Positions 1 through 64,000 of a stretch of 64,000 nucleotides of DNA are shown in pieces. The DNA comes from Candidatus Bathyarchaeia archaeon. Lineage in GTDB: Archaea > Thermoproteota > Bathyarchaeia > 40CM-2-53-6. Made by a program: the position numbers and the translations under genes. The DNA is taken from contig JBEKFP010000001.1 of the NCBI GenBank assembly GCA_050013255.1, positions 992,001 to 1,056,000 of the forward strand, read 5' to 3'. The notes beneath the pieces are model-generated. The model had not been told where the DNA came from, made no database searches, and saw only the letters and a program-made list of their open reading frames with translations. Positions within the stretch are counted from its first letter, which is position 1. Every line of letters begins with the position of its first letter.

Positions 1-1389
1 GAACTGGTAGACAATGTACGCAAATACAACTGCCATCAAGGCTCCGGAGGCTCCTAGAATCGCTTTGGCTTTGCCCTTCTCATTCTTGAGAGCATAACGT
101 ACCGCGGCCACCCCTATGAAGAAGAAATAGATCATTGCCGCAACCACAGCTCCGTAGAGTGCAACCAAAGTACCGTAGAAGAACGAAGCCAATCCAATCA
201 AAACCACAGTGCCTACGAGTTCAATTACCAATGCGACAACCGGTGAACTGGTTTTCGGGCTAATGTACGCTACCTTCTCGGGTAGGAACCGGTCGAAGGA
301 TTGGGCGAAAAGGTATCGTGATAGGACGATGATTCCATAAGCTAAGATAGCCACATTCCAAAGGATCCATCCTAAACCGATGAACCACGTGACGGCTGTA
401 TTGCTTGAGACACCCATTGCGAGAGTCCAGAAGTTGAAGGAGTAATCGTATACTAACTCCGGATTGGCTAACGCACCGTTAATGAAACTGAATCCTCCCG
501 CATAGTACATGCTTGCGAACGCGGCGGTAACAACAACTAGGGTTACCACTGAAGAGATGACTACGTTGTATCTGAGTGCACCCTTGCCCTTAATCTCAGA
601 AGCAACGGCGGGTCCGGCGTTCAACCATGGGTAGACGAAGATTGCGAAGAATGGCAGCATGAATATGGTTGCTCCAAAATCGAAAGTCGGACCGGTGTAA
701 GAGCTAGTAACTGAAGCATATGTTGACTTGGCGCCGATTGAGTTAAGGAAACTCATATAATTTTGCACGCCAGTCGTCCCGGCAGCTAAGAGCGTGAAAA
801 TGGCCACAAATGTTGCCGCTATCGCGATTATTATCGCAACGGCAACAATTTTGAAACCTGCCTTTGGCTTCAGGATGTTGACAGCTATGAGGGCGGCAAA
901 GACTATCGCAGCAATAATGAATTGTCCAACGAGATCGGCTCCTGGGATATTACCTGGTAGCGCCAAGCCTAACATGTTCTCGTATCCGAGTGAAAGTCCA
1001 ACTGACCCTATCGAGAAAACCGCTGCCAAGGCAATGAGAGCCAGATAGGCCATCGTCTCCATCGTGTAGCCCATGAATGATAGGGATCCACCAAAGAATC
1101 CACCATAAACTCGTGAAACCCATACGTAGTCTCCACCGGTTCGGCTGATGCGTGTTGTCATCATCGTGTAGACAATAATTTGCGGGATTGAAAGTATCCA
1201 AGCCAGTATGGAGCCGTAGACTAAATTCACGCCCGAGGTCGATGCGAGCAGCACAGTTGTGAATCCGACGATTCCGAGAGCAGCTCCCCCAGACATGTTG
1301 CTCAAATTCAGACTAACTACGTCCAATAATGAGACGTCTCGGCGCAGCCCTGAAGCCTTTCTAACAAACGCAACAGGTTGGCTTGTCAT
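1..1389 (-). CDS. APC-superfamily amino acid/amine permease, 5' part (runs off the window edge; absent from the ORF track)
   Basis: Manual translation from ATG at 1389: MTSQPVAFVRKASGLRRDVSLLDVVSLNLSNMSGG...ISRTGGDYVWVSR, with many TM segments. It has the same N-terminal FxRxASGLxR and R(S/T/A)GGxYV motifs as the permeases at 29497 and 47549. Confidence 0.9.
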   Translation of the reverse strand, partial: MTSQPVAFVRKASGLRRDVSLLDVVSLNLSNMSGGAALGIVGFTTVLLASTSGVNLVYGSILAWILSIPQIIVYTMMTTRISRTGGDYVWVSRVYGGFFGGSLSFMGYTMETMAYLALIALAAVFSIGSVGLSLGYENMLGLALPGNIPGADLVGQFIIAAIVFAALIAVNILKPKAGFKIVAVAIIIAIAATFVAIFTLLAAGTTGVQNYMSFLNSIGAKSTYASVTSSYTGPTFDFGATIFMLPFFAIFVYPWLNAGPAVASEIKGKGALRYNVVISSVVTLVVVTAAFASMYYAGGFSFINGALANPELVYDYSFNFWTLAMGVSSNTAVTWFIGLGWILWNVAILAYGIIVLSRYLFAQSFDRFLPEKVAYISPKTSSPVVALVIELVGTVVLIGLASFFYGTLVALYGAVVAAMIYFFFIGVAAVRYALKNEKGKAKAILGASGALMAVVFAYIVYQF

Positions 1390-1413
1390 ATCCTTAAGAC
1401 CCGCCAACTACTA

Positions 1414-1429
1414 ATTTAACACCTTCGTA
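1414..1429 (-). promoter_or_regulatory. Probable BRE+TATA promoter of the APC permease (TACGAAGGTGTTAAAT)
   Basis: The TTAAAT box lies about 25 nt upstream of ATG 1389 (leaderless spacing). 14/16 identical to the element at 31116-31131. Confidence 0.55.
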
Positions 1430-1505
1430 TGGTTGTTCCCACCGGTTATAATTCCATACTGACTCATCAGGTTCATGGCTTGCGTTCTGTTGATCTTCAT
1501 GTCGT

Positions 1506-1532
1506 TTTCTCATATGGCAGGAATATGAGAAA
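1506..1532. repeat. Perfect 10-bp inverted repeat (TTTCTCATAT-7 nt-ATATGAGAAA) in the divergent intergenic region
   Basis: Read directly from the sequence; lies between the permease and NTase-like starts. Confidence 0.6.
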
Positions 1533-1550
1533 GTTTCATTTAGGCGGCGA

Positions 1551-2357
1551 GTGGCGGTCTTTCTAATTCTTTGTGTGATGATCTTGGCAAGGTATGGCGA
1601 TGTGCGTCCTGATTTTCTTGACGAGGTACACAGAATTCTGGATGCGGCTAAGGCCGAAGACGTACTGTTGAGGTTACTGGGGTCGCTCGCGTTTCACCTG
1701 CATTGTCCGAAATTTTCGTACATGCAGGGATTGCTCGGTCGCACGTTTACTGACATTGACTTCGCTTCCTACAGAAAGGAAAGCTCCCGAATCACCGAAC
1801 TTTTCACCGAGCTCGGGTATCAATATGACGTACGAGTAAGGGCGCTCTTTGGCTCTAGGCTAGTATTTTTCGACATGAGCGGCACGAGTAGGCATTGCGA
1901 CGTGTTCCTCGACAAGCTAGAGTTCTGTCACGATGTGGTTTTCCAGGATAGGCTCGAAGTTGATAATCCGACTGTGCCACTTGCCGAACTTCTCTTGGAA
2001 AAAATGCAAATAGTCAAACTGAATCAAAAGGACGCCATCGACACTATAATGCTTCTAAGAGAGCATCAGATCGGCGGGTCGGACGATGATACAATTAACG
2101 GAGACTATATAGCGCGTCTTACCGCTCGCGATTGGGGGCTTTGGAGAACATTCACGATCAATCTGGAGAATGTGGGGAAAATGGCTCAAACGCTTGAAAA
2201 GCTCTCTGAAGAGGATGAAAAAGATGTGAATATGAAAATCAAAGCTTTACGCGCTCGTATAGAAAATGAGCCCAAGACGCGTGGCTGGAAGATTAGGTCA
2301 CAAATCGGAGAGAGAAGGAAATGGTACCGAGATGTCGACGAACTCCTGCGCGAATAA
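1551..2357 (+). CDS. Nucleotidyltransferase-fold (Pol-beta superfamily) protein, copy 1; true start may be ~1578
   Basis: LLGSLAF...FTDIDF...HCDVF (G[S/G], DxD, third D), then LLLEKMQ...KDAID. Paralogous to 31376 and 46349. Confidence 0.7.
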   Translation: MAVFLILCVMILARYGDVRPDFLDEVHRILDAAKAEDVLLRLLGSLAFHLHCPKFSYMQGLLGRTFTDIDFASYRKESSRITELFTELGYQYDVRVRALFGSRLVFFDMSGTSRHCDVFLDKLEFCHDVVFQDRLEVDNPTVPLAELLLEKMQIVKLNQKDAIDTIMLLREHQIGGSDDDTINGDYIARLTARDWGLWRTFTINLENVGKMAQTLEKLSEEDEKDVNMKIKALRARIENEPKTRGWKIRSQIGERRKWYRDVDELLRE

Positions 2358-2408
2358 CATTAAATGACTTGCACATCTTTCGGATTATGCGTACCGCTAT
2401 TTCATTCT

Positions 2409-3350
2409 CTAACCGCTTTCCCTAGTGTAAGGGACACCTAATGCCGACGGTTGGCGTGCGCCTCGTGCAATTGCGACTAGAATTGCGAGGGTAAGCAAGT
2501 AGGGGACCATGAGTAGGAAGTAGTAAGGTATTATTGAGCCAATAACCTGGAAGAACGACCCCAGAAGATACGCTGCGCCGAAGAGAAATGTTCCGAAGAA
2601 AGCTCTTGCAGGGCGCCACTTGCCGAAATAAACCATCGCAACGGCAATGAACCCCCTTCCGGCCGTGATGTTCTCTGCCTGAAAGGCATGAGAAGAAATT
2701 GCTAGGTATGCCCCCCCGATTCCTGCCAAAGCTGCGCCCGCAATCACCGCAATGAATCGTATCTTCGCCACGTTGACCCCCAAGGTGTCAGCGGCCGAAG
2801 GATTCTCGCCAACGGCCCTTAGGTTAAGCCCGAACGTTGTCCGCCCAATAATGAGAACGACGATTATGAGTGCGATGAAGGCGAGGTACTCCATTATGTC
2901 CTGTGAAAAGAGTGAATCACCTAGTACGGGAACCGAGGATAGGATTGGGATTGGTAACTTTGGGAGGCCTTCAATTCGGATGGTAGTACGAATTTGGCCG
3001 AACAGAGCTTCGTAGACGAATCCTGAAAGTCCGAGGCCGAGGAAGTAGATTCCGAGTCCCGAGAGTATCTGGTTCTGTTTCAAGCTGATTGAGATAAAAG
3101 CCATCAAAAGACCGAGTAGCGCCCCACAGAATGCACCCAAGAGTACACCAAGCAAGTTCCCATGTAGGAAGAAACTAACTGAGAATGCAGAGATTGCTCC
3201 AACGAGCATGACTCCTTCTGTGCCAAGATTTATCACGCCACCTCGTTCGCTAATGACCTCGCCCAGTGCTGCGAAGGCCATTGGAACGCTCAATTCTAAC
3301 ATTGATGAAATTAGACCTGAGATTGCTGCAGCATCAAGGACAACGCCCAA
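2409..3350 (-). CDS. Nucleoside/purine ABC transporter permease (CUT2/BMP-associated)
   Basis: ERGGVINLGTEG, LRAVGENPSAADTLG, GRGFIAVA, FGKWRP motifs. Confidence 0.9.
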   Translation of the reverse strand: MGVVLDAAAISGLISSMLELSVPMAFAALGEVISERGGVINLGTEGVMLVGAISAFSVSFFLHGNLLGVLLGAFCGALLGLLMAFISISLKQNQILSGLGIYFLGLGLSGFVYEALFGQIRTTIRIEGLPKLPIPILSSVPVLGDSLFSQDIMEYLAFIALIIVVLIIGRTTFGLNLRAVGENPSAADTLGVNVAKIRFIAVIAGAALAGIGGAYLAISSHAFQAENITAGRGFIAVAMVYFGKWRPARAFFGTFLFGAAYLLGSFFQVIGSIIPYYFLLMVPYLLTLAILVAIARGARQPSALGVPYTRESG

Positions 3351-3353
3351 TTC

Positions 3354-4454
3354 CTAACTCCTCCTGATTTCGTACCTAGCGAAAACCTGGATGATGAGGA
3401 TTAGAACTATGATTACTCCTTGGGACAGCAATGATAAGGTTTGGGGAATTTGAAGTGCTCTCTCGACCGAGGACATCCCCGAAATGAGGCTTCCAAAGAA
3501 TATCGATGAGAAGATCACGCCTAATGGATGCAGGTTTCCAAGCAGGGAGACCACGACCGCAGTGTAGCCGAGTCCTGAAGCTTGTTCTGGCAACAACTCA
3601 TGGGTGATACCCAGTATGTAGACTCCTCCTCCCAACCCACACAAGGCGCCACTCAGGAACATCGCTGAATTGACCACACGTTTTACTGGAATCCCGCTGG
3701 TCTTAGCTGCTGACGGGTTTAATCCAACTGCACGTATTGTATATCCGAGGGGTGTCTTGAAGAGAATATAGTACGCCAAGACACATGCTGCGACGGATAC
3801 AACGATGCCGACGTTTAAGCTCGACTGGCGCAGAATGATCGGTAGGGAAGTTTCTTGCGGGAAGATGGGTGACTCAGGATAACTTCCCGGAATCGTTTTG
3901 TCTTGGAAGGGCCCTCTTACAAGCCAGTTGAGAGCGTCGATTGCGACATAGTTCATCATGATCGTTGTTATGACCTCGTTAATTCCGAGTCTCGACTTCA
4001 TCAGGGCGGGGACGCCAGCGAACAAACCTCCGCCCAAAAGCGACAGTGCTAGGGCAAGGGGAATCATGACGTAGGAAGGCATTGGCGCTTTCAAGAAGAG
4101 TAATACAAACCATGTTACGGCGATAGCGCCGAAGATTTGTTGTCCTTCAGCGCCGATATTCCAGACTTTGCAGCGGAAAGCAATGACCAGGCCCACAGCC
4201 ATCAGCATGAGAGGCGTCGCTTGTACAATTGATTCAGCAAACCCTGCCTGAGTCCCTATAGTTCCCCTGTAGAGAGCGTCCAACGCCACAATCGGGTTCT
4301 TTCCGGCGGCTGCCAGAACTAACAGAACGACAAGGGGCGAAACAATGTAGGCGAACACCGTGACCGTCAACATGGCTCTGCGGCTTACATCTAGACGCTG
4401 AGTTACCTTGAATCCAAGCAAGCCGTCACGCCGCCAAAGACATCTTCTTGGCAC
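3354..4454 (-). CDS. Nucleoside/purine ABC transporter permease (true start probably ~4421)
   Basis: WNIGAEGQ, INEVITTIMMNY, IRAVGLNPSAA, LLGNLHPLG motifs. Confidence 0.9.
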   Translation of the reverse strand: MPRRCLWRRDGLLGFKVTQRLDVSRRAMLTVTVFAYIVSPLVVLLVLAAAGKNPIVALDALYRGTIGTQAGFAESIVQATPLMLMAVGLVIAFRCKVWNIGAEGQQIFGAIAVTWFVLLFLKAPMPSYVMIPLALALSLLGGGLFAGVPALMKSRLGINEVITTIMMNYVAIDALNWLVRGPFQDKTIPGSYPESPIFPQETSLPIILRQSSLNVGIVVSVAACVLAYYILFKTPLGYTIRAVGLNPSAAKTSGIPVKRVVNSAMFLSGALCGLGGGVYILGITHELLPEQASGLGYTAVVVSLLGNLHPLGVIFSSIFFGSLISGMSSVERALQIPQTLSLLSQGVIIVLILIIQVFARYEIRRS

Positions 4455-5991
4455 CCGTCATCAGGAGGCCGATTTCTTTTAGATTGAATTGTCCTGGTTC
4501 GAGTAGCCCGACTATCTGACCTTTGTACATGACTGCGACTCTGTCGCTTAGAGTGATCAACTCTGATAAGTCCTCATCCACTAGCAGTACCGCAGCGCCT
4601 CGATTCCGTTGTTGGACCAATATGCTCCTGACGAATTCTGTTGCAGCTATATCGAGGCCACGCGTCGGTTGAGAAACCACAATTAGCGAGGGCTGCCCAG
4701 ACAGTTCTCTTGCTAGAATTAGTTTCTGGAGGTTCCCTCCAGACAATGATCTCGCTTTGGCTGAAATACCCGTCGTCATGATGCTGAATTGCTTGACGGC
4801 TTCCTCTCCTCTGCGAGTGATCTCTTTGTCATTCAGTAGCGTTGGAATCCTATCCACGAGCCTATTGCAGATTGGCGGTTTGTCAAAATCTTTGAGAATC
4901 ATGTTTTCGTCTAAACGAAAGTCTGCGATACTGGCGTCCTCGATCCTGTTTTCGGGCACATAGGCAAGCCCCAAGTCGATCATCCTTCTAGGTGGTCTAC
5001 CAGTGATGTCCTTACATGCAAACTTCAACGATCCTGAGGAGGGTTTTCTCAGCCCCACAATTGCTTGAACAAGTTCCCTTTGGCCATTCCCAGAGACGCC
5101 GGCTATGCCGATGATTTCCGCTTTTCGAACATCGAAGGTGACGCCCTTGACTGCTTCAAGACCTCTGTCATCATATACGGACAGCTGTCTTACTTCTAGA
5201 ACAATTTCTCCCGCACCAGTCCTCGTCTTATCGGCTATTGGAGGGATTTCCTCTCCAACCATCATGTGGGCTAACTTCTCCTTGTTCACCACTTGAGTTG
5301 GCTGCGTTGCAACTTTGCGGCCTTTTCTGAGAACCGTGACGCGGTCGGTGACATCCATTACTTCGTCGAGCTTGTGAGTGATTAGAACGATGGAGATTCC
5401 ACTCTGTTTCAATCCCCGTAGTGAGTTAAAGAAATCGTTAACCTCAGTGGGGGCAAGAACGGAGGTGGGTTCGTCTAGAATCAGAATTTTCGCATCACGG
5501 TATAACGCCTTGAGTATCTCGACACGTTGGAGTTCTCCCACCGCGAGTTGCCAGATCTGGGCCCGGGGGTCGACATGCAGACCATGTTTTTCTGCCAAGC
5601 TTGAAATTCTAGCCTCCGCGGAGGCTAGGTCCGTTAGAATTCCTTTCGGGGACTTTAATCCCAGAACAATGTTCTCAACTACGGTCATGTCGCTTACGAG
5701 CTTGAAGTGTTGATGTACCATCCCAATACCGTGTTTAATTGCGTCTGATGGTGATCTGAACGCGGCTGGTTGACCGAAAATGTCAATTGAGCCTGCATCT
5801 GGCTGATAAAATCCGTACAGGATATTCATGAGTGTAGTCTTGCCGGCACCGTTCTCCCCCAAAAGCCCATGTATTTCACCAGCATGAAGCTCAAATTCAA
5901 TCATATCATTCGCTACGACGCCGCCAGGAAATTTTTTCACAATACCATGCATTACAACGGCGGAAGTTTTGTTGTCCATTTCGTCTGCCAC
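4426..5991 (-). CDS. ABC transporter ATP-binding protein with two NBDs (CUT2 type)
   Basis: GENGAGKT, ILDEPT, GVSGNGQ, LSGGNLQK, QPTRGLD. Confidence 0.93.
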   Translation of the reverse strand: MADEMDNKTSAVVMHGIVKKFPGGVVANDMIEFELHAGEIHGLLGENGAGKTTLMNILYGFYQPDAGSIDIFGQPAAFRSPSDAIKHGIGMVHQHFKLVSDMTVVENIVLGLKSPKGILTDLASAEARISSLAEKHGLHVDPRAQIWQLAVGELQRVEILKALYRDAKILILDEPTSVLAPTEVNDFFNSLRGLKQSGISIVLITHKLDEVMDVTDRVTVLRKGRKVATQPTQVVNKEKLAHMMVGEEIPPIADKTRTGAGEIVLEVRQLSVYDDRGLEAVKGVTFDVRKAEIIGIAGVSGNGQRELVQAIVGLRKPSSGSLKFACKDITGRPPRRMIDLGLAYVPENRIEDASIADFRLDENMILKDFDKPPICNRLVDRIPTLLNDKEITRRGEEAVKQFSIMTTGISAKARSLSGGNLQKLILARELSGQPSLIVVSQPTRGLDIAATEFVRSILVQQRNRGAAVLLVDEDLSELITLSDRVAVMYKGQIVGLLEPGQFNLKEIGLLMTGAKKMSLAA

Positions 5992-6037
5992 TTGCGGTCC
6001 CGTTACCTCGCGTTCTTGCGGACAAAAATGGGAAGGG

Positions 6038-6058
6038 AAGCCCTCAAAGCGAGGGCTT
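6038..6058 (-). terminator. Intercistronic hairpin after the substrate-binding protein gene
   Basis: Perfect 8-bp stem AAGCCCTC/GAGGGCTT followed on the minus strand by a pyrimidine tract and TTTTT. Confidence 0.6.
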
Positions 6059-6066
6059 GTGGACTT

Positions 6067-7260
6067 TTAGGAAACAATGCGTGCCTGCTGCAGACCGATG
6101 GCAATGAAGAGGCTCGTCTGGATGGATAGGAGTGATGTTCCGATTGTCAATGGACCCAGTGGGTTGGTCTGAATTTGGCCGCTTTGGACTTGAGATGCAA
6201 TGGTCATGACTTCTTGTTGAACGGCTGCTGGGACGTTATTGGTGTTCAGTTCGATTTCCAGCCCTCCGGTCTGGAGGTTTGCCCAGTATTTCCCGTTTGT
6301 CTTACCCGCCGCTACGTCAGCAAGCCATTGTTTCATTACTGCGTCCCATTTCCAAGAGCCGCTACCGAGGACCAATTTCTCAGCGCCTACTGGTGGGTTA
6401 TCTGCGATGTCAACGCCGTTACCGATCAGATACACGTTCTTCTCGATTGCGCCTTCAATTGTTCCTAGTACGACGCCGTCGCCCATCGTTGCGATTACGT
6501 CGGCTCCCTGGCTTGCCATCAATTCAGCATCGGATTTGGCGCCCTGCAAATCGTGGAAGTCACCCACTGCGACAACACTGATGCTACCGCCTGGCTGAAT
6601 GCCATTGCCGCCACCCGGAAGTGGTCCATATGTGTACGTTATGTTGGAGTTTGCGTCATGGGCTCCTTGCGCAAAGTTAGGTTCGAATCTTGCAAGTTCA
6701 GCGACTCTTGCACCCATTACGTATCCGATCTTGTTGGTGTGAGACATTTTTCCGGCGAGGTAGCCGAGAATGTACCCGGTTTGGTCCGTTCGGACATCTG
6801 CGATGGCAAGGTTTGGTAGTGAGTTATTCCATCCTGCGATCACTAGGAAGTTTGTGTTGGGGTATTGTGGAGCAATTTCCTGAATGGGGATCTGGAACTC
6901 GAAACCGGAACCGATGATCAGGTTGTATCCTTTGCTGACGAAGTCTCTGACGTCAGCCTGAATCTGAGCGCTTTCTTGGTGGTTTTGTACCCAGCATCCG
7001 CAGGTGTTTATGCCCTCGTTCCTGTTGGTCAGTAGGTCTTCGAATGAATTGTAGCTTGCTTGGTTCCATGCAAGGTCGTCTGTTCGGCCGGGCATTATCA
7101 ATGCGATTTTCATCGGCGCGCTTGTCATGGATTCAGTTATTGAAGTGTTTGTGGCGGGTACCGTTGGCTTCTGTGTAAGGTAGAATGCTGCGCCAGCGAC
7201 GATGATGATAACTACGATTGCTACAGCAGCGATTGTTTTGTTGTTCTTTGCTTGGCTCAT
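6067..7260 (-). CDS. BMP-family (PnrA-like) ABC substrate-binding protein with N-terminal membrane anchor
   Basis: N-terminal TM helix, Thr/Ser linker, DDLAWNQ, GYNLIIGSGFEF, GYILGYLAGKMS..KIGYV, GADVI. Confidence 0.88.
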   Translation of the reverse strand: MSQAKNNKTIAAVAIVVIIIVAGAAFYLTQKPTVPATNTSITESMTSAPMKIALIMPGRTDDLAWNQASYNSFEDLLTNRNEGINTCGCWVQNHQESAQIQADVRDFVSKGYNLIIGSGFEFQIPIQEIAPQYPNTNFLVIAGWNNSLPNLAIADVRTDQTGYILGYLAGKMSHTNKIGYVMGARVAELARFEPNFAQGAHDANSNITYTYGPLPGGGNGIQPGGSISVVAVGDFHDLQGAKSDAELMASQGADVIATMGDGVVLGTIEGAIEKNVYLIGNGVDIADNPPVGAEKLVLGSGSWKWDAVMKQWLADVAAGKTNGKYWANLQTGGLEIELNTNNVPAAVQQEVMTIASQVQSGQIQTNPLGPLTIGTSLLSIQTSLFIAIGLQQARIVS

Positions 7261-7303
7261 AATGTATATTCAACTCTCCGTAACCGAGAGTGGCTGGTTC
7301 CAA

Positions 7304-8074
7304 CTAGATATAATTTGCGAAGGCTTCCCAGCCACGGTTATGCTGAAACAGCCACGTTTCCATAGCCAATGGCACGAATACGCTTTCAGTCGCGGATGTG
7401 GCGACGGGATTTAGCTTGTAGCCTATCAGACTTTGGGTGACTTTCTCATGGTCGTTATAGAATTCGCCGTACACAACTTGTCCCAATCCGGTGTCAAACC
7501 ACAAGGTCTCTGACAAAGTTCCATTCTGCATAACCATGATCTTGAATGCTTGGAATTGGCCGAGAGGAGTCGAAACCTCATCCATTGACGAAGTTATTCT
7601 CACCTGTAAGAGCAATGCAGTCGAAGTGATGGTTGTGTTATTCAGCTTGGTTATGGTTAGCACTGTGCTCTTCACATTCCATTGGTCTCCAACATGGAAG
7701 GGGACTTGAAAGAGTTGGACAGGTGGTTTGTAGGTTATTGTGGAGTTAGCGAGTAGGTTTCCGATAGCTGGCGTGAACGTTCTGACTTCATGCCAATCAA
7801 GCGTGATCCAGAGGTATTGAGTCGAAATATGGTGTGGATCATCGCGTAGAATCATGTACGTTTCTGTACCATTCAAATCGATAATTCCTCTGACTGACTC
7901 GGTTAACTGGTAGCTTTCAGAATCAGGAAATACAATCTTGTAGTTCCAGCTGTCCCCCACCGCCAATCGGCGACTCAACGCACCTTTCGACTCATGCCAC
8001 CTGATTGCTAGTGGATAGAAAACCACGAGGGCCGTCACCAAAAGTCCCAGTGCAATGATAGAGCGTTTTGACAG
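7304..8074 (-). CDS. Hypothetical membrane-anchored or secreted beta-rich protein (ORF track start 8041; possible CTG start at 8074)
   Basis: LAVGDSWNY, PFHVGDQW, EVSTPLGQFQAFK, LWFDTGLGQV pattern typical of secreted beta-sheet proteins. The N-terminal signal anchor extends in frame to 8074. Confidence 0.65.
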   Translation of the reverse strand: MSKRSIIALGLLVTALVVFYPLAIRWHESKGALSRRLAVGDSWNYKIVFPDSESYQLTESVRGIIDLNGTETYMILRDDPHHISTQYLWITLDWHEVRTFTPAIGNLLANSTITYKPPVQLFQVPFHVGDQWNVKSTVLTITKLNNTTITSTALLLQVRITSSMDEVSTPLGQFQAFKIMVMQNGTLSETLWFDTGLGQVVYGEFYNDHEKVTQSLIGYKLNPVATSATESVFVPLAMETWLFQHNRGWEAFANYI

Positions 8075-8169
8075 AATCCGCCCGCCTTTCTATACTTGTC
8101 AGGTTTGTTGCACAGGGAATTCAATTAAAGCAGACCCGTGCAACTCAGGCACCCGGCGAAGTGGTCATC

Positions 8170-9561
8170 ATGGCATCTATTCTGATTTCCGGCGGGACAG
8201 TCATAACCATGGATGCGAATCGGCGGATTATTAGGGACGGAGCGGTTCGGGTCGAAAACGACCGTATCGCCGAAGTGGGGAAGGCAGACCAAATTGGGGT
8301 GCATCCGCGGCCTGAGTACGAAATAGACGCGAAAGGGATGGTCGTCCTTCCGGGGCTAATTGATACGCACGTTCACCTCGCCCAAGCTCTTATTCGTGGA
8401 TGTGCGGACGATACATCATTAATAGATTGGCTTCAGAAATTTGTCTGGCCCCTTCAAGGCAACTTCGAAGCAGGGGATGGGAAGGCAAGTGCCAATCTGT
8501 GCATGCTTGAAATGATAAAATCCGGAACGACAACCTTCCTCGAGAGCCTACTGCACACGCGTTACGGCTTCGATGGCATAGCCGAAAGCGTGCAGAAGTC
8601 AGGAATGCGTGGCATCCTCTCAAAGACTGTTATGGGATTGCCGGGCTACGGAACCGAAAAAAGCATAATGCATCCCGGAATGATCGAAGACGCTGAAACC
8701 TGCCTTCGCGAAGTCGAATCACACTTCAAACGGTGGGACGGCAAAGCGAACGAGAGGATTAAGGTTTGGTATGGTGCTCGGTCGCTTGGTGGCTGCACAA
8801 AAGACCTGTACGAACGTATCGCAAACGGCGCTCGGGGTCTCGGAACCGGAGTAACGATGCACCTGAGTGAGGTTCAGGAGGACGTTCGGTATGCCAAGAA
8901 AGAGTTCGGAATGATGCCAGCGGAATTCATGAATAAAGTCGGTTTAGTGGGCCAGAATGTTGTTTTCGCCCACGGGGTCTGGCTCACTGAGAAGGAATGG
9001 CGAATATTGGCCGATAAGGGAGGTAGTGTTGCCCATTGCCCATCATCTAACATGAAGCTTGCATCTGGAATTGCGAAGGTCCCGGAGATGTTGCGAGCGG
9101 GAGTGAATGTGGGTCTCGGATGTGACGGTGGCCCAAGCAACAACTGCTACGACATTGTTCGTGAAATGAAAACGGCTTCGCTACTTCAAAAGGCAAGGTT
9201 GCTCGACCCACTAGTGATGAGTGCTGAGACGGTTCTGGAAATGGCCACGATCCACGGAGCAAAAGCCATTGGCCAGCAGAAAGACTTGGGGTCGATCGAG
9301 GTGGATAAGAAGGCTGATGTAATCTTGATAGCACTGAACAAACCTCACCTGACACCGGTTTTCAACCCAGTTTCACACCTCATTTACGCGGCGGAGGGAA
9401 CCGATGTCGAAACTGTGATAATTGATGGAGAAGTCGTAATGGAAAACAGAAACCTCAAAACACTCGAAGAGGAGGAAGTCCTCAAAGAGGCAAACGAAAG
9501 GGGCCAAAAGCTCTTGGAAAGGGCGGGTCTCGAAATCGAACCCAAGTGGGCGGTTTCCTAA
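8170..9561 (+). CDS. Amidohydrolase of the MtaD/SsnA/AtzA-like nucleobase/nucleoside deaminase family
   Basis: PGLIDTHVH, MHLSE, HCPSSNMKLASG, GCDGGPSNN. ATG 8170 preferred to the ORF-track TTG 8068. Confidence 0.88.
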   Translation: MASILISGGTVITMDANRRIIRDGAVRVENDRIAEVGKADQIGVHPRPEYEIDAKGMVVLPGLIDTHVHLAQALIRGCADDTSLIDWLQKFVWPLQGNFEAGDGKASANLCMLEMIKSGTTTFLESLLHTRYGFDGIAESVQKSGMRGILSKTVMGLPGYGTEKSIMHPGMIEDAETCLREVESHFKRWDGKANERIKVWYGARSLGGCTKDLYERIANGARGLGTGVTMHLSEVQEDVRYAKKEFGMMPAEFMNKVGLVGQNVVFAHGVWLTEKEWRILADKGGSVAHCPSSNMKLASGIAKVPEMLRAGVNVGLGCDGGPSNNCYDIVREMKTASLLQKARLLDPLVMSAETVLEMATIHGAKAIGQQKDLGSIEVDKKADVILIALNKPHLTPVFNPVSHLIYAAEGTDVETVIIDGEVVMENRNLKTLEEEEVLKEANERGQKLLERAGLEIEPKWAVS

Positions 9562-9618
9562 GAATCTACCATAAGGTTCAAGTTTGAAGTAGCGTTGCGA
9601 AATGGTGGTCTGAGGCAA

Positions 9619-10671
9619 ATGAGCATAAAGTGGGCGAAATCGCGTAAGGTCGCTGACGGCGTATTCCAAACGATTGGCCGGACTCCACTCGTTAAACTGC
9701 GGAGGATACCGGCCTCTGAGGTGGTCAAAGCGAACATTCTGGTTAAACTTGAGTACATGAATCCTACCGGCAGCCTCAAGGACCGTATATATTTCGAAAT
9801 GATAACGAGGGCGATTGAGCGCGGGGATTTGCGGCCTGAAATGGAGATACTGGAAGCTTCTACGGGTAATGCAGGTATCGCTTGCTCATTTGTTGGCACT
9901 ACGCTAGGTCACAAGGTAACGATCGTTATGCCTGCGGGCATGAGCCAAGAGAGGATGAAGATCATACGGGCTTACGGAGCCGAGATCATTACAACGCCAG
10001 GGGCAGAAAGCGACGTGGACTTATGTCTGAAGAAGATTGAGGAACTGAAGCAGGCAAGTCCAGGCAAATATTGGGAGCCTGGCCAGTTCAGCAACAAAGA
10101 CAATGTTGCCGCCCATTACAAAACGACTGGCCCTGAGATTTGGGAGCAGAGCGGAGGAAAAGTTGACTGTTTCCTAGCGTCGCAAGGAACTGGGGGAACT
10201 TTGACGGGTGTTGGCAAATACCTGAGAAAGAAGAAAAAGAAGGTGGCGCTTTTCGCAGTGGAACCGTCAGAAGCACCAATCCTAGCTCACCGTCAATGGG
10301 GAACTCACAAGATCGAAGGAATTGGAGACGGGTTTGTCCCGGTAAACCTCGACCTTAGCTATCTCACAGGAATAATTACAACTGGTTCCGATGAATCCAT
10401 TGAAATGGGCAGAAGGCTAGCTAGAGAAGAAGGAATCTTCTGCGGGATATCCTCAGGATGCAATGTACTTGCAGCAATAAAGGTCGCCAAGCGTCACCCT
10501 GGATACAAAACGATTGTAACGATGGTGAATGACACCGGCCAACGATACTTCTCAACCGAGCTCTGCGGCGAAAAGAAACATGTGGAAGTCCCAGAAAGAG
10601 AACATCCACTTGACGAGTATACCACTACGCAGCTGGACAGGTATCAATCGCGTTGGGAAATTGTTGAATGA
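9619..10671 (+). CDS. Cysteine synthase-like PLP enzyme (fold type II)
   Basis: IGRTPLV, NPTGSLKDR (PLP Lys), EASTGNAG, GTGGT, HKIEGIG, GISSG. Confidence 0.88.
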   Translation: MSIKWAKSRKVADGVFQTIGRTPLVKLRRIPASEVVKANILVKLEYMNPTGSLKDRIYFEMITRAIERGDLRPEMEILEASTGNAGIACSFVGTTLGHKVTIVMPAGMSQERMKIIRAYGAEIITTPGAESDVDLCLKKIEELKQASPGKYWEPGQFSNKDNVAAHYKTTGPEIWEQSGGKVDCFLASQGTGGTLTGVGKYLRKKKKKVALFAVEPSEAPILAHRQWGTHKIEGIGDGFVPVNLDLSYLTGIITTGSDESIEMGRRLAREEGIFCGISSGCNVLAAIKVAKRHPGYKTIVTMVNDTGQRYFSTELCGEKKHVEVPEREHPLDEYTTTQLDRYQSRWEIVE

Positions 10672-11918
10672 AGTCCTTCCTTAAGCTCATGAAGTGCGCT
10701 CGCTGTGGGAGGGAGTACGAACCTGGCTCTGGCGCGATCCGGTGCGCAAATCACGATGACGGCCGCTTAGATATCTTCTATGACTACGAAGCTTTGCGCG
10801 GTGCCATCAACATAGAGGCACTGTCGAGAAGGCCAAACGGAGTTTGGAAGTACAGGGAACTTTTGCCGATTAACGATCCGAAGAACATAGTCAGCCTCGG
10901 AGAAGGCGGAACCCCCTTTCTGCGGGCACATCGATTGGGCGAGAAGCTAGGCTTGGATAATCTTTGGCTGCTGGATGACACTCGCAATCCGACCGCCTCG
11001 TTCAAAGACAGACCGATGACTGTTGGCGTCTCGAAAGCTGTTGAGCTGGGCTACCGGACTGTTGTGTCAGCCTCAAGTGGTAACGCTGCTGCAGCGTTAT
11101 CGGCCTACTCAGCGAAGGCAGGGCTCCGATGCATCACCTTCGTCCCAGAGATGACGAGCATAGGAAAATTGGCCCAGCTAACGATGTACGGGGCTCACGT
11201 CGTCAAGGTTCGAGGGTTAGAATCAGGGGAGGACCCAACTGTGAGAATGCTCAAGGCTGTTTGCGACCAGAACAACTGGTACCCTTGCCCAAGCTTTGGC
11301 CCCATGAACCCGTACCAAGCAGAGGGCCCGAAGACTATGTCCTATGAGATCGTTGAAGGGCTCGGTTGGGAAGTCCCCAACTGGGTCTTCGTTCCGGTGG
11401 GCGCAGGGGGTGCACTGGCGGGAAACTGGAAAGGCTACCTCGATTTTCAAAACTTAGGTTTCATAAAATCAATGCCGAGAATGGCCGCGGTCCAATCGAC
11501 CGGTTGCGCGCCCGTAATTCGGGCCTACGAGCAAGGCGCCGACCCAAAGAACATAGTTCCGTGGGAAATGGCCGACTCCATTGCAACAGGACTCATGGAC
11601 CCATATCCTTGGGATGGCGATGCGGCTCTTGTTGCCATCCGCAACTCTCATGGCGCGGCCGTTGCAGTTTCGAACGACGAAATCCTAGAAGCACAGAGGA
11701 AGCTCGCCAAATACGAAGGAATTTTCGCTGAACCGTCCGGCGTAACATCGCTAGCCGGCGTGATCAAAGAACGTGAAAATATAGACAGGGCTGATTGTGT
11801 TGTAGTGGAGATAACGGGAAGCGGTTTGAAAGATCCGAATGTGGCAACAAGAGGAATGCCAGAGATACCTATCATTGACGCCTCAATGCAAGAATTGGAT
11901 CGTGTACTGAAACTCTAG
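10668..11918 (+). CDS. Threonine synthase-like PLP enzyme, paralog 1
   Basis: N-terminal CxxC, SLGEGGTP, NPTASFKDR, ASSGNAA, EGIFAEP, TGSGLKD. ATGA overlap with the upstream gene. Confidence 0.88.
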   Translation: MKSFLKLMKCARCGREYEPGSGAIRCANHDDGRLDIFYDYEALRGAINIEALSRRPNGVWKYRELLPINDPKNIVSLGEGGTPFLRAHRLGEKLGLDNLWLLDDTRNPTASFKDRPMTVGVSKAVELGYRTVVSASSGNAAAALSAYSAKAGLRCITFVPEMTSIGKLAQLTMYGAHVVKVRGLESGEDPTVRMLKAVCDQNNWYPCPSFGPMNPYQAEGPKTMSYEIVEGLGWEVPNWVFVPVGAGGALAGNWKGYLDFQNLGFIKSMPRMAAVQSTGCAPVIRAYEQGADPKNIVPWEMADSIATGLMDPYPWDGDAALVAIRNSHGAAVAVSNDEILEAQRKLAKYEGIFAEPSGVTSLAGVIKERENIDRADCVVVEITGSGLKDPNVATRGMPEIPIIDASMQELDRVLKL

Positions 11919-11933
11919 TTCAAGGAGGCGTCC

Positions 11934-12962
11934 TCACTTTTTCCTGCGGCCCATGGTCACTGCGAGAACGGCCATTTTGGTGTACATGCCATTCTCCGCT
12001 TGGGGATAGATAACCGACTGTGGGCCATCCATTACTTGATCGGTAGCTTCTTCTCCGCGAAGCACAGGCAGCACATGAGTCACGACAGCCTTTCTGTCCA
12101 TCCTATCAAGTAAATCCTGATTCAACGTCCAATCGCGGTACTTCTCATGTAATTCCATCTCTCTTTCCTTCCCAAACTTACTTGCCCCAACTTGAAGCAA
12201 TTCATATGACGCCCAATTTCTAGGGAAGACCGCATGGGCTCCCTCGATTGCTGATTTCAAATCGTTTGAGACTTGAAAGCTGCCACCCGCCTCTGTGGCG
12301 TTTGATTTTGCTGTTTCCACTATCTTTGGGTCAATTTCGAAGCCCGGCGGGTGGGCCAGAACAACGTCCATTCCGAAGCGGGGCATGATCAATGCCTCCT
12401 CTTGTATACTACACCTGCCACGGAAGCTCTTCGCGTACCCCCACATTATGACATACTTCTTACCCTGCACCTTACCCAATGATTCCTGAACGGTCATCAA
12501 ATCGGCAAGTCCCTGAGTCGGGTGGTAAGTACAGCATGCCATGTTAATGACGGGAATCTCCGCATGTTCTGCGTACTCTCGAACGACGGAAACACCAGCA
12601 CCGTAAACGTAATCGATTGCTGAATCTAGAATTCGAATCCCTAACCCGTGGCCATATTTCTCATACATCTTAGCCACATCCTTCGGAGCTTCCCCCGACC
12701 CGAGCCGGGTTGTTGAGACGTCGATATACTGCGCATGGCCGCCTAGGTATGTCATACCAGCTTCAAACGCAGCTCTCGTCCTGGTCGAGGGCGCATAAAA
12801 CAACATGAAAAACGTCTTATCACGAAGAAGGGGTGGGACGCGGCCGCGCCTATATTTCGCCTTCAGGTCCCGTGCCACTTTGAGCGTTGCCCTGAGTTCA
12901 TCAAGCGACCAATCTTGCGTGGTGATTAAGTCTCTACCGGCCAAATCAACTTTCGGCATCAA
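11934..12962 (-). CDS. Carbamoyltransferase (OTCase superfamily, YgeW/AOTCase-like), paralog A
   Basis: STRTR, HPTQ, WGY, RFGMDVVLAHPPGF, HVLP, QAEN. Confidence 0.88.
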   Translation of the reverse strand: MMPKVDLAGRDLITTQDWSLDELRATLKVARDLKAKYRRGRVPPLLRDKTFFMLFYAPSTRTRAAFEAGMTYLGGHAQYIDVSTTRLGSGEAPKDVAKMYEKYGHGLGIRILDSAIDYVYGAGVSVVREYAEHAEIPVINMACCTYHPTQGLADLMTVQESLGKVQGKKYVIMWGYAKSFRGRCSIQEEALIMPRFGMDVVLAHPPGFEIDPKIVETAKSNATEAGGSFQVSNDLKSAIEGAHAVFPRNWASYELLQVGASKFGKEREMELHEKYRDWTLNQDLLDRMDRKAVVTHVLPVLRGEEATDQVMDGPQSVIYPQAENGMYTKMAVLAVTMGRRKK

Positions 12963-12991
12963 AAGCTCCTCTATTTATCTCGCAGACAATC

Positions 12992-13044
12992 TTTCGGACT
13001 AGATAGAACTTTCCGAAACGGGGAAAATCATGAAAGTTCATAAA
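12992..13044. promoter_or_regulatory. Back-to-back divergent promoters with inverted repeats (TTTCGGA/TCCGAAA; GAACTTTC/GAAAGTTC)
   Basis: GAAAG+TTCATAAA on the plus strand and GAAAG+TTCTATCT on the minus strand, between carbamoyltransferase A and arcC. Confidence 0.5.
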
Positions 13045-13088
13045 TGGTAGAGCGAGAGCTTGTGCCTCTCTCGTGAGATGAAGCGAGA

Positions 13089-14042
13089 TTGACTGACAAA
13101 CTCATGGTGATCGCCCTCGGCGGAAACGCCCTTCTCCAGCGAGGACAGAAAGGTTCCTTCGATGACCAATACCGTAACGTAAAGGTTACCGTATCGAAAA
13201 TCGCGGATCTGGTCCAGCGCGGATACAAGATAGTCATGACCCATGGGAACGGCCCGCAAGTGGGTGCCACACTTCTGAGGCACGAGGCCGCTAAGAATAT
13301 CGTCCCGGCTTTTCCACTTGATGCATGCGGCGCTGAGACCCAAGGTTTCATTGGATATATGATCCAGCAGGCCCTCAGGAACGAGCTCAAATCCCGCGGA
13401 ATCGACAAGTACGTTGTTACCATAATAACGCGGGTCATTGTCGACAAGCATGATTCCGCCTTTCAGAACCCAACAAAACCAATCGGCCCTTTCTATTCGA
13501 AAGAGGAAGCAGCCAAAGTGAAAGAGCAGAAGCCTGAGTTGGTTATCAAGGAGGATGCTGGCCGCGGCTATAGACGAGTAGTGCCCTCTCCTGACCCGAA
13601 GATAATTGCGGAGCGTTCCGCCATCAGAGCCCTAGTGGATGCTGATTTCGTCGTGGTCGCTTGTGGCGGCGGTGGAATTCCAATCATTGAAGAGAACGGC
13701 CACGCCGTCGGAGTTGAGGCAGTGATCGATAAAGACCTGGGCGGCCAACGGTTAGCAACGCTAATTGGTGCAAACATATTTGTCATCCTAACTGACGTGG
13801 ACGGCGCCTACATAAACTACGGAACCTCGAAACAAGAATTGATCAAAGAAGCAACCTCAGGCATGCTGAGGAATCACCTTCGAGATGGACAGTTCAAAGA
13901 AGGGAGCATGGCGCCAAAGGTCGAGGCCGCAATCAGATTTGTTGAGAGCGGCGGGGAACGTGCAGTAATTGCGGCTCTAGGAAACTTAACCGAAGCCGTT
14001 GACGGAAAGACTGGGACACAAATCGTAATGCCAAGAGCTTAA
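13089..14042 (+). CDS. arcC: Carbamate kinase
   Basis: ALGGNALL, THGNGPQVG, PTKPIGPFY, RRVVPSPDP, GGGGIP, EAVIDKD, GSMAPK. Confidence 0.96.
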   Translation: MTDKLMVIALGGNALLQRGQKGSFDDQYRNVKVTVSKIADLVQRGYKIVMTHGNGPQVGATLLRHEAAKNIVPAFPLDACGAETQGFIGYMIQQALRNELKSRGIDKYVVTIITRVIVDKHDSAFQNPTKPIGPFYSKEEAAKVKEQKPELVIKEDAGRGYRRVVPSPDPKIIAERSAIRALVDADFVVVACGGGGIPIIEENGHAVGVEAVIDKDLGGQRLATLIGANIFVILTDVDGAYINYGTSKQELIKEATSGMLRNHLRDGQFKEGSMAPKVEAAIRFVESGGERAVIAALGNLTEAVDGKTGTQIVMPRA

Positions 14043-14083
14043 TTCAAATAAGCGCAGGCAAACAGCCCGAGAAGGTAACCAAT

Positions 14084-15154
14084 ATGGTGTCGTTTGTAGG
14101 CAAATGGAAGGGTAAGCATTTCTTAGATACAGATGATTTCTCGCAAGAACAAATTAAGGAAGTTCTAGATGCAGCCGACGTATTGAGGAAACTATTCCGT
14201 GCCCGAAAGGAGCATCACTATCTCCCTGGAAAGACCCTCTTCATGATGTTTTATAACCGCTCTCTTAGGACAAGGAATTCTTTCGAGGCGGGAATGTATC
14301 AACTCGGCGGTCACGCCCACTTTCTTAGTCCACAAGACGTTTACACCCCCGCGCTTCCCGAAGACATGGTTGCCTATCAAACTGAAGCAATTTCAGACGT
14401 TTCACGTGTCCTGAGTAGGTATGGGGACGCGATTGCAATCAGAATCTATGGCGATGCAGCGAAATGGAACATAGGCAGAGGCCACAAGGTGGTTCGGGAA
14501 TTTGCAACGTACGCGACTATTCCAGTGTTGAACATGGAGGATGATATGTATCATCCATTCCAAGCTTTGGCCGATGCTCAGGCTATGAGAAATGCTATTC
14601 CTAAACTGAAGGGAAAGAAACTCGTTGTCTCTTATGCGTACTCTGGCGGACTAAAGCCACTGGCCGTCCCGCAAAGTGAGGTTCTAATCGGAACGCAGTT
14701 AGGAATGGATGTGGTCCTCGCGCACCCGCAAGGCTTCGAACTAGAAGACGTAGTCCTTGATGCCGCGAAGAAGAATGCGGATAGGTACGGCGGTGGGTTC
14801 CATGTAGTTAATGATATGAAGGAAGCCTTCAATGGCGCTGATGTAGTGTACCCGAAGGCTTGGTCGCCGAAGAACTATTTCCCTCCGCACCGCGACTCAC
14901 TAGACAAGACCGGCGCGACCACTTACCAAGACCAGTTCAAGGACTGGATATGCACCCAGCAAATGATGGATCTGACGAAGAAGGGTAAGTACATGCATTG
15001 CGGTCCGGCAGACCGGGGACAAGAAGTTACTGACGAAGTAATTGATAACATGAGTTACTCACTATACTTCGAGCAAGCCGAGAACAGGTTGCACGCCCAA
15101 AAAGCTGTAATGGCTATGGTCATGGGGGATCGCGGCACAACACGCCGAAAGTAA
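14084..15154 (+). CDS. Carbamoyltransferase (YgeW/AOTCase-like), paralog B
   Basis: SLRTR, HPFQ, YAYSGGLKPLAVPQ, GMDVVLAHPQGF, ADVVYPKAW, YMHCGPAD, QAENR. Confidence 0.88.
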   Translation: MVSFVGKWKGKHFLDTDDFSQEQIKEVLDAADVLRKLFRARKEHHYLPGKTLFMMFYNRSLRTRNSFEAGMYQLGGHAHFLSPQDVYTPALPEDMVAYQTEAISDVSRVLSRYGDAIAIRIYGDAAKWNIGRGHKVVREFATYATIPVLNMEDDMYHPFQALADAQAMRNAIPKLKGKKLVVSYAYSGGLKPLAVPQSEVLIGTQLGMDVVLAHPQGFELEDVVLDAAKKNADRYGGGFHVVNDMKEAFNGADVVYPKAWSPKNYFPPHRDSLDKTGATTYQDQFKDWICTQQMMDLTKKGKYMHCGPADRGQEVTDEVIDNMSYSLYFEQAENRLHAQKAVMAMVMGDRGTTRRK

Positions 15155-15176
15155 GAAAGAGAATTAGTAATTACGC

Positions 15177-15707
15177 ATGCCCGTAGGGATCCGAAGAACT
15201 GGTAGCGGCATGTCCAAGGCTAGACCCAGTTCAATTGTACTCGCAAACTGGGGAAGGCGTTTCATCGCCTGGTTCATCGATTACATCATCATTAATGTGA
15301 TGCTTGCATACATCAGGTTGGAAGACCTAGAATTCCAACTTGTTCCAGCAATCCTTCTGCCACGCTTGCCGGGATTCGATATTTCCATCTGGTCGCCATT
15401 GTCCGTTATGGCCTTCTTTCTCTACTGGGCCCTTTCGGAATGGTACTTCGGAAGGTCGATTGGCCAGCTCTTACTGAATATTCGACTAGCAGACCTTCAA
15501 GGGAAAAGGCCAAGCCTGAAAGCTTCCGCGATACAGAGCGTGGGAAAGTCCCTTCTCTTGCCCGTTGATTGCTTGATTGGTTGGGTCTACTCGCCGTGCC
15601 GCGTGAATAGGCAGAGGTTCTTCAACGGGCTGTCTAATACTATTGTCATATTCATTGGGTCGCCAACGCGCACCGTGAAACAGGGCGAATATGCGAGAGA
15701 ACCGTGA
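15177..15707 (+). CDS. RDD-family membrane protein (start may be 15210)
   Basis: LANWGRRFIAWFID...GRSIGQLLLNIR...RQRFFN..SNTIV. Confidence 0.8.
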   Translation: MPVGIRRTGSGMSKARPSSIVLANWGRRFIAWFIDYIIINVMLAYIRLEDLEFQLVPAILLPRLPGFDISIWSPLSVMAFFLYWALSEWYFGRSIGQLLLNIRLADLQGKRPSLKASAIQSVGKSLLLPVDCLIGWVYSPCRVNRQRFFNGLSNTIVIFIGSPTRTVKQGEYAREP

Positions 15708-15800
15708 ATTCGAAACACGGAACCTGAACAGCAAGATTGCGTTTGGTAGGTTAAGGGTCGGGCTTATAATTCATGAATCGAAAGGATACTCGGAAGCAAG

Positions 15801-16748
15801 ATGGCAGAGTACGACATAATCATTATCGGTTCCGGCCCCGCGGGTTTGACAGCAGCAATCTATGCTGGCCGAGCACTCGTAAAGACTCTCGTTGTTGCCG
15901 GCCGCCTGTCAGGCGGACAACTCATGCTCACCAGCGGCGTGGAAAATTTCCCAGGCTTCCATGACGGAATACAAGGGCCCGAGCTAATGCAAGAGATGAA
16001 GAAACAGGCTGAACGTTTTAGCGTGCAATTGCTTGAGGATGATGCTGAATCGGTAGATTTCTCCCGTAGACCGTTCAAGGTGACCGTCGGCGGCAAGATT
16101 CACACATCGAAAGCCATCATAATAGCGACGGGGTCATCTGCCAAATGGCTGGGCTTGCTTTCTGAAGAGCGGTTACGTGGTCGCGGCATTTCAAGCTGTG
16201 CCACGTGTGACGGCTATTTCTTTAGGGGGAAGCGAGTCGTCGTTGTCGGCGGTGGAGACACAGCGGTCGAAGAAGCGCTCTTCCTAACAAAATACGCCAC
16301 TGAAGTTATTGTTGTCCATAGACGCGGTGAGCTGCGTGCCAGCAAGATTATGCAAAAACGAGCCCTATCTAACGAGAAGATAAAATTCGTTTGGGAGTCG
16401 GTAATCGACGATGTTCTTGGGAAGCAAGGCGTCGAAGGTGTAAGGCTCAAGAACGTCAAGACGGGTGAGCAATCAATCGTGCCCTGTGATGGTGTCTTTG
16501 TAGCAATTGGATTTGAACCCAACACCAAAATCTTCGGAGGGCAGGTGCGATTGGATGAGAAGGGCTATATCCTTACTCGGGAGGGGACGAGGGCTTCGGT
16601 TGACGGCGTTTTCGTCGCAGGGGACGTTCATGATTTCAAGTACCGTCAAGCCGTAACAGCGGCTGGGGAGGGGTGTAAGGCTGCTCTGGATGCCTTCGCG
16701 TACCTAGAAGAGCAGAAAGAAGTTACCTTGACGGCGAAAGAGAAGTAA
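15801..16748 (+). CDS. trxB: Thioredoxin-disulfide reductase
   Basis: GSGPAG, GGQL, CATCDG, GGGDTA, HRR, AGDV, RQAVTAAG. Confidence 0.96.
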   Translation: MAEYDIIIIGSGPAGLTAAIYAGRALVKTLVVAGRLSGGQLMLTSGVENFPGFHDGIQGPELMQEMKKQAERFSVQLLEDDAESVDFSRRPFKVTVGGKIHTSKAIIIATGSSAKWLGLLSEERLRGRGISSCATCDGYFFRGKRVVVVGGGDTAVEEALFLTKYATEVIVVHRRGELRASKIMQKRALSNEKIKFVWESVIDDVLGKQGVEGVRLKNVKTGEQSIVPCDGVFVAIGFEPNTKIFGGQVRLDEKGYILTREGTRASVDGVFVAGDVHDFKYRQAVTAAGEGCKAALDAFAYLEEQKEVTLTAKEK

Positions 16749-16761
16749 ACGAAAACCTACG

Positions 16762-18060
16762 ATGTTCCAGTTCGGAACATCTCTCGTGTCTCATAACCGG
16801 GGTGTCAAGTTGAAGGCAATAGTCCGTTGGTCGGATGGAGTCGCTTTACGCTATAACGAGACTAGGATTCTGTTCGACCCCATTGAAAGCGATCCGGTCG
16901 TGCCAGACCTTTTCATAACCCACGCACATTACGACCATTACAAGGGCTTCCAATTTCCAATTCAAACGAAGTACTCGACGAAGGAAACGCGGGAACTTTA
17001 CGAAATTGATAGCGGCCGCAAGACCGGAAATTGGCAACAGGTTCGCCTAGGCCGCCGTTTGAAGCTCGGCGAAGTTGAGGTCGAAGCGCACGATGCGGGT
17101 CATATATTGGGCGCTGTTCAGTATGAAATTATTACGCCTGAAGGTAGCATCGTCTACACTAGCCATATCAATTTCGTTGATACCCTTCTCACACACGCCG
17201 CAGAAGTGGCTCCGTGCGAGCTGCTTATTATCGAAACAACACTCGCCTCGCCCTCACGTGTTCTTGCACCACGTGAGTCTGTCGTAGCTCAAATTGTGAA
17301 GTGGGCTTTACAATGCGTTAAGGAGAGACGGATTCCTGCATTCATGACTGATAGGATTGGCAACGCTCAGGAGCTCGTGAGAATCTTCAACAACTGGACC
17401 GAGCTGCCAGTTGTAGTTCACCCCAAGATAGCTCGCGTCAACAAAGTCTATGAAAACGGTGGCGTTGCGTTGCATTACACTGACTCCTCAACCCCTCAAT
17501 CCCAAAGTTTGGTTGAGAACGCTGAGTGCATAGTGGTCGTCCCTAGAGGGTTTGACGCAACCCGTTTTGGGGATTTCAGAATCGCAAACGTTTCATGCTG
17601 GTCAAGTAAGGATGAAGACGAGGTTGGTAAAAGCTTCCAGTTGAGTGATCAAGCAGACCTCAATCAGTTATTACGATTCGTACAGGAAGCAAGGCCGAAG
17701 AACGTTCTAACCTTTCGAGGAGCGAGCAAGGTTTTTGCACAAATGGTAAACAGAAAACTCGGAATAACTGCGAACGAATTGGCGGGAAACATAACGCGTC
17801 CCAAGCTTCCTCAGCCAAAGCTAGATGAGGGCCGAATCGTGAAGTGCCAGGATATTCTCCTGAATTCTATGGATATTTTGGATTTCACATATGAGAAAGA
17901 AGACCTGCTCAACTTGGGAATGAGGCAAGGTTTCAAAGGTTCAGAAATTGAGGAAGCATTGGAACGCTTCATCAAGAGCGGGGGTCTAGAATATTCACAG
18001 TTGGTTGATGGATACAGACTCTCGTTCAGCCGGAATTCGAAACAAACCGAACGTAATTAG
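16762..18060 (+). CDS. MBL-fold/beta-CASP-like nuclease homolog with degenerate motifs and a C-terminal winged-helix-like domain (start probably 16810)
   Basis: THAHYDH, AGHILG, IETT, LSDQAD. Confidence 0.75.
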   Translation: MFQFGTSLVSHNRGVKLKAIVRWSDGVALRYNETRILFDPIESDPVVPDLFITHAHYDHYKGFQFPIQTKYSTKETRELYEIDSGRKTGNWQQVRLGRRLKLGEVEVEAHDAGHILGAVQYEIITPEGSIVYTSHINFVDTLLTHAAEVAPCELLIIETTLASPSRVLAPRESVVAQIVKWALQCVKERRIPAFMTDRIGNAQELVRIFNNWTELPVVVHPKIARVNKVYENGGVALHYTDSSTPQSQSLVENAECIVVVPRGFDATRFGDFRIANVSCWSSKDEDEVGKSFQLSDQADLNQLLRFVQEARPKNVLTFRGASKVFAQMVNRKLGITANELAGNITRPKLPQPKLDEGRIVKCQDILLNSMDILDFTYEKEDLLNLGMRQGFKGSEIEEALERFIKSGGLEYSQLVDGYRLSFSRNSKQTERN

Positions 18061-18327
18061 AGTCCGAGTCCCCTCAGTAGAAACTTATGTTGGCACATTG
18101 GACAGTAGGTAGTTTCACGAGGGATCGTCTGGCCGCAATAAGCGCACCTAATGTATAGTGATCCTAATTGCATATTTGACCAGCATGGAAACCCTGGCAT
18201 TTTTCATTTGGAGGTTTCTTTGCTATACTTGCCAACCTGCGCTTTGTTCATCGTGTAGTTAATACAAGGTCCAGGCAAAGTTACGCGCCCTTCAGAAAGC
18301 CTGAAATTCACTTCATGCAACATCTGC

Positions 18328-18807
18328 GTGTCTTCGTTGGGCCAAGTTCTGAGAGAGTCGGAATACGTCAAACGGACTCCAAAGTCTCGAGCGATGTTTG
18401 AGCGTGCTAAGAGGGTTGAGCCCGCTGGTGTTTCATACAAGAATAGATACTTCGAGCCCTACCCATTTTTCGTCAGAGAGGCTCGTGGTGCGAAACTGAT
18501 TGACCTAGATGGAAACGCATTCATGGACTACTGGTGTACGCACTTTGCAATGATTCTTGGGCACGCACATCCCACTGTCATGCAAGCCATTAGGACACAA
18601 ACAGAAAACGGGTGGCATTTTGGCCTCGCCCACGAGTTGGAAGTAACCCTCTCAGAAACTATAACGAAAAACGTTCCGAGCGCTGAACTAGTTCGATACA
18701 CGAGCTCCGGTAGCGAAGCAAACTTCTTCGCGATCCGGTTAGCGAGAACATTCACCCGAAGAGAGAAGATTGCTAAATTCGAAGGCTGTTGGCATGGGGC
18801 GTATGAT
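18328..18807 (+). pseudogene. hemL: 5' third of a glutamate-1-semialdehyde aminomutase / class III aminotransferase, truncated
   Basis: GAKLIDLDGN..DY, ILGHAHP, VRYTSSGSEA, KFEGCWHGAYD. Similarity then stops and the ORF ends at 18888 without the PLP-lysine region. Confidence 0.8.
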
Positions 18808-19143
18808 GTCGGGCACACCCTTCGAATTGTACACCTACAATACTGTCAGAAAACGATATCCTGCGGTTGCGGGATGGGAAATCTATGAACAGTATACAAT
18901 CCCTGATGGCTCAAGGGTAGATTTCAGCGTAATAGGAGAGGGGACCTAGAGACGCTGGTCGTTGAAGCAAAAGACAAGGAAACCCTACTCCCGACCGACA
19001 TAGACCAAGTTCTTCACTACTCAAAGGTTTGCGGAACAAACAATGGAATCATCTACGTAGCAAACGATACAGATTTCTCTTCTGTTCAAGACTACGCTAG
19101 TGAACTCGGAGTCCAGATAATTAGAACTCAATGGCGTGCTTGA
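18806..19143 (+). pseudogene. Frameshifted PD-(D/E)xK (Mrr-like) endonuclease
   Basis: Frame 1 from ATG 18806: MSGTPFELYTY...GWEIYEQ...DGSRVDF. After a shift near 18925: ETLVVEAKDK...DIDQVLHY...GIIY...YASELGVQII, stop 19141-19143. Confidence 0.65.
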
Positions 19144-19395
19144 ATGACAGGGTCCAGAACCAGTAGATTCTAGAGGGAAGGAGAATCGTAAGCTGAGATG
19201 AGGAGGAATTAATTGTCAGTCAGAATCGAGGCGGCCAAGGAAGCTACAAAGACCGAAGCAGCGATTAGCTATGAGTTATAGAGAACATGCGTCAACGCTG
19301 TTCAGGCAGACGATGTCAGTGGACGATTCCTTGCAGGATTCTTTAGAGAAACTGGCCTTGAGGAAGAGTTCGGACAGCCGCATCCGAACGGTAAG

Positions 19396-19626
19396 TCAAT
19401 CCTGAAAACCACAAAGAGGCACGGCTACAGAGAGCACAATTATCAGGAAATCAAACCAATGGTTCCTCTGATCAGAACGCGCCTCAAGGCGAGTTACGGA
19501 CGCTTTCGAACCGCCACTTCCCAGAGCGCTTGCATGTTTCCAAACAGTACCAATGCCACAATTTGGGCAAACTCGTATTGGCGTCACCTTTCCACACTTC
19601 TGGCATTCAAATTCTTCGCTCGCCAT
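19396..19626 (-). CDS. Small zinc-ribbon protein or relic (CxxC...CxxC)
   Basis: MASEEFECQKCGKVTPIRVCPNCG from ATG 19626 with GGTGAAGG upstream; overlaps the end of the EamA gene. Confidence 0.4.
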   Translation of the reverse strand: MASEEFECQKCGKVTPIRVCPNCGIGTVWKHASALGSGGSKASVTRLEARSDQRNHWFDFLIIVLSVAVPLCGFQD

Positions 19627-20522
19627 TTTTCCTTCACCGACAGTTTGCATATGAGTGATCCCAGAATCACAAGGAGGCATCCCGCCCACAGATACAATCC
19701 CGTTCCGACTCCAAGGTACGCAGAACCGATAACGATAGATAAGAGGGGAGTAAGATACGACAGCGACGCCACGAGAATCATGTCGCCTCTTCTCATCGCC
19801 GTATCCCAGAACACATAGGCAAGGATCGTAGGGAACACTGCCATATACGCAAGCTCAATGATTGATTGACTAGTCCATTGCGTTGTCTCAGGGAAGAGAA
19901 GCCTCAATCCAGCGAGCATTAGGCCACTTGCGAGAAGGAACAGTGGGACCGCTCCGCTCTCCGCTTCCCTTGTCCACCGTCGCAGCAGGTTTGAGTAAAG
20001 CGCCCAACAAATTGCGGCCACGAACGCCAGGAGGTATGGAAACGAGTTCGCTTCAAGATTCGCAACAAATACTTGCCACGACTCTCCGGCCTCTGCTGCG
20101 GCAAAAAGTACGCCACCAAATGCCAGAAGACATCCAGGAATCAGTGTGGCCCGTGCTCTCCCGCGAAGAATTGGAACTGCCATCACCAGAGTCAGGCTCG
20201 GCCACAAGTAGTTCACGAGTCCCACTTCGAGAACTTGCAGACGACTAGCCGCGGCCCCGATCGCCACATAGAGACACGCCATATATGTGATGAACAAACC
20301 GCCACATCCATAGAGGTAAGCTCTGGAGATGCGATTGATCCCCCGAAACTTGTGAGAGAGGGTGAAGTATGTGCAGGAGACGCCGCCTGCTATCAAGAAG
20401 ATGCAGGAGGCAGCGGTAAGCGTTCCAAGCTTCTCGGCAAGACTCCGCGAGAATGCTATTGTGGAACCCCAAAACAGAATTGCGAGGACGCCCTGAACGG
20501 TGCAACGATTTCGCTCGTTCAC
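19584..20522 (-). CDS. EamA/DMT-family exporter (YddG-like)
   Basis: About 10 TM helices, AILFWGS, EVGLVNYLWP, LAYVFWD, SYLTPLLS. Confidence 0.88.
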   Translation of the reverse strand: MNERNRCTVQGVLAILFWGSTIAFSRSLAEKLGTLTAASCIFLIAGGVSCTYFTLSHKFRGINRISRAYLYGCGGLFITYMACLYVAIGAAASRLQVLEVGLVNYLWPSLTLVMAVPILRGRARATLIPGCLLAFGGVLFAAAEAGESWQVFVANLEANSFPYLLAFVAAICWALYSNLLRRWTREAESGAVPLFLLASGLMLAGLRLLFPETTQWTSQSIIELAYMAVFPTILAYVFWDTAMRRGDMILVASLSYLTPLLSIVIGSAYLGVGTGLYLWAGCLLVILGSLICKLSVKEKWRAKNLNARSVER

Positions 20523-20897
20523 AGAGAATGCCTCATGATCTACCGAGAAATTTTTCTTCTACCTCTACGCTCCCTAGCCTTATTGTCCCTCTTGGCTAGT
20601 GATCTGTCTAAGGTCATTCTTAACTGAATACGAGTAGGTCTGAAAGAAATACCATCGAAGCCTTCTTTCCTTCTAGAGAAATATCGCATAAGAGTTATCA
20701 GTTGCGGTTCAAACTTGAGGCGCCTTAGGTCTGTTAGCACATGCATTTTGTCAGTCGAGAGTCATCGCCTGGTTTGCCAAAATCATATATCCACATGACA
20801 ATTCGAGGAGACGGTACTACTGGATTCAGTTGCCGGGTTAATTCGATGCGGCGCAAACTTCTCGAAGATCGATTGGGCATCAAATTGGGCTGATCTT

Positions 20898-22613
20898 ATG
20901 AATAGCTTGGAATTCGATAATGTGACATTTTCCTACGCGGGAGCAAAGGAACCTGCGCTGAAGGATATCAACCTCAAGATCCCCAAAGGGCAAAGTGTAC
21001 TAATCGCCGGCCCAAACGCCGCCGGCAAGACGACGCTCTGCAGATGCATGAATGGCCTTGTCCCACATTTCTTCATCGGTGACCTCAACGGAAAAGTGAC
21101 AATAAACGGCATCAACAGCAAGCAGTCGGGAATAGGGCAGCTTTCGCAAGTGGCTGGACTAGTGTTTGATGATCCGACTAGTCAGTTGGTGTGCTCAACT
21201 GTTAAAGATGAAGCAGCGTTTGGAGCTGAGAATCTAGGTGTTTCAAGAGAAGAGATCGATAGGAGAGTCACAGACGCTCTTGAGGCTGTCAGACTGATAG
21301 GATATGAGACTAGAATTCCCCAAACCCTGTCGGGAGGCGAACAGCAAGCCATAGCAATAGCGTCCATCATGGTCATGGATCCAGAAATTTTCGTCCTCGA
21401 CGAGCCTACCTCAAATCTTGATCCGATTGGATCTATGCAAGTGCTGTCAATCATAAGCGACTTGGCAAGAAAGCAAGAGAAGACGCTGATCGTAGTCTCT
21501 CACAGCATCGAGCACTTCGTCGACCTAGCTGATAGAATAATAGTGATGAACGAAGGGCGAGTAGTATTAGATGACGCTCCTAAGGAAGTCCTTCAGAAGA
21601 CTGAGCAGCTTCTCGATATGGGTTTGTCCCCTCCTGAGGTAACGACGCTTTTTTCACGGCTTCGTGCAGAAGGCGTTAGTCTAGGCGGGGGTAAGATCCC
21701 CATCAGGTTAGAAGAAGCGTATGGCGCGCTAAAGAATGTGTCAGCCAGAAAGGCTCCGGAACCAAAATCATCAGCTGCTGAGAAACGGGGGGATGTCGTA
21801 ATCGAGGTTAAAGGAGTCGAGTTCAGGTATCCTAGCTCGGATGTATTGGCCCTCAATGGCATAAACATCGAGATCAGAAAGAATGAATTTGTCGCAATCA
21901 TCGGTCAAAACGGCTCTGGGAAGTCAACTCTCGTGAAACACTTCAACGGGTTGTTAAGGCCTAGCGGTGGGACCGTGTCTGTTTATGGACTGGGGACTGC
22001 CAAAACGCCTGTGTGGGAGCTCAGTAAGAGGGTGGGTTATGTCTTCCAAAACCCCGATCTGCAGCTCTTCAATACGACCGTGAGAAATGAGATCGATTTC
22101 TCTCTGAAAGCAATCGGCATGCCGCTTGAGAAGAGGGGCGACGTGGTGGAATCTGTCTCCAAGCGACTGAACATACAACAGTATTTGGATACGAGTCCGG
22201 GCACCCTGGACAAGGGGGGAAGACAGCGAGTTGCTATTGCAGCGATATTGGCAATGAACCCCGACATTTTTGTGATCGATGAACCCACAACAGGGCAGGA
22301 TCCAGCGCACAGCAGACAAGTAATGAACATAGCACGTGAGCTTCACTCTGAAGGAAAGACCATTGTCTTCATCACGCACAACATGGAGATTGTGGCCGAG
22401 TATGCACCACGAGGAATCATAATGTTTCATGGACGCGTGCTGTACGACGGGCCTGTGAGGCAACTATTTCAGCAAACCGAAGTTCTCAAGGAATCGTTCT
22501 TAGAAGCACCCCAGATGGTGCGCCTCGCACATATGCTGAGGAATCAGGGATTCCCGTCAACGCTACTAACAGTGGAAGAAATGGGTGAATTCATAAAGCA
22601 AAACGTTGGTTGA
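20898..22613 (+). CDS. ECF transporter ATPase with fused duplicated NBDs
   Basis: GPNAAGKT, LSGGEQQ, LDEPTSNLD, GQNGSGKS, GYVFQNPD, DEPTTGQD. Confidence 0.92.
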   Translation: MNSLEFDNVTFSYAGAKEPALKDINLKIPKGQSVLIAGPNAAGKTTLCRCMNGLVPHFFIGDLNGKVTINGINSKQSGIGQLSQVAGLVFDDPTSQLVCSTVKDEAAFGAENLGVSREEIDRRVTDALEAVRLIGYETRIPQTLSGGEQQAIAIASIMVMDPEIFVLDEPTSNLDPIGSMQVLSIISDLARKQEKTLIVVSHSIEHFVDLADRIIVMNEGRVVLDDAPKEVLQKTEQLLDMGLSPPEVTTLFSRLRAEGVSLGGGKIPIRLEEAYGALKNVSARKAPEPKSSAAEKRGDVVIEVKGVEFRYPSSDVLALNGINIEIRKNEFVAIIGQNGSGKSTLVKHFNGLLRPSGGTVSVYGLGTAKTPVWELSKRVGYVFQNPDLQLFNTTVRNEIDFSLKAIGMPLEKRGDVVESVSKRLNIQQYLDTSPGTLDKGGRQRVAIAAILAMNPDIFVIDEPTTGQDPAHSRQVMNIARELHSEGKTIVFITHNMEIVAEYAPRGIIMFHGRVLYDGPVRQLFQQTEVLKESFLEAPQMVRLAHMLRNQGFPSTLLTVEEMGEFIKQNVG

Positions 22614-23479
22614 CAGTTATGGGGCTAAGAATAGAAGTTATACCGGGTGAATCGTTCCTTCACAAGTTGGATGCTCGGCCTAAATTCCTGCTTTTCCTGC
22701 TCATCACGGTCATTGTGATTTATTTCACGGACCCTATCTACGTCGGCGCAATAATGCTAGCCGTACTCCTATTGACTCGCGCGTGCAATATTTCGATACG
22801 CAAAACTGGAGTAATAGTCAAAGCAAGCAGTCCACTTTTGATTATGTACGGTCTCATCAACGTCGTGCTGGGGCCAGCTAATACTTTAGCCGCTAAGACT
22901 CCCTCGAACATACTGTTCTATCTTATGCCCGTCATGAACTGGTTCCCTGTCACGCCTCAGGGTATTGTGCAATCAGTCGCTATATGCATCAGATACGCAA
23001 TCGTCGTCTACTTGTTACAGCTAGTTCTCTTCACAACCCCAGTCGTCGACATTGTACTGGCCCTCGTAAAGTGGAAGTTCCCATCGTCGCTAGCTCTGGG
23101 AACCAGCATTGGGTTCAACTTTGTTCCAGTGTTCATGAACACAGCTGCATCAATAATGGATGCGCAAGCATGCAGAGGGTGGAAGGGACTGAAATCGGGT
23201 AATCTCGCCGACAGAGTAAGAGCACTTCCCGTACTGCTAGTGCCATTGTTCCTTCACGGAATCGAAAGTGCACAGAAAATCGCCGTTGCAATCGAGGCTA
23301 AGGGATTCGGATACAACTTGGCAAAGAGAACTTACAGCCGGGAAATACGGCTCAGAACCATTGACTACGTCACACTCGCTGTTGAGTGCATCATCTTTGT
23401 AGTGTCAACGATACTGTACTACACAGGATACGGCACATACATGTTCACCTACTCGCTCTTGTCAGGGCTAAGACTGTGA
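22610..23479 (+). CDS. ecfT: ECF transporter transmembrane T component
   Basis: SFLHKLDARPK, FTTP, AQACRG, AIEAKGF. Confidence 0.88.
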   Translation: MTVMGLRIEVIPGESFLHKLDARPKFLLFLLITVIVIYFTDPIYVGAIMLAVLLLTRACNISIRKTGVIVKASSPLLIMYGLINVVLGPANTLAAKTPSNILFYLMPVMNWFPVTPQGIVQSVAICIRYAIVVYLLQLVLFTTPVVDIVLALVKWKFPSSLALGTSIGFNFVPVFMNTAASIMDAQACRGWKGLKSGNLADRVRALPVLLVPLFLHGIESAQKIAVAIEAKGFGYNLAKRTYSREIRLRTIDYVTLAVECIIFVVSTILYYTGYGTYMFTYSLLSGLRL

Positions 23480-23531
23480 TGCGAGCTGTAGAAAATTCGG
23501 CCGAACTAAATATCTGAAGAAAAGTAAGTTC

Positions 23532-23545
23532 GAAAGTGTTAAGTA
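23532..23545 (+). promoter_or_regulatory. Internal BRE+TATA-like promoter (GAAAGTGTTAAGTA) ahead of the S component
   Basis: Same GAA(A/G)GTGTTAA core as upstream of two APC permeases; about 33 nt before ATG 23578. Confidence 0.45.
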
Positions 23546-23577
23546 CCCTAGAAAGTAATCGAGCCCTTCTGATTATT

Positions 23578-24096
23578 ATGCCCATATTCAAAACGAAAGA
23601 AGAACGAGGTTCGATTTGGGCGTTCGGCTCACTTCAAATCGGCTATGCGGCAGCCTTCGGTGGTCTTGCGTTTGCACTTAGGGCTCTAGGTATCGGTATT
23701 CCTATAGCGCCGGGAATGTTGATGGATGCCAGAGATGTTGTGGCAATAGTCGGTCCAGCTTTTTCTGGACTGGCCGGTGCCATTATCATCGGAATCCTTG
23801 CAGCTCTCCCATCAGCCGTCTTCAGCGTGCAATGTTACGTACCGCTTACCATGATGCACTCACTTGTGTTTCGATACTTGAAGTGGCCATGGTACCACGT
23901 TATCAATAGCATTCTCCTATTGACTGTCTACCCCACTTGGTGGGCAGTATGGTACCAGATATTCGGATTCATTCCCAACTTCTGGGTAGCTTTCGCGTCT
24001 AACCTGATAGCAGACGCAGTCTACATTCCGTCCAACATAATCTTGATTGAGATCCTCAGAAGATACAGTCCAGCGGCGAAGCGCATCATAGGCTAG
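23578..24096 (+). CDS. Probable ECF substrate-specific S component of unknown specificity
   Basis: About 170 aa, 5-6 TM, AAAFGGLAF (AxxxA-like), follows ecfT. Confidence 0.7.
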   Translation: MPIFKTKEERGSIWAFGSLQIGYAAAFGGLAFALRALGIGIPIAPGMLMDARDVVAIVGPAFSGLAGAIIIGILAALPSAVFSVQCYVPLTMMHSLVFRYLKWPWYHVINSILLLTVYPTWWAVWYQIFGFIPNFWVAFASNLIADAVYIPSNIILIEILRRYSPAAKRIIG

Positions 24097-24111
24097 GAGG
24101 AGGCAAGAAGA

Positions 24112-24330
24112 ATGGACAAGAAATATGGACCACTTGCCGTATTGGCCATGATACTAGTGATCGCGATCGCTTGGAGCGTATACTTCCAAGCGGCTCCTCC
24201 ACGAATTCTTCCGAAGTATTTCGGGATCGCACAAGGCTCCCTTGAATCTCTGATAGTACTCATCATATTGGTAGTCGTCGTCATAGCGATAGGCTACGCA
24301 GTCAGTCGAAAACGAAATAAGACGAAATAA
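24112..24330 (+). CDS. Small two-TM membrane protein
   Basis: Strong GGAGGAGG RBS, two hydrophobic helices, basic C-terminus. Confidence 0.7.
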   Translation: MDKKYGPLAVLAMILVIAIAWSVYFQAAPPRILPKYFGIAQGSLESLIVLIILVVVVIAIGYAVSRKRNKTK

Positions 24331-24455
24331 GACTCTGATCCACCCGATACATAGGAGATTCCTGTTGCCGCGAGACTAGGCAGACAGCTGCCCAGTCTTC
24401 TGGTTCGCTTTGTCGCCTGGACTCCTAAGTGCAACTTTCGGCGAACTAAAGGTGA

Positions 24456-25688
24456 TTATAGCTTCCTCACGTAGTTCTTTCCATCTTTCATTATGAGAAG
24501 AAGTTTAGATTGGTCCTGCAAAATCGTGATATCTTCCAGAGGGTTCCCATCAACAACCAGTAGGTCTGCTAGTTTTCCAGGTTCCAAAGTTCCAACCTTA
24601 GCATTTACTCGGCAGGCTTCAGACGAAATCTTAGTTGCAGCAACTATCGCCTGCATAGGCGTATATCCATACCGCACCATGAGCTCCAGCTCGCGAGCGT
24701 TCTTTCCGTGCATCCAATCTTCAATGTTGTCGGTACCAGCAGCCATCTTGACTCCTGCGGCCGCAGCCTTGCGGAAACTTTCAAAATGATTCCGCGCCAC
24801 TACTTCAACCTTTGAGCGAGCGAACTGGCTTAGGCCAAATTTGTCCGCTTGATTGGCGAGCGCGTCGATTGCCGTCAAAGTGGGAACCAGATAGGTCCCT
24901 CTTTCAATGAGCATGCGAATTGCTTCATCATCTAGCATACTTCCGTGTTCTACAGACCACACTCCGGCGAGAATAGCGTTCTTTATCCCCCGATTTCCTT
25001 CGGCATGCGCCATAACTGCTTTGCCGCGAGCTGAGGCCTCGTACACTATGGTCTTCAACTCTTCCATGGTCCATTCGGTGTACTCTGGCAGATCAGAGGG
25101 AGATGTAATTCCCCCGGTCGTACAGACTTTGATAAAGTCGAATCCTTTGCGCAGGATTCGTCTGGCGGCCAATTGAACCGCAGGCACTCCGTCAGCGAAC
25201 TCTGGACTGACAGTAAATCCCTCAGAGAACGGCAGTTCAATGTCGCGAGGATAGTAACCATCCAGGTGCCCGCCAGTTTGCGCAATCGCACCTGCCATGA
25301 CTAGTCGGGGGCCTTCGGTAATGCCCATCTCAACCGCCTGTCGAAAGCCAACATCGTTGGGCCCACAAGCGTCACGGAGAGTCGTTATGCCCGCATGAAG
25401 TGTGCGTTTCAGTATCTCTGCGCACTTCAATACCTCTAAGGAGTTAGGAACAAACAATCTCTTCTCGAGGCTTTGGCTGATCATCAACATATGGCAATGT
25501 GCGTCAAATATGCCAGGCAGAACAGTTTTCCCAGTAGCCTCAATGACCTCAGAGCCAGAGGGAACAGCAACTTTCGAGGCATCGCCGACACTCGCGATTT
25601 TTCCATCATTCCCAACAAGTATGACGCCGTTCTTAATTGGTTGGCCGCCTTTGCCATCAATCAGAAGCCCAGCTTTAATGGTTATCAC
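24456..25688 (-). CDS. Amidohydrolase (Xaa-Pro dipeptidase-like metal-dependent hydrolase)
   Basis: PGIFDAHCH, GITTLRD, TGGH, IKVCTTGG, AHAEG, EHG, AGTD, GKLADL. Confidence 0.9.
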   Translation of the reverse strand: MITIKAGLLIDGKGGQPIKNGVILVGNDGKIASVGDASKVAVPSGSEVIEATGKTVLPGIFDAHCHMLMISQSLEKRLFVPNSLEVLKCAEILKRTLHAGITTLRDACGPNDVGFRQAVEMGITEGPRLVMAGAIAQTGGHLDGYYPRDIELPFSEGFTVSPEFADGVPAVQLAARRILRKGFDFIKVCTTGGITSPSDLPEYTEWTMEELKTIVYEASARGKAVMAHAEGNRGIKNAILAGVWSVEHGSMLDDEAIRMLIERGTYLVPTLTAIDALANQADKFGLSQFARSKVEVVARNHFESFRKAAAAGVKMAAGTDNIEDWMHGKNARELELMVRYGYTPMQAIVAATKISSEACRVNAKVGTLEPGKLADLLVVDGNPLEDITILQDQSKLLLIMKDGKNYVRKL

Positions 25689-26011
25689 TGTGACCGACCT
25701 CAGTCTACTCTTCTCGAATCTTCTATTAACAGTTCTGTACTATTGCCAACTTCTAGATGAACACCGCACGACGGGACATTATCTTGGCGGGCATTGGTCA
25801 ATTCCCGCAGTCCACTCTAGTCTTTGTTACCGCGGGTTATGCGAGGACCGGCAGGGGCGCTCATCCTCCTCAAGAGACATGCAATGTGCCAATAACTAAC
25901 TAACTATAACTTCCACTGTGGCTTTATCATGACAGGTAGCGCGACTTAGTGATGAAGATAATCGGTCCTCGCAAAGCCCTAACATGAGTTTGGTCGCGCT
26001 TACGAACACTC

Positions 26012-26785
26012 CTAGTCCAGTTTGCTTAGTTCAAGTAAGAAATCGCAAAATCTCTCTACCAAACCGTCAACTATCTTGGTTCCCTTTTCTTTATTCCCCC
26101 TCGTGGCGTAACCTATCGTGCCGCTATTAGTTATCTCTTTGAAACTTGGTAAACCGAAACCGCTTACCTTGGGCGGGGCAGCATAGTGATCGTATTTGAT
26201 GAACGAGGATTCCGTCTTAGGTACTTCATCCGTCGCGGCAGCCATCACAACTCGCTGATCTAGGCCCAACGCCAGGGACGTCTCGTGTTCATCAGCGTGA
26301 AAAACAGGGCGTCCACACGTCTTGTCTATAATGTCGGATCCTATTTCCCAGTAGCCTGTTTGATAGAGGCGTGCCTTTGTCTCAAGCGTGAGTTCGCTTA
26401 TGACTATTTGTAATGCAGGGGTATTGCCACCATGGCCATTGATAATGACTATCTTTCTGAATCCGTGACTAATTAGACTCCGACAGACATCCTTCATTAA
26501 CTCAATGAATGTTTCGGTTCTCAGACTTATCGTCCCTGGAAAACCCATGTGATGCGGAGAAATCCCGTAAGGAATCGTTGGACACACAACCACCTGAACT
26601 TTATCTCTCAGTCTTAGCGCGACAAGCTTTGAAATCTCAGTGGCCGTGTAGTGGTCGTTATCCACGGGTAGATGCCTGCCATGCTGTTCCGTCGAACCCA
26701 CGGGAACGATCGCGATATTCGTCTTCTGTAGGGCATCACTTACTTCAGGCCAAGTTAGCTTGGACAAACGATACTCTTTTGACAT
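26012..26785 (-). CDS. Creatininase / mycofactocin peptidase-family amidohydrolase
   Basis: PVGSTEQHGRHLP.DND, GISPHH..FPGT, NGHGGN, HADEHETS. Confidence 0.92.
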   Translation of the reverse strand: MSKEYRLSKLTWPEVSDALQKTNIAIVPVGSTEQHGRHLPVDNDHYTATEISKLVALRLRDKVQVVVCPTIPYGISPHHMGFPGTISLRTETFIELMKDVCRSLISHGFRKIVIINGHGGNTPALQIVISELTLETKARLYQTGYWEIGSDIIDKTCGRPVFHADEHETSLALGLDQRVVMAAATDEVPKTESSFIKYDHYAAPPKVSGFGLPSFKEITNSGTIGYATRGNKEKGTKIVDGLVERFCDFLLELSKLD

Positions 26786-26849
26786 AACGAAGGAATGCCG
26801 TAAGCTTGGTAGTATAACACGGCACCCGTTTGCGAGACTGAGAAGCAGT

Positions 26850-26957
26850 CACAGCGTTATTATCAGCGCGCAGTACGTGCTCGCATATTTTCACAGCAGC
26901 AGTGACATGGGTCTTGTGCAGACCAAACTGCCAACCCAATTTCAGGTTCTCTAATGG
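26850..26957 (-). pseudogene. Short relic resembling a class III aminotransferase (HemL-like) segment
   Basis: LENLKLGWQFGL...AVKICEHVLRAD resembles TENGWHFGL...SETITKNVPSAE in the 18328 hemL fragment. Confidence 0.35.
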
Positions 26958-27214
26958 GAAACGATTTCAGTGATTCGCGGCTCTCTTGGGGTCTTCCTAC
27001 CCAAATCCTGTTAGAGACACAAACACAGATTCGTTTGCCTTGCTCCATCCGTGGCTAGGAACTCTCGAACGTATTTGTAGGGTCCGAGTCTGTGGAGAAC
27101 GTGCCACATCGGAACGTTCACGATGATAGGCTTGTGTATGGGACCTCTTTTCCATCATGGCCTACAGCAAATGAAAATAGCACGGCCGTTCATTCATGAA
27201 TTGGTTTTTATGAA

Positions 27215-28363
27215 ATGATTCGAATTGATGCCAAACAAATCTTGGATTTGCTCAAGCAGTTAGTCAGAACACCAAGCGTCAACCCCGCCATAGATCACAG
27301 TCAGGATGAGGGAGCGATTGCGGACTTGATCGCCAAATGGTTCAGAAAGACTGGTCGCTTCAGCGTCTATGAGCAGAAGGTTGCCAAAGGGAGATTCAAT
27401 GTTGTGGCCATTCTCAGAGGGACGGGTCGTGGAAGAAGCCTGATGTTGAATGGTCATATGGACACCGTTGGCACAGTCGGGATGACCGTGAAGCCCTTCA
27501 CTCCCTCCATCGTGAACGGTAAATTGTTCGGCCGAGGTTCATGCGACATGAAAGGATCCATAGCCGCGATGATTGGTGCCATGGCGGCGCTGGCCGCTTC
27601 CAATAGGAAATTGGCGGGAGACGTACTGTTCACAGGAGTTGTTGACGAGGAGTATATGAGCATAGGAACTTCTGAACTCATTAAACGGTTCCGAGCTGAC
27701 GCCGCAGTCGTGGGTGAGCCCACAAACATGAACATCGGCGTCGCCCACAAAGGATACGCGTGGCTGGAGGTTGAAACTATTGGCAAACCCGCTCACGGAT
27801 CGATGCCGGAGAAGGGTATCGATGCAATTGAAAAGATGGCGCTACTCATCAGTCTCCTTGGTTCGATTCGCAGGAAGTACAATCTCAATAGGCATCCCCT
27901 CCTCGGAGTAGCTAGCATTCACACATCGACGATCACTGGTGGCTCGGATTGGAGCACCGTCCCCGCAAGATGCGTGTTGGATCTTGAACGAAGACTGCTT
28001 CCCGGTGAAGACCCTCAAGATCCTGTCGAGGAGCTGCGAAAGGCCATCAAGGAATGTTCACGGCGAGACAAAAGCCTCAAGGCTACCGTCCGGCTGATTC
28101 ATCACGCGGACCCGATGCAAATCAATGATGCTCCTCACATTTCGATCCTGAAGAAGAATCTGAGTGGACTAGGTCGGATAGTCGGTGTCCCGTATTGGAC
28201 TGATGGTTCCATTCTTTGGAACCGGGCTGAAATCCCAACCTGCCTTTTTGGTCCAGGAGATATCGCCGTAGCTCATGGGCCTGCCGAACATGTCAAAATA
28301 GAAGATGTCCTCAGGGCTGCGCGCGTCTATGCTGAGACAGCAGCTGCTTACTGCATCGCGTAA
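27215..28363 (+). CDS. M20-family (ArgE/DapE-like) deacylase
   Basis: LNGHMDTV, GRGSCDMKG, VDEE, VGEPT, GKPAHGS, FGPG...AHGPAE. Confidence 0.92.
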   Translation: MIRIDAKQILDLLKQLVRTPSVNPAIDHSQDEGAIADLIAKWFRKTGRFSVYEQKVAKGRFNVVAILRGTGRGRSLMLNGHMDTVGTVGMTVKPFTPSIVNGKLFGRGSCDMKGSIAAMIGAMAALAASNRKLAGDVLFTGVVDEEYMSIGTSELIKRFRADAAVVGEPTNMNIGVAHKGYAWLEVETIGKPAHGSMPEKGIDAIEKMALLISLLGSIRRKYNLNRHPLLGVASIHTSTITGGSDWSTVPARCVLDLERRLLPGEDPQDPVEELRKAIKECSRRDKSLKATVRLIHHADPMQINDAPHISILKKNLSGLGRIVGVPYWTDGSILWNRAEIPTCLFGPGDIAVAHGPAEHVKIEDVLRAARVYAETAAAYCIA

Positions 28364-28415
28364 ATCATTATGGCTAGACGACGTTTTCTTCAGTCTTTAG
28401 TAAGTCGGTGTCTGT

Positions 28416-29363
28416 CTAGCCCTCAACTTTCCAGAACTGCTTTAAGCCTTGATCGGCAAATTCTATTATGAATCCCCGCAAAACATTCTCGCCGTATTCG
28501 GAACCAGGGTTAATGACTGGAGTCTTGCCAATTTTATCGGTTCCGGCAGATTCATGAATGTGACCGTGCAGCCCTATCATGGGCTGATACTTCTTTATCG
28601 CCTCCCTAACGGCCTTGCTGCCCACGTGTTCCGTTTGAACGCCGCCGGGACCCATAATTGGGGAGAGATCTTTCTTGAGTTTAGGCGCCATGTCAAGATT
28701 CGTGCCATATGGCGGCGGATGAATGTTGAATATGGACTTCGATGGATTCGAGAGCTTGGCGACTAATTCATCAATCTTCTTGCCTAATTGCTTCTCTTCG
28801 AGTTCTCTTGGCGAATTCCAGGGGGTTGGATTTGAATCCGCCAAGCTGATGGTTTCAAAACCGGCGAGTTCAACGACCTTATCAAGTGAGTATACGATGC
28901 CGCGATCTTCGTAGGATCGGATTACGTCGTCTATGGCAAGTGGGTCGTCGTTACCCGGCATCACTAGGACCCGTGTCTTCTTTACGTCGATCTTGTCGAG
29001 CAGGAGATCCAGCCACTCCCTCAATCGTGCCTTGATTAGTTCCGTAATGGTTTCCTCAACCTTTCTCTGATTGACTTTGAACTCCTCAATCTCCGCAGGA
29101 GTGCATTCAATCACGTACGGGCCCCCCTTCTCGAGTGAATCTTTGACCTCTTGAACTTCAGCGTCAGTAGTCAGTGTCCGCGTTACGCCGTAGGTTAGAA
29201 GTCGAGTACCGTCATTCTGCTTTGTGAGCGGAATAAGGATCTTTCCTGTCAAATCCCCGCAAAACATCAGTATATCGACATTGTACATTCCCGGGGTTCT
29301 CAACCATTTCTTCCAGGTGCCTGTCGCGCCATGGACATCTACAGAGAAGAAGGCCTTGGTCAT
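28416..29363 (-). CDS. Icc-related calcineurin-like metallophosphoesterase, copy 1
   Basis: DVHG, GDLTGK, PGNDD, NPTPW..PRE, HPPPYG, HGHIHES, NPGSEY. Confidence 0.88.
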   Translation of the reverse strand: MTKAFFSVDVHGATGTWKKWLRTPGMYNVDILMFCGDLTGKILIPLTKQNDGTRLLTYGVTRTLTTDAEVQEVKDSLEKGGPYVIECTPAEIEEFKVNQRKVEETITELIKARLREWLDLLLDKIDVKKTRVLVMPGNDDPLAIDDVIRSYEDRGIVYSLDKVVELAGFETISLADSNPTPWNSPRELEEKQLGKKIDELVAKLSNPSKSIFNIHPPPYGTNLDMAPKLKKDLSPIMGPGGVQTEHVGSKAVREAIKKYQPMIGLHGHIHESAGTDKIGKTPVINPGSEYGENVLRGFIIEFADQGLKQFWKVEG

Positions 29364-29464
29364 CTCAATCGATCAACTACTTCCTAAGCGAACCTGCCGG
29401 AAAGAGTAATACATTGTCTACGTACGGTAATTAGACTAAATTGAATGTCGAACACATCGGAAAC

Positions 29465-29486
29465 AAAAAAGGGGCCAGGAAGACCC
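29465..29486 (-). terminator. Hairpin plus T6 terminator after the APC permease
   Basis: Minus strand GGGTC-TTCCT-GGCCC-CTTTTTT immediately after the stop at 29497. Confidence 0.5.
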
Positions 29487-29496
29487 ATTGCCGCGC

Positions 29497-31080
29497 TTAC
29501 TCCGGCGGGATTTCCTGGTAGATTTTCGAAACGTCAATACCACGTGCTGCGTTCTTTGCCTGCATCCCTAAGTAAACTACGAGTCCTATGACAACCCAGA
29601 TTGCCAGAAAAGCCATCGACGAGAAGTCCAGTTCAAGCACCGGGAAGAGGAGTAACCAAGTGCCAATGCCTACGGTGAGTAATCCTAGGATTGAAATTAC
29701 TGGTATTCCGGCCACTTTCTTTTGAAGTGGGGAAAGTTTGAACATGTCCGGGCGTTTGAATGGGAGAATCATCGCCGCCATTCCGAATATGAAGAAGATA
29801 CAATACCATGTGAAGTCGAGTGTTGCCAGCAATACTGGGATGTTTCCGACGTAGACGAAGATGGACACTAGTCCAATAATGAAAGCCACCAGTAAGCCCC
29901 AGTAAGGAACGCCTCGGCTCTCGCTGACATTCGAGAATCTCTGCGGCAGTGCTCTATCGAAGCTTTGAGCAAATAGTATCCTTGATGTTGCGACTAGAAC
30001 GGGTGGAACAGTGTTGTAGAACCAGATGGATACCATGGTCATCAGTATCACAGCTACCCAAACGTTCGGAACTAGTGAACCGGCAAATAGCGGCACTGAG
30101 GGTCTTGTAGCAGGCAGTATGCCATTGAGTACGGCCGGGTACTTGTCCCACAAGTATGTGTAGGCACTAATCAGGCCTGAGTTTGTGTAGGGGTACCAGA
30201 TAGATCCTGCTACGATTACGTACAGGAACCAGGTTCCGATGAACCCTCCTATGAGACCGTTGAAAAGGCTCTTCTTAGGTGTCTTGACCTCACCAGCTGC
30301 AAATGAAACGCTCTCCCATCCTGTGAATGCCCAGTAGACGACTAGCAGCATACCCAATGTGCTCCCCATAGAGAATGTCGGGTTCGTCCAGCCATTGGCT
30401 GATGCAGCGCTGATAATCTTCTCCGCGACGCCAGCTCCCCACGTGTTATCGAATGCGGCAAAAGCTCCACCGGGACCGACAGTAAAGGGGATTATTATGA
30501 AAGCTGCCGTGGCGATTATTGGAATGATTGTTATCACTCGCATTAGCCACTTTACTGCCCCGAGACTGTACATAGTGACTAAGAAGAAGACGACAAGTGC
30601 TAGTAGCGAGACCGCGAATCTCCCTATAGTACCGGTCATCCACACCCCTACACTAAGCATTGATGGAACGTTCGCAGCATGTCCACCCAGCACGAACACC
30701 GACGCCAGCACGCCGGTCGCAACCCATGCCATCACACCCGTTGTCAAGCCGTTTCCGAGCATATAGATCCATGAGAAAACGAAGGATACTGTTGGATCAA
30801 TCAGCCTGCTCATGACAACATACATGCCCCCCGAGCGAGGCATTATTTGGAGCATGTACGCGAGGGTTATGGCAATAGGAAGCATTGTCACGCCGCCCAG
30901 CAAGAAAGATAACCAAGGCATGGCGCCCCGATACGTCGTAGCCGTTGTGACCTGATAGTAGAGCATTCCCGAAGCGGCTGGACACGCAATTGCCCAGATA
31001 ATCACGTCCCACGTACTCAGTTCTCTTACGAGTCCTGTAGCTTGTCTTACGAAGAACGCACCCTTTTGTTGTTCAGTCAA
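29497..31080 (-). CDS. APC-superfamily permease, copy 2
   Basis: FVRQATGLVRE, MPRSGGMYV, GWES..FAAGEVK, SRILFAQSFDR, C-terminal YQEIPPE; 12 or more TM. Confidence 0.9.
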   Translation of the reverse strand: MTEQQKGAFFVRQATGLVRELSTWDVIIWAIACPAASGMLYYQVTTATTYRGAMPWLSFLLGGVTMLPIAITLAYMLQIMPRSGGMYVVMSRLIDPTVSFVFSWIYMLGNGLTTGVMAWVATGVLASVFVLGGHAANVPSMLSVGVWMTGTIGRFAVSLLALVVFFLVTMYSLGAVKWLMRVITIIPIIATAAFIIIPFTVGPGGAFAAFDNTWGAGVAEKIISAASANGWTNPTFSMGSTLGMLLVVYWAFTGWESVSFAAGEVKTPKKSLFNGLIGGFIGTWFLYVIVAGSIWYPYTNSGLISAYTYLWDKYPAVLNGILPATRPSVPLFAGSLVPNVWVAVILMTMVSIWFYNTVPPVLVATSRILFAQSFDRALPQRFSNVSESRGVPYWGLLVAFIIGLVSIFVYVGNIPVLLATLDFTWYCIFFIFGMAAMILPFKRPDMFKLSPLQKKVAGIPVISILGLLTVGIGTWLLLFPVLELDFSSMAFLAIWVVIGLVVYLGMQAKNAARGIDVSKIYQEIPPE

Positions 31081-31115
31081 AGAAATTTTCCTCGCAGGTG
31101 GTGAGGAAGAAATCG

Positions 31116-31131
31116 ATTTAACACTTTCCTA
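31116..31131 (-). promoter_or_regulatory. Probable BRE+TATA promoter of permease copy 2 (TAGGAAAGTGTTAAAT)
   Basis: 14/16 identical to 1414-1429; about 36 nt upstream of the start. Confidence 0.55.
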
Positions 31132-31375
31132 AATAGAAAAATCTGGTATAGACTGAAGTGTTTGTATTAACTAAAAACCGGTTTGCATTAGGCAAAACAG
31201 ATTCGTATAGGTGTAAACAAGGTCATCTTGCCCAGAGAGTCAGGAGAGTAATCGCGATCGGTGTTCCACAACCTTGACTTTCGCGGCGCCTTTCACTAGC
31301 CTTCTTGAAGAAGCGGTCGTCAGCTAATCAGAACCCATTGCTTTGAGCTGAGGTAGCTGCGAGCTCGGTATGCTT

Positions 31376-32455
31376 TCAGAAAGCTATGGGCGTATCGATA
31401 GCTTCTTCCCACCAAGGCTTCGAATACTTCTTGTCCACGACGGGAATCGCCTCGAGGAGAGTGGCTAGCTTTTGGTCTATGGCCTGTACCACTTTGTCTG
31501 GGACTCCGCGCTTTCGGAGGATATCAGTCCTGTTCTTGAGGTTGTCCAGGTTTAATCTGACAGTCAGCCTCATCTTATCATCACGCCGGAGTTGGTCAGC
31601 CAACAGGCTTAGGTCAATATTCTCAGGTCCTGTGCCGAAGTCATGATCGTAAATTAGGGCACTCACATCCGTCAAATCTTTCAGCTCCATCCCAACAATG
31701 ATGAAGCCTCTTCGATAGCTTGGATAAGCAAGAATCCGAAAGTTTTGTCCATGTTCTTCCAGTTGCGCAACAACATCGTCCTGGGCTTCGAGAATGTACT
31801 GACACTTGGAGAGCAGGAGGTTGTTTAGTGAGATAGTATGGTGTTCATTCGTTACCGTTAGATCCTTTCGGCAATCGATCTTATGACGCATTTCAATGCG
31901 ATCAACAAAAAAGTCTAGGACCCCGATCATCGGTCTATTATCGGTTATGTCGTCAACCACATGATATCGAAAACGTTTGTTGACGCGAAGTCCATTGAAA
32001 GTCTTGTCTAATCGCGTGGCAAAATGAATAAACTGCGCCCCGAAAGCCTGATCAAGCTTGAGTAAGAGCCTGGTTGCGTATTTCACCTGACTCTTAGCGA
32101 CTATGAAATCTAGATCATGAAGTTCTCGAAAGAACGGAGCTCCTTGACCATTGGTGCTTCGGCATCGAACCTTGATTGCGCCTCCCCCGAATAGGGCGAG
32201 ATTTACGGGTTCATCAGTCAGGGGCTGGCGATAGACTGACGGAAAAAGTTCATGTAGCCGCGGAGCATTTCTCGCGGCCCAGAGAGCCACCACGGCCCTT
32301 TGCATTGGCACGTAATTCATGTCTACCCAATCGGGTATGTTAAGATCCTTCTTCATTGCTTGTAGGTCGGCTTTATTGCTCAGGGGCCAATCCACTTCAA
32401 GCGCGGTGCCGTCGTCTTCCGTGAAAAGTGAGATTCTCGTAGGTGTGGCGGTCAA
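31376..32455 (-). CDS. Nucleotidyltransferase-fold protein, copy 2 (long variant)
   Basis: LFGGGAI...LHDLDF...VLDFFVDRIEMRH, LLLSKCQ, KDLTD, SKPWW. Confidence 0.65.
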   Translation of the reverse strand: MTATPTRISLFTEDDGTALEVDWPLSNKADLQAMKKDLNIPDWVDMNYVPMQRAVVALWAARNAPRLHELFPSVYRQPLTDEPVNLALFGGGAIKVRCRSTNGQGAPFFRELHDLDFIVAKSQVKYATRLLLKLDQAFGAQFIHFATRLDKTFNGLRVNKRFRYHVVDDITDNRPMIGVLDFFVDRIEMRHKIDCRKDLTVTNEHHTISLNNLLLSKCQYILEAQDDVVAQLEEHGQNFRILAYPSYRRGFIIVGMELKDLTDVSALIYDHDFGTGPENIDLSLLADQLRRDDKMRLTVRLNLDNLKNRTDILRKRGVPDKVVQAIDQKLATLLEAIPVVDKKYSKPWWEEAIDTPIAF

Positions 32456-32582
32456 TAGAGTTCCCTTTGGTAGGAATTTCTCTGAATTACTTAGACGTTA
32501 CGTGATGAGTCCAATATTGAGAAGCACTCACGACGCTGCAGCTCGATCAACATACTCCCCGATGAGCCTGACGTGTAATTCG

Positions 32583-33326
32583 TTATTCTGGCTCATTCGG
32601 TGAACTTCTGAAATCCCGTTTTCCGCGAATCAACTCGTATGTTGAGGTGGCAAGAATGTCTATCGTATCGAAAAGTGGGATGTGGATATCGCCTTGTCGT
32701 ACGAGCAGTGGGATCTCCGTGCAGCCTGCAATAACGCCTTCAATGCCTGCTTTCTTTCTCACATTATTGATGATGCTAATTATCGAGGCTCTGTCGAATT
32801 GAGTTCGACGGCCCGATTCAACGTTGATAATTATTCGTTCAATTAGCCGTTTCTGGGCCGCGTCGGGCTTAACCAAGCTGATTTCGCGGTCAGTCAAGGA
32901 GTTATCGTATATCTGGCGGTTGACTGTAAACCTGGTGCCGAGCAACAGTACCTTTCTCAAACCTTTGGCTCTGATTTCCTGTGTGGTCTCTTCGACTATG
33001 CTGAGCACCGGGATCTTGACTGCACTCCTCATAATTGGGAGAAAGTAATGAACCGAGTTGCAAGGGATTGCGATAAAATCGGCTCCTGCTTTTTCGAGAA
33101 GTTTAACATTGGATCGCAATACTTGTTCGACTTTTGATTTGTTGAATCCTCTCCACATTCGGCCGTCAGGAACGGGGCAACTGTTTATGATGATGGGCGG
33201 AAAATCTGAATTATACTTCGCCCCGAGTTCCCGCTGGCACCGACTGATGATTCCCACGTATAGGCTTGCTGTAGCTTCTGGTCCCATGCCTCCAAGGATT
33301 CCCAGTTTTCGAACATATTTTCTCAT
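32583..33326 (-). CDS. Aspartate/glutamate racemase-family (PLP-independent) amino acid racemase
   Basis: GILGGMGPEAT, IPCNSVH, LLGT, AGCTEIPL. Confidence 0.92.
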   Translation of the reverse strand: MRKYVRKLGILGGMGPEATASLYVGIISRCQRELGAKYNSDFPPIIINSCPVPDGRMWRGFNKSKVEQVLRSNVKLLEKAGADFIAIPCNSVHYFLPIMRSAVKIPVLSIVEETTQEIRAKGLRKVLLLGTRFTVNRQIYDNSLTDREISLVKPDAAQKRLIERIIINVESGRRTQFDRASIISIINNVRKKAGIEGVIAGCTEIPLLVRQGDIHIPLFDTIDILATSTYELIRGKRDFRSSPNEPE

Positions 33327-33706
33327 CCTTTCTATACTTCCAGTTCAGTCTGTGTCTATGAACCGATGATTTGCTAAGCAGCAAAATGAAGCGGCCCACA
33401 CATTGCACATTCGATAACCAGCCGGCGTGCTAATTAGCGAATTTTCTTCACCCTTGCGCTGACTCACATTGACGGTTTCATATGAAGATCGAATGCTTCG
33501 TCTAGTAAACGATTATGTGTTCCAACTAAGGGAGGGTCATTTTGAATAAACTACGCTATGAGAAAATTGTATGTACACTGCCGCTGGATTTGCTTTGAAC
33601 GGTTCGTGGGTGAACGCGTCCACTTGAAAAATCTGCAAGCCCATGACTGAGAACAGGGGGAAGATCTTAAAGATGCTTTCCGAATTGCTCAACCTCGAAT
33701 GATGAA

Positions 33707-34750
33707 GTGATGAAAACGATTAAGGTTGTTCAATATGGTGTAGGCCCGATCGGGCTCGGGATTGTTGACGTTCTCCTAGCCCGACCTTGGATTCAGCTGG
33801 TTGGGGCAATTGACACCGACAAGAATAAGGTTGGAAAAGACGTTGGTCAGCTACTCAGTAATCCGCGAAAGACTGGGGTTACTGTGAGCGATAAGGCCGA
33901 AGATGTTCTCAAGAAGATTAAGCCAGACATAGTGACACACGCGACCTCTTCCTACATGAAAACGATCCAACCACAAATCGCTCAAATCATAGAAACTGGA
34001 ACAAGTGTCGTCTCTACCGCAGAAGAACTCTCCTATCCATTTGTGAAATCCCCCGAGATAGCAACACAGTTGGACGAACAGGCGAGGGACAAGAACGCGG
34101 TGATCCTCGGGACGGGCATTAACCCAGGGTTCTTACTGGACACGTTGGCTGTTGCGTTGAGTGGCGTCTGCCAGAAGGTTAATTCTATTCGAGCCGAACG
34201 CGTTGTGGATGCTTCGCAGCGTAGATTACCACTTCAAAAGAAGATTGGGGCTGGGCTGACGCTTAGCGAATTTGAGAAGAAAGTGGCGGAAGGCACAATA
34301 AAGCACGTTGGCCTGCCCGAGTCGGTAGGCCTCATCGCTCTGGCTATGGGATGGAAAGTTGGCGAAATACAAGAGAGGATCACCCCAGTCATGGCCGAGA
34401 AGGAAGTTAAGAGTGACTACATCAAGGTCCCACCCGGTTCCGTAGCCGGAGTCAGGCAAGTCGCTAAAGGAATCCTTGCAGACCAAGAGCTCGTAGTGCT
34501 CGACCTACGAATGTACCTAGCGGCTGAGAACCCGCATGACTCGGTCTTAATTGACGGCATCCCCCCGGTCGACATGGTAATTCGGGGCGGCGTCCAAGGA
34601 GACCGGGCGACACCAGCCATAATTGTCAATTCGATTCCAAAAATGGTTGCCCTGAAACCTGGGCTGAGGACGATGCTTGACTTGCCGCCAATTCCGCCCG
34701 TTCAGAATCTTGAGATCGAGAATCGCTCTGTCATGACGAAAACATTCTAG
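33707..34750 (+). CDS. 2,4-diaminopentanoate dehydrogenase-like NAD(P)-dependent amine dehydrogenase (DapB_N family)
   Basis: YGVGPIG, VSTAEELSYP, GTGINPGF..D, HVGLPES, GDRAT, PGL.TMLDLP. Confidence 0.82.
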   Translation: MMKTIKVVQYGVGPIGLGIVDVLLARPWIQLVGAIDTDKNKVGKDVGQLLSNPRKTGVTVSDKAEDVLKKIKPDIVTHATSSYMKTIQPQIAQIIETGTSVVSTAEELSYPFVKSPEIATQLDEQARDKNAVILGTGINPGFLLDTLAVALSGVCQKVNSIRAERVVDASQRRLPLQKKIGAGLTLSEFEKKVAEGTIKHVGLPESVGLIALAMGWKVGEIQERITPVMAEKEVKSDYIKVPPGSVAGVRQVAKGILADQELVVLDLRMYLAAENPHDSVLIDGIPPVDMVIRGGVQGDRATPAIIVNSIPKMVALKPGLRTMLDLPPIPPVQNLEIENRSVMTKTF

Positions 34751-34758
34751 GCTCGTCA

Positions 34759-35817
34759 TTGACCTTGACGAACAACATGCGAATCGTTGATCTAAGAAGC
34801 GATACTGTCACGCTTCCCACCGAGGAAATGCTTGAAGCAATCCGGACCGCTGAGCTAGGAGACGACGTATACGGCGAGGATCCTAGCGTCAACCGTCTAG
34901 AGGAACTGGCTGCTAAGAAGATGGGCAAACAAGCCGCCCTATTGACAACCAGCGGAACACAAGCGAACCTTCTAAGCGTAATGAGTCAAACCGAACGTGG
35001 CGATGAGATTATTCTAGAAAGCGAGGCTCACATGTACTTCTACGAGGTTGGAGCTTTCTCCGTTCTAGGAGGGCTAATTCCTCGCCTAGTGAAAGGCAAT
35101 ATGGGCGTGATGACGCCTGAGAGCGTTGAAGCATCCCTCAGGCCTCCGAACATACACTTTCCACCCACAAGTTTGGTCTGCATAGAGAACACGCACAACC
35201 GGGCTGGAGGAACAATGTGGACGCCAACCCAAATCAAAGCGGTATCCGGCATCGCAAAGAAACACAAATTGAAAGTTCACATGGACGGCGCCAGGATTTT
35301 CAACGCCAGCGTTGCACAGAACATAGATGTTCGCGAGTTTACGCAGCACGTAGACTCACTAATGTTCTGCCTCTCAAAGGGGCTGAGTGCACCTATCGGG
35401 TCGCTGGTAGTCGGTGACCAAGCGTTCATTGACAATGCGCGACGGTATCGAAAAATGCTCGGTGGAGGCATGAGGCAAGCTGGAATAATTGCCGCGGCAG
35501 GTATTGTGGCCATCGAGAAGATGGTGGACCGGCTCAAAGATGACCATGCAAACGCAAAGAGACTAGCGACAGGACTGGCGAAACTAGGCTACGGAGTAGA
35601 CGCTTCGCGAGTTCAGACCAACATCGTCGTCTGCGGCGTAAGCGGACTAGGAACAAACTCGGGAGAATGGATATCGAAAATGAGCGAGCATGGAGTGAAA
35701 ACAGGCTCAGTCGACGCCGATCGAGTGAGGATGGTAACCCATCGCGGTATAGAAAAGGAAGACATAGATTTTGCGATCAACGCCGCAGAGAAGGTCGTGC
35801 ATCAGGCCAAAAAATAG
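34759..35817 (+). CDS. ltaE: Low-specificity L-threonine aldolase
   Basis: DLRSDTVT, GDDVYGEDP, SGTQAN, ENTHN, HMDGARIFNA, CLSKGL.AP.GS, GGGMRQAG. Confidence 0.93.
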   Translation: MTLTNNMRIVDLRSDTVTLPTEEMLEAIRTAELGDDVYGEDPSVNRLEELAAKKMGKQAALLTTSGTQANLLSVMSQTERGDEIILESEAHMYFYEVGAFSVLGGLIPRLVKGNMGVMTPESVEASLRPPNIHFPPTSLVCIENTHNRAGGTMWTPTQIKAVSGIAKKHKLKVHMDGARIFNASVAQNIDVREFTQHVDSLMFCLSKGLSAPIGSLVVGDQAFIDNARRYRKMLGGGMRQAGIIAAAGIVAIEKMVDRLKDDHANAKRLATGLAKLGYGVDASRVQTNIVVCGVSGLGTNSGEWISKMSEHGVKTGSVDADRVRMVTHRGIEKEDIDFAINAAEKVVHQAKK

Positions 35818-35931
35818 CCGGGTTGAATCATCCTCCCGTTATTTCACGATGACGGAGTGACTCCTCGAGCTTAAGAGTTCATACTTTTGCAAGATGTTGA
35901 CTGAGTTGGACTTGGTTGTGAGGCGCATCAG

Positions 35932-36597
35932 ATGGAATTCATTTTCATGTTAACGCATCATGATGTTACCATACCGAACGCGTTGCAGATACTCGATGAA
36001 ATCAAAGACACGGGCGTTAGGTGCGTTGGTTGCAAGGATATTGGACTCAGCTTCGATCAATACAAAGAACTCTTCCAGATGCTCAAGAAAGGTGAGATTG
36101 AGAGCTTTCTAGAGGTGGTCACCTACAAGGATGAAGAGCACTTCCGCGCCGTGGACCTGGCCTTGAAGATTGGAGCCGACAATCTCATTGGAGGAATGCC
36201 CGCGTACACCAAGAAGACGATGGATTATCTGAAACAGAAGCATTCACAATTACGTTTCTATCCCTACATTGGAACGATAACGGGACACCCGTGCATTTTG
36301 GGTGGGGGCGTTAGAGAAATAATTAGAGATGGAAAGAAAGCAGAAAAACACGGCGTTAGTGGAATAAACCTGCTGCTCTACCGTTACTCCGAAAACCAGA
36401 AGGAGCTCTTAGCCGCCACTAAAGAACTGCAAACGCGGTTGATCGTCGCGGGAAACGTCGCCGACTTCGAGCAAATAAAGGAGCTGAAGCGAAACGGAAT
36501 TTGGGGATTCACTATAGGCGGAGCAGTACTTGAAGGGAAATTTGTGAAGAACGGCACTACGAAGGAGCAAATCGAGGCAGTTCTGAAAAGCATCTAA
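35932..36597 (+). CDS. Uncharacterised phosphate-binding TIM-barrel protein
   Basis: FIFMLT, GCKDIG, FLEVV, IVAGNV, GFTIGGA (terminal phosphate-binding loops of ribulose-phosphate-binding barrels). Confidence 0.6.
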   Translation: MEFIFMLTHHDVTIPNALQILDEIKDTGVRCVGCKDIGLSFDQYKELFQMLKKGEIESFLEVVTYKDEEHFRAVDLALKIGADNLIGGMPAYTKKTMDYLKQKHSQLRFYPYIGTITGHPCILGGGVREIIRDGKKAEKHGVSGINLLLYRYSENQKELLAATKELQTRLIVAGNVADFEQIKELKRNGIWGFTIGGAVLEGKFVKNGTTKEQIEAVLKSI

Positions 36598-36768
36598 TCG
36601 CTTACAAACTTCGCATGATAAGCTTCCAATTTTCCGCAAATGAAGCCATTCGTCACTTAGGGAAACTAATATGCGATTAATGAGATAAAAATTCATTTCA
36701 AGACGATTCTACCTGTGGTTTGAATGCGAAACCGTTAAGTTGAGCTGCACAGACTCGGTTTTGAAGAG

Positions 36769-37287
36769 TTGCTCTTGACAAAGAAAGGATTCGAGAATTT
36801 CGCCGTTTACATGTTCTCGATGGATTACCCAGAGGTCTGCAGAATCGAATTTAACCCAAAGAGCATGAAACAGAGAGGCGATGTGGTCTTCCACTTTCCG
36901 GATCGTGAAAAGATGTTTGTGTCGTGGGGCAAGCTTGACGTTGCACAGAAGAAGTTTGCAACGCTTGAAGAGCAGGCCGAGAAGAGTCTAAAAGCCGCAA
37001 GCAAAAGTGCCCAAACGAAAACTATGGAACGGGTCAAGCAAGACTCGATGAAGATAAACTCGCATAAGGCGGTCTACAATCACGTTAGAATGGAAGAGAC
37101 GCCTAAGGGATTCTTTTCAAGTAAGCAGAAGATATTGCGCGATGTTCTGTCGATACATCTTCATTGCGAACCTACTTCCAGATATTTCGTTATTTACGCT
37201 ATGCCCACTCGAAATGCGCCTGAAGATTTCGGAGACCTCTTCCTAGACATGGCTCACACCTTCGAGTGTCACCCAATCGCACGCTAG
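36769..37287 (+). CDS. Hypothetical protein (possibly PsbP/Mog1-like fold)
   Basis: Clean 172-aa ORF in operon-like position; FSMDYPE and terminal beta-strand/helix pattern. The fold call is a guess. Confidence 0.55.
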   Translation: MLLTKKGFENFAVYMFSMDYPEVCRIEFNPKSMKQRGDVVFHFPDREKMFVSWGKLDVAQKKFATLEEQAEKSLKAASKSAQTKTMERVKQDSMKINSHKAVYNHVRMEETPKGFFSSKQKILRDVLSIHLHCEPTSRYFVIYAMPTRNAPEDFGDLFLDMAHTFECHPIAR

Positions 37288-37310
37288 TGGCAGTCTTTTT
37301 GGGCTGAGGT

Positions 37311-38837
37311 GTGACGCCTCGCATGGTCTGTTTTCTGAGCGTAGATGCAGGAACAACGGCGTCGAAAGTTGCCTTGTTTAAGCAAGATGGAGAACTCCTA
37401 GCAAGCTCCACCCGTGAATACGAACTAATCACCCCTTCACCGTTGGAAGTAGAGATCGACGCCGAAACGCTCTGGCGTGCTTTCACTTCTGGCGTCCACG
37501 AAGTTCTAGAATCCGGAGTTCGCCCGGACGACATCAAGGCCATAGGAATTTCGGCACAGGGTGAAACGCTGATACCTGTTGATAGCGAAGCGAAACCCCT
37601 CAGACGTGCTATAGTTTGGCTTGATAGTAGAGCCCAAAACGAGGCCGATGCAATCAACGCTGAATTCGACGAGACATTCTACAAAATCACGGGACAAGTG
37701 AAACCCTCCCCAACATGGCCAGCATCAAAAATTCTATGGTTAAAAAGACATGAACCGGCGACCTTCGAGAAGGCGTCTAAGTACATTCTCGTAGAGGACT
37801 ATCTCATTCACAGGATGACAGGGAAATTTGTCTCCGAAGGTTCTCTCCTCTGTTCGACAACCTACTGGGACATACGCACACGAAAATGGTGGGATGAAAT
37901 GCTGGACTTTGTTGGCATCACGGCCGACCAGCTGCCCGAAGTAAGAGAATCGGCGGAACCCATCGACACGCTGTTGGCACGACCCTCCGAAGACCTCGGC
38001 CTAGCCAGAAGCACCTTGGTTTGTACTGGTGCCTTAGACCAAGCTGCAGGCGCAGTAGGGGTAGGAAACGTTCATGCAGGATTATTCTCCGAGAACACTG
38101 GCGCTGCTCTCGCGATATGTGCGCCGTTAGAGGAATTGAAGATGGATCCCAAACGAAAGATGCCAATTCATTATTTCGCCAAACCGGGTACCTACATGGT
38201 TCACAGCTTCACGACGGGCGGCATGGTTCTTCGATGGTTCCGGGACAAGTTCTGTCAATCAGAGATGGATATTGCAACGTCAAAGGGTTTGGATCCCTAT
38301 GACGTTATCAGCACCGATGCCGCTAAGGTACCGCCCGGTAGCGAAGGATTGGTGATGTTGCCGCATCTTCAAGGTGCGATGGCACCCGAATCGAACCCGC
38401 GCGCCAAAGGAGTATTCTACGGATTTACACTACACCACACAAAAGCGCACTTCGTACGAGCCATTATGGAATCCATCGCCTGCACGGTCAGGCGAAACAT
38501 CGAGGCTCTACATGATATGGGAATCGAGATTGATGAAATCAGAGCCCTCGGCGGAGGGGCCAAGAGCAAATTGTGGAAACAGATTGAATCTGACCTAACC
38601 GGAAAACCGGTAGTGATCACTACATCACAATCAGAGGCATGCCTTGGGGCTGCGATACTCTCTGGCAAAGCCGCAGGTATCTTCAAGAGCGTTGATGAGG
38701 CCTGCGAAAAAATGATACGGACAAAGGACCGGTTCACTCCAAATAGCAACAACTTTGGCACTTACGATGAACTATACCGAAAATACACTAGATTATACGA
38801 GGACCTCTGCGGCCTTTTCTCCGAAGAGAAAAACTGA
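37311..38837 (+). CDS. FGGY-family carbohydrate kinase (xylulokinase-like)
   Basis: DAGTTASK, ISAQGE, IVWLDSR, GALDQAA, LGGGAKS.LW.QI. Confidence 0.92.
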   Translation: MTPRMVCFLSVDAGTTASKVALFKQDGELLASSTREYELITPSPLEVEIDAETLWRAFTSGVHEVLESGVRPDDIKAIGISAQGETLIPVDSEAKPLRRAIVWLDSRAQNEADAINAEFDETFYKITGQVKPSPTWPASKILWLKRHEPATFEKASKYILVEDYLIHRMTGKFVSEGSLLCSTTYWDIRTRKWWDEMLDFVGITADQLPEVRESAEPIDTLLARPSEDLGLARSTLVCTGALDQAAGAVGVGNVHAGLFSENTGAALAICAPLEELKMDPKRKMPIHYFAKPGTYMVHSFTTGGMVLRWFRDKFCQSEMDIATSKGLDPYDVISTDAAKVPPGSEGLVMLPHLQGAMAPESNPRAKGVFYGFTLHHTKAHFVRAIMESIACTVRRNIEALHDMGIEIDEIRALGGGAKSKLWKQIESDLTGKPVVITTSQSEACLGAAILSGKAAGIFKSVDEACEKMIRTKDRFTPNSNNFGTYDELYRKYTRLYEDLCGLFSEEKN

Positions 38838-38965
38838 GAATGGTTTGTGGTAAGGAGTCTCGCGGCGTCCTGCCATGGCTGTAGCTATTGAGATTAGAAA
38901 TTTACCGAAACACCAATTATCTTGAGCTCTTATCTCATCCGTCTTGGAATCACCGGGGATCTGCT

Positions 38966-40075
38966 ATGCACTTCAACCGTATGCCACTTGAAGATTGGTT
39001 TGATCGGTATCAGTATGAAATTGACTACGACATAGGCGAAAGTGGGGTGAAGTTTCGGACACCTGACGCTTTGGGTGTGGACCTTGGAAAGATAGGGTTA
39101 CGCTATGGGCACCACAGGGGAGCCCCCGAACTTCGATCGCTTATTTCTGAACAGTACGAGGGATTGAAGCCTGATCAAATCGCAATTACAACTGGTTCAA
39201 GCGAGGCCAATTTCGCCGTCATTGTTTCACTAGTCAGCGATGGCGGCAGCATGATAGTCCAGCATCCCAACTATCCCTCGCTGTATGAGGTCCCGCGCTC
39301 GCTTGGATTACCACATGACCTCTTCCGATTGAGGTTTGAAGAGGAATTCACGACTGACCTAGGGCGACTGGAAGAGTTGATGAAGAGTCGACAAACGAAG
39401 TTGGTGACGCTTACGCATCCAAACAATCCGACCGGCTCAGTTATCTCCGAAGAAAGGTTGCGCGAGATCATCGAATTGGTAGAATCACATGATGCCTTCT
39501 TATTGCATGATGAAACCTACCGTGAGCTATCCTTCAACAAGCCACCACCTCCGGCAGCCTCGCTAAGCGACCATGCGATAAGCATGACAACGATGTCGAA
39601 AGGCTATGGGCTACCAGGGATAAGGGTAGGATGGGTTGCAGGTCCGGCGGAAGTTATCGAGAAGGTCACAGCGGTCCGTGAACAGATCACAATCTGCAAC
39701 AATAGCCTAGGCGAAGTAATTGCAACCTCTGCCTTGAAGCAGAAGGATCGGATTCTCAAGAATGTGCGAGAGCATTTGCACCGCAACTTCGAATTGATAA
39801 AGCGTTGGATGGCCAACCAAAATCAGTTGGAGTGGATTGAGCCGAAAGGTGGCGCAGTTGCATTCCCCCGCTTGAAGGCAGAAAGTAGTACGGAAGCCCT
39901 GTGTAGGTTGTTAGTGACAAAGTACCGAACTTTCACCATCCCAGGCTACACGTTTGGAATGGACACGCATCTGAGAATAGGTTTCGGAGGAGAAGCTGAG
40001 GAACTGACCGAGGGGCTCACCAGACTGGGGCATGCATTGAAGGAAGTATTAGTCGAGCCCGGACTAAGGGTCTGA
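38966..40075 (+). CDS. Class I/II PLP-dependent aminotransferase
   Basis: TTGSSEA, HPNNPTG, DETYREL, MSKGYGLPGIRVGW, LRIGFG. ATG 38966 preferred to TTG 38888. Confidence 0.9.
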   Translation: MHFNRMPLEDWFDRYQYEIDYDIGESGVKFRTPDALGVDLGKIGLRYGHHRGAPELRSLISEQYEGLKPDQIAITTGSSEANFAVIVSLVSDGGSMIVQHPNYPSLYEVPRSLGLPHDLFRLRFEEEFTTDLGRLEELMKSRQTKLVTLTHPNNPTGSVISEERLREIIELVESHDAFLLHDETYRELSFNKPPPPAASLSDHAISMTTMSKGYGLPGIRVGWVAGPAEVIEKVTAVREQITICNNSLGEVIATSALKQKDRILKNVREHLHRNFELIKRWMANQNQLEWIEPKGGAVAFPRLKAESSTEALCRLLVTKYRTFTIPGYTFGMDTHLRIGFGGEAEELTEGLTRLGHALKEVLVEPGLRV

Positions 40076-40099
40076 TACTCTCCCCGGCCGTTTGCTCCG

Positions 40100-41365
40100 T
40101 TACCGCAAGCTTCTTGCAAGTTTCATTTGCAGGGACTTGGCGTCCCTGCGACTAACAGATAGCGCACACAGTATTGGCATAGGAAAGCAATCATCCTCCA
40201 ATTTTGGAATATGCGAAAGTGATATTGCTCGTTCAGCCTCCCAAAGCAGCTTTGCCGCGGTCTTCACCGCTCCACCGTAGTCTGAGTTTGTATAGCATCT
40301 CACCCTAGACCTTATGGGCGTTGATGACCATGAGAATCGCGCGTTCACATGTGCCCGTACTGAAAATGCGGTCTTATACAAAAAACGTCTTGACAATGGA
40401 TCTTCTTTCGAGAGTTGCTCAAACCGAACATTGAAGAGCAGCTCCTGCTCATCCATCCTGATTTTAGTCAATAGGACCGGATACTTCCCAAGCTTTCTTC
40501 CTTCCAAGTGCCATGCAGCAATGTCAGCAGGCCTCAACGACTTAGGGACCGCCGAAGTTCGCGAGTCCATCTTTTTAGCGAGCTTTGGCGTGGTGTTACG
40601 CAAAATTCCGCATATGTTCGCTGCGATCCGCGCCTTGTAGGTTTGGTCCTTGACTTCTGCCGACAAAGCGTTTGGGCCAGTTATCTCTAGATGACCAGCT
40701 GCCGCGATCTGTGAAATGGCTCTAGCGAAGTCAACCCCCTGCCCGACCTTGCAGAAGAAGGAGTTGAAGCTTGAATTGTCTCGTTTCCAAATCTCGACCC
40801 TCCCTCTTCTCAGCGCGCGTGCAACGATGGGTAGGGCTTCCATCTGGTCAGCCCAGACGCCGGCTGTGTTATTCAGGCCTAGTTGCGTTCTGTTGCGCTT
40901 CGCCTCATTATAGAGGCTAAAGCAGAGGTCATAGTCGGCCCAAGGCGCTTTGTTTCCTGTGCAGTATGCAACACAACCCATCAGGCTGCGCGCAATTCTA
41001 TAGTCTCCTTCCGCACTTAACAGGGTGGTGTCCAACATCACCCAATTGCGAATTGATCCGGAAACCAAATCATTGATGGCGCTCAGTTCTTGCTTTAGCT
41101 TGTCGAATTCGTAAACTCGACACCCTTTGATCGCGATTTCGTAACTCACACGACTAGTGGACGATACTTTGTCCTTGATCGCAACTATCTTCTGAACATC
41201 GTTTTTCGAGAATGCCTGTCGATTTCTTTTAGTCAGAATGTGTTTGCTGTCAGCAATCAAGTTGATTGTGAAGGAATGGTTTTGGTTTGCGTATTGACGG
41301 AGTAAGTTCTTGCCTACTTTTCCGAGACCGAGCAAGGCCGCCTTGGGTTTTTCTTGCCCTGCCAT
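40100..41365 (-). CDS. Highly divergent homoserine dehydrogenase-like Rossmann protein
   Basis: LLGLGKVG, IADS, LDTT, TGNKAP, FARAISQIAAAGHLE, DQTYKARIAAN align loosely with Hom motifs. Confidence 0.55.
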   Translation of the reverse strand: MAGQEKPKAALLGLGKVGKNLLRQYANQNHSFTINLIADSKHILTKRNRQAFSKNDVQKIVAIKDKVSSTSRVSYEIAIKGCRVYEFDKLKQELSAINDLVSGSIRNWVMLDTTLLSAEGDYRIARSLMGCVAYCTGNKAPWADYDLCFSLYNEAKRNRTQLGLNNTAGVWADQMEALPIVARALRRGRVEIWKRDNSSFNSFFCKVGQGVDFARAISQIAAAGHLEITGPNALSAEVKDQTYKARIAANICGILRNTTPKLAKKMDSRTSAVPKSLRPADIAAWHLEGRKLGKYPVLLTKIRMDEQELLFNVRFEQLSKEDPLSRRFLYKTAFSVRAHVNARFSWSSTPIRSRVRCYTNSDYGGAVKTAAKLLWEAERAISLSHIPKLEDDCFPMPILCALSVSRRDAKSLQMKLARSLR

Positions 41366-41464
41366 GACTCAATCACTTTCTCCAGCATGCTTCATTGGGG
41401 TTGATGCCAGTGCTCTAGACTCTGCTTCGGTTCCGAAGGCGACAGCCAACGGCGACTGAGAAGG

Positions 41465-41866
41465 TTAGGCCTTCTTTTGATTCTTGGTCTTGAAAACTTC
41501 TTCCGGGCGTATGTTGTCAACTTGGCCGTAGAAGAAGATCGCATCCACATGGCCCCCTGGCTTGAACTCGAAGACGTGCCACTCCAGCTCCGGAATATGT
41601 AGCGTCATTCCAGTCTCCAGCAGCACGCGCGTTTCAAGCCGGTCGCGTGTAGGGCCGTATCGGACCCAGCTGTCTTTGGCACTGAGGATATGAAACGCCT
41701 CTTCCGCATGTTGATGCGGTTCCATGGGACCGCTTTCCTCTGAGTAGTGACCAAAGCCAACTGTCATACGATCACTAGGCCAGAATGCGCCCTTCCCAAC
41801 GACCTCTTGGATAATTCTACCCGGCAATCGTTCCTGCTTAACATCCTGACGCTTTATGACCTTCAA
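41465..41866 (-). CDS. Cupin-domain protein
   Basis: PHQHAEE...HIPELEWHVF. TTG 41866 with GAGGAG RBS preferred to the ORF-track start 41986. Confidence 0.8.
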   Translation of the reverse strand: MKVIKRQDVKQERLPGRIIQEVVGKGAFWPSDRMTVGFGHYSEESGPMEPHQHAEEAFHILSAKDSWVRYGPTRDRLETRVLLETGMTLHIPELEWHVFEFKPGGHVDAIFFYGQVDNIRPEEVFKTKNQKKA

Positions 41867-42062
41867 ATTGCACTCCTCAACGCAATTCGTTAGGGAGGCT
41901 GAAAGCGTCCTTATAGGTTCACGTGGCGCTTTCCGATGTCGTAAAACAAGGGATTTTCTCGATGAAAGGAAATTCAAGATTATCATTTGTGGAAAAATCA
42001 GGCTGCTTACTTAACCAACATAGTTGAAGAATACTCGGTCTGACCTTCGTGAGGTGATTTGG

Positions 42063-42896
42063 GTGGAGTTATGCGCTCACATGCGTTGCTTCCCGATGTA
42101 TTCAATGGAGAAAGCCGTTGAGATTGTTGCCCAGTTGGGTTTCAAGTCCCTAGAAGTCGCAGCAGTGAGGCCCGGCCTATCTTATCCTGACGACTACACG
42201 AAAGATGACGTGCTGAAGCTCAGAGATCATATTCGGTCCAATGGGCTAAGGGTCGCTGCGATACACACTGACGATGGTAGCCCTCATACTTCCAACCTGA
42301 CGAATTACAACGAGAGGGTTAGGCGTTGGAAGATAGAGCACCTGAAGACTAGCGCAGAGCTTGCATCCCTTCTCGACGCCGACGTCGTATCGACAACATG
42401 CGGATACTCGATGCTAACTGAGACGCCTAGGCAGGAGGCGTGGAAGTGGGCGATGGAAGGATTCACAGAAGCCGCGAAGACATCTAAAACTCACGGAGTG
42501 TCTCTCGCTCTCGAACCAGCTCCAGGTACAATCATTAGAGATTCCAAAGACGGAATTCGAATGCTTGACGAGATCAACATGGATAACGTCAAACTCCTCC
42601 TGGATACTGGACATGCGATGATTGCTTCACACAACAGTTGGAGGGAAAATGGCCCCACCCTAGCAGATTCAATTCACGATTCTCGGAAGTACCTGATTCA
42701 CGTCCACGTTGACGACAACAATGGGACTATGGATGAGCATCTAGTCCCGGGTACTGGTGTAGTCGATTTCGAAACGGTGCTAGTCGCTCTTCGCGACATC
42801 AATTACGAGCGATACCTATCGTTCGAAATCTCTGCGCGGGACCCAAGGAAGGGACTGAGGGATAGCAAGCGGTACATCGAAAAGCTCCTGAAGTAG
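42063..42896 (+). CDS. Sugar phosphate isomerase/epimerase (AP endonuclease 2 TIM barrel)
   Basis: LALEP, LLDTGH, HVHVDDN, HLVPGTG, SFE. GAGGTGA RBS before GTG 42063. Confidence 0.88.
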   Translation: MELCAHMRCFPMYSMEKAVEIVAQLGFKSLEVAAVRPGLSYPDDYTKDDVLKLRDHIRSNGLRVAAIHTDDGSPHTSNLTNYNERVRRWKIEHLKTSAELASLLDADVVSTTCGYSMLTETPRQEAWKWAMEGFTEAAKTSKTHGVSLALEPAPGTIIRDSKDGIRMLDEINMDNVKLLLDTGHAMIASHNSWRENGPTLADSIHDSRKYLIHVHVDDNNGTMDEHLVPGTGVVDFETVLVALRDINYERYLSFEISARDPRKGLRDSKRYIEKLLK

Positions 42897-42929
42897 ATGG
42901 AACGCCTCAGGGCTTTGGAGCTGTTTGGG

Positions 42930-44180
42930 TTATGTGCTTACTACTTCTTGGACGACTTGCTTGAATTCATCATCTGTTAGAGCGCGTTTGTGTTCGATCC
43001 CTGCCTGTTTCACACGCGTGAGTATTGGGGCAATCTTATCCTCCGGAGCCGTAAGTCCCAACTCTTTGAGCTTGTAGGTGATTGACGGCCTGCCGCTTTT
43101 CTTTCCAACGACGATCTTGTGGCTCGCTCCGCCGACGAATTCGGGTGTGAAGGCGAAAATTTCTAGGGGCGATAGGTTTTGGTCACGTATCCTGTCCCAC
43201 CAACCCGCTACGATTCCAGATTCCACCGTGAATATTCCGTCGCCCACGACCGCCTTTCCAGGCGGCATCTTTACGCCTGAACATTCCTGAACGAGTTTTG
43301 AGAGCGGTGTGAGTTTGTCGTATTTTATGTTATTATCTATCCCGTACAAGCACTTTGTGGCCATCGCCACCTCTTCGAGCGGAGCACCGCCAGAGCCTTC
43401 GCTAATCCCGTTGACGGTCGTGTGAATTACTTCTGCGCCTTGTTGGACGGCCGCTATGGAATTTGCCACAGCGAGGCCGAACGTGTTGTGGCAGTGTATC
43501 TCGATTGGCTTCCGAACCTTCGCCTTGAGCTTCTTCACAAGGTAAGAGATTGCGACCGGTGAAGCAACGCCGAACGTGTCAACCACAGTTAGTGCATCCA
43601 TGTGGCCTTTTGTAGCGACTGCGTTGATGATTTTCCAGCATGTCGAGAATGGTGACCTCGTGGAGTCTAGAGTGAAGAACGTTACGTAGAGGCCGTGTTC
43701 ATGCGCATAGCTTGTGCTCTCAACGGTAAGTTCAAGTGCTTTCTCCACCGTCCAACCATAAGCATTCTTGAGGAGGGTTTCGCTTGTCGGTATTTCCATC
43801 TGAACGCCATCAACGTCACATCTTAACGCGTTGTCAACGTCCGCTTTCATACACCGGGATAGGCAGAAGATCCTGGCATTCAGGCCCATACCCTTAATCG
43901 TCTTGATTGCTTGCGCGTCCTCCTCAGAAACGCCAGGCATGCCTGCTTCTATTCGGTCGACGCCCGCCTCGTCCAAGAGCTTAGCGATTCTGATTTTCTC
44001 ATCCTTTCGAAAGACAAGACCGGCCTGCTGTTCGCCGTCCCTTAGAGTAAGGTCGTGGAATTTGATTTTCTTAGGGAATTTCATTCCCTTTCTTGCTTGG
44101 CTGTCATAATTGTAGTGGCTAACACGATAATTCTTAGTGTTCCACGGTTCCTTCAATGGAAGTACCCAAGCAGGTAGCAT
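42930..44180 (-). CDS. DRE-TIM metallolyase (homocitrate/isopropylmalate synthase-like, no regulatory domain)
   Basis: DLTLRDGEQ, IEAG, DTFG, HCHN, KAVVG..IF..ESGI, GKKSG. Confidence 0.85.
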   Translation of the reverse strand: MLPAWVLPLKEPWNTKNYRVSHYNYDSQARKGMKFPKKIKFHDLTLRDGEQQAGLVFRKDEKIRIAKLLDEAGVDRIEAGMPGVSEEDAQAIKTIKGMGLNARIFCLSRCMKADVDNALRCDVDGVQMEIPTSETLLKNAYGWTVEKALELTVESTSYAHEHGLYVTFFTLDSTRSPFSTCWKIINAVATKGHMDALTVVDTFGVASPVAISYLVKKLKAKVRKPIEIHCHNTFGLAVANSIAAVQQGAEVIHTTVNGISEGSGGAPLEEVAMATKCLYGIDNNIKYDKLTPLSKLVQECSGVKMPPGKAVVGDGIFTVESGIVAGWWDRIRDQNLSPLEIFAFTPEFVGGASHKIVVGKKSGRPSITYKLKELGLTAPEDKIAPILTRVKQAGIEHKRALTDDEFKQVVQEVVST

Positions 44181-44284
44181 CCGAGAGCAATATTTATGCT
44201 ACGGCTGAGTTTTCCAAAAGAGAGAAACTCTGATACTTTTCGATAGTAGCATCGCATGCATCCCGATTGAAATATGTTAAGTGC

Positions 44285-45262
44285 CTAACTTTTCGGCGCG
44301 TGCAAATGTTCCTTCGGAAATTCAACGCCCACTGTGTACTGTAACTTGCCGGCGTTAAGGACCATCTGATAGGTGTTCACTCTGACTCCGGGACAGGTCG
44401 ACAGGACGAGGTAGGCGTCACGGTGATTTCTTCCGTAGTCCTCTTTGAGCCAATCCATCATCCAAAGCATTGCTTGCTTAACAGCTTCTTCCAGAGGTCT
44501 GAAGGAATTGAGTTGGATTATGGAGTCTTTCTTTTCCACGCGTACGAAGGGTATGGATTTCTTCTTGATGACCCGGCATGATAGCCTGACTTCTGCAGAA
44601 CATTCGTCGGCTACGCCTGAGAATTCTGTATCGCCCATACACGCATGAACGTCCCCGAGAAAGAGTAATGCACCATCGGTGAATATCGGGAAGTACACTC
44701 TGCTTCCCTTGCAAATGTCCCTAGAGTCTAGGTTGCCACCATAAGGTCCCTGATTCATCGCTGAGGCCAAGTACTCCCATTCAGGCGCAACTCCGATAGT
44801 GCCAATGTGCGGCTTCAGGTCCCACGTGTCCCCAGTGGGAAGGACAGCTTTACCGTCGGAGGTAGTTCCGCTGGGACCTTTAGTGTGCCTGATTATGCTC
44901 GTGAAGGGGCCTCTGCATTCACTGTACTTCACCGAGTCTGAAAGTGGCCCGAAATCAGTTATAATCCAATGGGCGCCCTGATCGCTGGGTATTATGTCAA
45001 TTATGTCGACCGCTAGTATGTCTCCTTTCCGTGCATTTTTGACATAGATTGGCCCGGAGAGGAAATTCGCTTTCATAGGTGACGCTACGAGTAGATCGCC
45101 TAGAACTTCTGGAACTGGCAGGTCTTTCGCGGTCTTAATTCGGTTTCCGAGAGCATCAACAGTCTCAACAGCAAACTCCTCGCCTTCCTCGACTCGAAGT
45201 AATGGTTCTGCTTGGCTGGAAAACGCGTATTGTTTTGCTTTCGACCGGTCTATTCGTTGCAT
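44285..45262 (-). CDS. Acetamidase/formamidase-family protein
   Basis: ETVDA, LSGPIYV, GTIGVAP, GGNLD, LGDVHACMGDTE. Confidence 0.9.
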   Translation of the reverse strand: MQRIDRSKAKQYAFSSQAEPLLRVEEGEEFAVETVDALGNRIKTAKDLPVPEVLGDLLVASPMKANFLSGPIYVKNARKGDILAVDIIDIIPSDQGAHWIITDFGPLSDSVKYSECRGPFTSIIRHTKGPSGTTSDGKAVLPTGDTWDLKPHIGTIGVAPEWEYLASAMNQGPYGGNLDSRDICKGSRVYFPIFTDGALLFLGDVHACMGDTEFSGVADECSAEVRLSCRVIKKKSIPFVRVEKKDSIIQLNSFRPLEEAVKQAMLWMMDWLKEDYGRNHRDAYLVLSTCPGVRVNTYQMVLNAGKLQYTVGVEFPKEHLHAPKS

Positions 45263-45321
45263 AAACCGCGTCGCAATACCCACCATTAAATATAGCTTTT
45301 GTATGATGTGCACGATTCATT

Positions 45322-46320
45322 TTGAGTGAAGTCGAGCTATGCGGAATTCACGTTAGTGCAGGCGAGAAGAAGGAAACATTTCTTGATGTGACTGCAACGA
45401 AGCCTCCGGCTTCTGTGCAAATCCCGATGACTATCATCAATGGTGCTAAGGAAGGGCCAACCCTTGCAGTTATTGCTGGCGTTCATGGCACGGAATACGC
45501 AGGCGTTGAGGCAGCGATACGAGCCGCGAAGGAGATTAATCCGCGAACGCTAAACGGGACATTGGTGGTTGTTCCGGCCGCGAATTGGCCTGCTCTATAT
45601 ACAAGAACTGTTGGCGTCTGTCCTTTGGACAACGTCGAATTATTCCGTGCGTTTCCAGGCAACCCAGACCGCTCAATAACCTACGTGATCGCAAGCCGAA
45701 TCTTCAATGACATAGTTCTCAAGAGCGATTTTGTCATCGACCTTCATGGAGGAGAAATGATCGAATCCAAGGCAAACCGTTGCTGCTGGTACGTCGAGAC
45801 GGGAACGGAAGATACTCGAAAGGCCTCGAAGCAGTTGGCAATCGCATTTGGCCTACCAAACATCTTGGACACTACGATGGTAATGGTTGGCAACGATAAA
45901 TGGCCCGGTCCAAGCGGAACCCTCCTATACGAAGCATCCTCGCGCGATGTACCGACTATCATTGGAGAAGCCGGAGGCGAGGGCAAAATTGAAGAAGACT
46001 CCGTCGCTGACCTCAGAAATGGAATTCAAAATGCACTCATACATATAGGCATGGTGAAAGGAAAACGTAAACCCTCACGAAAACCAACAGAACTAACCGA
46101 CCTAACAGGGCTAGTAGCAGATTCAGACGGCATATTCTTCTCCAAAGTCAAAACAGCTGAGAAAGTTAGGAAGGACCAGTTGATTGGAGAGGTCAAAGAC
46201 ATTCGTGGCCAAAGAGTACAGGAACTAATTGCACCATTCAACGGGCTAGTCCATGCGCAGTATTGCGCGCCAATCACCAGAAAAGGCGAACCCACAATCT
46301 GGTTCGTACGAAAGCGTTAG
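45322..46320 (+). CDS. M14 succinylglutamate desuccinylase/aspartoacylase-family deacylase
   Basis: AGVHGTE, RAFPG, IDLHGG, EAGG, C-terminal biotinyl-like domain. Confidence 0.9.
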   Translation: MSEVELCGIHVSAGEKKETFLDVTATKPPASVQIPMTIINGAKEGPTLAVIAGVHGTEYAGVEAAIRAAKEINPRTLNGTLVVVPAANWPALYTRTVGVCPLDNVELFRAFPGNPDRSITYVIASRIFNDIVLKSDFVIDLHGGEMIESKANRCCWYVETGTEDTRKASKQLAIAFGLPNILDTTMVMVGNDKWPGPSGTLLYEASSRDVPTIIGEAGGEGKIEEDSVADLRNGIQNALIHIGMVKGKRKPSRKPTELTDLTGLVADSDGIFFSKVKTAEKVRKDQLIGEVKDIRGQRVQELIAPFNGLVHAQYCAPITRKGEPTIWFVRKR

Positions 46321-46348
46321 TTACGCGCAGCCTCCCTCTCGTGGAACC

Positions 46349-47203
46349 TTAACGGGATACTTCGCCGACTTCTCTATACCAAGGCTTAGAAGTACCCGTC
46401 TTAGCACGCTTCTCCCAATCCTTCGTCTTGGGGCATGCATCAATAATCTTCCGCAACCCAGCCACCCTATCTGTGACAATAGCACACTGCCCGTCGGTAA
46501 TACCTGCCTTCTGACTCGCCAGCTCACGAGCCAGCGCATCTACCGACCCTAGGTTGTTCGTCGCGTCGTACCAAAATCCCCAATCGTTAGATAGTATCCT
46601 CGAAACATATCCGGCATCTATCATGTCATTGCCCGGTTCCTCTAGAACGTCATGCCCTAAGAAGAGGACGATTAAATCTAATACGTCTTTGCGATTGATC
46701 TGATGTATTTGCAATTTTTCGAGAACTATGTCCGCAAGGGATATTGTTGGGTAGTCAAGTTCTAGCCTTCCCGAGCCGGGCTTTTTCCCGAATTCAACGT
46801 CGTGGCTGAATTCCAGTTTGTCAATGAATAGGTCGATTGGAAACTTGCCTTCAGGATGATGGTAAATCAGCCTTCGTCCTCCGAACATCATATTAGCCAT
46901 GTTGTCCGGTTTGAACCCCGCCTCCTCGAGGATCTTGGTTGCATTACCTCTTTGCTTACCATATAACGCGAGGTCTAGGTCTGTGAACATGGGCTTTCCA
47001 TCACCGAGCCTGCCCAATGATTTGAACGCTGACAGGGCAACCTGGTTGTCGAGGGAATGAACATAAACGGCGAAAGCGCCTAGGAATCTCAGGAAGATTT
47101 GCTTTGCCTGAGCTTTTTCGACAATGACGCTCGCTTCCTTGAGAAACTCGGTCTCATTCATCTGAACGAAGTGTGCTGGTTGGGTCAAAGGAAGATTGGG
47201 CAC
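46349..47203 (-). CDS. Nucleotidyltransferase-fold protein, copy 3 (start may be 47161)
   Basis: FLGAFAV...FTDLDL...PIDLFIDKLEFSH, IVLEKLQ, KDVLD, DWGFW, KPWYREV. Confidence 0.7.
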   Translation of the reverse strand: MPNLPLTQPAHFVQMNETEFLKEASVIVEKAQAKQIFLRFLGAFAVYVHSLDNQVALSAFKSLGRLGDGKPMFTDLDLALYGKQRGNATKILEEAGFKPDNMANMMFGGRRLIYHHPEGKFPIDLFIDKLEFSHDVEFGKKPGSGRLELDYPTISLADIVLEKLQIHQINRKDVLDLIVLFLGHDVLEEPGNDMIDAGYVSRILSNDWGFWYDATNNLGSVDALARELASQKAGITDGQCAIVTDRVAGLRKIIDACPKTKDWEKRAKTGTSKPWYREVGEVSR

Positions 47204-47548
47204 ATCCTGCCTTCGCTTGCATCACGTGAATTTCGACACAATTAATAGAGGTTATGACTAGCAAGCGACGCTGACAAAAGCCTCACTGCAATTCCAGAAC
47301 AACTCCATCCAGCTACTCCCGGAATCATTCAAGAGATGTCGAAACCAATTGATAGCATTGGGCTATTTTTCAATGCACATGGTGGAACATTGACGTATCA
47401 GCTGGAGGTGGGCGCTTGCCTAAATGATATAAACACGAATCAAAACTTTGCAATACCAAGGAATGGCCTCCATATCTTGCCCCTGATAAGGAAATGTTCG
47501 AAAACTATATATTTCGCCAATTCATGCCGAAAGTGCGAGTGAAAGTAT

Positions 47549-49138
47549 TTGGCTGCCAAGCAGGAATTTTTTGCTAGGAAAGCTTCAGGTCTCGTGAGGC
47601 AAATCTCAGCCAAAGACGCATTGATGTTTAACATTCTATTCATGGGGCCTAATTGGACTTTCATCTACATTGTTTTTGACGCTGCGCTCTACCCTGGTGC
47701 AAACGTGCCTTTAGCCCAACTGATTGTTGCCCCCCTCATCTTCATAGTCGCGTTAACTTACACTATGCTGGCGGTGACGATGCCTCGGGCGGGGGCGGAC
47801 TTCGTTTGGATCAGCAGATCAATTCATCCCTTCGTCGGTTTCATTGAGAGCTGGATCTTGGTAGTTTTCATCGCATCGTATTTTGGCGTACAGGGAAGCG
47901 CATTCATTGGGCCCGCAATCGGGAGCCTCTATGGTGGCTGGGCGTTGATCACGAACAATCCGGGACTGACGAGCATGATTGCGACCCTCACCACTCCGCT
48001 GAATCTGGTAATCTTCACCGTGATCTGTATTGTAATAACTCAGATACAGGTCGCTGCTGGAACAAAGAACTACTTTAGACTTCAGTGGGTCTGGTTCAGC
48101 TTCGTCTGCTTGGGCATTCTACTCTACGCGGGCTCAATGCTTCTGACTGGACACGATGGATTCGTCGCAAGATTCAATCAACTCTCAGGTATGAACTACG
48201 ACAACATAATAACGGCTGCGCAGTCGGCAGGCTACAACACCGGTTTCACTACATTCGGAATGCTGTTCGGAACGGTGTACGCATTCTTGATTTACTGGGG
48301 CTTCTCGTGGTCCTCATTTTTCGCTGGAGAAATGAAAGAGGCATACCGGTCCCAGATCATCGCGATAGTAGGCGGTGTAATCATCTTCGCGTTCGCGACC
48401 TGGGGACAATACCAGATCGCCTACATGGTTGTAGGCCAACCATTCATGCATGCCGCATCATACCTTGCCGTGTCCGGTAACCCTGCATGGACCGCGCCGA
48501 CAGGCCCCTGGCTCTGCTACCTTGTAGCTTTCGCAACCAACAATCCCTATGTCGCAGCAATAGTCGCATCCTCAATTCTGATTGGCGTCTTAGGAACGCT
48601 GGCGTCGTACTCATTCATGATGACAAGAGTGTTGTTCGCGTGGTCTTTCGACCGTCTCCTCCCAACTGCGTTCTCGAACCTTGACCGGCAATTTCACTCA
48701 CCAAGAAATGCCCTCGGCCTTGCATTCGTCTTAGCTATGGTCTTCGTCTACCTCGGTAACTATACGACCTTGCTTAACTACCTAGTCTACGGAACTCTGG
48801 GATTATGGGCAACTTCCACGATTGTCGGAATTGCCGCCGCAGTATTTCCGTATAGGCGCAAGGATATCTTCGAGAAAGCGCCCGGGATTGCGAAGAAGAT
48901 GATCGGCAAAGTTCCCTTGATGGCACTGCTAGGAGCGATAACCGCCGTCGTCAGCGCCTTCGGCGCAATCGCATCCGCTCTGCCGCAATTCATTGGTGCT
49001 CCGGTCAACCCATTCTACGTAGCGGCCGCAGGCGCAACAGTGTTCATTGGAATCATCTACTTCGTCTTAGTCTACACATACAACCAGCGGAGAGGCCTCG
49101 ACATGACCATCGCCTTCCGCGAAATACCGCCCCTATAA
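47549..49138 (+). CDS. APC-superfamily permease, copy 3
   Basis: FARKASGLVRQ, MPRAGADFVWISR, FAGEMK, TRVLFAWSFDR, C-terminal FREIPPL. Confidence 0.9.
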   Translation: MAAKQEFFARKASGLVRQISAKDALMFNILFMGPNWTFIYIVFDAALYPGANVPLAQLIVAPLIFIVALTYTMLAVTMPRAGADFVWISRSIHPFVGFIESWILVVFIASYFGVQGSAFIGPAIGSLYGGWALITNNPGLTSMIATLTTPLNLVIFTVICIVITQIQVAAGTKNYFRLQWVWFSFVCLGILLYAGSMLLTGHDGFVARFNQLSGMNYDNIITAAQSAGYNTGFTTFGMLFGTVYAFLIYWGFSWSSFFAGEMKEAYRSQIIAIVGGVIIFAFATWGQYQIAYMVVGQPFMHAASYLAVSGNPAWTAPTGPWLCYLVAFATNNPYVAAIVASSILIGVLGTLASYSFMMTRVLFAWSFDRLLPTAFSNLDRQFHSPRNALGLAFVLAMVFVYLGNYTTLLNYLVYGTLGLWATSTIVGIAAAVFPYRRKDIFEKAPGIAKKMIGKVPLMALLGAITAVVSAFGAIASALPQFIGAPVNPFYVAAAGATVFIGIIYFVLVYTYNQRRGLDMTIAFREIPPL

Positions 49139-49259
49139 TTTCACAGGACAAACCTAACCGAACAGGCTCTCCTCACAACTGAGCGGAGAGTCAGCTCTCA
49201 CTTTCTAGTCGACTAACTGAACTTTGTGCTCCAGTCGTCGTCTGTACCTTCGGGGCACT

Positions 49260-50234
49260 TCACCCAGAAGTTAGCTGCCAACTGAGCACTTTCTTGTCTG
49301 CGAGGTTCACGAGTACTCCTCGCAGTATTCCCTCCGAGTATTCGCTGCCGGGGTTGACGACTTGTGTTCTCCCAATTTTACATACCCCTCTGGACTCGTG
49401 TACGTGACCGCACAAGTCGATTAGCGGTTGATACTTGTCAATTGCTTTTCGAACCGCTGCGCTTCCAGCTCCAAACATGATAGGTTGTCCACCACGATCA
49501 ACCACAGGTTTTGGAGGGTACACCGAGTCGTCTAACTTCTGAACAGTGTCTAGGCCGCAGTCTATTGGTGGACTGTGGAAGTTGAAAACACAATTGGCCG
49601 TGTTTGTCACAGAGGCCATTACTTTCTCAATGCGTTCACTGAGTTCCCCTTCATTGCATTCACGCGGGCATTTCCAAGGAGTTGGATTGCTCCATCCCAT
49701 GCTTGCCATTTCATGAAGCGGATCGATCTTGACCACCTTGTTATCTGGATTCTTCACGTGCTTAGTCTCCTTGATCTCGTCGATAACCTCCTGCATGTCA
49801 TCGTTTCCACCAGTAATGAAGCAAGGGGTGTTCGATTCGCTTAGAACTCGTTCGGCCAAATCAATCCAACGAACAAGCGTTTCCTTCATAACCTTGACAA
49901 AGAGAGCGTCAACCTTCTCCTTTGAAGCTTGGAGCTCTTCCATCTCAGACATGCTGCAATGGTAGTAGTAGTAACCGCTGTCGCCTATTCGCCGTTCCAG
50001 ATCCTTGACAGCTTCAGGAGTCTTGAGGATTTCTTCATTCCCAACGAACCTTGCTCTGAATGTCCCGTCACCCAGATCTACAATCGGTATCACGAGTTTC
50101 CCGGTGACATCTCCCCCCAGCACAAGAACATCTGCCTTGTAGAATTTGGTAGCGGCTAAGAATTTCGTGAAGCAGCGCTCAGATCCGTGGATGTCCGTCG
50201 CAAAGAAGACCCTTGTGAATTTCTTTCCTTGCAT
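49260..50234 (-). CDS. Icc-related metallophosphoesterase, copy 2
   Basis: DIHG, GDVTGK, GGNDD, NPTPW..PRE, HSPP, CGHVHES, NPGSEY. Confidence 0.88.
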   Translation of the reverse strand: MQGKKFTRVFFATDIHGSERCFTKFLAATKFYKADVLVLGGDVTGKLVIPIVDLGDGTFRARFVGNEEILKTPEAVKDLERRIGDSGYYYYHCSMSEMEELQASKEKVDALFVKVMKETLVRWIDLAERVLSESNTPCFITGGNDDMQEVIDEIKETKHVKNPDNKVVKIDPLHEMASMGWSNPTPWKCPRECNEGELSERIEKVMASVTNTANCVFNFHSPPIDCGLDTVQKLDDSVYPPKPVVDRGGQPIMFGAGSAAVRKAIDKYQPLIDLCGHVHESRGVCKIGRTQVVNPGSEYSEGILRGVLVNLADKKVLSWQLTSG

Positions 50235-50411
50235 TCAAACTTCTCTCGTTGTGTTTCCTTCCAAGGCACCGTCTTTGCCAGTGAATTTAATACCTATGCA
50301 CACCTTCCTTAGATGAAAAATAGGGCTTCAGCCTGACTTTATATATTATAAGATAACTTCGTAGCATTTTCTTATATTGGCAAGCGTTCTAGTCCCCCGC
50401 GTTGATTAAGT

Positions 50412-51599
50412 ATGGATCTTCCACCTATCAAGACTTTAATGACTCCTGGTCCCGCAGAAGTTTATCCTGAGATTCTCGCCCTGCTAAACAGGCCTCAACT
50501 CATACATTATGGCAAAGCTTGGGGTGATTTTCACAGGGAAACCTGCCGTTCACTTAGCCCTCTTTTCGGAACAACTCAGGAACCAATATTGCACTATGGC
50601 CCCGGCAGCATGTGTATGGAGGTCGGTATGGCCAACACTCTCAATGAAGGAGACCACGTGATCAACGTAATCACCGGCTACTTCGGCCATAGGTGGGAGG
50701 ATATGTTGAAACAAAGAAAACTCATTCCCCACAGTATAACCGCTGTCGTAGGACAAACAATTCCACCTGAGGCGGTTGAGAAGGCGTTCAAAGAACACAA
50801 AGAGGCGAAAGCAATTGTGGCATGCCAAGTGGATACCTCCACGGGCGTACTTAGCCCAATTCAACAATATGCGGAAATTGCTAGGAAGTACGGGGCGTTC
50901 TTCATCTTGGACGCGATATCTGCTTTCGGCGGAGTACCGCTCGAAATGGACAAGTGGGGATTGGACTATTGCGTTGGATATCCGAGCAAATGCCTCAGCT
51001 CAATCTCAGGAGTTACACCCGTTGCGATATCAAAACGGGTATGGGAAGTCGTGGAGACAGAAGAGCATAAGGCCGGTTGGTACTTTGATCTCAAAACCTA
51101 CAAGTGGTACTTTCATGATTGGGGGTCATGGGGACACCCCTACCCAACCACGATACCAATCCAAGCCGTCATAGCCATTCGGGAAGCGGTTAACATTATC
51201 CAGCGCGAAAGGCTTCAGAATTGTCACTTGAGGCACCAAAGGTCTGGGAAGGCGGTACGCGCAGCCGTCCGCGCTATGGGAATGAAGTGCCTTGCGAATG
51301 AAGAGGTTGCATCACCGACCGTCACACCAATCATAGTCGGAGACGACTTGGAGAAGAGAGTGCAGGCAATTATGGCTGAGAAACACAACATTCACGTCGG
51401 AGTGAGCCTGGTTTCGCCAGTAACAATCCGGTTCGGGCACATGGGACGATCAGCCTACCCAGATTTGATACTTGGCACAATCTCAGCACTTGAATCCGTC
51501 CTAGCGGAACTCGGCAGACCCATAAAGTGGGGTGCAGGGCTCGCCGCCGCCCAAGAACACCTGGCTTCTACAACAAGACCCATCCTAGTCGAACATTAG
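50412..51599 (+). CDS. Class V aminotransferase (alanine-glyoxylate/serine-pyruvate type)
   Basis: MTPGP, DTSTGV, DAISAFGG, PSKCL, RFGHMG. Confidence 0.9.
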   Translation: MDLPPIKTLMTPGPAEVYPEILALLNRPQLIHYGKAWGDFHRETCRSLSPLFGTTQEPILHYGPGSMCMEVGMANTLNEGDHVINVITGYFGHRWEDMLKQRKLIPHSITAVVGQTIPPEAVEKAFKEHKEAKAIVACQVDTSTGVLSPIQQYAEIARKYGAFFILDAISAFGGVPLEMDKWGLDYCVGYPSKCLSSISGVTPVAISKRVWEVVETEEHKAGWYFDLKTYKWYFHDWGSWGHPYPTTIPIQAVIAIREAVNIIQRERLQNCHLRHQRSGKAVRAAVRAMGMKCLANEEVASPTVTPIIVGDDLEKRVQAIMAEKHNIHVGVSLVSPVTIRFGHMGRSAYPDLILGTISALESVLAELGRPIKWGAGLAAAQEHLASTTRPILVEH

Positions 51600-51701
51600 C
51601 GAATGGCAACCAACAAGCACCTTCGTACGGCCCCGTTCAGGCAGATCTTAGGCCACATCATGGGCCGGAACGACTCTTAGGACGTAATGTTGAGCTCACG
51701 G

Positions 51702-52949
51702 TCAAGAATGAACTTTCGCTTTGATTTGGGCGACTGAAGCTAAGGCTTCTATTGTCGGCTGAATAGGTGATGGCAGGACATATCTTTCCTTCAGAGAGGC
51801 GGTTTCTTTCAAACCGGTTCCCGTGATTACACATACCACATTATCCTGTGGCCCAACCGTGCCATCATCGACTAGATGCCGAAGAGCTGCTACGACGGAT
51901 GCGGAGGCTGGCTCAGCGAAGATACCCTCGCGGCTGGCTAGGAGGGCTTGAGCCTCGAGCATCTCCTTGTCTGTGACGGCGGTTGCGATGCCCCCTGACT
52001 TCTTAATCGCCCTCAAGGCTGCTAGGCCTGTAGGGGGGTGTTCCATGCAGATGCTTGAGGCGATCGTCTGTGGCTTGCTTATAGTGCGTATATGTTCATG
52101 ACCATCTCGCAGCGGTTCCGTCAGAGACTCGCACACACTCGCCTGGACGCCGACGAGTTTTGGCGGTTTCCCTGCCAAGTCCAATTTTTCGAGTTCTTCG
52201 AACCCCTTCCAGTTCGCCGCGATGTTGTCTCCGCCCCCAACTGGATAAAAAACCCAGTCGGGACGGTCTTTGGTTAGCAGCGATGAAATTTCATAGGCGC
52301 AAGTTTTCGCGCCCTCTGACTGGTATGGATTAGTTGGGCCGGACGTAGGTATCGGGTACCAGCCCCATTTATCATAAGCCTCCTTCAGAAGCTCCAGTGC
52401 CGCGTCAACAGGCGCTAGGATTGGGATTACTCTGGCCCCACAAGCCATCCCCTGGTACATTTTCGTTGGACTAGCCGTCGCCGGGACTATTATCCAGCAA
52501 TTCATACCCGCCTTCGCCGAATACACAGCAAGTGATGCGCCAGCGTTTCCAGAAGATCCGATCGACACATCTAAAACCCCACTTTCACGCGCGACGTTAA
52601 TGCCCACGCAAATCGAACGATCTTTGAAAGTCCCTGACGGATTTCTTGTTTCGTCCTTCAGATACAGCCGCTTGAGTCCGATGGATTCTGCCAGGCGATT
52701 GCCCGTCAGTAAGGGAGTGTTGCCTTCTCCTAAAGACACTGTGGGCATCGTGCCTTTGACTGGCAAAAGTAACGAATACTTCTCGATCATGTTGCTTCCT
52801 TTGCCGAACTCCCCTTTCGCTAGTGCATCTGCAACCATGTCCATATCATAGACTACTTCAAGCAATTCATGGTCGACGTCACACTTGAACAGCTTTCCGT
52901 ATTCGTATTCTTTCGAGCAGGAAATACACTTCAGTGCCCTAACAAACAT
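51702..52949 (-). CDS. Threonine synthase-like PLP enzyme, paralog 2
   Basis: CxxC, SLGEGNTP, NPSGTFKDR, SSGNAG, EGIFAEP, TGTGLK. ATG 52949 preferred to 53003. Confidence 0.88.
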   Translation of the reverse strand: MFVRALKCISCSKEYEYGKLFKCDVDHELLEVVYDMDMVADALAKGEFGKGSNMIEKYSLLLPVKGTMPTVSLGEGNTPLLTGNRLAESIGLKRLYLKDETRNPSGTFKDRSICVGINVARESGVLDVSIGSSGNAGASLAVYSAKAGMNCWIIVPATASPTKMYQGMACGARVIPILAPVDAALELLKEAYDKWGWYPIPTSGPTNPYQSEGAKTCAYEISSLLTKDRPDWVFYPVGGGDNIAANWKGFEELEKLDLAGKPPKLVGVQASVCESLTEPLRDGHEHIRTISKPQTIASSICMEHPPTGLAALRAIKKSGGIATAVTDKEMLEAQALLASREGIFAEPASASVVAALRHLVDDGTVGPQDNVVCVITGTGLKETASLKERYVLPSPIQPTIEALASVAQIKAKVHS

Positions 52950-53001
52950 CCAAGATTCCTCTCCAAATGACCGTGATCCGATTCCTCGTTCTTCACCTTC
53001 C

Positions 53002-53085
53002 AAGTTCCACTAGTAACTTGAATCGGACATTTCTTGAACGCGCCCACCTGCGCCTAGGTTTTGATATACCCTTCTAGTGGAACTT
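53002..53085. repeat. Perfect 12-bp inverted repeat AAGTTCCACTAG / CTAGTGGAACTT with a 60-nt spacer
   Basis: Arms at 53002-53013 and 53074-53085 flank a TATA-like box upstream of ThrC-like paralog 2. Confidence 0.6.
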
Positions 53086-53237
53086 TGTATTGATGACTGG
53101 GTGCACGCCGCTGGAGACTTTGGCAATCTTCGACTCGCCCACTTCAATGATTCTATCCCCTGCATCCCATGGCTCTACATTGGCAGATAGCTGACCCATC
53201 TTCATGCTCAACTCATTTTCTCCTCCATATGCAGCAT

Positions 53238-53699
53238 TCAGGTTCTTGATCTCATTCGGGATCTGGTGTAGTCACGTTCGAGTTGTCTCGCGTACTTATC
53301 CCAAACAGCATTAGCATGTTTCGTCCATTGGGCCTTGTTCGCGGCTATCTCCATCTTATTTCTGACTCTGAACGTGACGCTGAGCTGTGTCTTGCGCTTT
53401 CCGACCTTTGACAACTTATAGTCTGCAAACTCGTCATCCTCATCACCAATCCAGTCCAAGTGCCACGCGTTCGGTGGCTTCAACGTCACGACCTTGGCGG
53501 CGTTCAGGGACTTGCCGTTCAGCGTCCTCACTGAAATGATGTATCTGTTCCTCGTCTTCTCCAATATGGAGATCTTCTTTTTCTCGCCTGTAATTTTGTA
53601 GTCATCCTCCCTGAAATCGGTACACCAATCGTAAACGAACTTGACTGGCGCATTAAATATCTTCGACGCTGTTAGTGAGAAGGCTGGTAGCTTTGGCAT
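53238..53699 (-). CDS. SRPBCC (START/Bet v1-like) ligand-binding protein
   Basis: FNAPVKFVYDWCTDF, LKPPNAW, KTQLSVT, C-terminal helix. Confidence 0.7.
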   Translation of the reverse strand: MPKLPAFSLTASKIFNAPVKFVYDWCTDFREDDYKITGEKKKISILEKTRNRYIISVRTLNGKSLNAAKVVTLKPPNAWHLDWIGDEDDEFADYKLSKVGKRKTQLSVTFRVRNKMEIAANKAQWTKHANAVWDKYARQLERDYTRSRMRSRT

Positions 53700-53959
53700 A
53701 ATGAGCCTCGCGAGGGCCGCAGTCTATGTTGCTCAAAGGTCTTTGTACAAGTTTCGATTTCCGGAATTTATGATTTTGTGTGTTAGGTTTCGGTCGAGGT
53801 TTTCTACATATGCCTGGTGGCTTAAATTCTGTGCATGCCAAAGATTGAAGGAATTGATCAACTCGATTTTCGCTTGAATTCTACCGAAGTGACTCATCCA
53901 ATACCCTGATAGCCACTCTCTCACACCCCGTTCACAAACCCCCTTAGGAGGAATGAGAG

Positions 53960-54259
53960 ATGGTTTCTCAACTTAGACGATATACGATCAATAAAGGACA
54001 ACTCGATGACTTTCTTGATGCATGGACTAAGAATGTCGTTCCGCTTCGACGAAAACACGGTTTCAAAGTCGATGGCGCATGGACGATAAAGGATAGGAAT
54101 GAATTCGTCTGGATACTGACATACGACGGCCCGGAACAGTGGCAAACCAAGGTCGATGAGTACTTCTCTTCACCTGAACGCAAAGCGATGAATCCGGACC
54201 CGGGACATTTCGTAGCCAAAATTGAAGAATGGTTCATTTCACCCGTGAATTTCGCATAG
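53960..54259 (+). CDS. NIPSNAP-family protein
   Basis: QLRRYTI..GQLDDFL, HGFKVDGAW, FVWILTY. Confidence 0.85.
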   Translation: MVSQLRRYTINKGQLDDFLDAWTKNVVPLRRKHGFKVDGAWTIKDRNEFVWILTYDGPEQWQTKVDEYFSSPERKAMNPDPGHFVAKIEEWFISPVNFA

Positions 54260-54315
54260 AAACACGTTGCAATAGTCATAACCAGCCCCACGAATTCGTT
54301 CACGAAGGATTAGAG

Positions 54316-55512
54316 TTGAACGAAAGCACATATGCTACTGAATTGCAGTGTGTTGGTTGCGGGTCGAAATACAGGCTTGAAGAAACAGTCCTCACGTGTT
54401 CGAAATGTGGCGAAGTCCTCGACGTAAACTACGATCTAAGCCGTTTAAAGAAGAGAAAATCGTATCGTGAATCACTGAAGGAACGGAGTCACTCGTTATG
54501 GCGTTATCGTGAATTCCTTCCGATACTCTCCGATGACCAGATCGTATCCTTGGGTGAAGGGCTGACACCGCTTGCGAAAGTGCCCCGCTACGCACGCGCT
54601 GTTGAGCTCCATGGTCTGGTAATGAAACTGGATTACCTTAACCCTACCGGGTCTTTCAAGGATAGGGGGACCACGACCAGCGTTTCGAAGTTAAAGGAAT
54701 TGGGAGTCCACACTGCAATGGACGACTCATCAGGTAACGCGGGTTCCTCATTGGCAGCATACTGTGCTGCTGCAGGGATAGAATGCACACTGTACGTTCC
54801 AGCAACTGCGCCCCGCGAGAAACTCACGCAAGCTCAAATGTACGGCGCAAGAATCAACAAGATAACCGGCTCAAGGACAGACGTCGCAAAGGCGGCGGAA
54901 GCCGCTTGGAAGACAACGCGCATTTTTTACGCTTCGCACAATTTGAGCCCGTTCTTTTTCGAGGGAATGAAGACCGTAGCGTATGAAATATGTGAGGACT
55001 TGGTATGGCAGGCCCCAGACCACGTGATCTTTCCAGTCGGGGGCGGAACACTAATGGCTGGAGCTTGGAAGGGCTTTCGAGAATTGAAGGAACTCGGTTG
55101 GATAAGTCGCACGCCGAAACTTCACTGCACTCAATCAGATGCATGTATGCCGATAGTGAATGCTTTCCAAAGCGGCAGCGCGAAAGTTACGCCAGTCGAG
55201 GAAAAAGAAACAATTGCTGGAGGAGTACGAATTTCGAACCCTGGAAGGGGCCAGGAAGTTCTCGGGGCCGTGCGTGAAAGTGGAGGACAAGCTATTGCAG
55301 TAGCGGATGACGCGATTCTAAAACATCAGCAAATGATCGCTAGAAGCGAGGGCATCTTTCCTGAACCAACATCATGTGTACCTTTGGCAGGGCTTGAGAA
55401 ACTCCGCGAAGCAGGCGTTCTGAAAGCCGATGACGTAATCGTTGTACCACTTACAGGGTTTGGCTTGAAAGATGTCACAACTGCAATGGCATCGCTCAGC
55501 AGGAACAAATGA
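54316..55512 (+). CDS. Threonine synthase-like PLP enzyme, paralog 3
   Basis: CxxC...CxxC, SLGEGLTP, NPTGSFKDRG, DSSGNAG, EGMKT, TGFGLKD. TTG 54316 preferred to 54229. Confidence 0.88.
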   Translation: MNESTYATELQCVGCGSKYRLEETVLTCSKCGEVLDVNYDLSRLKKRKSYRESLKERSHSLWRYREFLPILSDDQIVSLGEGLTPLAKVPRYARAVELHGLVMKLDYLNPTGSFKDRGTTTSVSKLKELGVHTAMDDSSGNAGSSLAAYCAAAGIECTLYVPATAPREKLTQAQMYGARINKITGSRTDVAKAAEAAWKTTRIFYASHNLSPFFFEGMKTVAYEICEDLVWQAPDHVIFPVGGGTLMAGAWKGFRELKELGWISRTPKLHCTQSDACMPIVNAFQSGSAKVTPVEEKETIAGGVRISNPGRGQEVLGAVRESGGQAIAVADDAILKHQQMIARSEGIFPEPTSCVPLAGLEKLREAGVLKADDVIVVPLTGFGLKDVTTAMASLSRNK

Positions 55513-55624
55513 GACCTACTGCCTGGACAAAAGACGGGAAAATTAAGAGATAACCAAATTTCCGGATTTGAGAATCACACGGAGAGGTTTAGCATCGACA
55601 TATCCTCAATGATCTCGATACTTT

Positions 55625-56080
55625 GTGGGTACTGAGGAACAAGCCAAGGAATACTTCACTTCAGGTTTCAACTGCGCAGAATCCGTACTGCTAGCCCTAA
55701 GCAAGAAGCTGCTGTCGGGTGACGGCGCGGAGGCGTGCATTCCAATGATGGCTACGGGGTTCGGTGGTGGAATGGCCCTAAATGGAGACACGTGCGGTGC
55801 TTTGAGCGGCGGCATAATAGCAATCGGTTTGGTGCTCGGACGCAACCAACCACTCCAAAGCAGGGACCCGTGTTACAGTACAGTTGATCGCTTGTATCAG
55901 GATTTCAAGAAGGAATTTGGCACCTGCAAATGCTGCGAGCTGACGGGCGTTGACCTGAAGACCGCGGAGGGGCTCAATGCCCTCCACGGCAGGATCAGGG
56001 ACGAACGTTGCAAACCAATTGTTGAGTGGACAGCGAAAAGAACTAGTCAACTCATCCAGGAATTGGCGGGGAACATCTAA
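55625..56080 (+). CDS. C-GCAxxG-C-C family putative redox protein
   Basis: FNCAES, GFGGG, TCGALSGG, C.ELTG, RC. Confidence 0.88.
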   Translation: MGTEEQAKEYFTSGFNCAESVLLALSKKLLSGDGAEACIPMMATGFGGGMALNGDTCGALSGGIIAIGLVLGRNQPLQSRDPCYSTVDRLYQDFKKEFGTCKCCELTGVDLKTAEGLNALHGRIRDERCKPIVEWTAKRTSQLIQELAGNI

Positions 56081-56146
56081 GCAATATAGAGTATAGTCGT
56101 ACCCATTAAGAACTGGAAGAAGACGCTGAAAAATCGTATACTGAAA

Positions 56147-57604
56147 GTGAGCTTGAAATTGAAAGTCCCTTTGGCCGGAAAATACGTCGAAAGCGAGAAG
56201 ACGTTTGATGTCTATGACAAATATCTTGGAACAAAGTTAGACGCGGTTCCTTCGATGGGAACGCGGGAAGTTGACCTGGCTATTGAGGCTGCCGCGAACG
56301 CGTTCACTGATATGAGCCGATTGACTGCATTAGACAGGCAAGATGCGCTCCTTCAAGTCGCAGATGGGTTGATTGAAAGAAAAGGCGGCTTGGCCAAGAT
56401 ATTGATTTCAGAGGGAGGAATGACTGTCAAGCAAGCGGAGTTCGAGGTCGAGCGCGCATCAAAGATTTTCCGGCTCTACGCAACCGAGATACCACACCTA
56501 CATGGCGAGTCAGTTACACTCGATGCCGATATTCGCGGCAAGAACAAGCATGGGTACTGGTTCAGAGTCCCGGCTGGAATCATAGCCGCAATTACAGGAT
56601 TCAACAACCCTCTGGTACTCCTGGCTCACAAACTCGCACCTGCCTTCGCGGTTGGTGATGTGGTAATAGCAAAACCAGCATCGCTTGCACCGATATCCTC
56701 GATAGAAATGTGCAGCCTCTTCACAAAGACCGTCTTACCAGCAGCTGCAATCAGCGTGATAACCGGCGACGGACGACTCCTAGGCCCTCCAATTGTGAAG
56801 AATCGGCGAGTTAGAGTCGTGAGTTTTACGGGAGGAGTCGAGGCAGGAGAGGAAATTGCAAAGGTTGCAGGCCTGAAACGGTTAGTTATGGAGTTGGGAA
56901 GCAACTGCCCGAACATAGTCTGTTCCGATGCCAATCTGGACCACGCGGTAGAATCCCTGGTCGACGCTGCCTACTCCTACCAAGGCCAGAATTGCTTACA
57001 CGCTCAACGAATTTTAGTCCAAGATGGGATTTACGAAGACTTCAAGCAACGTTTTCTCAACTTAGCGTCGAAACTGAAGATGGGCGACCCAAGGCTTGAG
57101 TCGACGGAAATTGGTCCAATGATAAGCGAGCCTGCTGCGAAGAAGGTTGAGGAATGGGTCAACGAAGCGAAACGCTTAGGGGCAAAGGTATTGCTGGGAG
57201 GTGCTCGTTCAGGTGTTTTCTATCAACCCACCCTACTTGAAAGCGTCCCAGCGAACGCCAAAGTAATGATTGATGAAATCTTTGGGCCTGTTTCTTGCCT
57301 GATGAAATTCTCCGACATTAGAGAAGCGGTTAGAATCTCCAACACGTCTGATTACGGCCTTGGGGCGGCTATATTCACGAACAAGTTGGACTTGGTCATG
57401 TACGCAATCCTACATCTTCAATTTGGAATCATAAAGGTGAATGAGAGCACAGATGTTCGCCTCGACATAATACCCTTTGGCGGCTTCAAATCAAGCGGCC
57501 TTGGCCGCGAAGGATTGAAACAGGCCATCGAAGAAATGAGTGAAGTGAAGATGGTCGTCCACAATCTCGACGAACCACATTTCGCGGGGCACATGCAGAA
57601 TTAG
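56147..57604 (+). CDS. Aldehyde dehydrogenase family protein
   Basis: ITGFN, KPA, FTGG, MELGSN, GQNC, EIFGP, PFGGFKSSGLGREG. Confidence 0.93.
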   Translation: MSLKLKVPLAGKYVESEKTFDVYDKYLGTKLDAVPSMGTREVDLAIEAAANAFTDMSRLTALDRQDALLQVADGLIERKGGLAKILISEGGMTVKQAEFEVERASKIFRLYATEIPHLHGESVTLDADIRGKNKHGYWFRVPAGIIAAITGFNNPLVLLAHKLAPAFAVGDVVIAKPASLAPISSIEMCSLFTKTVLPAAAISVITGDGRLLGPPIVKNRRVRVVSFTGGVEAGEEIAKVAGLKRLVMELGSNCPNIVCSDANLDHAVESLVDAAYSYQGQNCLHAQRILVQDGIYEDFKQRFLNLASKLKMGDPRLESTEIGPMISEPAAKKVEEWVNEAKRLGAKVLLGGARSGVFYQPTLLESVPANAKVMIDEIFGPVSCLMKFSDIREAVRISNTSDYGLGAAIFTNKLDLVMYAILHLQFGIIKVNESTDVRLDIIPFGGFKSSGLGREGLKQAIEEMSEVKMVVHNLDEPHFAGHMQN

Positions 57605-57661
57605 TGGACCCATCAGACCCCAAACCTTTTTGATCTTACCAATCTGTGAGTGATCACACGC

Positions 57662-57742
57662 GTGTCCAATTCCATAGGACTCACAAAGGACCAAATCGAA
57701 ACTCCAGCATTGATAATAGACCTTGAAGGAGGTCGGTTCTAA
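57662..57742 (+). pseudogene. N-terminal stub of a DSD1 / D-threonine aldolase-type (alanine racemase fold) PLP enzyme
   Basis: GAGTGA RBS, then MSNSIGLTKDQIETPALIIDLE followed by a stop after 26 codons. IETPALIIDL is the typical start of this family. Confidence 0.55.
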
Positions 57743-57790
57743 GCGTCGTCCTGGAGCATGCTAAGACAACATTAGTACCTTACGAGTAGG

Positions 57791-59098
57791 TTACCGGAAA
57801 GTTATCTCGGACTGCGCTATTCTCCAAGCGGCGAGCCCTACAGCTTGCGCTACGGCACGGACTGCATTCCAATCGATATTGTCTATGTTCTCGTTGAGAC
57901 TATGGTAGTTGGGGTCGTCGGGTTTCCAGATGCATGTTGCGGGAACGCCGTTCGAATTCAACGCCCCCTCCTCCGGCGTGCCCCAGCTTGCGAACAAATG
58001 GCCGAACATTACGCCGATTTCTTTGCCGCAGGACTCAACATATCCGTTTAGCTTGGCATTGTGGGGAACGGAAGGTTCATCGCTCCATTTTCCTCCGTCA
58101 ATTATCCTTGCAGGGCCGCCGACACCAATCATGTCCATGTCGAGCGCAGCCACCAGGTTGCCGAGTTCTCCCTTCTCACGACGGTTTCGGATGTATTGGA
58201 AGATACCGTCTGTTATTCCCTCTTCGCTTGTGGTTGACAGGAATTCAACCGTTCTTCGAGTTCGCGGTAGTTGTCCGAATATTCGTGCGAGTTCGAGCAC
58301 GGCGACCGTGCCAGTGCCATTGTCATTGGCGCCTGAGCAAGCGCCGTCGTCACGGTGTGCCAGAACTACAATATGCTCATCCGGCTTTTCTGTGCCCTTC
58401 AACAGTCCACGTAAGTTCCAACCCTTTCTAGGTTCAGTCGTGCAGTCAACACTTATTCGGGCTCCGAGCTTTCCATGGCCGATGTGATATAGGAGCGGCA
58501 TCGCGTCGTGGCATCCAATCGTGATGCAAGGGACCTGTTCTTCAAGACTGGGATAGCCGCCGCGCCATCCTTTGCTATGGTCCCACAACCCGAAAGAAGC
58601 TGAGGGTGTGAAGGGCACGGGTGACGTGTGACAGATGACCAGAGCAGTGGCACCCAGCTTCGCTGCTCGGGTTATTTGAAAACCGAGCCAAAACATTGGG
58701 TCGCCAGCGTTCGCCGAGGCGACGGCTATCTTGCCTTTGAGATCGATAGCCTCCATCTCTTTCTCCGTGCCGCCACCTACATACGCGAGTTCTCCCTCGA
58801 CTTCACTACCTTGAGTGGGCTTAGAGTAGTAGGCTGCTTTACAATCTATGCTACGGGACATCGGAGAACTAATTTTGAAAGTTGCTCCACGATATTCGAA
58901 GGTCAACGTTTCGACGGGATCTTGCAAGACGGTTAGTCCGCATGACTGGAAATGCCTTGTAACGTAATCGATTGATTTGCGGTCACCATCGGTTCCAAGG
59001 AATCTATCGCCTATTTCTTCTGAGAGAACTCGATCGTATTCACGCATCTTCCAGCAGTTGATTTCAGATACGATCTTCTCCTCTTCCTTTGAGAGCAT
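57791..59098 (-). CDS. M28-family metallopeptidase with PA domain
   Basis: GELAYVG.G, LKGKIAV, LAHRD, GANDNGTG, SEE, DMDMIG, YHS. Confidence 0.88.
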   Translation of the reverse strand: MLSKEEEKIVSEINCWKMREYDRVLSEEIGDRFLGTDGDRKSIDYVTRHFQSCGLTVLQDPVETLTFEYRGATFKISSPMSRSIDCKAAYYSKPTQGSEVEGELAYVGGGTEKEMEAIDLKGKIAVASANAGDPMFWLGFQITRAAKLGATALVICHTSPVPFTPSASFGLWDHSKGWRGGYPSLEEQVPCITIGCHDAMPLLYHIGHGKLGARISVDCTTEPRKGWNLRGLLKGTEKPDEHIVVLAHRDDGACSGANDNGTGTVAVLELARIFGQLPRTRRTVEFLSTTSEEGITDGIFQYIRNRREKGELGNLVAALDMDMIGVGGPARIIDGGKWSDEPSVPHNAKLNGYVESCGKEIGVMFGHLFASWGTPEEGALNSNGVPATCIWKPDDPNYHSLNENIDNIDWNAVRAVAQAVGLAAWRIAQSEITFR

Positions 59099-59608
59099 TC
59101 AGATCTCCACTGCGAGGCTCTGGCTGACAACAGTGTGTGCTATTACGGAAGTAGAATCGATGACTCCGCGGATTTTGAAGGCTTCGTAGATGAGGTCGCG
59201 TACTGCGGTTGCGTTCTTCGCTCTTCCTATGATCATGATGTCGTGGTCTCCGAAGGTTTGAAAAACCGATTGGACACCATGCAACCGCGCAATCTTTCTG
59301 GCGATCAAAGCCTCACTCTTGCCTTTCGGTCCTATCTTCAGAGAAGTGATGAAGAGCGTATCCTGTCCCATGCTCGTCGGGTTGATTTTAGCATGGAAAC
59401 CTTCAATGACGCCCCTGTCTACTAGTCGCTTTACACGATAGGATATCGCCACCTTGCTGAGTTTTCCGATTCTCTCCGCAATTTCCTTCATAGACGTGCG
59501 GCCGTCGCGTTGCAGGATTCTCAGTATTTTGCGATCAATCTCATCTAAATCATGCAATTTCGTCCGCCTTACATCTTTTGATGCCAGAGATAAATATGTG
59601 CGGTCCAA
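59099..59608 (-). CDS. Lrp/AsnC-family transcriptional regulator
   Basis: LDEIDRKILRILQRDGR...RVKRL...GVI, GDHD. Confidence 0.92.
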   Translation of the reverse strand: MDRTYLSLASKDVRRTKLHDLDEIDRKILRILQRDGRTSMKEIAERIGKLSKVAISYRVKRLVDRGVIEGFHAKINPTSMGQDTLFITSLKIGPKGKSEALIARKIARLHGVQSVFQTFGDHDIMIIGRAKNATAVRDLIYEAFKIRGVIDSTSVIAHTVVSQSLAVEI

Positions 59609-60189
59609 ATCCCGAATGTTGATGAACGAGTCTCAGGCATCTCGCTTCAAGTTACACTCATGTTTAGAGTTTGGTCTGTGGATTAGGTTGATTTGCTGCC
59701 GCCCCCAAGCATTAAATCCTGAATACTAGAACCGAAGTGATAAGTTGAAAAACATTCTAGACTTTCAATTATTGCTGTTTACAGAATTCTCTACCGTGCT
59801 TGTGAGGTGGCTGATGTCGGCCTCTGTGTGAGCGTGGACACCATGCGTGTTTTGCACGCACCATCTATAGTCAATGGTCCTCAGGAGGAGTTCGGAAACG
59901 TCCGGCGCTCTTTCATAATGGAACTGCATAGAACTCTCAATGGCATAGGGAGTTCAAAATGTGATTCCATGACCCCTGACGAATTCTCTAAACTATCGCA
60001 CAGTCGTGTCACGACTCTTCCGAAGAGAACCCACCCTGCAACTTATCAAGGCTCCACCTAACGCCCTTACGCATGGGAACTTTTCACGCCCACGTTCTGC
60101 GAAGCCGGTCCTACAGACGGAACCACATCAAAACATTCACCGCTTATCATCCCAAGAAGAAAAATTGACTATCATTTTCGTAATGGTCG

Positions 60190-61266
60190 CTATTCGCCCC
60201 AAACCTTCTCAAAGACTCTCAGAAAGTTTTCTCCCATGACTTTCGCCACGTCCTGATCAGAGTAGCCCCTTGACAACAGGGCATCGGTGATTATCGACAT
60301 TCTCGAAACGCTCTTCAACCAAGGCATTTGCAATTCGTACTGGTATAGGCGTTCTCGACCAGATTTCAAGAAGTCATCTTCGACTTTTCGGAACTTCTCC
60401 GAGGTCAATCCAGGGAATCTCATCCTGTGCTCCAAGACTTGTTCAGGTGTGCTGTAATGATCTTCCCCCAAATCCGATCCGATGCCAACGTGATCTATTC
60501 CTACAAGGTTGACAACGTAATCAACATGGTCGATGAGGTCATTTACCCCCAGCTCATCAGGCCCTTTATCAGTTCGCAGAAACATACCTTCGGGGCATAA
60601 ACCTATGACGCCTGCCTTTTCGGCACACATTTTTATCTGTTCATCTTTAATGTTTCTTGGATGGTCACAAAGAGCCTTCGCATTGGAATGGTCGAAAACG
60701 ACAGGAGCCTTAGAGATCTCCATGACCTCCATGCTGGTCTTGTGGCCGACGTGCGATAGCGATATTAGCATTCTGAGTTCGTTCATTTTTTCTACCCAAT
60801 CGATCCCTAAACGACTCAGCCCGGTGTCTGTGCTTTCCCCGCATCCGTCTCCAAATTGGTTTCGTCTTTGGTAAGTAGGCTGCATCGTCCTCATCCCTAG
60901 TCTCTTAAGCAAATCCAAGGTTGAGAGGTCATCCCCAAGGAATGCTGCGGACTGAGAACCGAGCACGGCGACCACACCACCATTCTTCTTCGCCTCTCTG
61001 ATGTCTTTCACTGTAGTTGCAAGTTTCATTCCGGTAGGTTCCAACTTCTTCAGGTTGCGGAACCAATCGGTCAGTTCTCTGATCGCTCGCATTGCGTCAA
61101 AACGCTCAACGCCGGGTATTGTTATGTGGGTTGCCGTAACTCCGCCTTCCTTGAGCCTTCTCACATATTCCGCATTGAATTCGGCAGGTTGATCAACTCC
61201 GCTCAGCCCGTCGACAATAAGCATTCTTTCATGAAGTTCCTTGGTTCTAGCATTTTGCCTTGCCAT
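60190..61266 (-). CDS. M19 membrane-dipeptidase-family protein
   Basis: GLSRLG, LSHVG, HSNA.ALCDHPRN, HVGIGSD, KVMGEN.LRV. Confidence 0.88.
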   Translation of the reverse strand: MARQNARTKELHERMLIVDGLSGVDQPAEFNAEYVRRLKEGGVTATHITIPGVERFDAMRAIRELTDWFRNLKKLEPTGMKLATTVKDIREAKKNGGVVAVLGSQSAAFLGDDLSTLDLLKRLGMRTMQPTYQRRNQFGDGCGESTDTGLSRLGIDWVEKMNELRMLISLSHVGHKTSMEVMEISKAPVVFDHSNAKALCDHPRNIKDEQIKMCAEKAGVIGLCPEGMFLRTDKGPDELGVNDLIDHVDYVVNLVGIDHVGIGSDLGEDHYSTPEQVLEHRMRFPGLTSEKFRKVEDDFLKSGRERLYQYELQMPWLKSVSRMSIITDALLSRGYSDQDVAKVMGENFLRVFEKVWGE

Positions 61267-61595
61267 ACAGAATCGCTCTCGAAACCCATCGCGTAAAGTA
61301 ATTTAAGATTATCAGCTGGTTTTGTAAACTGAATCTGCGTGACTCAATATACAATGGTCGTAATAGAAGGTTCAAGCGTTTTGCGAGAAAATTCACGTCG
61401 TCCCTTTTTAGACCAATAAGTGGAACGCAGCGTGATTAGAGCAGTCGAGGATTAACCTCCGTGCCTCCCTAACAAATTCGCGAATAAGCGGGCAGAACTT
61501 GAAGACTACCTCTTACTAACTGTCAGTCTTACGAAGAGACCTTTGGGCTCATTCGTCTTGCTGGTTTCTTCCAAATTGACTGCGAAAAGCCCCTT

Positions 61596-62630
61596 CTAAT
61601 TCGGCTCATTCTGTATCAGGGATGTGTGTGAATCTGCTTGAAGATCTTCTGCATAATGGCAGGCAACATGATGGCCCTTCTTTAGTTCTCTCAATTCAGG
61701 CTCTTTTTCTTTGCAGAGGGTGGTGGCATACGGGCATCTGGGATGAAATCTGCAGCCTGAGGGGATTTCGACAGCGTTAGGGATTTCCCCGCCAATCACA
61801 TCTGGTAGGTCTTTGTAGGTTCTTCGCTCCGCATCCAGGGTTGGAATGGCCATTCTCAGAGCTTGTGAGTATGGATGAAGAGGACGACCTAAGACTTCGT
61901 GAGATTGTCCGATTTCAACGATTTTGCCGAGATACATTACAGCAACTCGGTTGCACGTAAATTTCGAGATGGCCAGATCATGTGTAACGAATAGATAGGT
62001 GAGACCCATCTTTTCCCTTAACCTTAACAGCAGTTTCAGGATGCCAGCCCGAATCGATACGTCGAGCATCGAAACGGGTTCATCGGCAAAAATAAAGTCT
62101 GGTTCGAGGATGAGAGCTCTGGCGATCGCAACCCTCTGCAATTGTCCGCCACTTAATTCAAACGGGTGTTTCTGAAGAAACTCTTCTGGTTCGGCTATGT
62201 CGACTTCGGAAAGAATTTCCCTTATTTTTTTGTGCATCTCTGCCTCAGTACTCGCTAAATTGTGAATTTTTAGCGGCTCGGAGAGAAGCTGGAATATTGA
62301 AAGTCGGGACTCCAATGATTCATAAGGGTTTTGGAATATGACTTGCATTGCGCGGCGCAGTTCTTTCTGATTGCGAGTTAGAGAAGAGATTTCTTGATTC
62401 TTATAGTAGATGCTGCCTCCCGTCTTGTTTTCCAGAGCGAGAATTAACCTGCCCGTTGTTGTTTTTCCACAACCACTCTCTCCAACCAGACCAAAAATCT
62501 CACCTTTGGCTATGCTGAAATCGACCCCGTCGACTGCTCTTACCCAATTCCCAGCGCTTCGTTCCAGGAGTCGCTTTCTCGCAGGGAACCATTTTTTCAG
62601 TTGCTCAACGCGTATGATGAGGTCTTCCAT
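61596..62630 (-). CDS. oppF: Oligo/dipeptide ABC transporter ATPase
   Basis: GESGCGKT, LSGGQLQR, DEPVSMLD, GCRFHPRC...ACH. Confidence 0.9.
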   Translation of the reverse strand: MEDLIIRVEQLKKWFPARKRLLERSAGNWVRAVDGVDFSIAKGEIFGLVGESGCGKTTTGRLILALENKTGGSIYYKNQEISSLTRNQKELRRAMQVIFQNPYESLESRLSIFQLLSEPLKIHNLASTEAEMHKKIREILSEVDIAEPEEFLQKHPFELSGGQLQRVAIARALILEPDFIFADEPVSMLDVSIRAGILKLLLRLREKMGLTYLFVTHDLAISKFTCNRVAVMYLGKIVEIGQSHEVLGRPLHPYSQALRMAIPTLDAERRTYKDLPDVIGGEIPNAVEIPSGCRFHPRCPYATTLCKEKEPELRELKKGHHVACHYAEDLQADSHTSLIQNEPN

Positions 62631-63609
62631 GTTCCCATGCTCCGCCTGCTTCGTGCAGATGGCAGGCGACGAAATGACCCTTTTCGGCCTCTTTCCAAGT
62701 CGGCGTTACTTCCTTGCATTTTGTCCATGCGTATTTACATCTAGGGTGGAAAACGCATCCGGTTGGTGGATTCCTCATGTCAGGGGGATCGCCAGGTATC
62801 GACTCAAAGGACATCCTTGCTCCGTCAATGTTTGGAAATGCATTCACAAAGTCTATGGTGTATGGATGCAATGGGTTCTTTATGATCTCATTCGTCGTCC
62901 CGTACTCCATCATTTTTCCGCCGTATACTACGAGAATCTTATCCGAGATTCCAGCGACTACTGACAAATCATGGCTGATGAACATAATTGATAAAGACTT
63001 TAGATTACTTTTCAGGTTATCCATTAGTTTCAGTATTTGTGCCTGCACGATTACGTCCAGAGCCGTTGTGGGTTCGTCTGCGATTACGAGTTTTGGGTTG
63101 CAAATCAGTGCCATCGCGATCATAGCGCGTTGCCTCATTCCACCACTCAATTCGTGCGGGTAGTTTTTAAATCGCGAAGATTCTAGGCTTACTTCTTTGA
63201 AAATCTCTTTCGCCCTTTCCATTGCACCCTCTTGTGGGATATCTTCATGCACTGAAATGGCCTCGACGATTTGATCTCCAATCCTCATCAAAGGGTCGAA
63301 GGAACTCATAGCTGATTGTGTAACCATCGCGATTTCTTTCCATCTGATCTTCCTCATCTCTTCACGGTCGAGTGCAAGCAAACTGCGGCCGTCAAGCCTG
63401 ATGTCGCCATTGACAATCCTACCCGGATTGGGCAAGGCTCTTAGAACGGACCAACCTATGGTTGATTTGCCTGAACCCGATTCACCTATAATACCAAGGG
63501 CCTCAGCCTTTGCGATTTCAAAGCTTACGCTATCGATTGCCTTTACGATAAAAGATGGCAAATAGTAGTAGGATCTGAGATCGCTAACTTTCAAGAGGGA
63601 TTCAGCCAT
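62605..63609 (-). CDS. oppD: Oligo/dipeptide ABC transporter ATPase (true start ATG 63609)
   Basis: GESGSGKS, YPHELSGGMRQR, DEPTTALD, GCVFHPRC. TGATG coupling to the upstream permease. Confidence 0.9.
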   Translation of the reverse strand: MAESLLKVSDLRSYYYLPSFIVKAIDSVSFEIAKAEALGIIGESGSGKSTIGWSVLRALPNPGRIVNGDIRLDGRSLLALDREEMRKIRWKEIAMVTQSAMSSFDPLMRIGDQIVEAISVHEDIPQEGAMERAKEIFKEVSLESSRFKNYPHELSGGMRQRAMIAMALICNPKLVIADEPTTALDVIVQAQILKLMDNLKSNLKSLSIMFISHDLSVVAGISDKILVVYGGKMMEYGTTNEIIKNPLHPYTIDFVNAFPNIDGARMSFESIPGDPPDMRNPPTGCVFHPRCKYAWTKCKEVTPTWKEAEKGHFVACHLHEAGGAWEHGRPHHTR

Positions 63610-64000
63610 CAGAATTTTTCCTTCTGCTTGGTTGAAGCTGACCTGAATACCTCGTCCAGGCCTTGGCCGAGAAGGGTGAACCCTAACACGCTCATGACTA
63701 TCATTAACCCCGGAAAGGTGGAAGGCCACCATGCACCAGAAGTTATGAAGTCTCTTCCTCGGCCGAGATCTGTTCCCCATTCGGGTGTTGGGGGAGGTAG
63801 TCCCAATCCTAGAAATCCAAGACCGGCAACATCTACAACTCCGGAACCCATGTTTAGGGTCATTAGTGCGATTATTGATGGGATTGCGTAGGGTATCATG
63901 TGGTGGAAAATGAGGGTACCGTACCCTGCCCCGATTGCTCGAGTTGATTCGATGAATGGTCTTTCCTTGATGGACAGAATTATGCCTCTGACGACTCTGA
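63609..64000 (-). CDS. oppC: Oligo/dipeptide ABC transporter permease, 3' part
   Basis: FIESTRAIGA (EAA loop), LGFLGLG.PPP.PEWG, WWPSTFPG, LLGQGL. Confidence 0.88.
   Translation of the reverse strand, partial: RVVRGIILSIKERPFIESTRAIGAGYGTLIFHHMIPYAIPSIIALMTLNMGSGVVDVAGLGFLGLGLPPPTPEWGTDLGRGRDFITSGAWWPSTFPGLMIVMSVLGFTLLGQGLDEVFRSASTKQKEKF

Follow-up and report, generated by a model that had tools for sequence, protein, structure and literature searches.

What does a Bathyarchaeia archaeon from peat degrade with a locus in which two carbamoyltransferase genes (TC1 and TC2) flank a carbamate kinase (CK) gene? The locus was examined within a window of 64,000 nucleotides, the whole stretch of DNA analysed. 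The genome under study is designated G000, and G002, G003, G014, G018 and similar handles denote its relatives in the genus. Judged from sequence comparison, this stretch probably forms the downstream half of a gene set for breaking down uric acid and purines by an archaeal version of the reductive (2,8-dioxopurine) pathway. What was observed directly for this reading is the identity of the genes, the clades in which they fall, their synteny and their co-occurrence; all enzymatic steps are deduced. The first-pass annotation had proposed a purine/ureide fermentation cluster; as a variant of the anaerobic purine pathway this interpretation is supported by comparative evidence, with corrections to the SsnA identity and the supposed absence of xanthine dehydrogenase (XDH).

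Gene content of the locus and its purine neighbours

All the genes named in the first-pass annotation were found where it had placed them (Table 1). The start of the ThrC-like gene overlaps the end of the CysK-like gene by 4 bp, and the RDD-family gene follows TC2 in 9/10 genus genomes. Importer permease 2 keeps the same place in G014 and G018, and BMP-ABC sets turn up repeatedly in uricolytic clusters of other phyla. The Bmp/PnrA-like binding protein reaches no NCBIfam equivalog cut-off. The 245-aa protein, 50-67% conserved in G014 and G018, has no match in Pfam or NCBIfam, its sole lead being a feature match of 0.90 to DUF3108-like clusters.

Table 1. Genes of the locus, with window positions and model scores
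Feature	Position	Strand	Evidence
ABC permease 2, BMP-type importer	2409..3350	-	PF02653, 130.7 bits
ABC permease 1 (BPD_transp_2)	3354..4454	-	PF02653, 148.8 bits
ABC ATPase, two ABC_tran domains	4426..5991	-	PF00005, two stretches
Bmp/PnrA-like substrate-binding protein, nucleoside/base receptor type	6067..7260	-	PF02608, 133.5 bits
245-aa protein without family; opens transporter operon	7304..8041	-	
COG0402-type amidohydrolase (Amidohydro_1)	8068..9561	+	best model DadD, 442 bits (cut-off 522)
CysK-like fold-type-II PLP enzyme	9595..10671	+	PALP 243 bits; cysKM 347.7 bits (cut-off 344, narrowly cleared)
ThrC-like fold-type-II PLP enzyme	10668..11918	+	PALP 250 bits; passes thrC models
TC1, carbamoyltransferase of distinct clade	11934..12962	-	below all family cut-offs
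Carbamate kinase (CK)	13089..14042	+	TIGR00746 (arcC) 428.5, cut-off 358.25
TC2, carbamoyltransferase of second distinct clade	14084..15154	+	AOTCase model 275.9, cut-off 288
RDD-family membrane protein, conserved downstream neighbour	15177..15707	+	PF06271

Judging from its sequence, the amidohydrolase of the cluster most likely deaminates aminopurines or nucleosides, and its real start probably lies ~35 codons downstream of the called one. Of its earlier label, 'SsnA/MtaD-like', the second half stands, as the protein is MtaD/DadD/guanine-deaminase-like. The first half does not, with only 224 bits on the SsnA model (cut-off 444) and 23% identity to E. coli SsnA; identity to GuaD is 26.5%. In many bacterial clusters with a separate SsnA, a homologue of this enzyme is found together with adenine deaminase.

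The reported lack of XDH holds inside the coordinates of the cluster only. Two XDH-family trimers (L/S/M sets), XdhC, an LLM reductase and an adenine deaminase are encoded 1.4-13 kb before the window start, and the purine link is stronger than had been recognized. The best NCBIfam matches of the reductase are Mer and F420-dependent LLM classes. CofD and CofE are encoded in G000; no CofH (Fo synthase) was found in this genome, which counts against the pathway reading. Better SsnA-like and hydantoinase (HyuA)-like candidates lie 385 kb away on contig 1 (605-609 kb). Both are unlinked to the cluster throughout the genus, a further point against this reading. In its favour, SsnA-like orthologues are found in the genomes of the order that carry TC2-type genes. 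The genome searches suggested earlier recovered XDH-family and HyuA-like genes and failed for ygfK, and G000 has no orthologue of YgfK, YgeY or YgeX.

The two carbamoyltransferases

TC1 and TC2 miss every curated family threshold, TC2 scoring 163-169 on YgeW models with cut-offs of 453-500. Both contain the full set of motifs for carbamoyl phosphate (S-x-R-T-R, HPxQ and H-x-x-P). The motifs of TC1 are STRTR, HPTQ, HVLP and FPRNWAS, and those of TC2 are SLRTR, HPFQ, HCGP and YPKAWSP...FPP. The specificity residues for ornithine (the DxxxSMG loop) and acetylornithine are absent from both, with AOTCase Glu92 and Lys302 replaced. The best solved-structure match of TC2 is the Xanthomonas AOTCase (PDB 3KZC, E 1e-60), with which it shares HCxP and a K-x-W...proline-rich loop that replaces the SMG loop. 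It differs in carrying Thr for Glu92 and Glu for Lys302, in falling under the model cut-off and outside the AOTCase clade, and in its catabolic gene context.

The phylogeny proposed as a check (IQ-TREE) places TC1 and TC2 in two separate clades (support 99.3/100 and 96.4/85) beside the clade of E. coli YgeW (94.9/92), apart from OTCase and AOTCase. The AOTCase clade is separate (100/100), as is the OTCase clade, which includes the G000 ArgF. Seven AOTCase representatives were scanned; 6/7 pass NF003384, and the seventh, P0198, lies outside the AOTCase clade. The joint grouping of TC1, TC2 and YgeW has moderate support (85.6/69), which counts against the pathway reading. The best plasmid match to TC2 (40%) occupies the place of YgeW in an XDH-XdhC-dpaL-hydA-ygeY cluster of C. 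botulinum.

Ordinary arginine, citrulline or agmatine catabolism, in which an OTCase, AOTCase or PTCase works with carbamate kinase, is extremely unlikely. It would fit the Pfam result of OTCace domains only, the public annotation of orthologues as ornithine or N-acetylornithine carbamoyltransferase, and the Ord-like dehydrogenase and class-III aminotransferase fragment nearby. However, missed equivalog cut-offs, missing specificity residues and separate clades mark neither protein as an ordinary OTCase or AOTCase, and canonical ArgF and PyrB are encoded elsewhere in G000. The absence of arginine and agmatine deiminases, first noted for the window, extends to the whole genome: no agmatine deiminase was found, and one weak 30-bit ADI-family match provides no convincing arginine deiminase.

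The active sites of transcarbamylases lie at subunit interfaces. TC1 and TC2, which are always adjacent and inherited together across phyla, might in principle form one hetero-oligomeric transcarbamylase for a single step. This is very improbable, as each protein retains its full carbamoyl-phosphate motifs, the two genes are divergently transcribed in Bathyarchaeia, and the second ureido group would be left without an enzyme.

Atypical transcarbamylases beside carbamate kinase have precedents. A study by Barba et al. (2013, PMC4016543) described the ureidoglycine carbamoyltransferase of Rubrobacter xylanophilus, which phosphorolyses the purine-derived diureide allantoate, and 'pseudo-ATCases' beside ygeW homologues. 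In Nocardioides, a second TC lies beside a ygeW homologue, xdhABC and hyuA (PMC4016543). Those enzymes branch with ATCases and serve the oxidative allantoin route, whereas the tree groups TC1 and TC2 with YgeW and AOTCase, and SsnA and reductase genes adjoin them.

Conservation in the genus and across phyla

The arrangement exceeds chance: the distance from TC1 to TC2 is ~2.1 kb in at least 15 of 18 genus genomes, with CK between them in all those inspected but G014. Of ten long genus loci, seven retain the order XDH-LLM-(Ade)-amidohydrolase-(PLP genes)-TC1-CK-TC2. Against the pathway reading, three genus genomes carry TC1-CK-TC2 without adjoining purine genes, and the G002 and G003 loci lack the CysK-like and ThrC-like genes.

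The synteny also extends across phyla. A hot-spring archaeon encodes PNP, CK, TC2 (76%), the CysK-like enzyme (65%, immediately 3' of TC2) and the ThrC-like enzyme (51%), then a racemase, a HyuA-like protein, an ECF transporter and TC1 (68%). One strand of a Desulfurococcaceae MAG reads TC1-TC2-CK-SsnA-like-(DHO_dh+Fer4, UacX type)-ThrC-like, and in a Caldarchaeales MAG, HyuA-like and Ade genes adjoin LLM-SsnA-like-ThrC-like. In Thermotogota, Bipolaricaulota and unclassified bacteria, CK-TC2-TC1 occurs with XDH, XdhC, MocA, Ade, SsnA and HyuA. TC2 orthologues adjoin a TC1-type paralogue and CK in Caldarchaeales, Desulfurococcaceae, Thermotogota, Bipolaricaulota and other bacteria, and their neighbours include SsnA, HyuA, XDH, MocA, UacX, YgfK or LLM reductases and the ThrC-like enzyme.

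YgeY is absent from 28/30 two-TC loci. Of the 34 loci with a length of 18 kb or more, two TCs without YgeY occur in 18, one TC with YgeY in nine, both in one and neither in six (Fisher p 0.0015, kinship not corrected for). A test on phylogenetically independent pairs, only five in number, was not significant. Comparative evidence thus supports a second transcarbamylase in the position of the absent YgeY amidase. The Thermotogota clusters, with two TCs plus another M20 enzyme, count against the pathway reading.

It is unlikely, but conceivable, that the same pathway operates with one TC only acting on the purine-derived diureide. The other would take a different ureide, such as a stereoisomer, a regioisomer or an N-carbamoyl amino acid derived from a pyrimidine or hydantoin, or would use carbamoyl phosphate anabolically. 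The M20 enzyme kept beside both TCs in Thermotogota favours this, as does diversification of the TC family in these archaea. A second cluster of G014, pyrimidine-like in appearance, combines CK and a BMP-ABC importer with two more TCs, LLM, a HyuA-like protein and two class-III aminotransferases, and a TC2 paralogue of G018 adjoins creatininase-like and LLM-like genes. The ATCase-like second TC of Chloroflexota, which may be a genuine PyrB, likewise favours this and counts against the pathway reading. However, TC1-clade genes were always beside a TC2-clade gene in the loci seen, no further conserved ureide-forming enzyme accompanies TC1, and the near-absence of YgeY from two-TC loci also speaks against it.

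None of the 80 loci surveyed contained YgeX. CysK-like homologues (28-35% identity) occur in many bacterial uricolytic clusters. ThrC-like orthologues (31-61%) adjoin SsnA, reductase or TC genes across several phyla, their hosts including Caldarchaeales, Desulfurococcaceae, Promethearchaeota and Thermotogota; other ThrC paralogues are encoded elsewhere in G000. The ThrC-like enzyme is a candidate substitute for YgeX, and the presence of both fold-type-II PLP genes where YgeX is missing is comparative evidence for the replacement first suggested from the window.

Carbamoyl phosphate and the proposed pathway

The carbamate kinase, the single match in G000, shares 46% identity with E. coli YqeA. 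No carB or other carbamoyl-phosphate synthetase gene was found in this genome, rated 100% complete, so the kinase may run anabolically as well and supply carbamoyl phosphate for biosynthesis. None of 31 relatives lacks both carB and CK, and 19 have CK without carB, including families without TC1 and TC2. The kinase may therefore run mainly toward carbamoyl phosphate. These data favour a mainly anabolic module, in which CK replaces the missing synthetase, TC1 and TC2 carbamoylate amines to make ureido compounds, and the PLP enzymes, both of which pass their synthase models, are ordinary cysteine and threonine synthases. Such a module is nevertheless improbable. Across phyla, these genes lie in linkage with the catabolic genes for XDH, SsnA, HyuA and deaminases, and YgeW, the nearest characterized relative, is catabolic with YqeA. 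The genome has its own ArgF, PyrB and further ThrC paralogues, and the triad is kept in the carB-bearing G006, G010, G016 and G017.

In the favoured purine pathway, the BMP-type importer would bring in purine bases or nucleosides, and the upstream adenine deaminase and the COG0402 amidohydrolase would remove their amino groups. The two XDH-family enzymes would adjust the ring's oxidation state, and the adjacent F420-type luciferase-like reductase, replacing YgfK/UacX, would dearomatise the ring. The unlinked SsnA-like and hydantoinase-like enzymes may then open both rings to give 2,3-diureidopropionate. TC2 and TC1, in the places of YgeW and YgeY, would each split off one ureido group with phosphate; 2,3-diureidopropionate and albizziin are the candidate substrates, with a putative yield of two ATP. 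The intervening kinase would convert the carbamoyl phosphate to ATP; since G000 lacks the synthetase, this carbamoyl phosphate could also feed ArgF and PyrB. Finally, the ThrC-like and CysK-like enzymes would turn the C3 diamino acid into pyruvate and ammonia, replacing YgeX.

[quoted passage not shown] It has been reported that YgeW phosphorolyses 2,3-diureidopropionate, after which YqeA yields ATP (10.1101/2025.04.24.650524). Shared features are XDH-family enzymes with an adjoining dearomatising reductase, COG0402 and cyclic amidohydrolases, an OTC-superfamily transcarbamylase beside CK, fold-type-II PLP enzymes, purine deaminases and an importer. The present system differs in its archaeal host, its LLM/F420-type reductase, two transcarbamylases of non-YgeW clades, the ThrC-like and CysK-like pair for the missing YgeX, unlinked SsnA-like and HyuA-like genes, and the lack of YgfK, YgeY and carbamoyl-phosphate synthetase. 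In the Chloroflexota variant, a luciferase-family, putatively F420-dependent reductase likewise replaces YgfK/UacX (Li et al., Life Metab 2025, PMC12507026), and ThrC-like, CysK-like and CK genes are present. The primary TC of that variant falls in the YgeW clade, and the second, where there is one, is ATCase-like, whereas both TCs here belong to other clades. Archaea and a second TC are unmentioned by Li et al.

The recently discovered oxygen-free uric-acid/purine pathway thus seems to exist in a new version in the peat archaeon. If this is true, both urea-like groups of the purine may be conserved as energy-rich carbamoyl phosphate.

Two carbamoyltransferases beside a carbamate kinase

The source genome measures 2.46 Mb, and the window covers positions 992001-1056000 of its contig 1. 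Database copies of the TC2 protein are labelled Candidatus Bathyarchaeia; among genomes, a SPRUCE peat MAG comes closest. Window gene calls and profile matches showed that all genes listed in the cluster by the first-pass annotation are real.

Features of the cluster, its surroundings and two related genomes (window positions unless a contig is named)
Feature	Position	Strand	Remarks
BMP-type ABC importer	2409-7260	-	Two permeases, double ATPase, Bmp/PnrA binding protein
245-aa protein without family		-	Precedes importer; only a weak DUF3108-like lead
Amidohydro_1 enzyme (COG0402 type)	8068-9561	+	
CysK-like PLP enzyme	9595-10671	+	Overlaps next gene by 4 bp
ThrC-like PLP enzyme	10668-11918	+	
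TC1, carbamoyltransferase	11934-12962	-	
Carbamate kinase (CK)	13089-14042	+	428.5 bits on TIGR00746 (arcC), above cut-off 358.25
TC2, carbamoyltransferase	14084-15154	+	
RDD protein, bona fide thioredoxin reductase			Downstream of TC2
Class-III aminotransferase frame	18328-18888	+	186 aa; matches profile positions 7-130 of 403
ECF transporter (fused A-A ATPase, CbiQ, 186-aa putative S component), Xaa-Pro-dipeptidase-like amidohydrolase, creatininase-family enzyme, ArgE/DapE-type M20 enzyme, amino-acid racemase	20898-28363 and 32583-33326		
M20 gene	27215-28363		184 bits on YgeY model (cut-off 321)
2,4-Diaminopentanoate-dehydrogenase-like gene, adjoining a GntG/low-specificity threonine-aldolase-like PLP gene	33707-35817	+	Former 308.8 bits (cut-off 400)
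ThrC-family gene	51702-53003	-	
ThrC-family gene	54229-55512	+	
SsnA-like gene	contig 1, 605328-606698		425.8 bits on SsnA model (cut-off 444)
TC1-TC2 of G014 (L012/L013)	G014:C1:161159-163484		No CK between
CK match of G014	G014:C1:24600-25616		Split in two pieces
Paralogous cluster L038	G014:C1:20001-40000		
TC2-paralogue locus L039	G018:C2:1458001-1478000, at 10214-13190		

In a profile search, TC1 and TC2 fell below every NCBIfam cut-off. Their identity to E. coli YgeW is 29% and 32%, respectively.

Profile scores of the two carbamoyltransferases (bits)
Model	Cut-off	TC2	TC1
AOTCase NF003384	288	275.9	206.5
OTCase TIGR00658	280.85	231.4	212.7
YgeW NF005538	453	169.3	140.8
YgeW TIGR03316	500	163	133.4
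PTCase TIGR04384	500	207	192

The carbamoyl-phosphate motifs S-x-R-T-R and HPxQ and the Arg after H-x-x-P are kept in both proteins. In the alignment, both lack the ornithine-binding D-x-x-x-S-M-G loop and the HCLP motif; TC1 carries FPRNWASYE and HVLP at these sites and TC2 carries YPKAWSPKN and HCGP. The YPKAWSP...FPP loop of TC2 resembles that of YgeW and AOTCase, with the common P-K-x-W-x-P; YgeW is classed as a knotted (trefoil) carbamoyltransferase, and the likeness observed in TC2 is that of this loop. In an alignment to 3KZC and its Glu92/Lys302 mutants, the specificity residues Glu92 and Lys302 of Xanthomonas AOTCase are replaced in TC2 by Thr and Glu.

Trees were built with FastTree (129 sequences) and IQ-TREE (LG+G4, 85 sequences), with AOTCase represented by sequences passing its NCBIfam model and no named PTCase, SOTCase or UGTCase references included. 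In the IQ-TREE tree, TC1 (99.3/100), TC2 (96.4/85) and E. coli YgeW (94.9/92) fall in separate clades. These unite with moderate support (SH-aLRT 85.6, UFBoot 69; 0.947 in FastTree), and the sister of the grouping is an AOTCase clade (100/100) that leaves out TC1 and TC2. Of seven representatives scanned from the group initially assigned to AOTCase, six reach 371-427 bits on NF003384. The remaining one, P0198, gives no match at E 1e-60, and IQ-TREE places it outside the AOTCase clade. The OTCase clade, with E. coli ArgI and the ArgF of the source genome, is apart from all four.

The possibility that TC1 and TC2 are ordinary ornithine or acetylornithine carbamoyltransferases is countered by the phylogeny, which puts both outside the OTCase and AOTCase clades. 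For OTCase, the sub-threshold scores and the missing D-x-x-x-S-M-G loop led to the same rejection, and for AOTCase the sub-threshold scores and, in TC2, the two replaced residues. PTCase was rejected on its scores and on the lack of an agmatine deiminase, as no PAD_porph match was found in the genome. The search for arginine deiminase gave only a 30-bit ADI-family match. A canonical ArgF (423.8 bits, contig 2) and PyrB (387 bits) are encoded elsewhere. TC1 and TC2 occupy the context typical of YgeW, a uricolytic cluster beside carbamate kinase.

Counterparts of the E. coli urate pathway

The first-pass annotation had found no hydantoinase or xanthine dehydrogenase in the cluster. Directly upstream of the window, however, there are XdhC, two xanthine-dehydrogenase-family (XDH) L/S/M sets, a luciferase-like reductase (LLM) and an adenine deaminase. 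The best matches of the reductase are to the Mer and F420-dependent LLM classes; CofD and CofE were found in the genome, and a search there for CofH found none. The XDH-family enzyme and the dearomatising reductase class of the reductive uric-acid gene set are represented by the two XDH trimers and the putative F420-LLM. A genome-wide search for hyuA, xdh and ygfK, which had been suggested, yielded the XDH genes, no YgfK and a sub-threshold hyuA candidate only. In the search with E. coli pathway proteins, the genome gave no YgeX match with coverage and no convincing YgeY (best matches 25-29% identical).

The hydantoinase-like candidate sits instead at 605-609 kb of contig 1, beside an SsnA-like gene. 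This hydantoinase/allantoinase-like cyclic amidohydrolase shares 28.5% identity with HyuA and, on the D-hydantoinase model, scores 318 bits where the cut-off is 393. Contig 2 holds another cyclic amidohydrolase, which is PyrC-like. The SsnA-like gene is transcribed divergently from the hydantoinase-like one and from MocA, has SsnA as its best-matching model and is 34% identical to SsnA. Its orthologues are spread through the genus and two further families of the order, which are also the groups with TC2-type genes. The amidohydrolase of the cluster had been described as SsnA/MtaD-like; the likeness to SsnA did not hold, as it scores 224 bits on a model with a cut-off of 444 and shares only 23% identity. 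Judged by its matches, it is best described as DadD/MtaD/guanine-deaminase-like, and the gene at 605-607 kb is a much better SsnA candidate. Two genomes from another family of the order (G020 and G029) show an unusual expansion, with 12-14 COG0402 (SsnA/MtaD-type) amidohydrolase paralogues each.

Several other features were observed downstream. Truncation or a frameshift may explain the short class-III aminotransferase frame, which has a match at the same place in relatives. The ECF transporter and racemase have counterparts inside the TC1/TC2 cluster of a hot-spring archaeon. The diaminopentanoate-dehydrogenase-like gene is 3-5 kb from TC2 in 9 of the 10 relatives examined, from which it follows that the source genome carries an insertion between the two. 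The flank holds a fourth ThrC-family gene, about 103 kb in; each of these genes that was scanned passes thrC models, which does not single out the biosynthetic threonine synthase.

Conservation of the cluster and its distribution

Synteny was compared across ten genus genomes with long contigs. The amidohydrolase adjoins TC1-CK-TC2 in seven, one of them (G014) with TC1-TC2 and the kinase missing there; the genes are syntenic in relatives. In all seven, LLM, adenine deaminase or XDH genes are found farther along, in some after intervening transporter or permease-nucleotidyltransferase genes. Four of the seven also carry the PLP genes and two or three the BMP importer, and in the remaining three of the ten genomes the triad stands among different genes.

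The TC2 of G014, a close relative, is 97% identical, and the only CK match of that genome is the split one. Its paralogous cluster L038, which has the look of ureide phosphorolysis adapted to pyrimidines or dihydropyrimidines, combines CK and two additional transcarbamylases with a BMP-ABC importer, an LLM reductase (53% identical to the upstream LLM), a HyuA-like hydantoinase (36% identical to E. coli HyuA) and a pair of class-III aminotransferases. In L039, a TC2 paralogue (56%) is beside a creatininase-family enzyme, an LLM-like reductase and several APC permeases, and this set may be a third module to reduce, open and phosphorolyse.

Scanning the TC2-clade alignment against species-representative genomes gave 80 loci, annotated by BLAST with the proteins of the window and the E. 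coli pathway proteins. The hot-spring archaeon carries, within 12 kb, PNP, CK, TC2 (76%), CysK-like (65%), ThrC-like (51%), racemase, HyuA-like, ECF transporter and TC1 (68%) genes. A Desulfurococcaceae MAG has TC1, TC2, CK, an SsnA-like gene, a UacX-type DHO_dh with 2x4Fe-4S and a ThrC-like gene in this order on one strand, and a Caldarchaeales MAG has LLM-SsnA-like-ThrC-like flanked by HyuA-like and adenine deaminase genes. In Thermotogota, Bipolaricaulota, one Chloroflexota and several unclassified bacteria, CK-TC2-TC1 occurs with XDH subunits, XdhC, MocA, adenine deaminase, SsnA or HyuA. Many Chloroflexota, Planctomycetota, Gammaproteobacteria and other loci combine one YgeW-clade transcarbamylase with YgeY, CK, SsnA and YgfK. 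Loci with TC2 identity below 48%, chosen for comparison, proved to be uricolytic clusters as well and do not serve as a control. The best plasmid match (40%) is an 'ornithine carbamoyltransferase' at the position of YgeW in a C. botulinum XDH-XdhC-dpaL-hydA-ygeY cluster; the contexts of the 50%-cluster representatives P0138, P0123 and P0124, on contigs of 2-4 kb, are little informative. ThrC-like genes were found in 34 of the 80 loci, CysK-like in 24, both in 21 and YgeX in none. The pair of deaminase-like amidohydrolase and adenine deaminase recurs in bacterial clusters carrying a separate SsnA.

Two transcarbamylases without YgeY were present in 28 loci, one with YgeY in 24, both traits in 2 and neither in 26. 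For the 34 loci of at least 18 kb the counts were 18, 9, 1 and 6 (Fisher p = 0.0015, kinship not corrected for). Each trait changes about six times on the tree, and only five independent pairs exist, so the kinship-corrected independent-pairs test has no power to reach significance. The second transcarbamylase belongs to the TC1 clade in archaea, Thermotogota, Bipolaricaulota and some other bacteria, and is ATCase-like in most two-transcarbamylase Chloroflexota loci and one Planctomycetota locus. An ATCase-like transcarbamylase beside a ygeW homologue was noted earlier (Barba et al. 2013, PMC4016543). In L106, L110, L113 and other Chloroflexota uricolytic loci, the second transcarbamylase shares 35-42% identity with PyrB; it is a 'pseudo-ATCase' or else a genuine PyrB beside a carbamoyl-phosphate source.

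Carbamoyl phosphate and the proposed purine fermentation

The large subunit of carbamoyl-phosphate synthetase, carB, was not found in the source genome, which is rated 100% complete, and the carbamate kinase of the cluster is its only one. No genome among 31 relatives is without both genes; nineteen genomes, the source included, have the kinase without carB, among them families without TC1 and TC2. The carbamoyl phosphate for ArgF and PyrB may therefore come from the kinase, as an additional or even its main function, or else directly from ureide phosphorolysis.

In the published pathway, urate is converted to 2,8-dioxopurine by XdhD and reduced by YgfK or UacX, and ring openings by SsnA and HyuA give 2,3-diureidopropionate. 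YgeW with phosphate then removes one ureido group and YgeY the other, pyruvate comes from YgeX and ATP from YqeA (10.1101/2025.04.24.650524, PMC12507026). The gene set of the cluster would fit this scheme with four replacements, and we infer all of its enzymatic steps. The F420-type LLM would take the place of YgfK, as earlier proposed for Chloroflexota (PMC12507026), TC2 that of YgeW, TC1 that of YgeY, and the ThrC-like and CysK-like enzymes that of YgeX. Aminopurines would be channelled into the pathway by the deaminase-like amidohydrolase and adenine deaminase.

It is tentatively proposed, with somewhat less than even confidence, that these archaea, together with Thermotogota and Bipolaricaulota, ferment purines using two dedicated transcarbamylase clades that keep both ureido groups of 2,3-diureidopropionate as carbamoyl phosphate, yielding two ATP per purine. 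Where carbamoyl-phosphate synthetase is missing, pyrimidine and arginine synthesis would draw on this carbamoyl phosphate too, and the ThrC-like and CysK-like enzymes would form a new route from a C3 diamino acid to pyruvate. On the evidence of comparative genomics, the cluster appears to be a variant of the known reductive urate pathway.

To our knowledge, gut bacteria are the only organisms in which the reductive urate pathway has been elucidated, in recent work from 2023-2025. Neither of the two papers on it that were examined (including PMC12507026) mentions archaea or a second transcarbamylase, and a literature search gave no paper linking Bathyarchaeia with purine catabolism and none on a two-transcarbamylase variant. 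An archaeal, F420-linked version would widen the pathway to the abundant Bathyarchaeia of sediment and peat and to deep-branching bacteria. It offers an explanation of the carbamoyl phosphate source in genomes without carbamoyl-phosphate synthetase. If true, both ureido groups would be conserved via substrate-level phosphorylation, and the two unnamed transcarbamylase clades and the ThrC-like/CysK-like pair would gain functions. Nucleic-acid purines would then be added to what is known to provide energy and nitrogen in the anoxic subsurface.

Follow-up and report, generated by a model that had tools for sequence, protein, structure and literature searches.

Gene content of the locus

The window, i.e. 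the whole 64,000-nucleotide stretch of DNA that was analyzed, belongs to the 2.46-Mb Bathyarchaeia-like genome of a peat archaeon. Between positions 28416 and 32455, it carries genes for a metallophosphoesterase (M), an APC permease (P) and a protein lacking a Pfam match (N), all co-directional on the minus strand. This trio (copy E) is one of three that touch the window, together with copies D and F. Their genes are as follows, in window positions unless a genome coordinate is given:

28416-29363, minus strand: M copy E, metallophosphoesterase, 315 aa (Pfam Metallophos_3, 30.1 bits)
29497-31080, minus strand: P copy E, APC/SLC7-type permease, 527 aa (AA_permease_2, E 1.2e-25)
31376-32455, minus strand: N copy E, predicted long-form Pol-beta-fold nucleotidyltransferase, 359 aa, TTG start (hhalign)
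46349-47203, minus strand: N copy F, predicted standard-form nucleotidyltransferase, 284 aa (AF2 model and structure matches)
47549-49138, plus strand: P copy F, APC permease, 529 aa (AA_permease_2, E 2.7e-17)
49260-50234, minus strand: M copy F, metallophosphoesterase, 324 aa (weak Metallophos_3, Metallophos_2 and Metallophos matches)
1-1407, minus strand: P copy D, N-terminal 469 of 521 codons (AA_permease_2, E 1.1e-15); the gene overruns the left window edge and in full spans G000:C1:991842-993407
1551-2357, plus strand: N copy D, predicted standard-form nucleotidyltransferase, 268 aa (34% identical to N copy F)
G000:C1:990640-991722, 279 bases left of the window: M copy D (genome-wide phmmer)

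The genes proposed in a first-pass annotation are real open reading frames, including the members of two of the three families (P and N of copy D) that it had placed at 1-2357. It had also described the copies as strongly diverged, and identities between paralogues are indeed low: 34% for N of copies F and D (E 4e-50), 23% for N of copies E and F (E 1e-4), 37% for M (E 3e-70) and 27% for P of copies E and F. A phmmer search of every ORF of the genome (E<=1e-3) found no further N, M or P family member in the window, as the annotation had claimed, and gave genome-wide totals of 10 N, 9 M and 10 subfamily P genes. The genome holds eight P-M-N trios, with both M and P no more than 5 kb away for eight of the 10 N genes. 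The chance of eight trios under random gene placement is roughly estimated at 1e-20.

Sequence and predicted structure of the three proteins

The N genes of the window have no match in Pfam, and N copy E has none in NCBIfam either. More than 1000 homologues exist for N copy F, and N copy E, a member of a long-form subfamily, has 97 cluster representatives among 1.8 billion proteins. The long form differs from standard N by about 80 additional N-terminal residues and a 33-aa insert. Its homology to the standard family can be considered secure, as shown by comparing profiles with hhalign (probability 99.9, E 3.6e-37). The AF2 model of N copy F (pLDDT 86) has a minimal Pol-beta nucleotidyltransferase fold, followed by a helical C-terminal domain of the MenT/JHP933 type. 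Its structural matches are ANT(2'')-Ia (Z 12.5), MenT1 (Z 11.7), LnuA (Z 10.6), JHP933 (Z 10.5), TglT/MenT3 (Z 9.7) and MenT4 (Z 8.9), whereas CD-NTase and cGAS-like chains are far weaker (Foldseek E 8e-3, TM 0.25; Z 5.4). These matches support the Pol-beta fold that had been proposed from motifs alone (hG[SGA]xAh, DhDh, a third Asp, LL.K.Q, KD..D and a terminal K.W[YW]), all of which are present and conserved. The G/DxD/D motifs are intact, and besides G, DxD and the third D, the residues H, K, Q, K-D..D and W are invariant (G42/A45, D75/D77, D124...H134, K163.Q165, K172-D173..D176 and W275 in P0002 numbering; G90, D114, D116, D181, H191, K217, Q219, K259, D260, D263 and W348 in N copy E). 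The C-terminal tail is rich in Lys, Arg and Trp. In Microcaldota, an N-like fold is fused to a phosphoribosyltransferase domain, which hints at nucleotide or PRPP chemistry.

M copy E is cytoplasmic and, as the first-pass annotation had suggested, a calcineurin-like metallophosphoesterase. Its AF2 model (pLDDT 94) is best matched by the uncharacterized aq_1956 (Z 23.6) and TT1561 (Z 22.3), then by MPPED2 (Z 19) and Mre11 (Z 18); other neighbors are Mre11/SbcD nucleases (Z 16-18), Rv0805 (Z 17) and PptH (6unc, Z 15.1). The catalytic motifs of the family (DxH, GD, GNDD, H, GHxH) are intact and read DVH, GD, GNDD, H215 and GHIH in copy E. The Asp of GNDD replaces the His of the GNH[D/E] motif, and motifs II and III are set apart by about 80 inserted residues (42-125).

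The P genes are assigned to AA_permease_2, and the nearest solved relatives of P copy E are GkApcT and SLC7 transporters. Contigs from the RNA libraries of one soil study are at least 99% identical to parts of 29913-30922 within this gene. P copy E has an N-terminal FxRxA[ST]GLxR motif and ends in ...EIPPE; the corresponding termini of P copy F are FFARKASGLVR and ...REIPPL. R10, [S/T]13 and G14 are invariant in 41/41 aligned permeases, and R-x-A-[ST]-G-L-x-R was found in 25/25 Thermoproteota permeases and in the seven full-length bacterial and Asgard permeases checked (7/7). The motif is absent from the nearest permease relatives in genomes lacking N and M. A basic segment just before TM1 is common in APC transporters, and the conserved motif, which lies at this position, may be purely structural.

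The structural neighbors of N and M could also indicate a pair acting on RNA, in which N, like MenT/AbiEii, would extend the 3' ends of tRNA or other RNA and an Mre11-like M would trim them, tying translation to amino-acid supply. MenT1, TglT/MenT3 and MenT4 are among the best N matches, M resembles Mre11/SbcD nucleases, and the basic, Trp-rich tail of N would suit such a substrate. In addition, 2/28 N members have weak AbiEii Pfam matches, far below threshold, and UniRef labels some members AbiEii-like. We nevertheless regard this explanation as very improbable: if the target were RNA, the tight linkage to one permease subfamily and the shared losses would be left without a reason, and an antitoxin-like partner (AbiEi or MenA) is absent. 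Eight copies would also be unusual for such a toxin in a small genome, although toxin-antitoxin systems can be numerous.

Co-occurrence and linkage across genomes

Among 300 other Thermoproteota genomes, N was found in 55, full-length M in 54 and subfamily P in 56. Genomes with M also carry P in 54/54 cases and N in 53/54; the exceptions to co-occurrence come from one gene interrupted by an internal stop and from matches at contig edges. Within genus g32, two genomes (G126 and G134) carry all three genes, and a third (G003) lacks N, M and canonical P. In Planctomycetota, N, M and P each occur in the same five of 151 genomes. The families thus coincide in both samples, a check that the first-pass annotation had proposed. 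The trio is also present in Asgard archaea, Chloroflexota and Actinomycetes.

Gene order and strand vary freely across trio loci while adjacency is kept; the genes are therefore adjacent without forming a fixed operon. In 20 further Thermoproteota loci with N and M, the two genes overlap or are separated by less than 150 nt in 16/20, and P lies between them in three more. The genes are unlinked in Sulfolobaceae, Caldivirga and most of the Vulcanisaeta genomes sampled, yet co-presence is kept there too. Each Sulfolobaceae genome has a single full-length N, between one and four M and no fewer than three or four P; P and M form adjacent pairs, and N stands alone. The claim that linkage has survived divergence and rearrangement extends from this genome to Thermoproteota, Asgard archaea and three bacterial groups.

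Four bacterial contigs carry a single frame of 581-589 aa in which a linker of about 15 aa joins a complete N to the complete M that follows. Such fusion proteins were found in Planctomycetota. A subfamily permease lies 1-4 kb from the fusion gene on the three contigs of sufficient length; the fourth ends about 2 kb beyond it.

In both archaea and bacteria, gains and losses of P, M and N coincide, which points to one functional module made of an APC/SLC7-type transporter and two dedicated cytoplasmic enzymes. An association by chance or hitch-hiking would agree with the variable order and strand, as the trio is not one fixed operon. This explanation is exceedingly improbable given the eight trios in one genome, the near-perfect co-occurrence in two distant phyla, unlinked genes included, and the N-M fusion proteins. 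Chance association was rejected, being contradicted by the co-occurrence and fusion data.

Divergence of the trio and its genomic environment

The trio always lies among catabolic genes for nitrogen-containing compounds, which differ by copy: creatininase/M20/hydantoin racemase, formamidase/AstE, amidase/proline racemase, HpcH aldolases, adenine deaminase, or an frl-like GntR-PfkB-SIS operon. Distances between M proteins follow those between P proteins (Mantel r 0.44, p 5e-4), as N distances follow M distances (r 0.59, p 5e-4), while N and P distances show no tracking (r 0.10, p 0.10). Even in copies whose permeases share only 21-25% identity, N and M keep many invariant residues outside the catalytic sites.

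These data bear on the processing of an imported solute, one of three mechanisms that the first-pass annotation had offered. N would nucleotidylate the solute (trapping or group translocation) and M would then hydrolyze the adduct. The recurrent presence of catabolic neighbors fits such chemistry, as do the best structural matches of N, which are small-molecule O-nucleotidyltransferases (ANT(2'')-Ia and LnuA). This mechanism is disfavored and appears quite improbable. The flanking pathways vary and look complete without N and M, as in the frl-like operon (GntR/UTRA, PfkB, SIS), and in Sulfolobaceae a single N accompanies no fewer than three or four different permeases. N distances also do not track P distances, N and M keep invariant non-catalytic residues while P diverges, and the net reaction would merely burn NTP.

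A possible nucleotide-based switch on the permease

Because the flanks vary, one N accompanies several P-M pairs in Sulfolobaceae, and N and P distances do not track each other, the target would be the same for all copies rather than a varying cargo. We tentatively favor an opposing transferase/hydrolase switch acting on this constant target, most likely the permease itself. We infer all three elements of this model, i.e. the chemical opposition of N and M, the constancy of the target and its identity with the permease. N would be an active minimal Pol-beta nucleotidyltransferase, transferring NMP from NTP to a hydroxyl acceptor, and M an active binuclear-metal phosphodiesterase cleaving the phosphodiester so formed. 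The two, which are individual proteins in archaea and a single fused one in some bacteria, would form an opposing switch, with N as a general writer and M as a permease-matched eraser. The prime candidate site, although the residue is a guess, would be the invariant Ser/Thr of the cytoplasmic N-terminal F-x-R-K-A-[S/T]-G-L-V-R. In this way, nucleotide or nutrient status could decide whether uptake is on or off. There are precedents for both activities: MntA, a minimal nucleotidyltransferase, AMPylates the protein HepT (PMC7641770), and the metallophosphoesterase PptH takes a Ser-linked phosphodiester group off carrier proteins (PMC8557913).

Several observations speak against a permease switch. 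None of the closest folds to N acts on proteins: ANT and Lnu modify small molecules, and MenT modifies tRNA. M has GNDD, and its nearest solved relatives are without known substrate, so that its chemistry is putative. The Microcaldota fusion, with its hint of nucleotide or PRPP chemistry, also counts here. Moreover, co-occurrence this strict suits an obligatory helper more than an optional regulator, and it would follow just as readily from a diffusible product.

A diffusible product is what a local second messenger would require: N would make a nucleotide (a linear or cyclic oligonucleotide, or an NMP-X compound), M would degrade it, and the permease would be the sensor (transceptor) or a messenger-binding target. 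Messenger metabolism typically uses synthetases fused to hydrolases (Rel/SpoT, GGDEF-EAL), and N and M also occur as fusions. The Sulfolobaceae layout would correspond to a global synthase with local phosphodiesterases, and M has cyclic-nucleotide phosphodiesterases (Rv0805, MPPED2) among its neighbors. We consider a messenger unlikely, since N is nearest to the acceptor-modifying ANT(2'')-Ia, LnuA and MenT, with CD-NTase and cGAS-like enzymes far lower; eight synthase/phosphodiesterase pairs for one messenger in 2.46 Mb would cross-talk unless strictly local; and neither the permease nor the neighboring genes show an evident receptor domain. The permease writer/eraser and second-messenger mechanisms of the first-pass annotation are both candidates, and both gain from the N-M fusions. 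We found no paper describing the P-M-N trio. If true, the permease switch would be an undescribed nucleotide-based switch serving this permease type.

Comparison with known systems

Like GlnD/GlnE, the trio would combine a Pol-beta-fold transferase with an opposing remover in one system or polypeptide, and the N-M fusion mirrors this bifunctional layout. The output of GlnD/GlnE controls nitrogen uptake or assimilation, AmtB-GlnK being an example at the transporter level. However, N is a minimal enzyme of 250-360 aa without sequence match to GlnD or GlnE, and in place of an HD domain or a second NTase domain, the putative removing activity belongs to a calcineurin-like metallophosphoesterase. 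The trio has no PII protein, and its partner is an APC permease instead of Amt or glutamine synthetase.

MntA-HepT (MNT/HEPN type VII toxin-antitoxin) likewise relies on a minimal Pol-beta nucleotidyltransferase, which AMPylates a partner protein encoded next to it (PMC7641770). The trio differs in its partners, a membrane permease and a phosphodiesterase, and in lacking a HEPN RNase or any indication of toxin-antitoxin behavior; N also adds the helical C-terminal domain. This domain and the NTase core are common to N and the DUF1814 proteins AbiEii/MenT1, MenT3 (TglT) and MenT4, and the C-domain of N has conserved K...Q and K-D..D motifs. In contrast to these, N is permease-linked, without AbiEi or MenA antitoxin, and its AbiEii Pfam matches are sub-threshold.

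ANT(2'')-Ia and LnuA have the same catalytic carboxylate triad as N. They are only about 14-18% identical to N, without a family-level sequence match, and N has about 100 additional C-terminal residues, a non-resistance context and members in deep-branching archaea. PF14907 (NTP_transf_5), to our knowledge an uncharacterized nucleotidyltransferase family with no known function, gives sub-threshold matches in 14/28 N members (best E 2.7e-6) and appears in the precomputed annotation of Caldivirga N members and several unnamed relatives; the window N proteins are below its cut-off (13.4 versus 31.2 bits).

M has its calcineurin-like fold in common with aq_1956 (2yvt) and TT1561 (1uf3) of Pfam Metallophos_3, for which we know of no function. 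It differs by the insert and by GNDD as motif III, and sequence similarity is limited to the C-terminal 60 residues. The same fold is found in PptH (PMC8557913), an example of such an enzyme removing a Ser-linked phosphodiester from a protein.

Arrangement of the trio in the window and in the genome

The window carries recurring trios of a putative Pol-beta-fold nucleotidyltransferase (N), a metallophosphoesterase (M) and an APC permease (P), referred to as copies E, F and D:

28416-29363, minus strand: M of copy E, calcineurin-type metallophosphoesterase by Pfam
29497-31080, minus strand: P of copy E, amino-acid permease by Pfam
31376-32455, minus strand: N of copy E, without Pfam or NCBIfam match
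46349-50234: copy F, in the order N (minus strand), P (plus strand), M (minus strand)
1-2357: copy D, partial in the window, with P (minus strand) and N (plus strand)

The first-pass annotation had described copy E as three co-directional genes, and these are real open reading frames placed head to tail. The second trio it reported, in a different orientation, and the two families it saw recurring at the window start were both recovered; the third member of copy D, M, lies just left of the window edge. Identity between copies is 23-34% for N, 37% for M and 27% for P, and the copies are old paralogues. Copy E has a long-form N protein, which exceeds the standard N by about 80-90 N-terminal residues and a 33-residue insert. 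Profile alignment (hhalign probability 99.9, E 3.6e-37) makes the kinship of the two forms secure.

The Bathyarchaeia genome (2.46 Mb, three contigs), whose DNA has matches in peat and wetland metagenomes, was then considered as a whole. Searching each protein against all open reading frames with phmmer yielded 10 genes for N and 9 for M, with one further weak relative, and a profile search gave 10 permeases of one specific subfamily. They form eight complete trios, of which contig 1 carries seven and contig 2 one. Each trio spans 3.5-5.6 kb, and the eight show eight different orders and orientations. On a rough estimate, randomly placed genes would give eight trios with a chance of about 1e-20; chance linkage was rejected.

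A few members lie outside trios. Directly upstream of the only orphan M (L009:6136-7092, within contig 1 positions 558878-560092) is an 80-codon remnant of the C-terminus of a subfamily permease (L009:5878-6120, ending ...KQIAPD), and this locus is therefore a decayed module. One orphan N (L008:4223-7356, contig 3 positions 269223-272356) lies downstream of an ammonium transporter (Amt) gene at a distance of 1.1 kb, and a small LMW-phosphatase-like open reading frame separates the two; a lone N in another genome (L065) adjoins a glutamine synthetase gene. Both settings are nitrogen-related, each as a single case. The second orphan N (L007:3351-8345, contig 1 positions 135351-140345) shares 58 nt with the start of a TldD/PmbA metallopeptidase pair and is oriented towards a gene for an M24 (creatinase/prolidase-type) peptidase.

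Contigs from RNA libraries covered parts of the copy E permease gene only and none of N or M, which is proof neither of silence of N and M nor of co-transcription. Two metatranscriptome libraries, both from the same soil study, supplied these contigs, and they are at least 99% identical to parts of window 29913-30922, giving a weak hint, with DNA carry-over possible, that this permease is transcribed in the field.

Gene surroundings of the trios

Analysis of the flanking genes showed that they vary from copy to copy in this genome:

26012-28363, one side of copy E: creatininase, M20 amidohydrolase
32583-35817, other side of copy E: Asp/Glu/hydantoin racemase, 2,4-diaminopentanoate dehydrogenase-like gene, beta-eliminating lyase
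42930-46320, one side of copy F: HMGL-like enzyme, formamidase/acetamidase, AstE/AspA-type deacylase
50412-53003, other side of copy F: class-V aminotransferase, PALP enzyme
Other copies in the genome: amidase and proline racemase; HpcH aldolases and cyclase; adenine deaminase; aldehyde dehydrogenase

The surroundings of copy E are plausibly a catabolic island for cyclic amides or D-amino acids. An frl-like operon, comprising genes for GntR/UTRA, P, M, N, PfkB kinase and SIS deglycase, houses one distant relative. Such neighbours raise the question of whether N could nucleotidylate the imported cargo. We consider this quite improbable: the surroundings differ for each copy, and the frl-like operon seems to need neither N nor M to be complete.

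Features of the three protein families

The first-pass annotation had assigned N to the Pol-beta fold, and the AlphaFold2 model of N from copy F (pLDDT 86) agrees, showing the alpha-beta-alpha-beta-beta core of nucleotidyltransferases. Its top matches among solved structures are all minimal Pol-beta nucleotidyltransferases, as are those of Foldseek (probability 1.0): ANT(2'')-Ia (Z 12.5, rmsd 3.2, 153 aligned), MenT1 (Z 11.7), 5uvd (Z 11.3), LnuA (Z 10.6), JHP933 (Z 10.5), TglT/MenT3 (Z 9.7), TM1012 (Z 9.4) and MenT4 (Z 8.9). In 28 diverse N members, including the long form, G42, D75/D77 and D124 (numbering of P0002, an N protein of the window) are invariant or nearly so, and the superfamily's hG[GS] turn, [DE]h[DE]h motif and third carboxylate on a later strand are all present. 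The same degree of conservation applies to R65, H134, K163, Q165, K172, D173, D176 and the C-terminal W275. The residues and the model together indicate that N is a member of the Pol-beta nucleotidyltransferase superfamily.

Within this superfamily, N is remotely related to PF14907 and DUF1814. The PF14907 (NTP_transf_5) profile matched 14 of the 28 members below threshold (best E 2.7e-6), P0002 scoring 13.4 bits against a gathering score of 31.2 bits, and some relatives bear a precomputed PF14907 annotation. The AbiEii/MenT profile (DUF1814, PF08843) matched two of 28 (best E 0.091) and none of the window proteins. No AbiEi/MenA antitoxin gene is found beside N, the neighbours being the permease, the metallophosphoesterase and catabolic enzymes. 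With MenT proteins among the structural matches, a MenT-like RNA target for N comes to mind; it is highly improbable. As to GlnD/GlnE, N has no Pfam or NCBIfam match, and no PII gene occurs in or beside the eight trios of the genome. Assignment of N to AbiEii/MenT, ANT/Lnu or GlnD/GlnE fails on profile or context. Matches to CD-NTases (CdnE 6wt9, Foldseek E 8e-3, TM 0.25) and to a cGLR (Z 5.4) are far below those to ANT and MenT. Searches of solved structures with the N sequence, single or as a profile, gave nothing meaningful, and neither the extensions of four N homologues (P0151, P0154, P0204 and P0094) nor the N-terminal extension of the copy E protein matched Pfam.

Further forms of N were observed. 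Some Bathyarchaeia relatives have a long-form gene, like that of copy E, within a few kb of a standard trio (L054:11426-12541 and L055:1115-2203), and in two genomes, G262 (G262:C34:7544-8320) and G286, the long form takes the place of the standard N next to M and P. A Microcaldota cluster of the ESM Atlas (92 members; 576-aa archaeal proteins, all with a phosphoribosyltransferase domain, PF00156) matched the whole N model at TM 0.80 and, judging from the model, may be a fusion of N with this domain.

The M model (pLDDT 94) has a calcineurin-like phosphoesterase fold. Its nearest structures are aq_1956 (2yvt, Z 23.6) and TT1561 (1uf3, Z 22.3), followed by MPPED2, Mre11, Rv0805, GpdQ and the phosphopantetheinyl hydrolase PptH (Z 15.1). 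D9-x-H11, G36-D37, G137-N138-D139-D140, H215 and G267-H268-x-H270 are invariant in 22 members. All metal ligands are invariant and the five motifs of the superfamily (DxH, GDxxD, GNH[DE], H, GHxH) are represented, motif III reading GNDD, not GNH[D/E], with His replaced by Asp. An insert of about 80 residues separates motifs II and III. M begins directly with motif I, and so has no signal peptide. The Metallophos_3 profile (PF14582, gathering 28.2) gave 30.1 bits with M of copy E, over profile positions 194-238 only, and 27.3 bits, under the cut-off, with M of copy F. M belongs to the calcineurin-like superfamily, near the functionally unexplained aq_1956/TT1561 clade.

In all domains of life, amino acids and amines are imported mainly by APC/SLC7 permeases; the prokaryotic ones are not known to have dedicated enzymatic partners. 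AA_permease_2 matched P over its whole length (E 1.2e-25 in copy E, 2.7e-17 in copy F), and the P profile matched GkApcT (E 4.6e-25) and SLC7 transporters. By sequence, P is an ordinary, canonical APC/SLC7-like transporter. The subfamily has an N-terminal signature, F-x-R-K-A-[S/T]-G-L-V-R, and a C-terminal end, G-I-D-x3-A-[F/Y]-[K/R]-E-I-P-P-x. All subfamily permeases checked, over a range from Planctomycetota to Thermoproteota, carry the N-terminal motif with its invariant hydroxyl residue; the closest permease relatives that were found in genomes lacking N and M do not. A sister group (L090-L095, from genomes G003, G191, G126, G149, G134 and G277; profile E about 1e-47 to 1e-54) lacks RKA[ST]GL, and its C-terminal IPP ends are altered or missing. 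Genomes G003 and G191, which contain neither N nor M, have no other subfamily-like permease.

Distribution and co-divergence of the three families

The first-pass annotation implied that the three families should co-occur elsewhere, and this was borne out in two phyla. Among 300 other, evenly sampled Thermoproteota genomes, 55 carry N, 54 a full-length M and 56 a subfamily P; P accompanies M in all 54 genomes that carry it, and N does so in 53. Misfits comprise a gene interrupted by an internal stop, contig-edge matches and two borderline permease matches. Positive genomes are scattered over many families, and in one genus two genomes carry all three genes and a third carries none; N, M and P are thus gained and lost together. 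In Planctomycetota (n=151), the same five genomes carry N, M and P, and 146 carry none. Apart from edge, borderline and internal-stop misfits, no canonical subfamily P without N and M was found in 452 genomes of the two phyla. Complete trios were also found outside Thermoproteota, in Odinarchaeia, Chloroflexota, Actinomycetes and Planctomycetota.

Most lineages keep the genes side by side, frequently with an N/M overlap of 1-4 nt. They are present but dispersed in Caldivirga, in most Vulcanisaeta genomes sampled and in Sulfolobaceae (Metallosphaera, Acidianus, Saccharolobus solfataricus, S. islandicus). Sulfolobaceae genomes carry a single full-length N together with one to four M and at least three or four P; P and M form adjacent or overlapping pairs, and N lies apart; the single N gene is seen in S. 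islandicus, S. solfataricus and Metallosphaera sedula (e.g. AAK42684.1, ACP36846.1, ABP96173.1). A single N for several permeases is a further argument against nucleotidylation of the cargo. No conserved neighbours of the lone N were found in Sulfolobaceae and Thermoproteaceae; they include genes for a B12-binding protein, glutamine synthetase, PfkB, a methyltransferase and spermidine synthase.

Congruence of the three gene trees had been proposed as a check. Over 27 trios, M tracked P in patristic distance (Mantel r 0.44, p 5e-4), as N did M (r 0.59, p 5e-4), whereas N did not track P (r 0.10, p 0.10). Kinship inflates Mantel tests, and we therefore used only the contrast between pairs.

Fusion of N and M

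On four contigs, three from Planctomycetota and one from an unclassified bacterium, a single frame of 581-589 aa encodes both a complete N and a complete M, with a joint of about 15 residues:

L080:496-2241: N-M fusion gene
L081:5968-7710: N-M fusion gene
L083:285-2051: N-M fusion gene
L085:5947-7710: N-M fusion gene

The fusion was found in four of the five positive Planctomycetota genomes, one of which is the source of one fusion contig. Next to the fusion genes, the permease open frames are unusually long (637-698 aa). The fusion indicates that N and M work together physically, and an NMP transferase fused to a phosphodiesterase has the classic layout of an opposing-activity switch. Such switches are known in GlnD, GlnE and Rel/SpoT.

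Possible function of the trio

The varying cargo-related neighbours, the single N serving several permeases in Sulfolobaceae, the strong conservation of N and M beyond catalytic residues and the one phyletic pattern of N, M and P all point to a target that is common to the copies and tied to the permease, and not to the imported solute. The permease itself is the simplest such target. We infer, as a possibility somewhat short of even, an opposing transferase/hydrolase switch acting on a constant target, most likely the permease. N would be a general writer, nucleotidylating the target common to all copies; with the permease as target, the candidate site would be the invariant Ser/Thr of the N-terminal cytoplasmic motif. 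M would be a permease-specific eraser, matched to P by evolution and position. Both half-reactions have precedents, since the minimal nucleotidyltransferase MntA AMPylates HepT (PMC7641770) and the metallophosphoesterase PptH strips a Ser-linked phosphodiester group from proteins (PMC8557913).

The specific form of this switch, in which N and M reversibly nucleotidylate that Ser/Thr directly and P would be unworkable or uncontrollable without the pair, is a tentative proposal. A complex prediction for permease P0007 with P0002, both with alignments, scored 0.00 and speaks neither for nor against binding. It seems unlikely that the paired activities instead serve a diffusible nucleotide that N makes and M breaks down; explanations beyond those named take up the remainder.

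If the pair modifies the permease or signals via a nucleotide, the trio would represent a new principle of nutrient-uptake control, in a system widespread among soil, peat, sediment and hot-spring microbes. Direct nucleotidylylation, if true, would establish a new kind of post-translational control over transporters in archaea (including Sulfolobales and Asgard) and bacteria. Genetically tractable Sulfolobales allow a direct test of the role of the trio, and the answer would also assign a first function to the aq_1956/TT1561 phosphoesterase clade, whose structures are solved, and to PF14907-like nucleotidyltransferases.

Comparison with known systems

Our literature search found no paper describing the combination of the three genes, and nothing relevant on aq_1956/TT1561/Metallophos_3, PF14907, Msed_2033/SULI_01845 or permease AMPylation. 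New here are the N-M fusion, the three-way phyletic test in two phyla including the permease subfamily, the 1 : few : many stoichiometry seen among cultured Sulfolobaceae, the contrast between M-P and N-P co-divergence, and the N-terminal permease motif tied to the presence of N and M. The trio is a real, widespread and undescribed feature: its components have known folds, and the system that they form matches no known kind.
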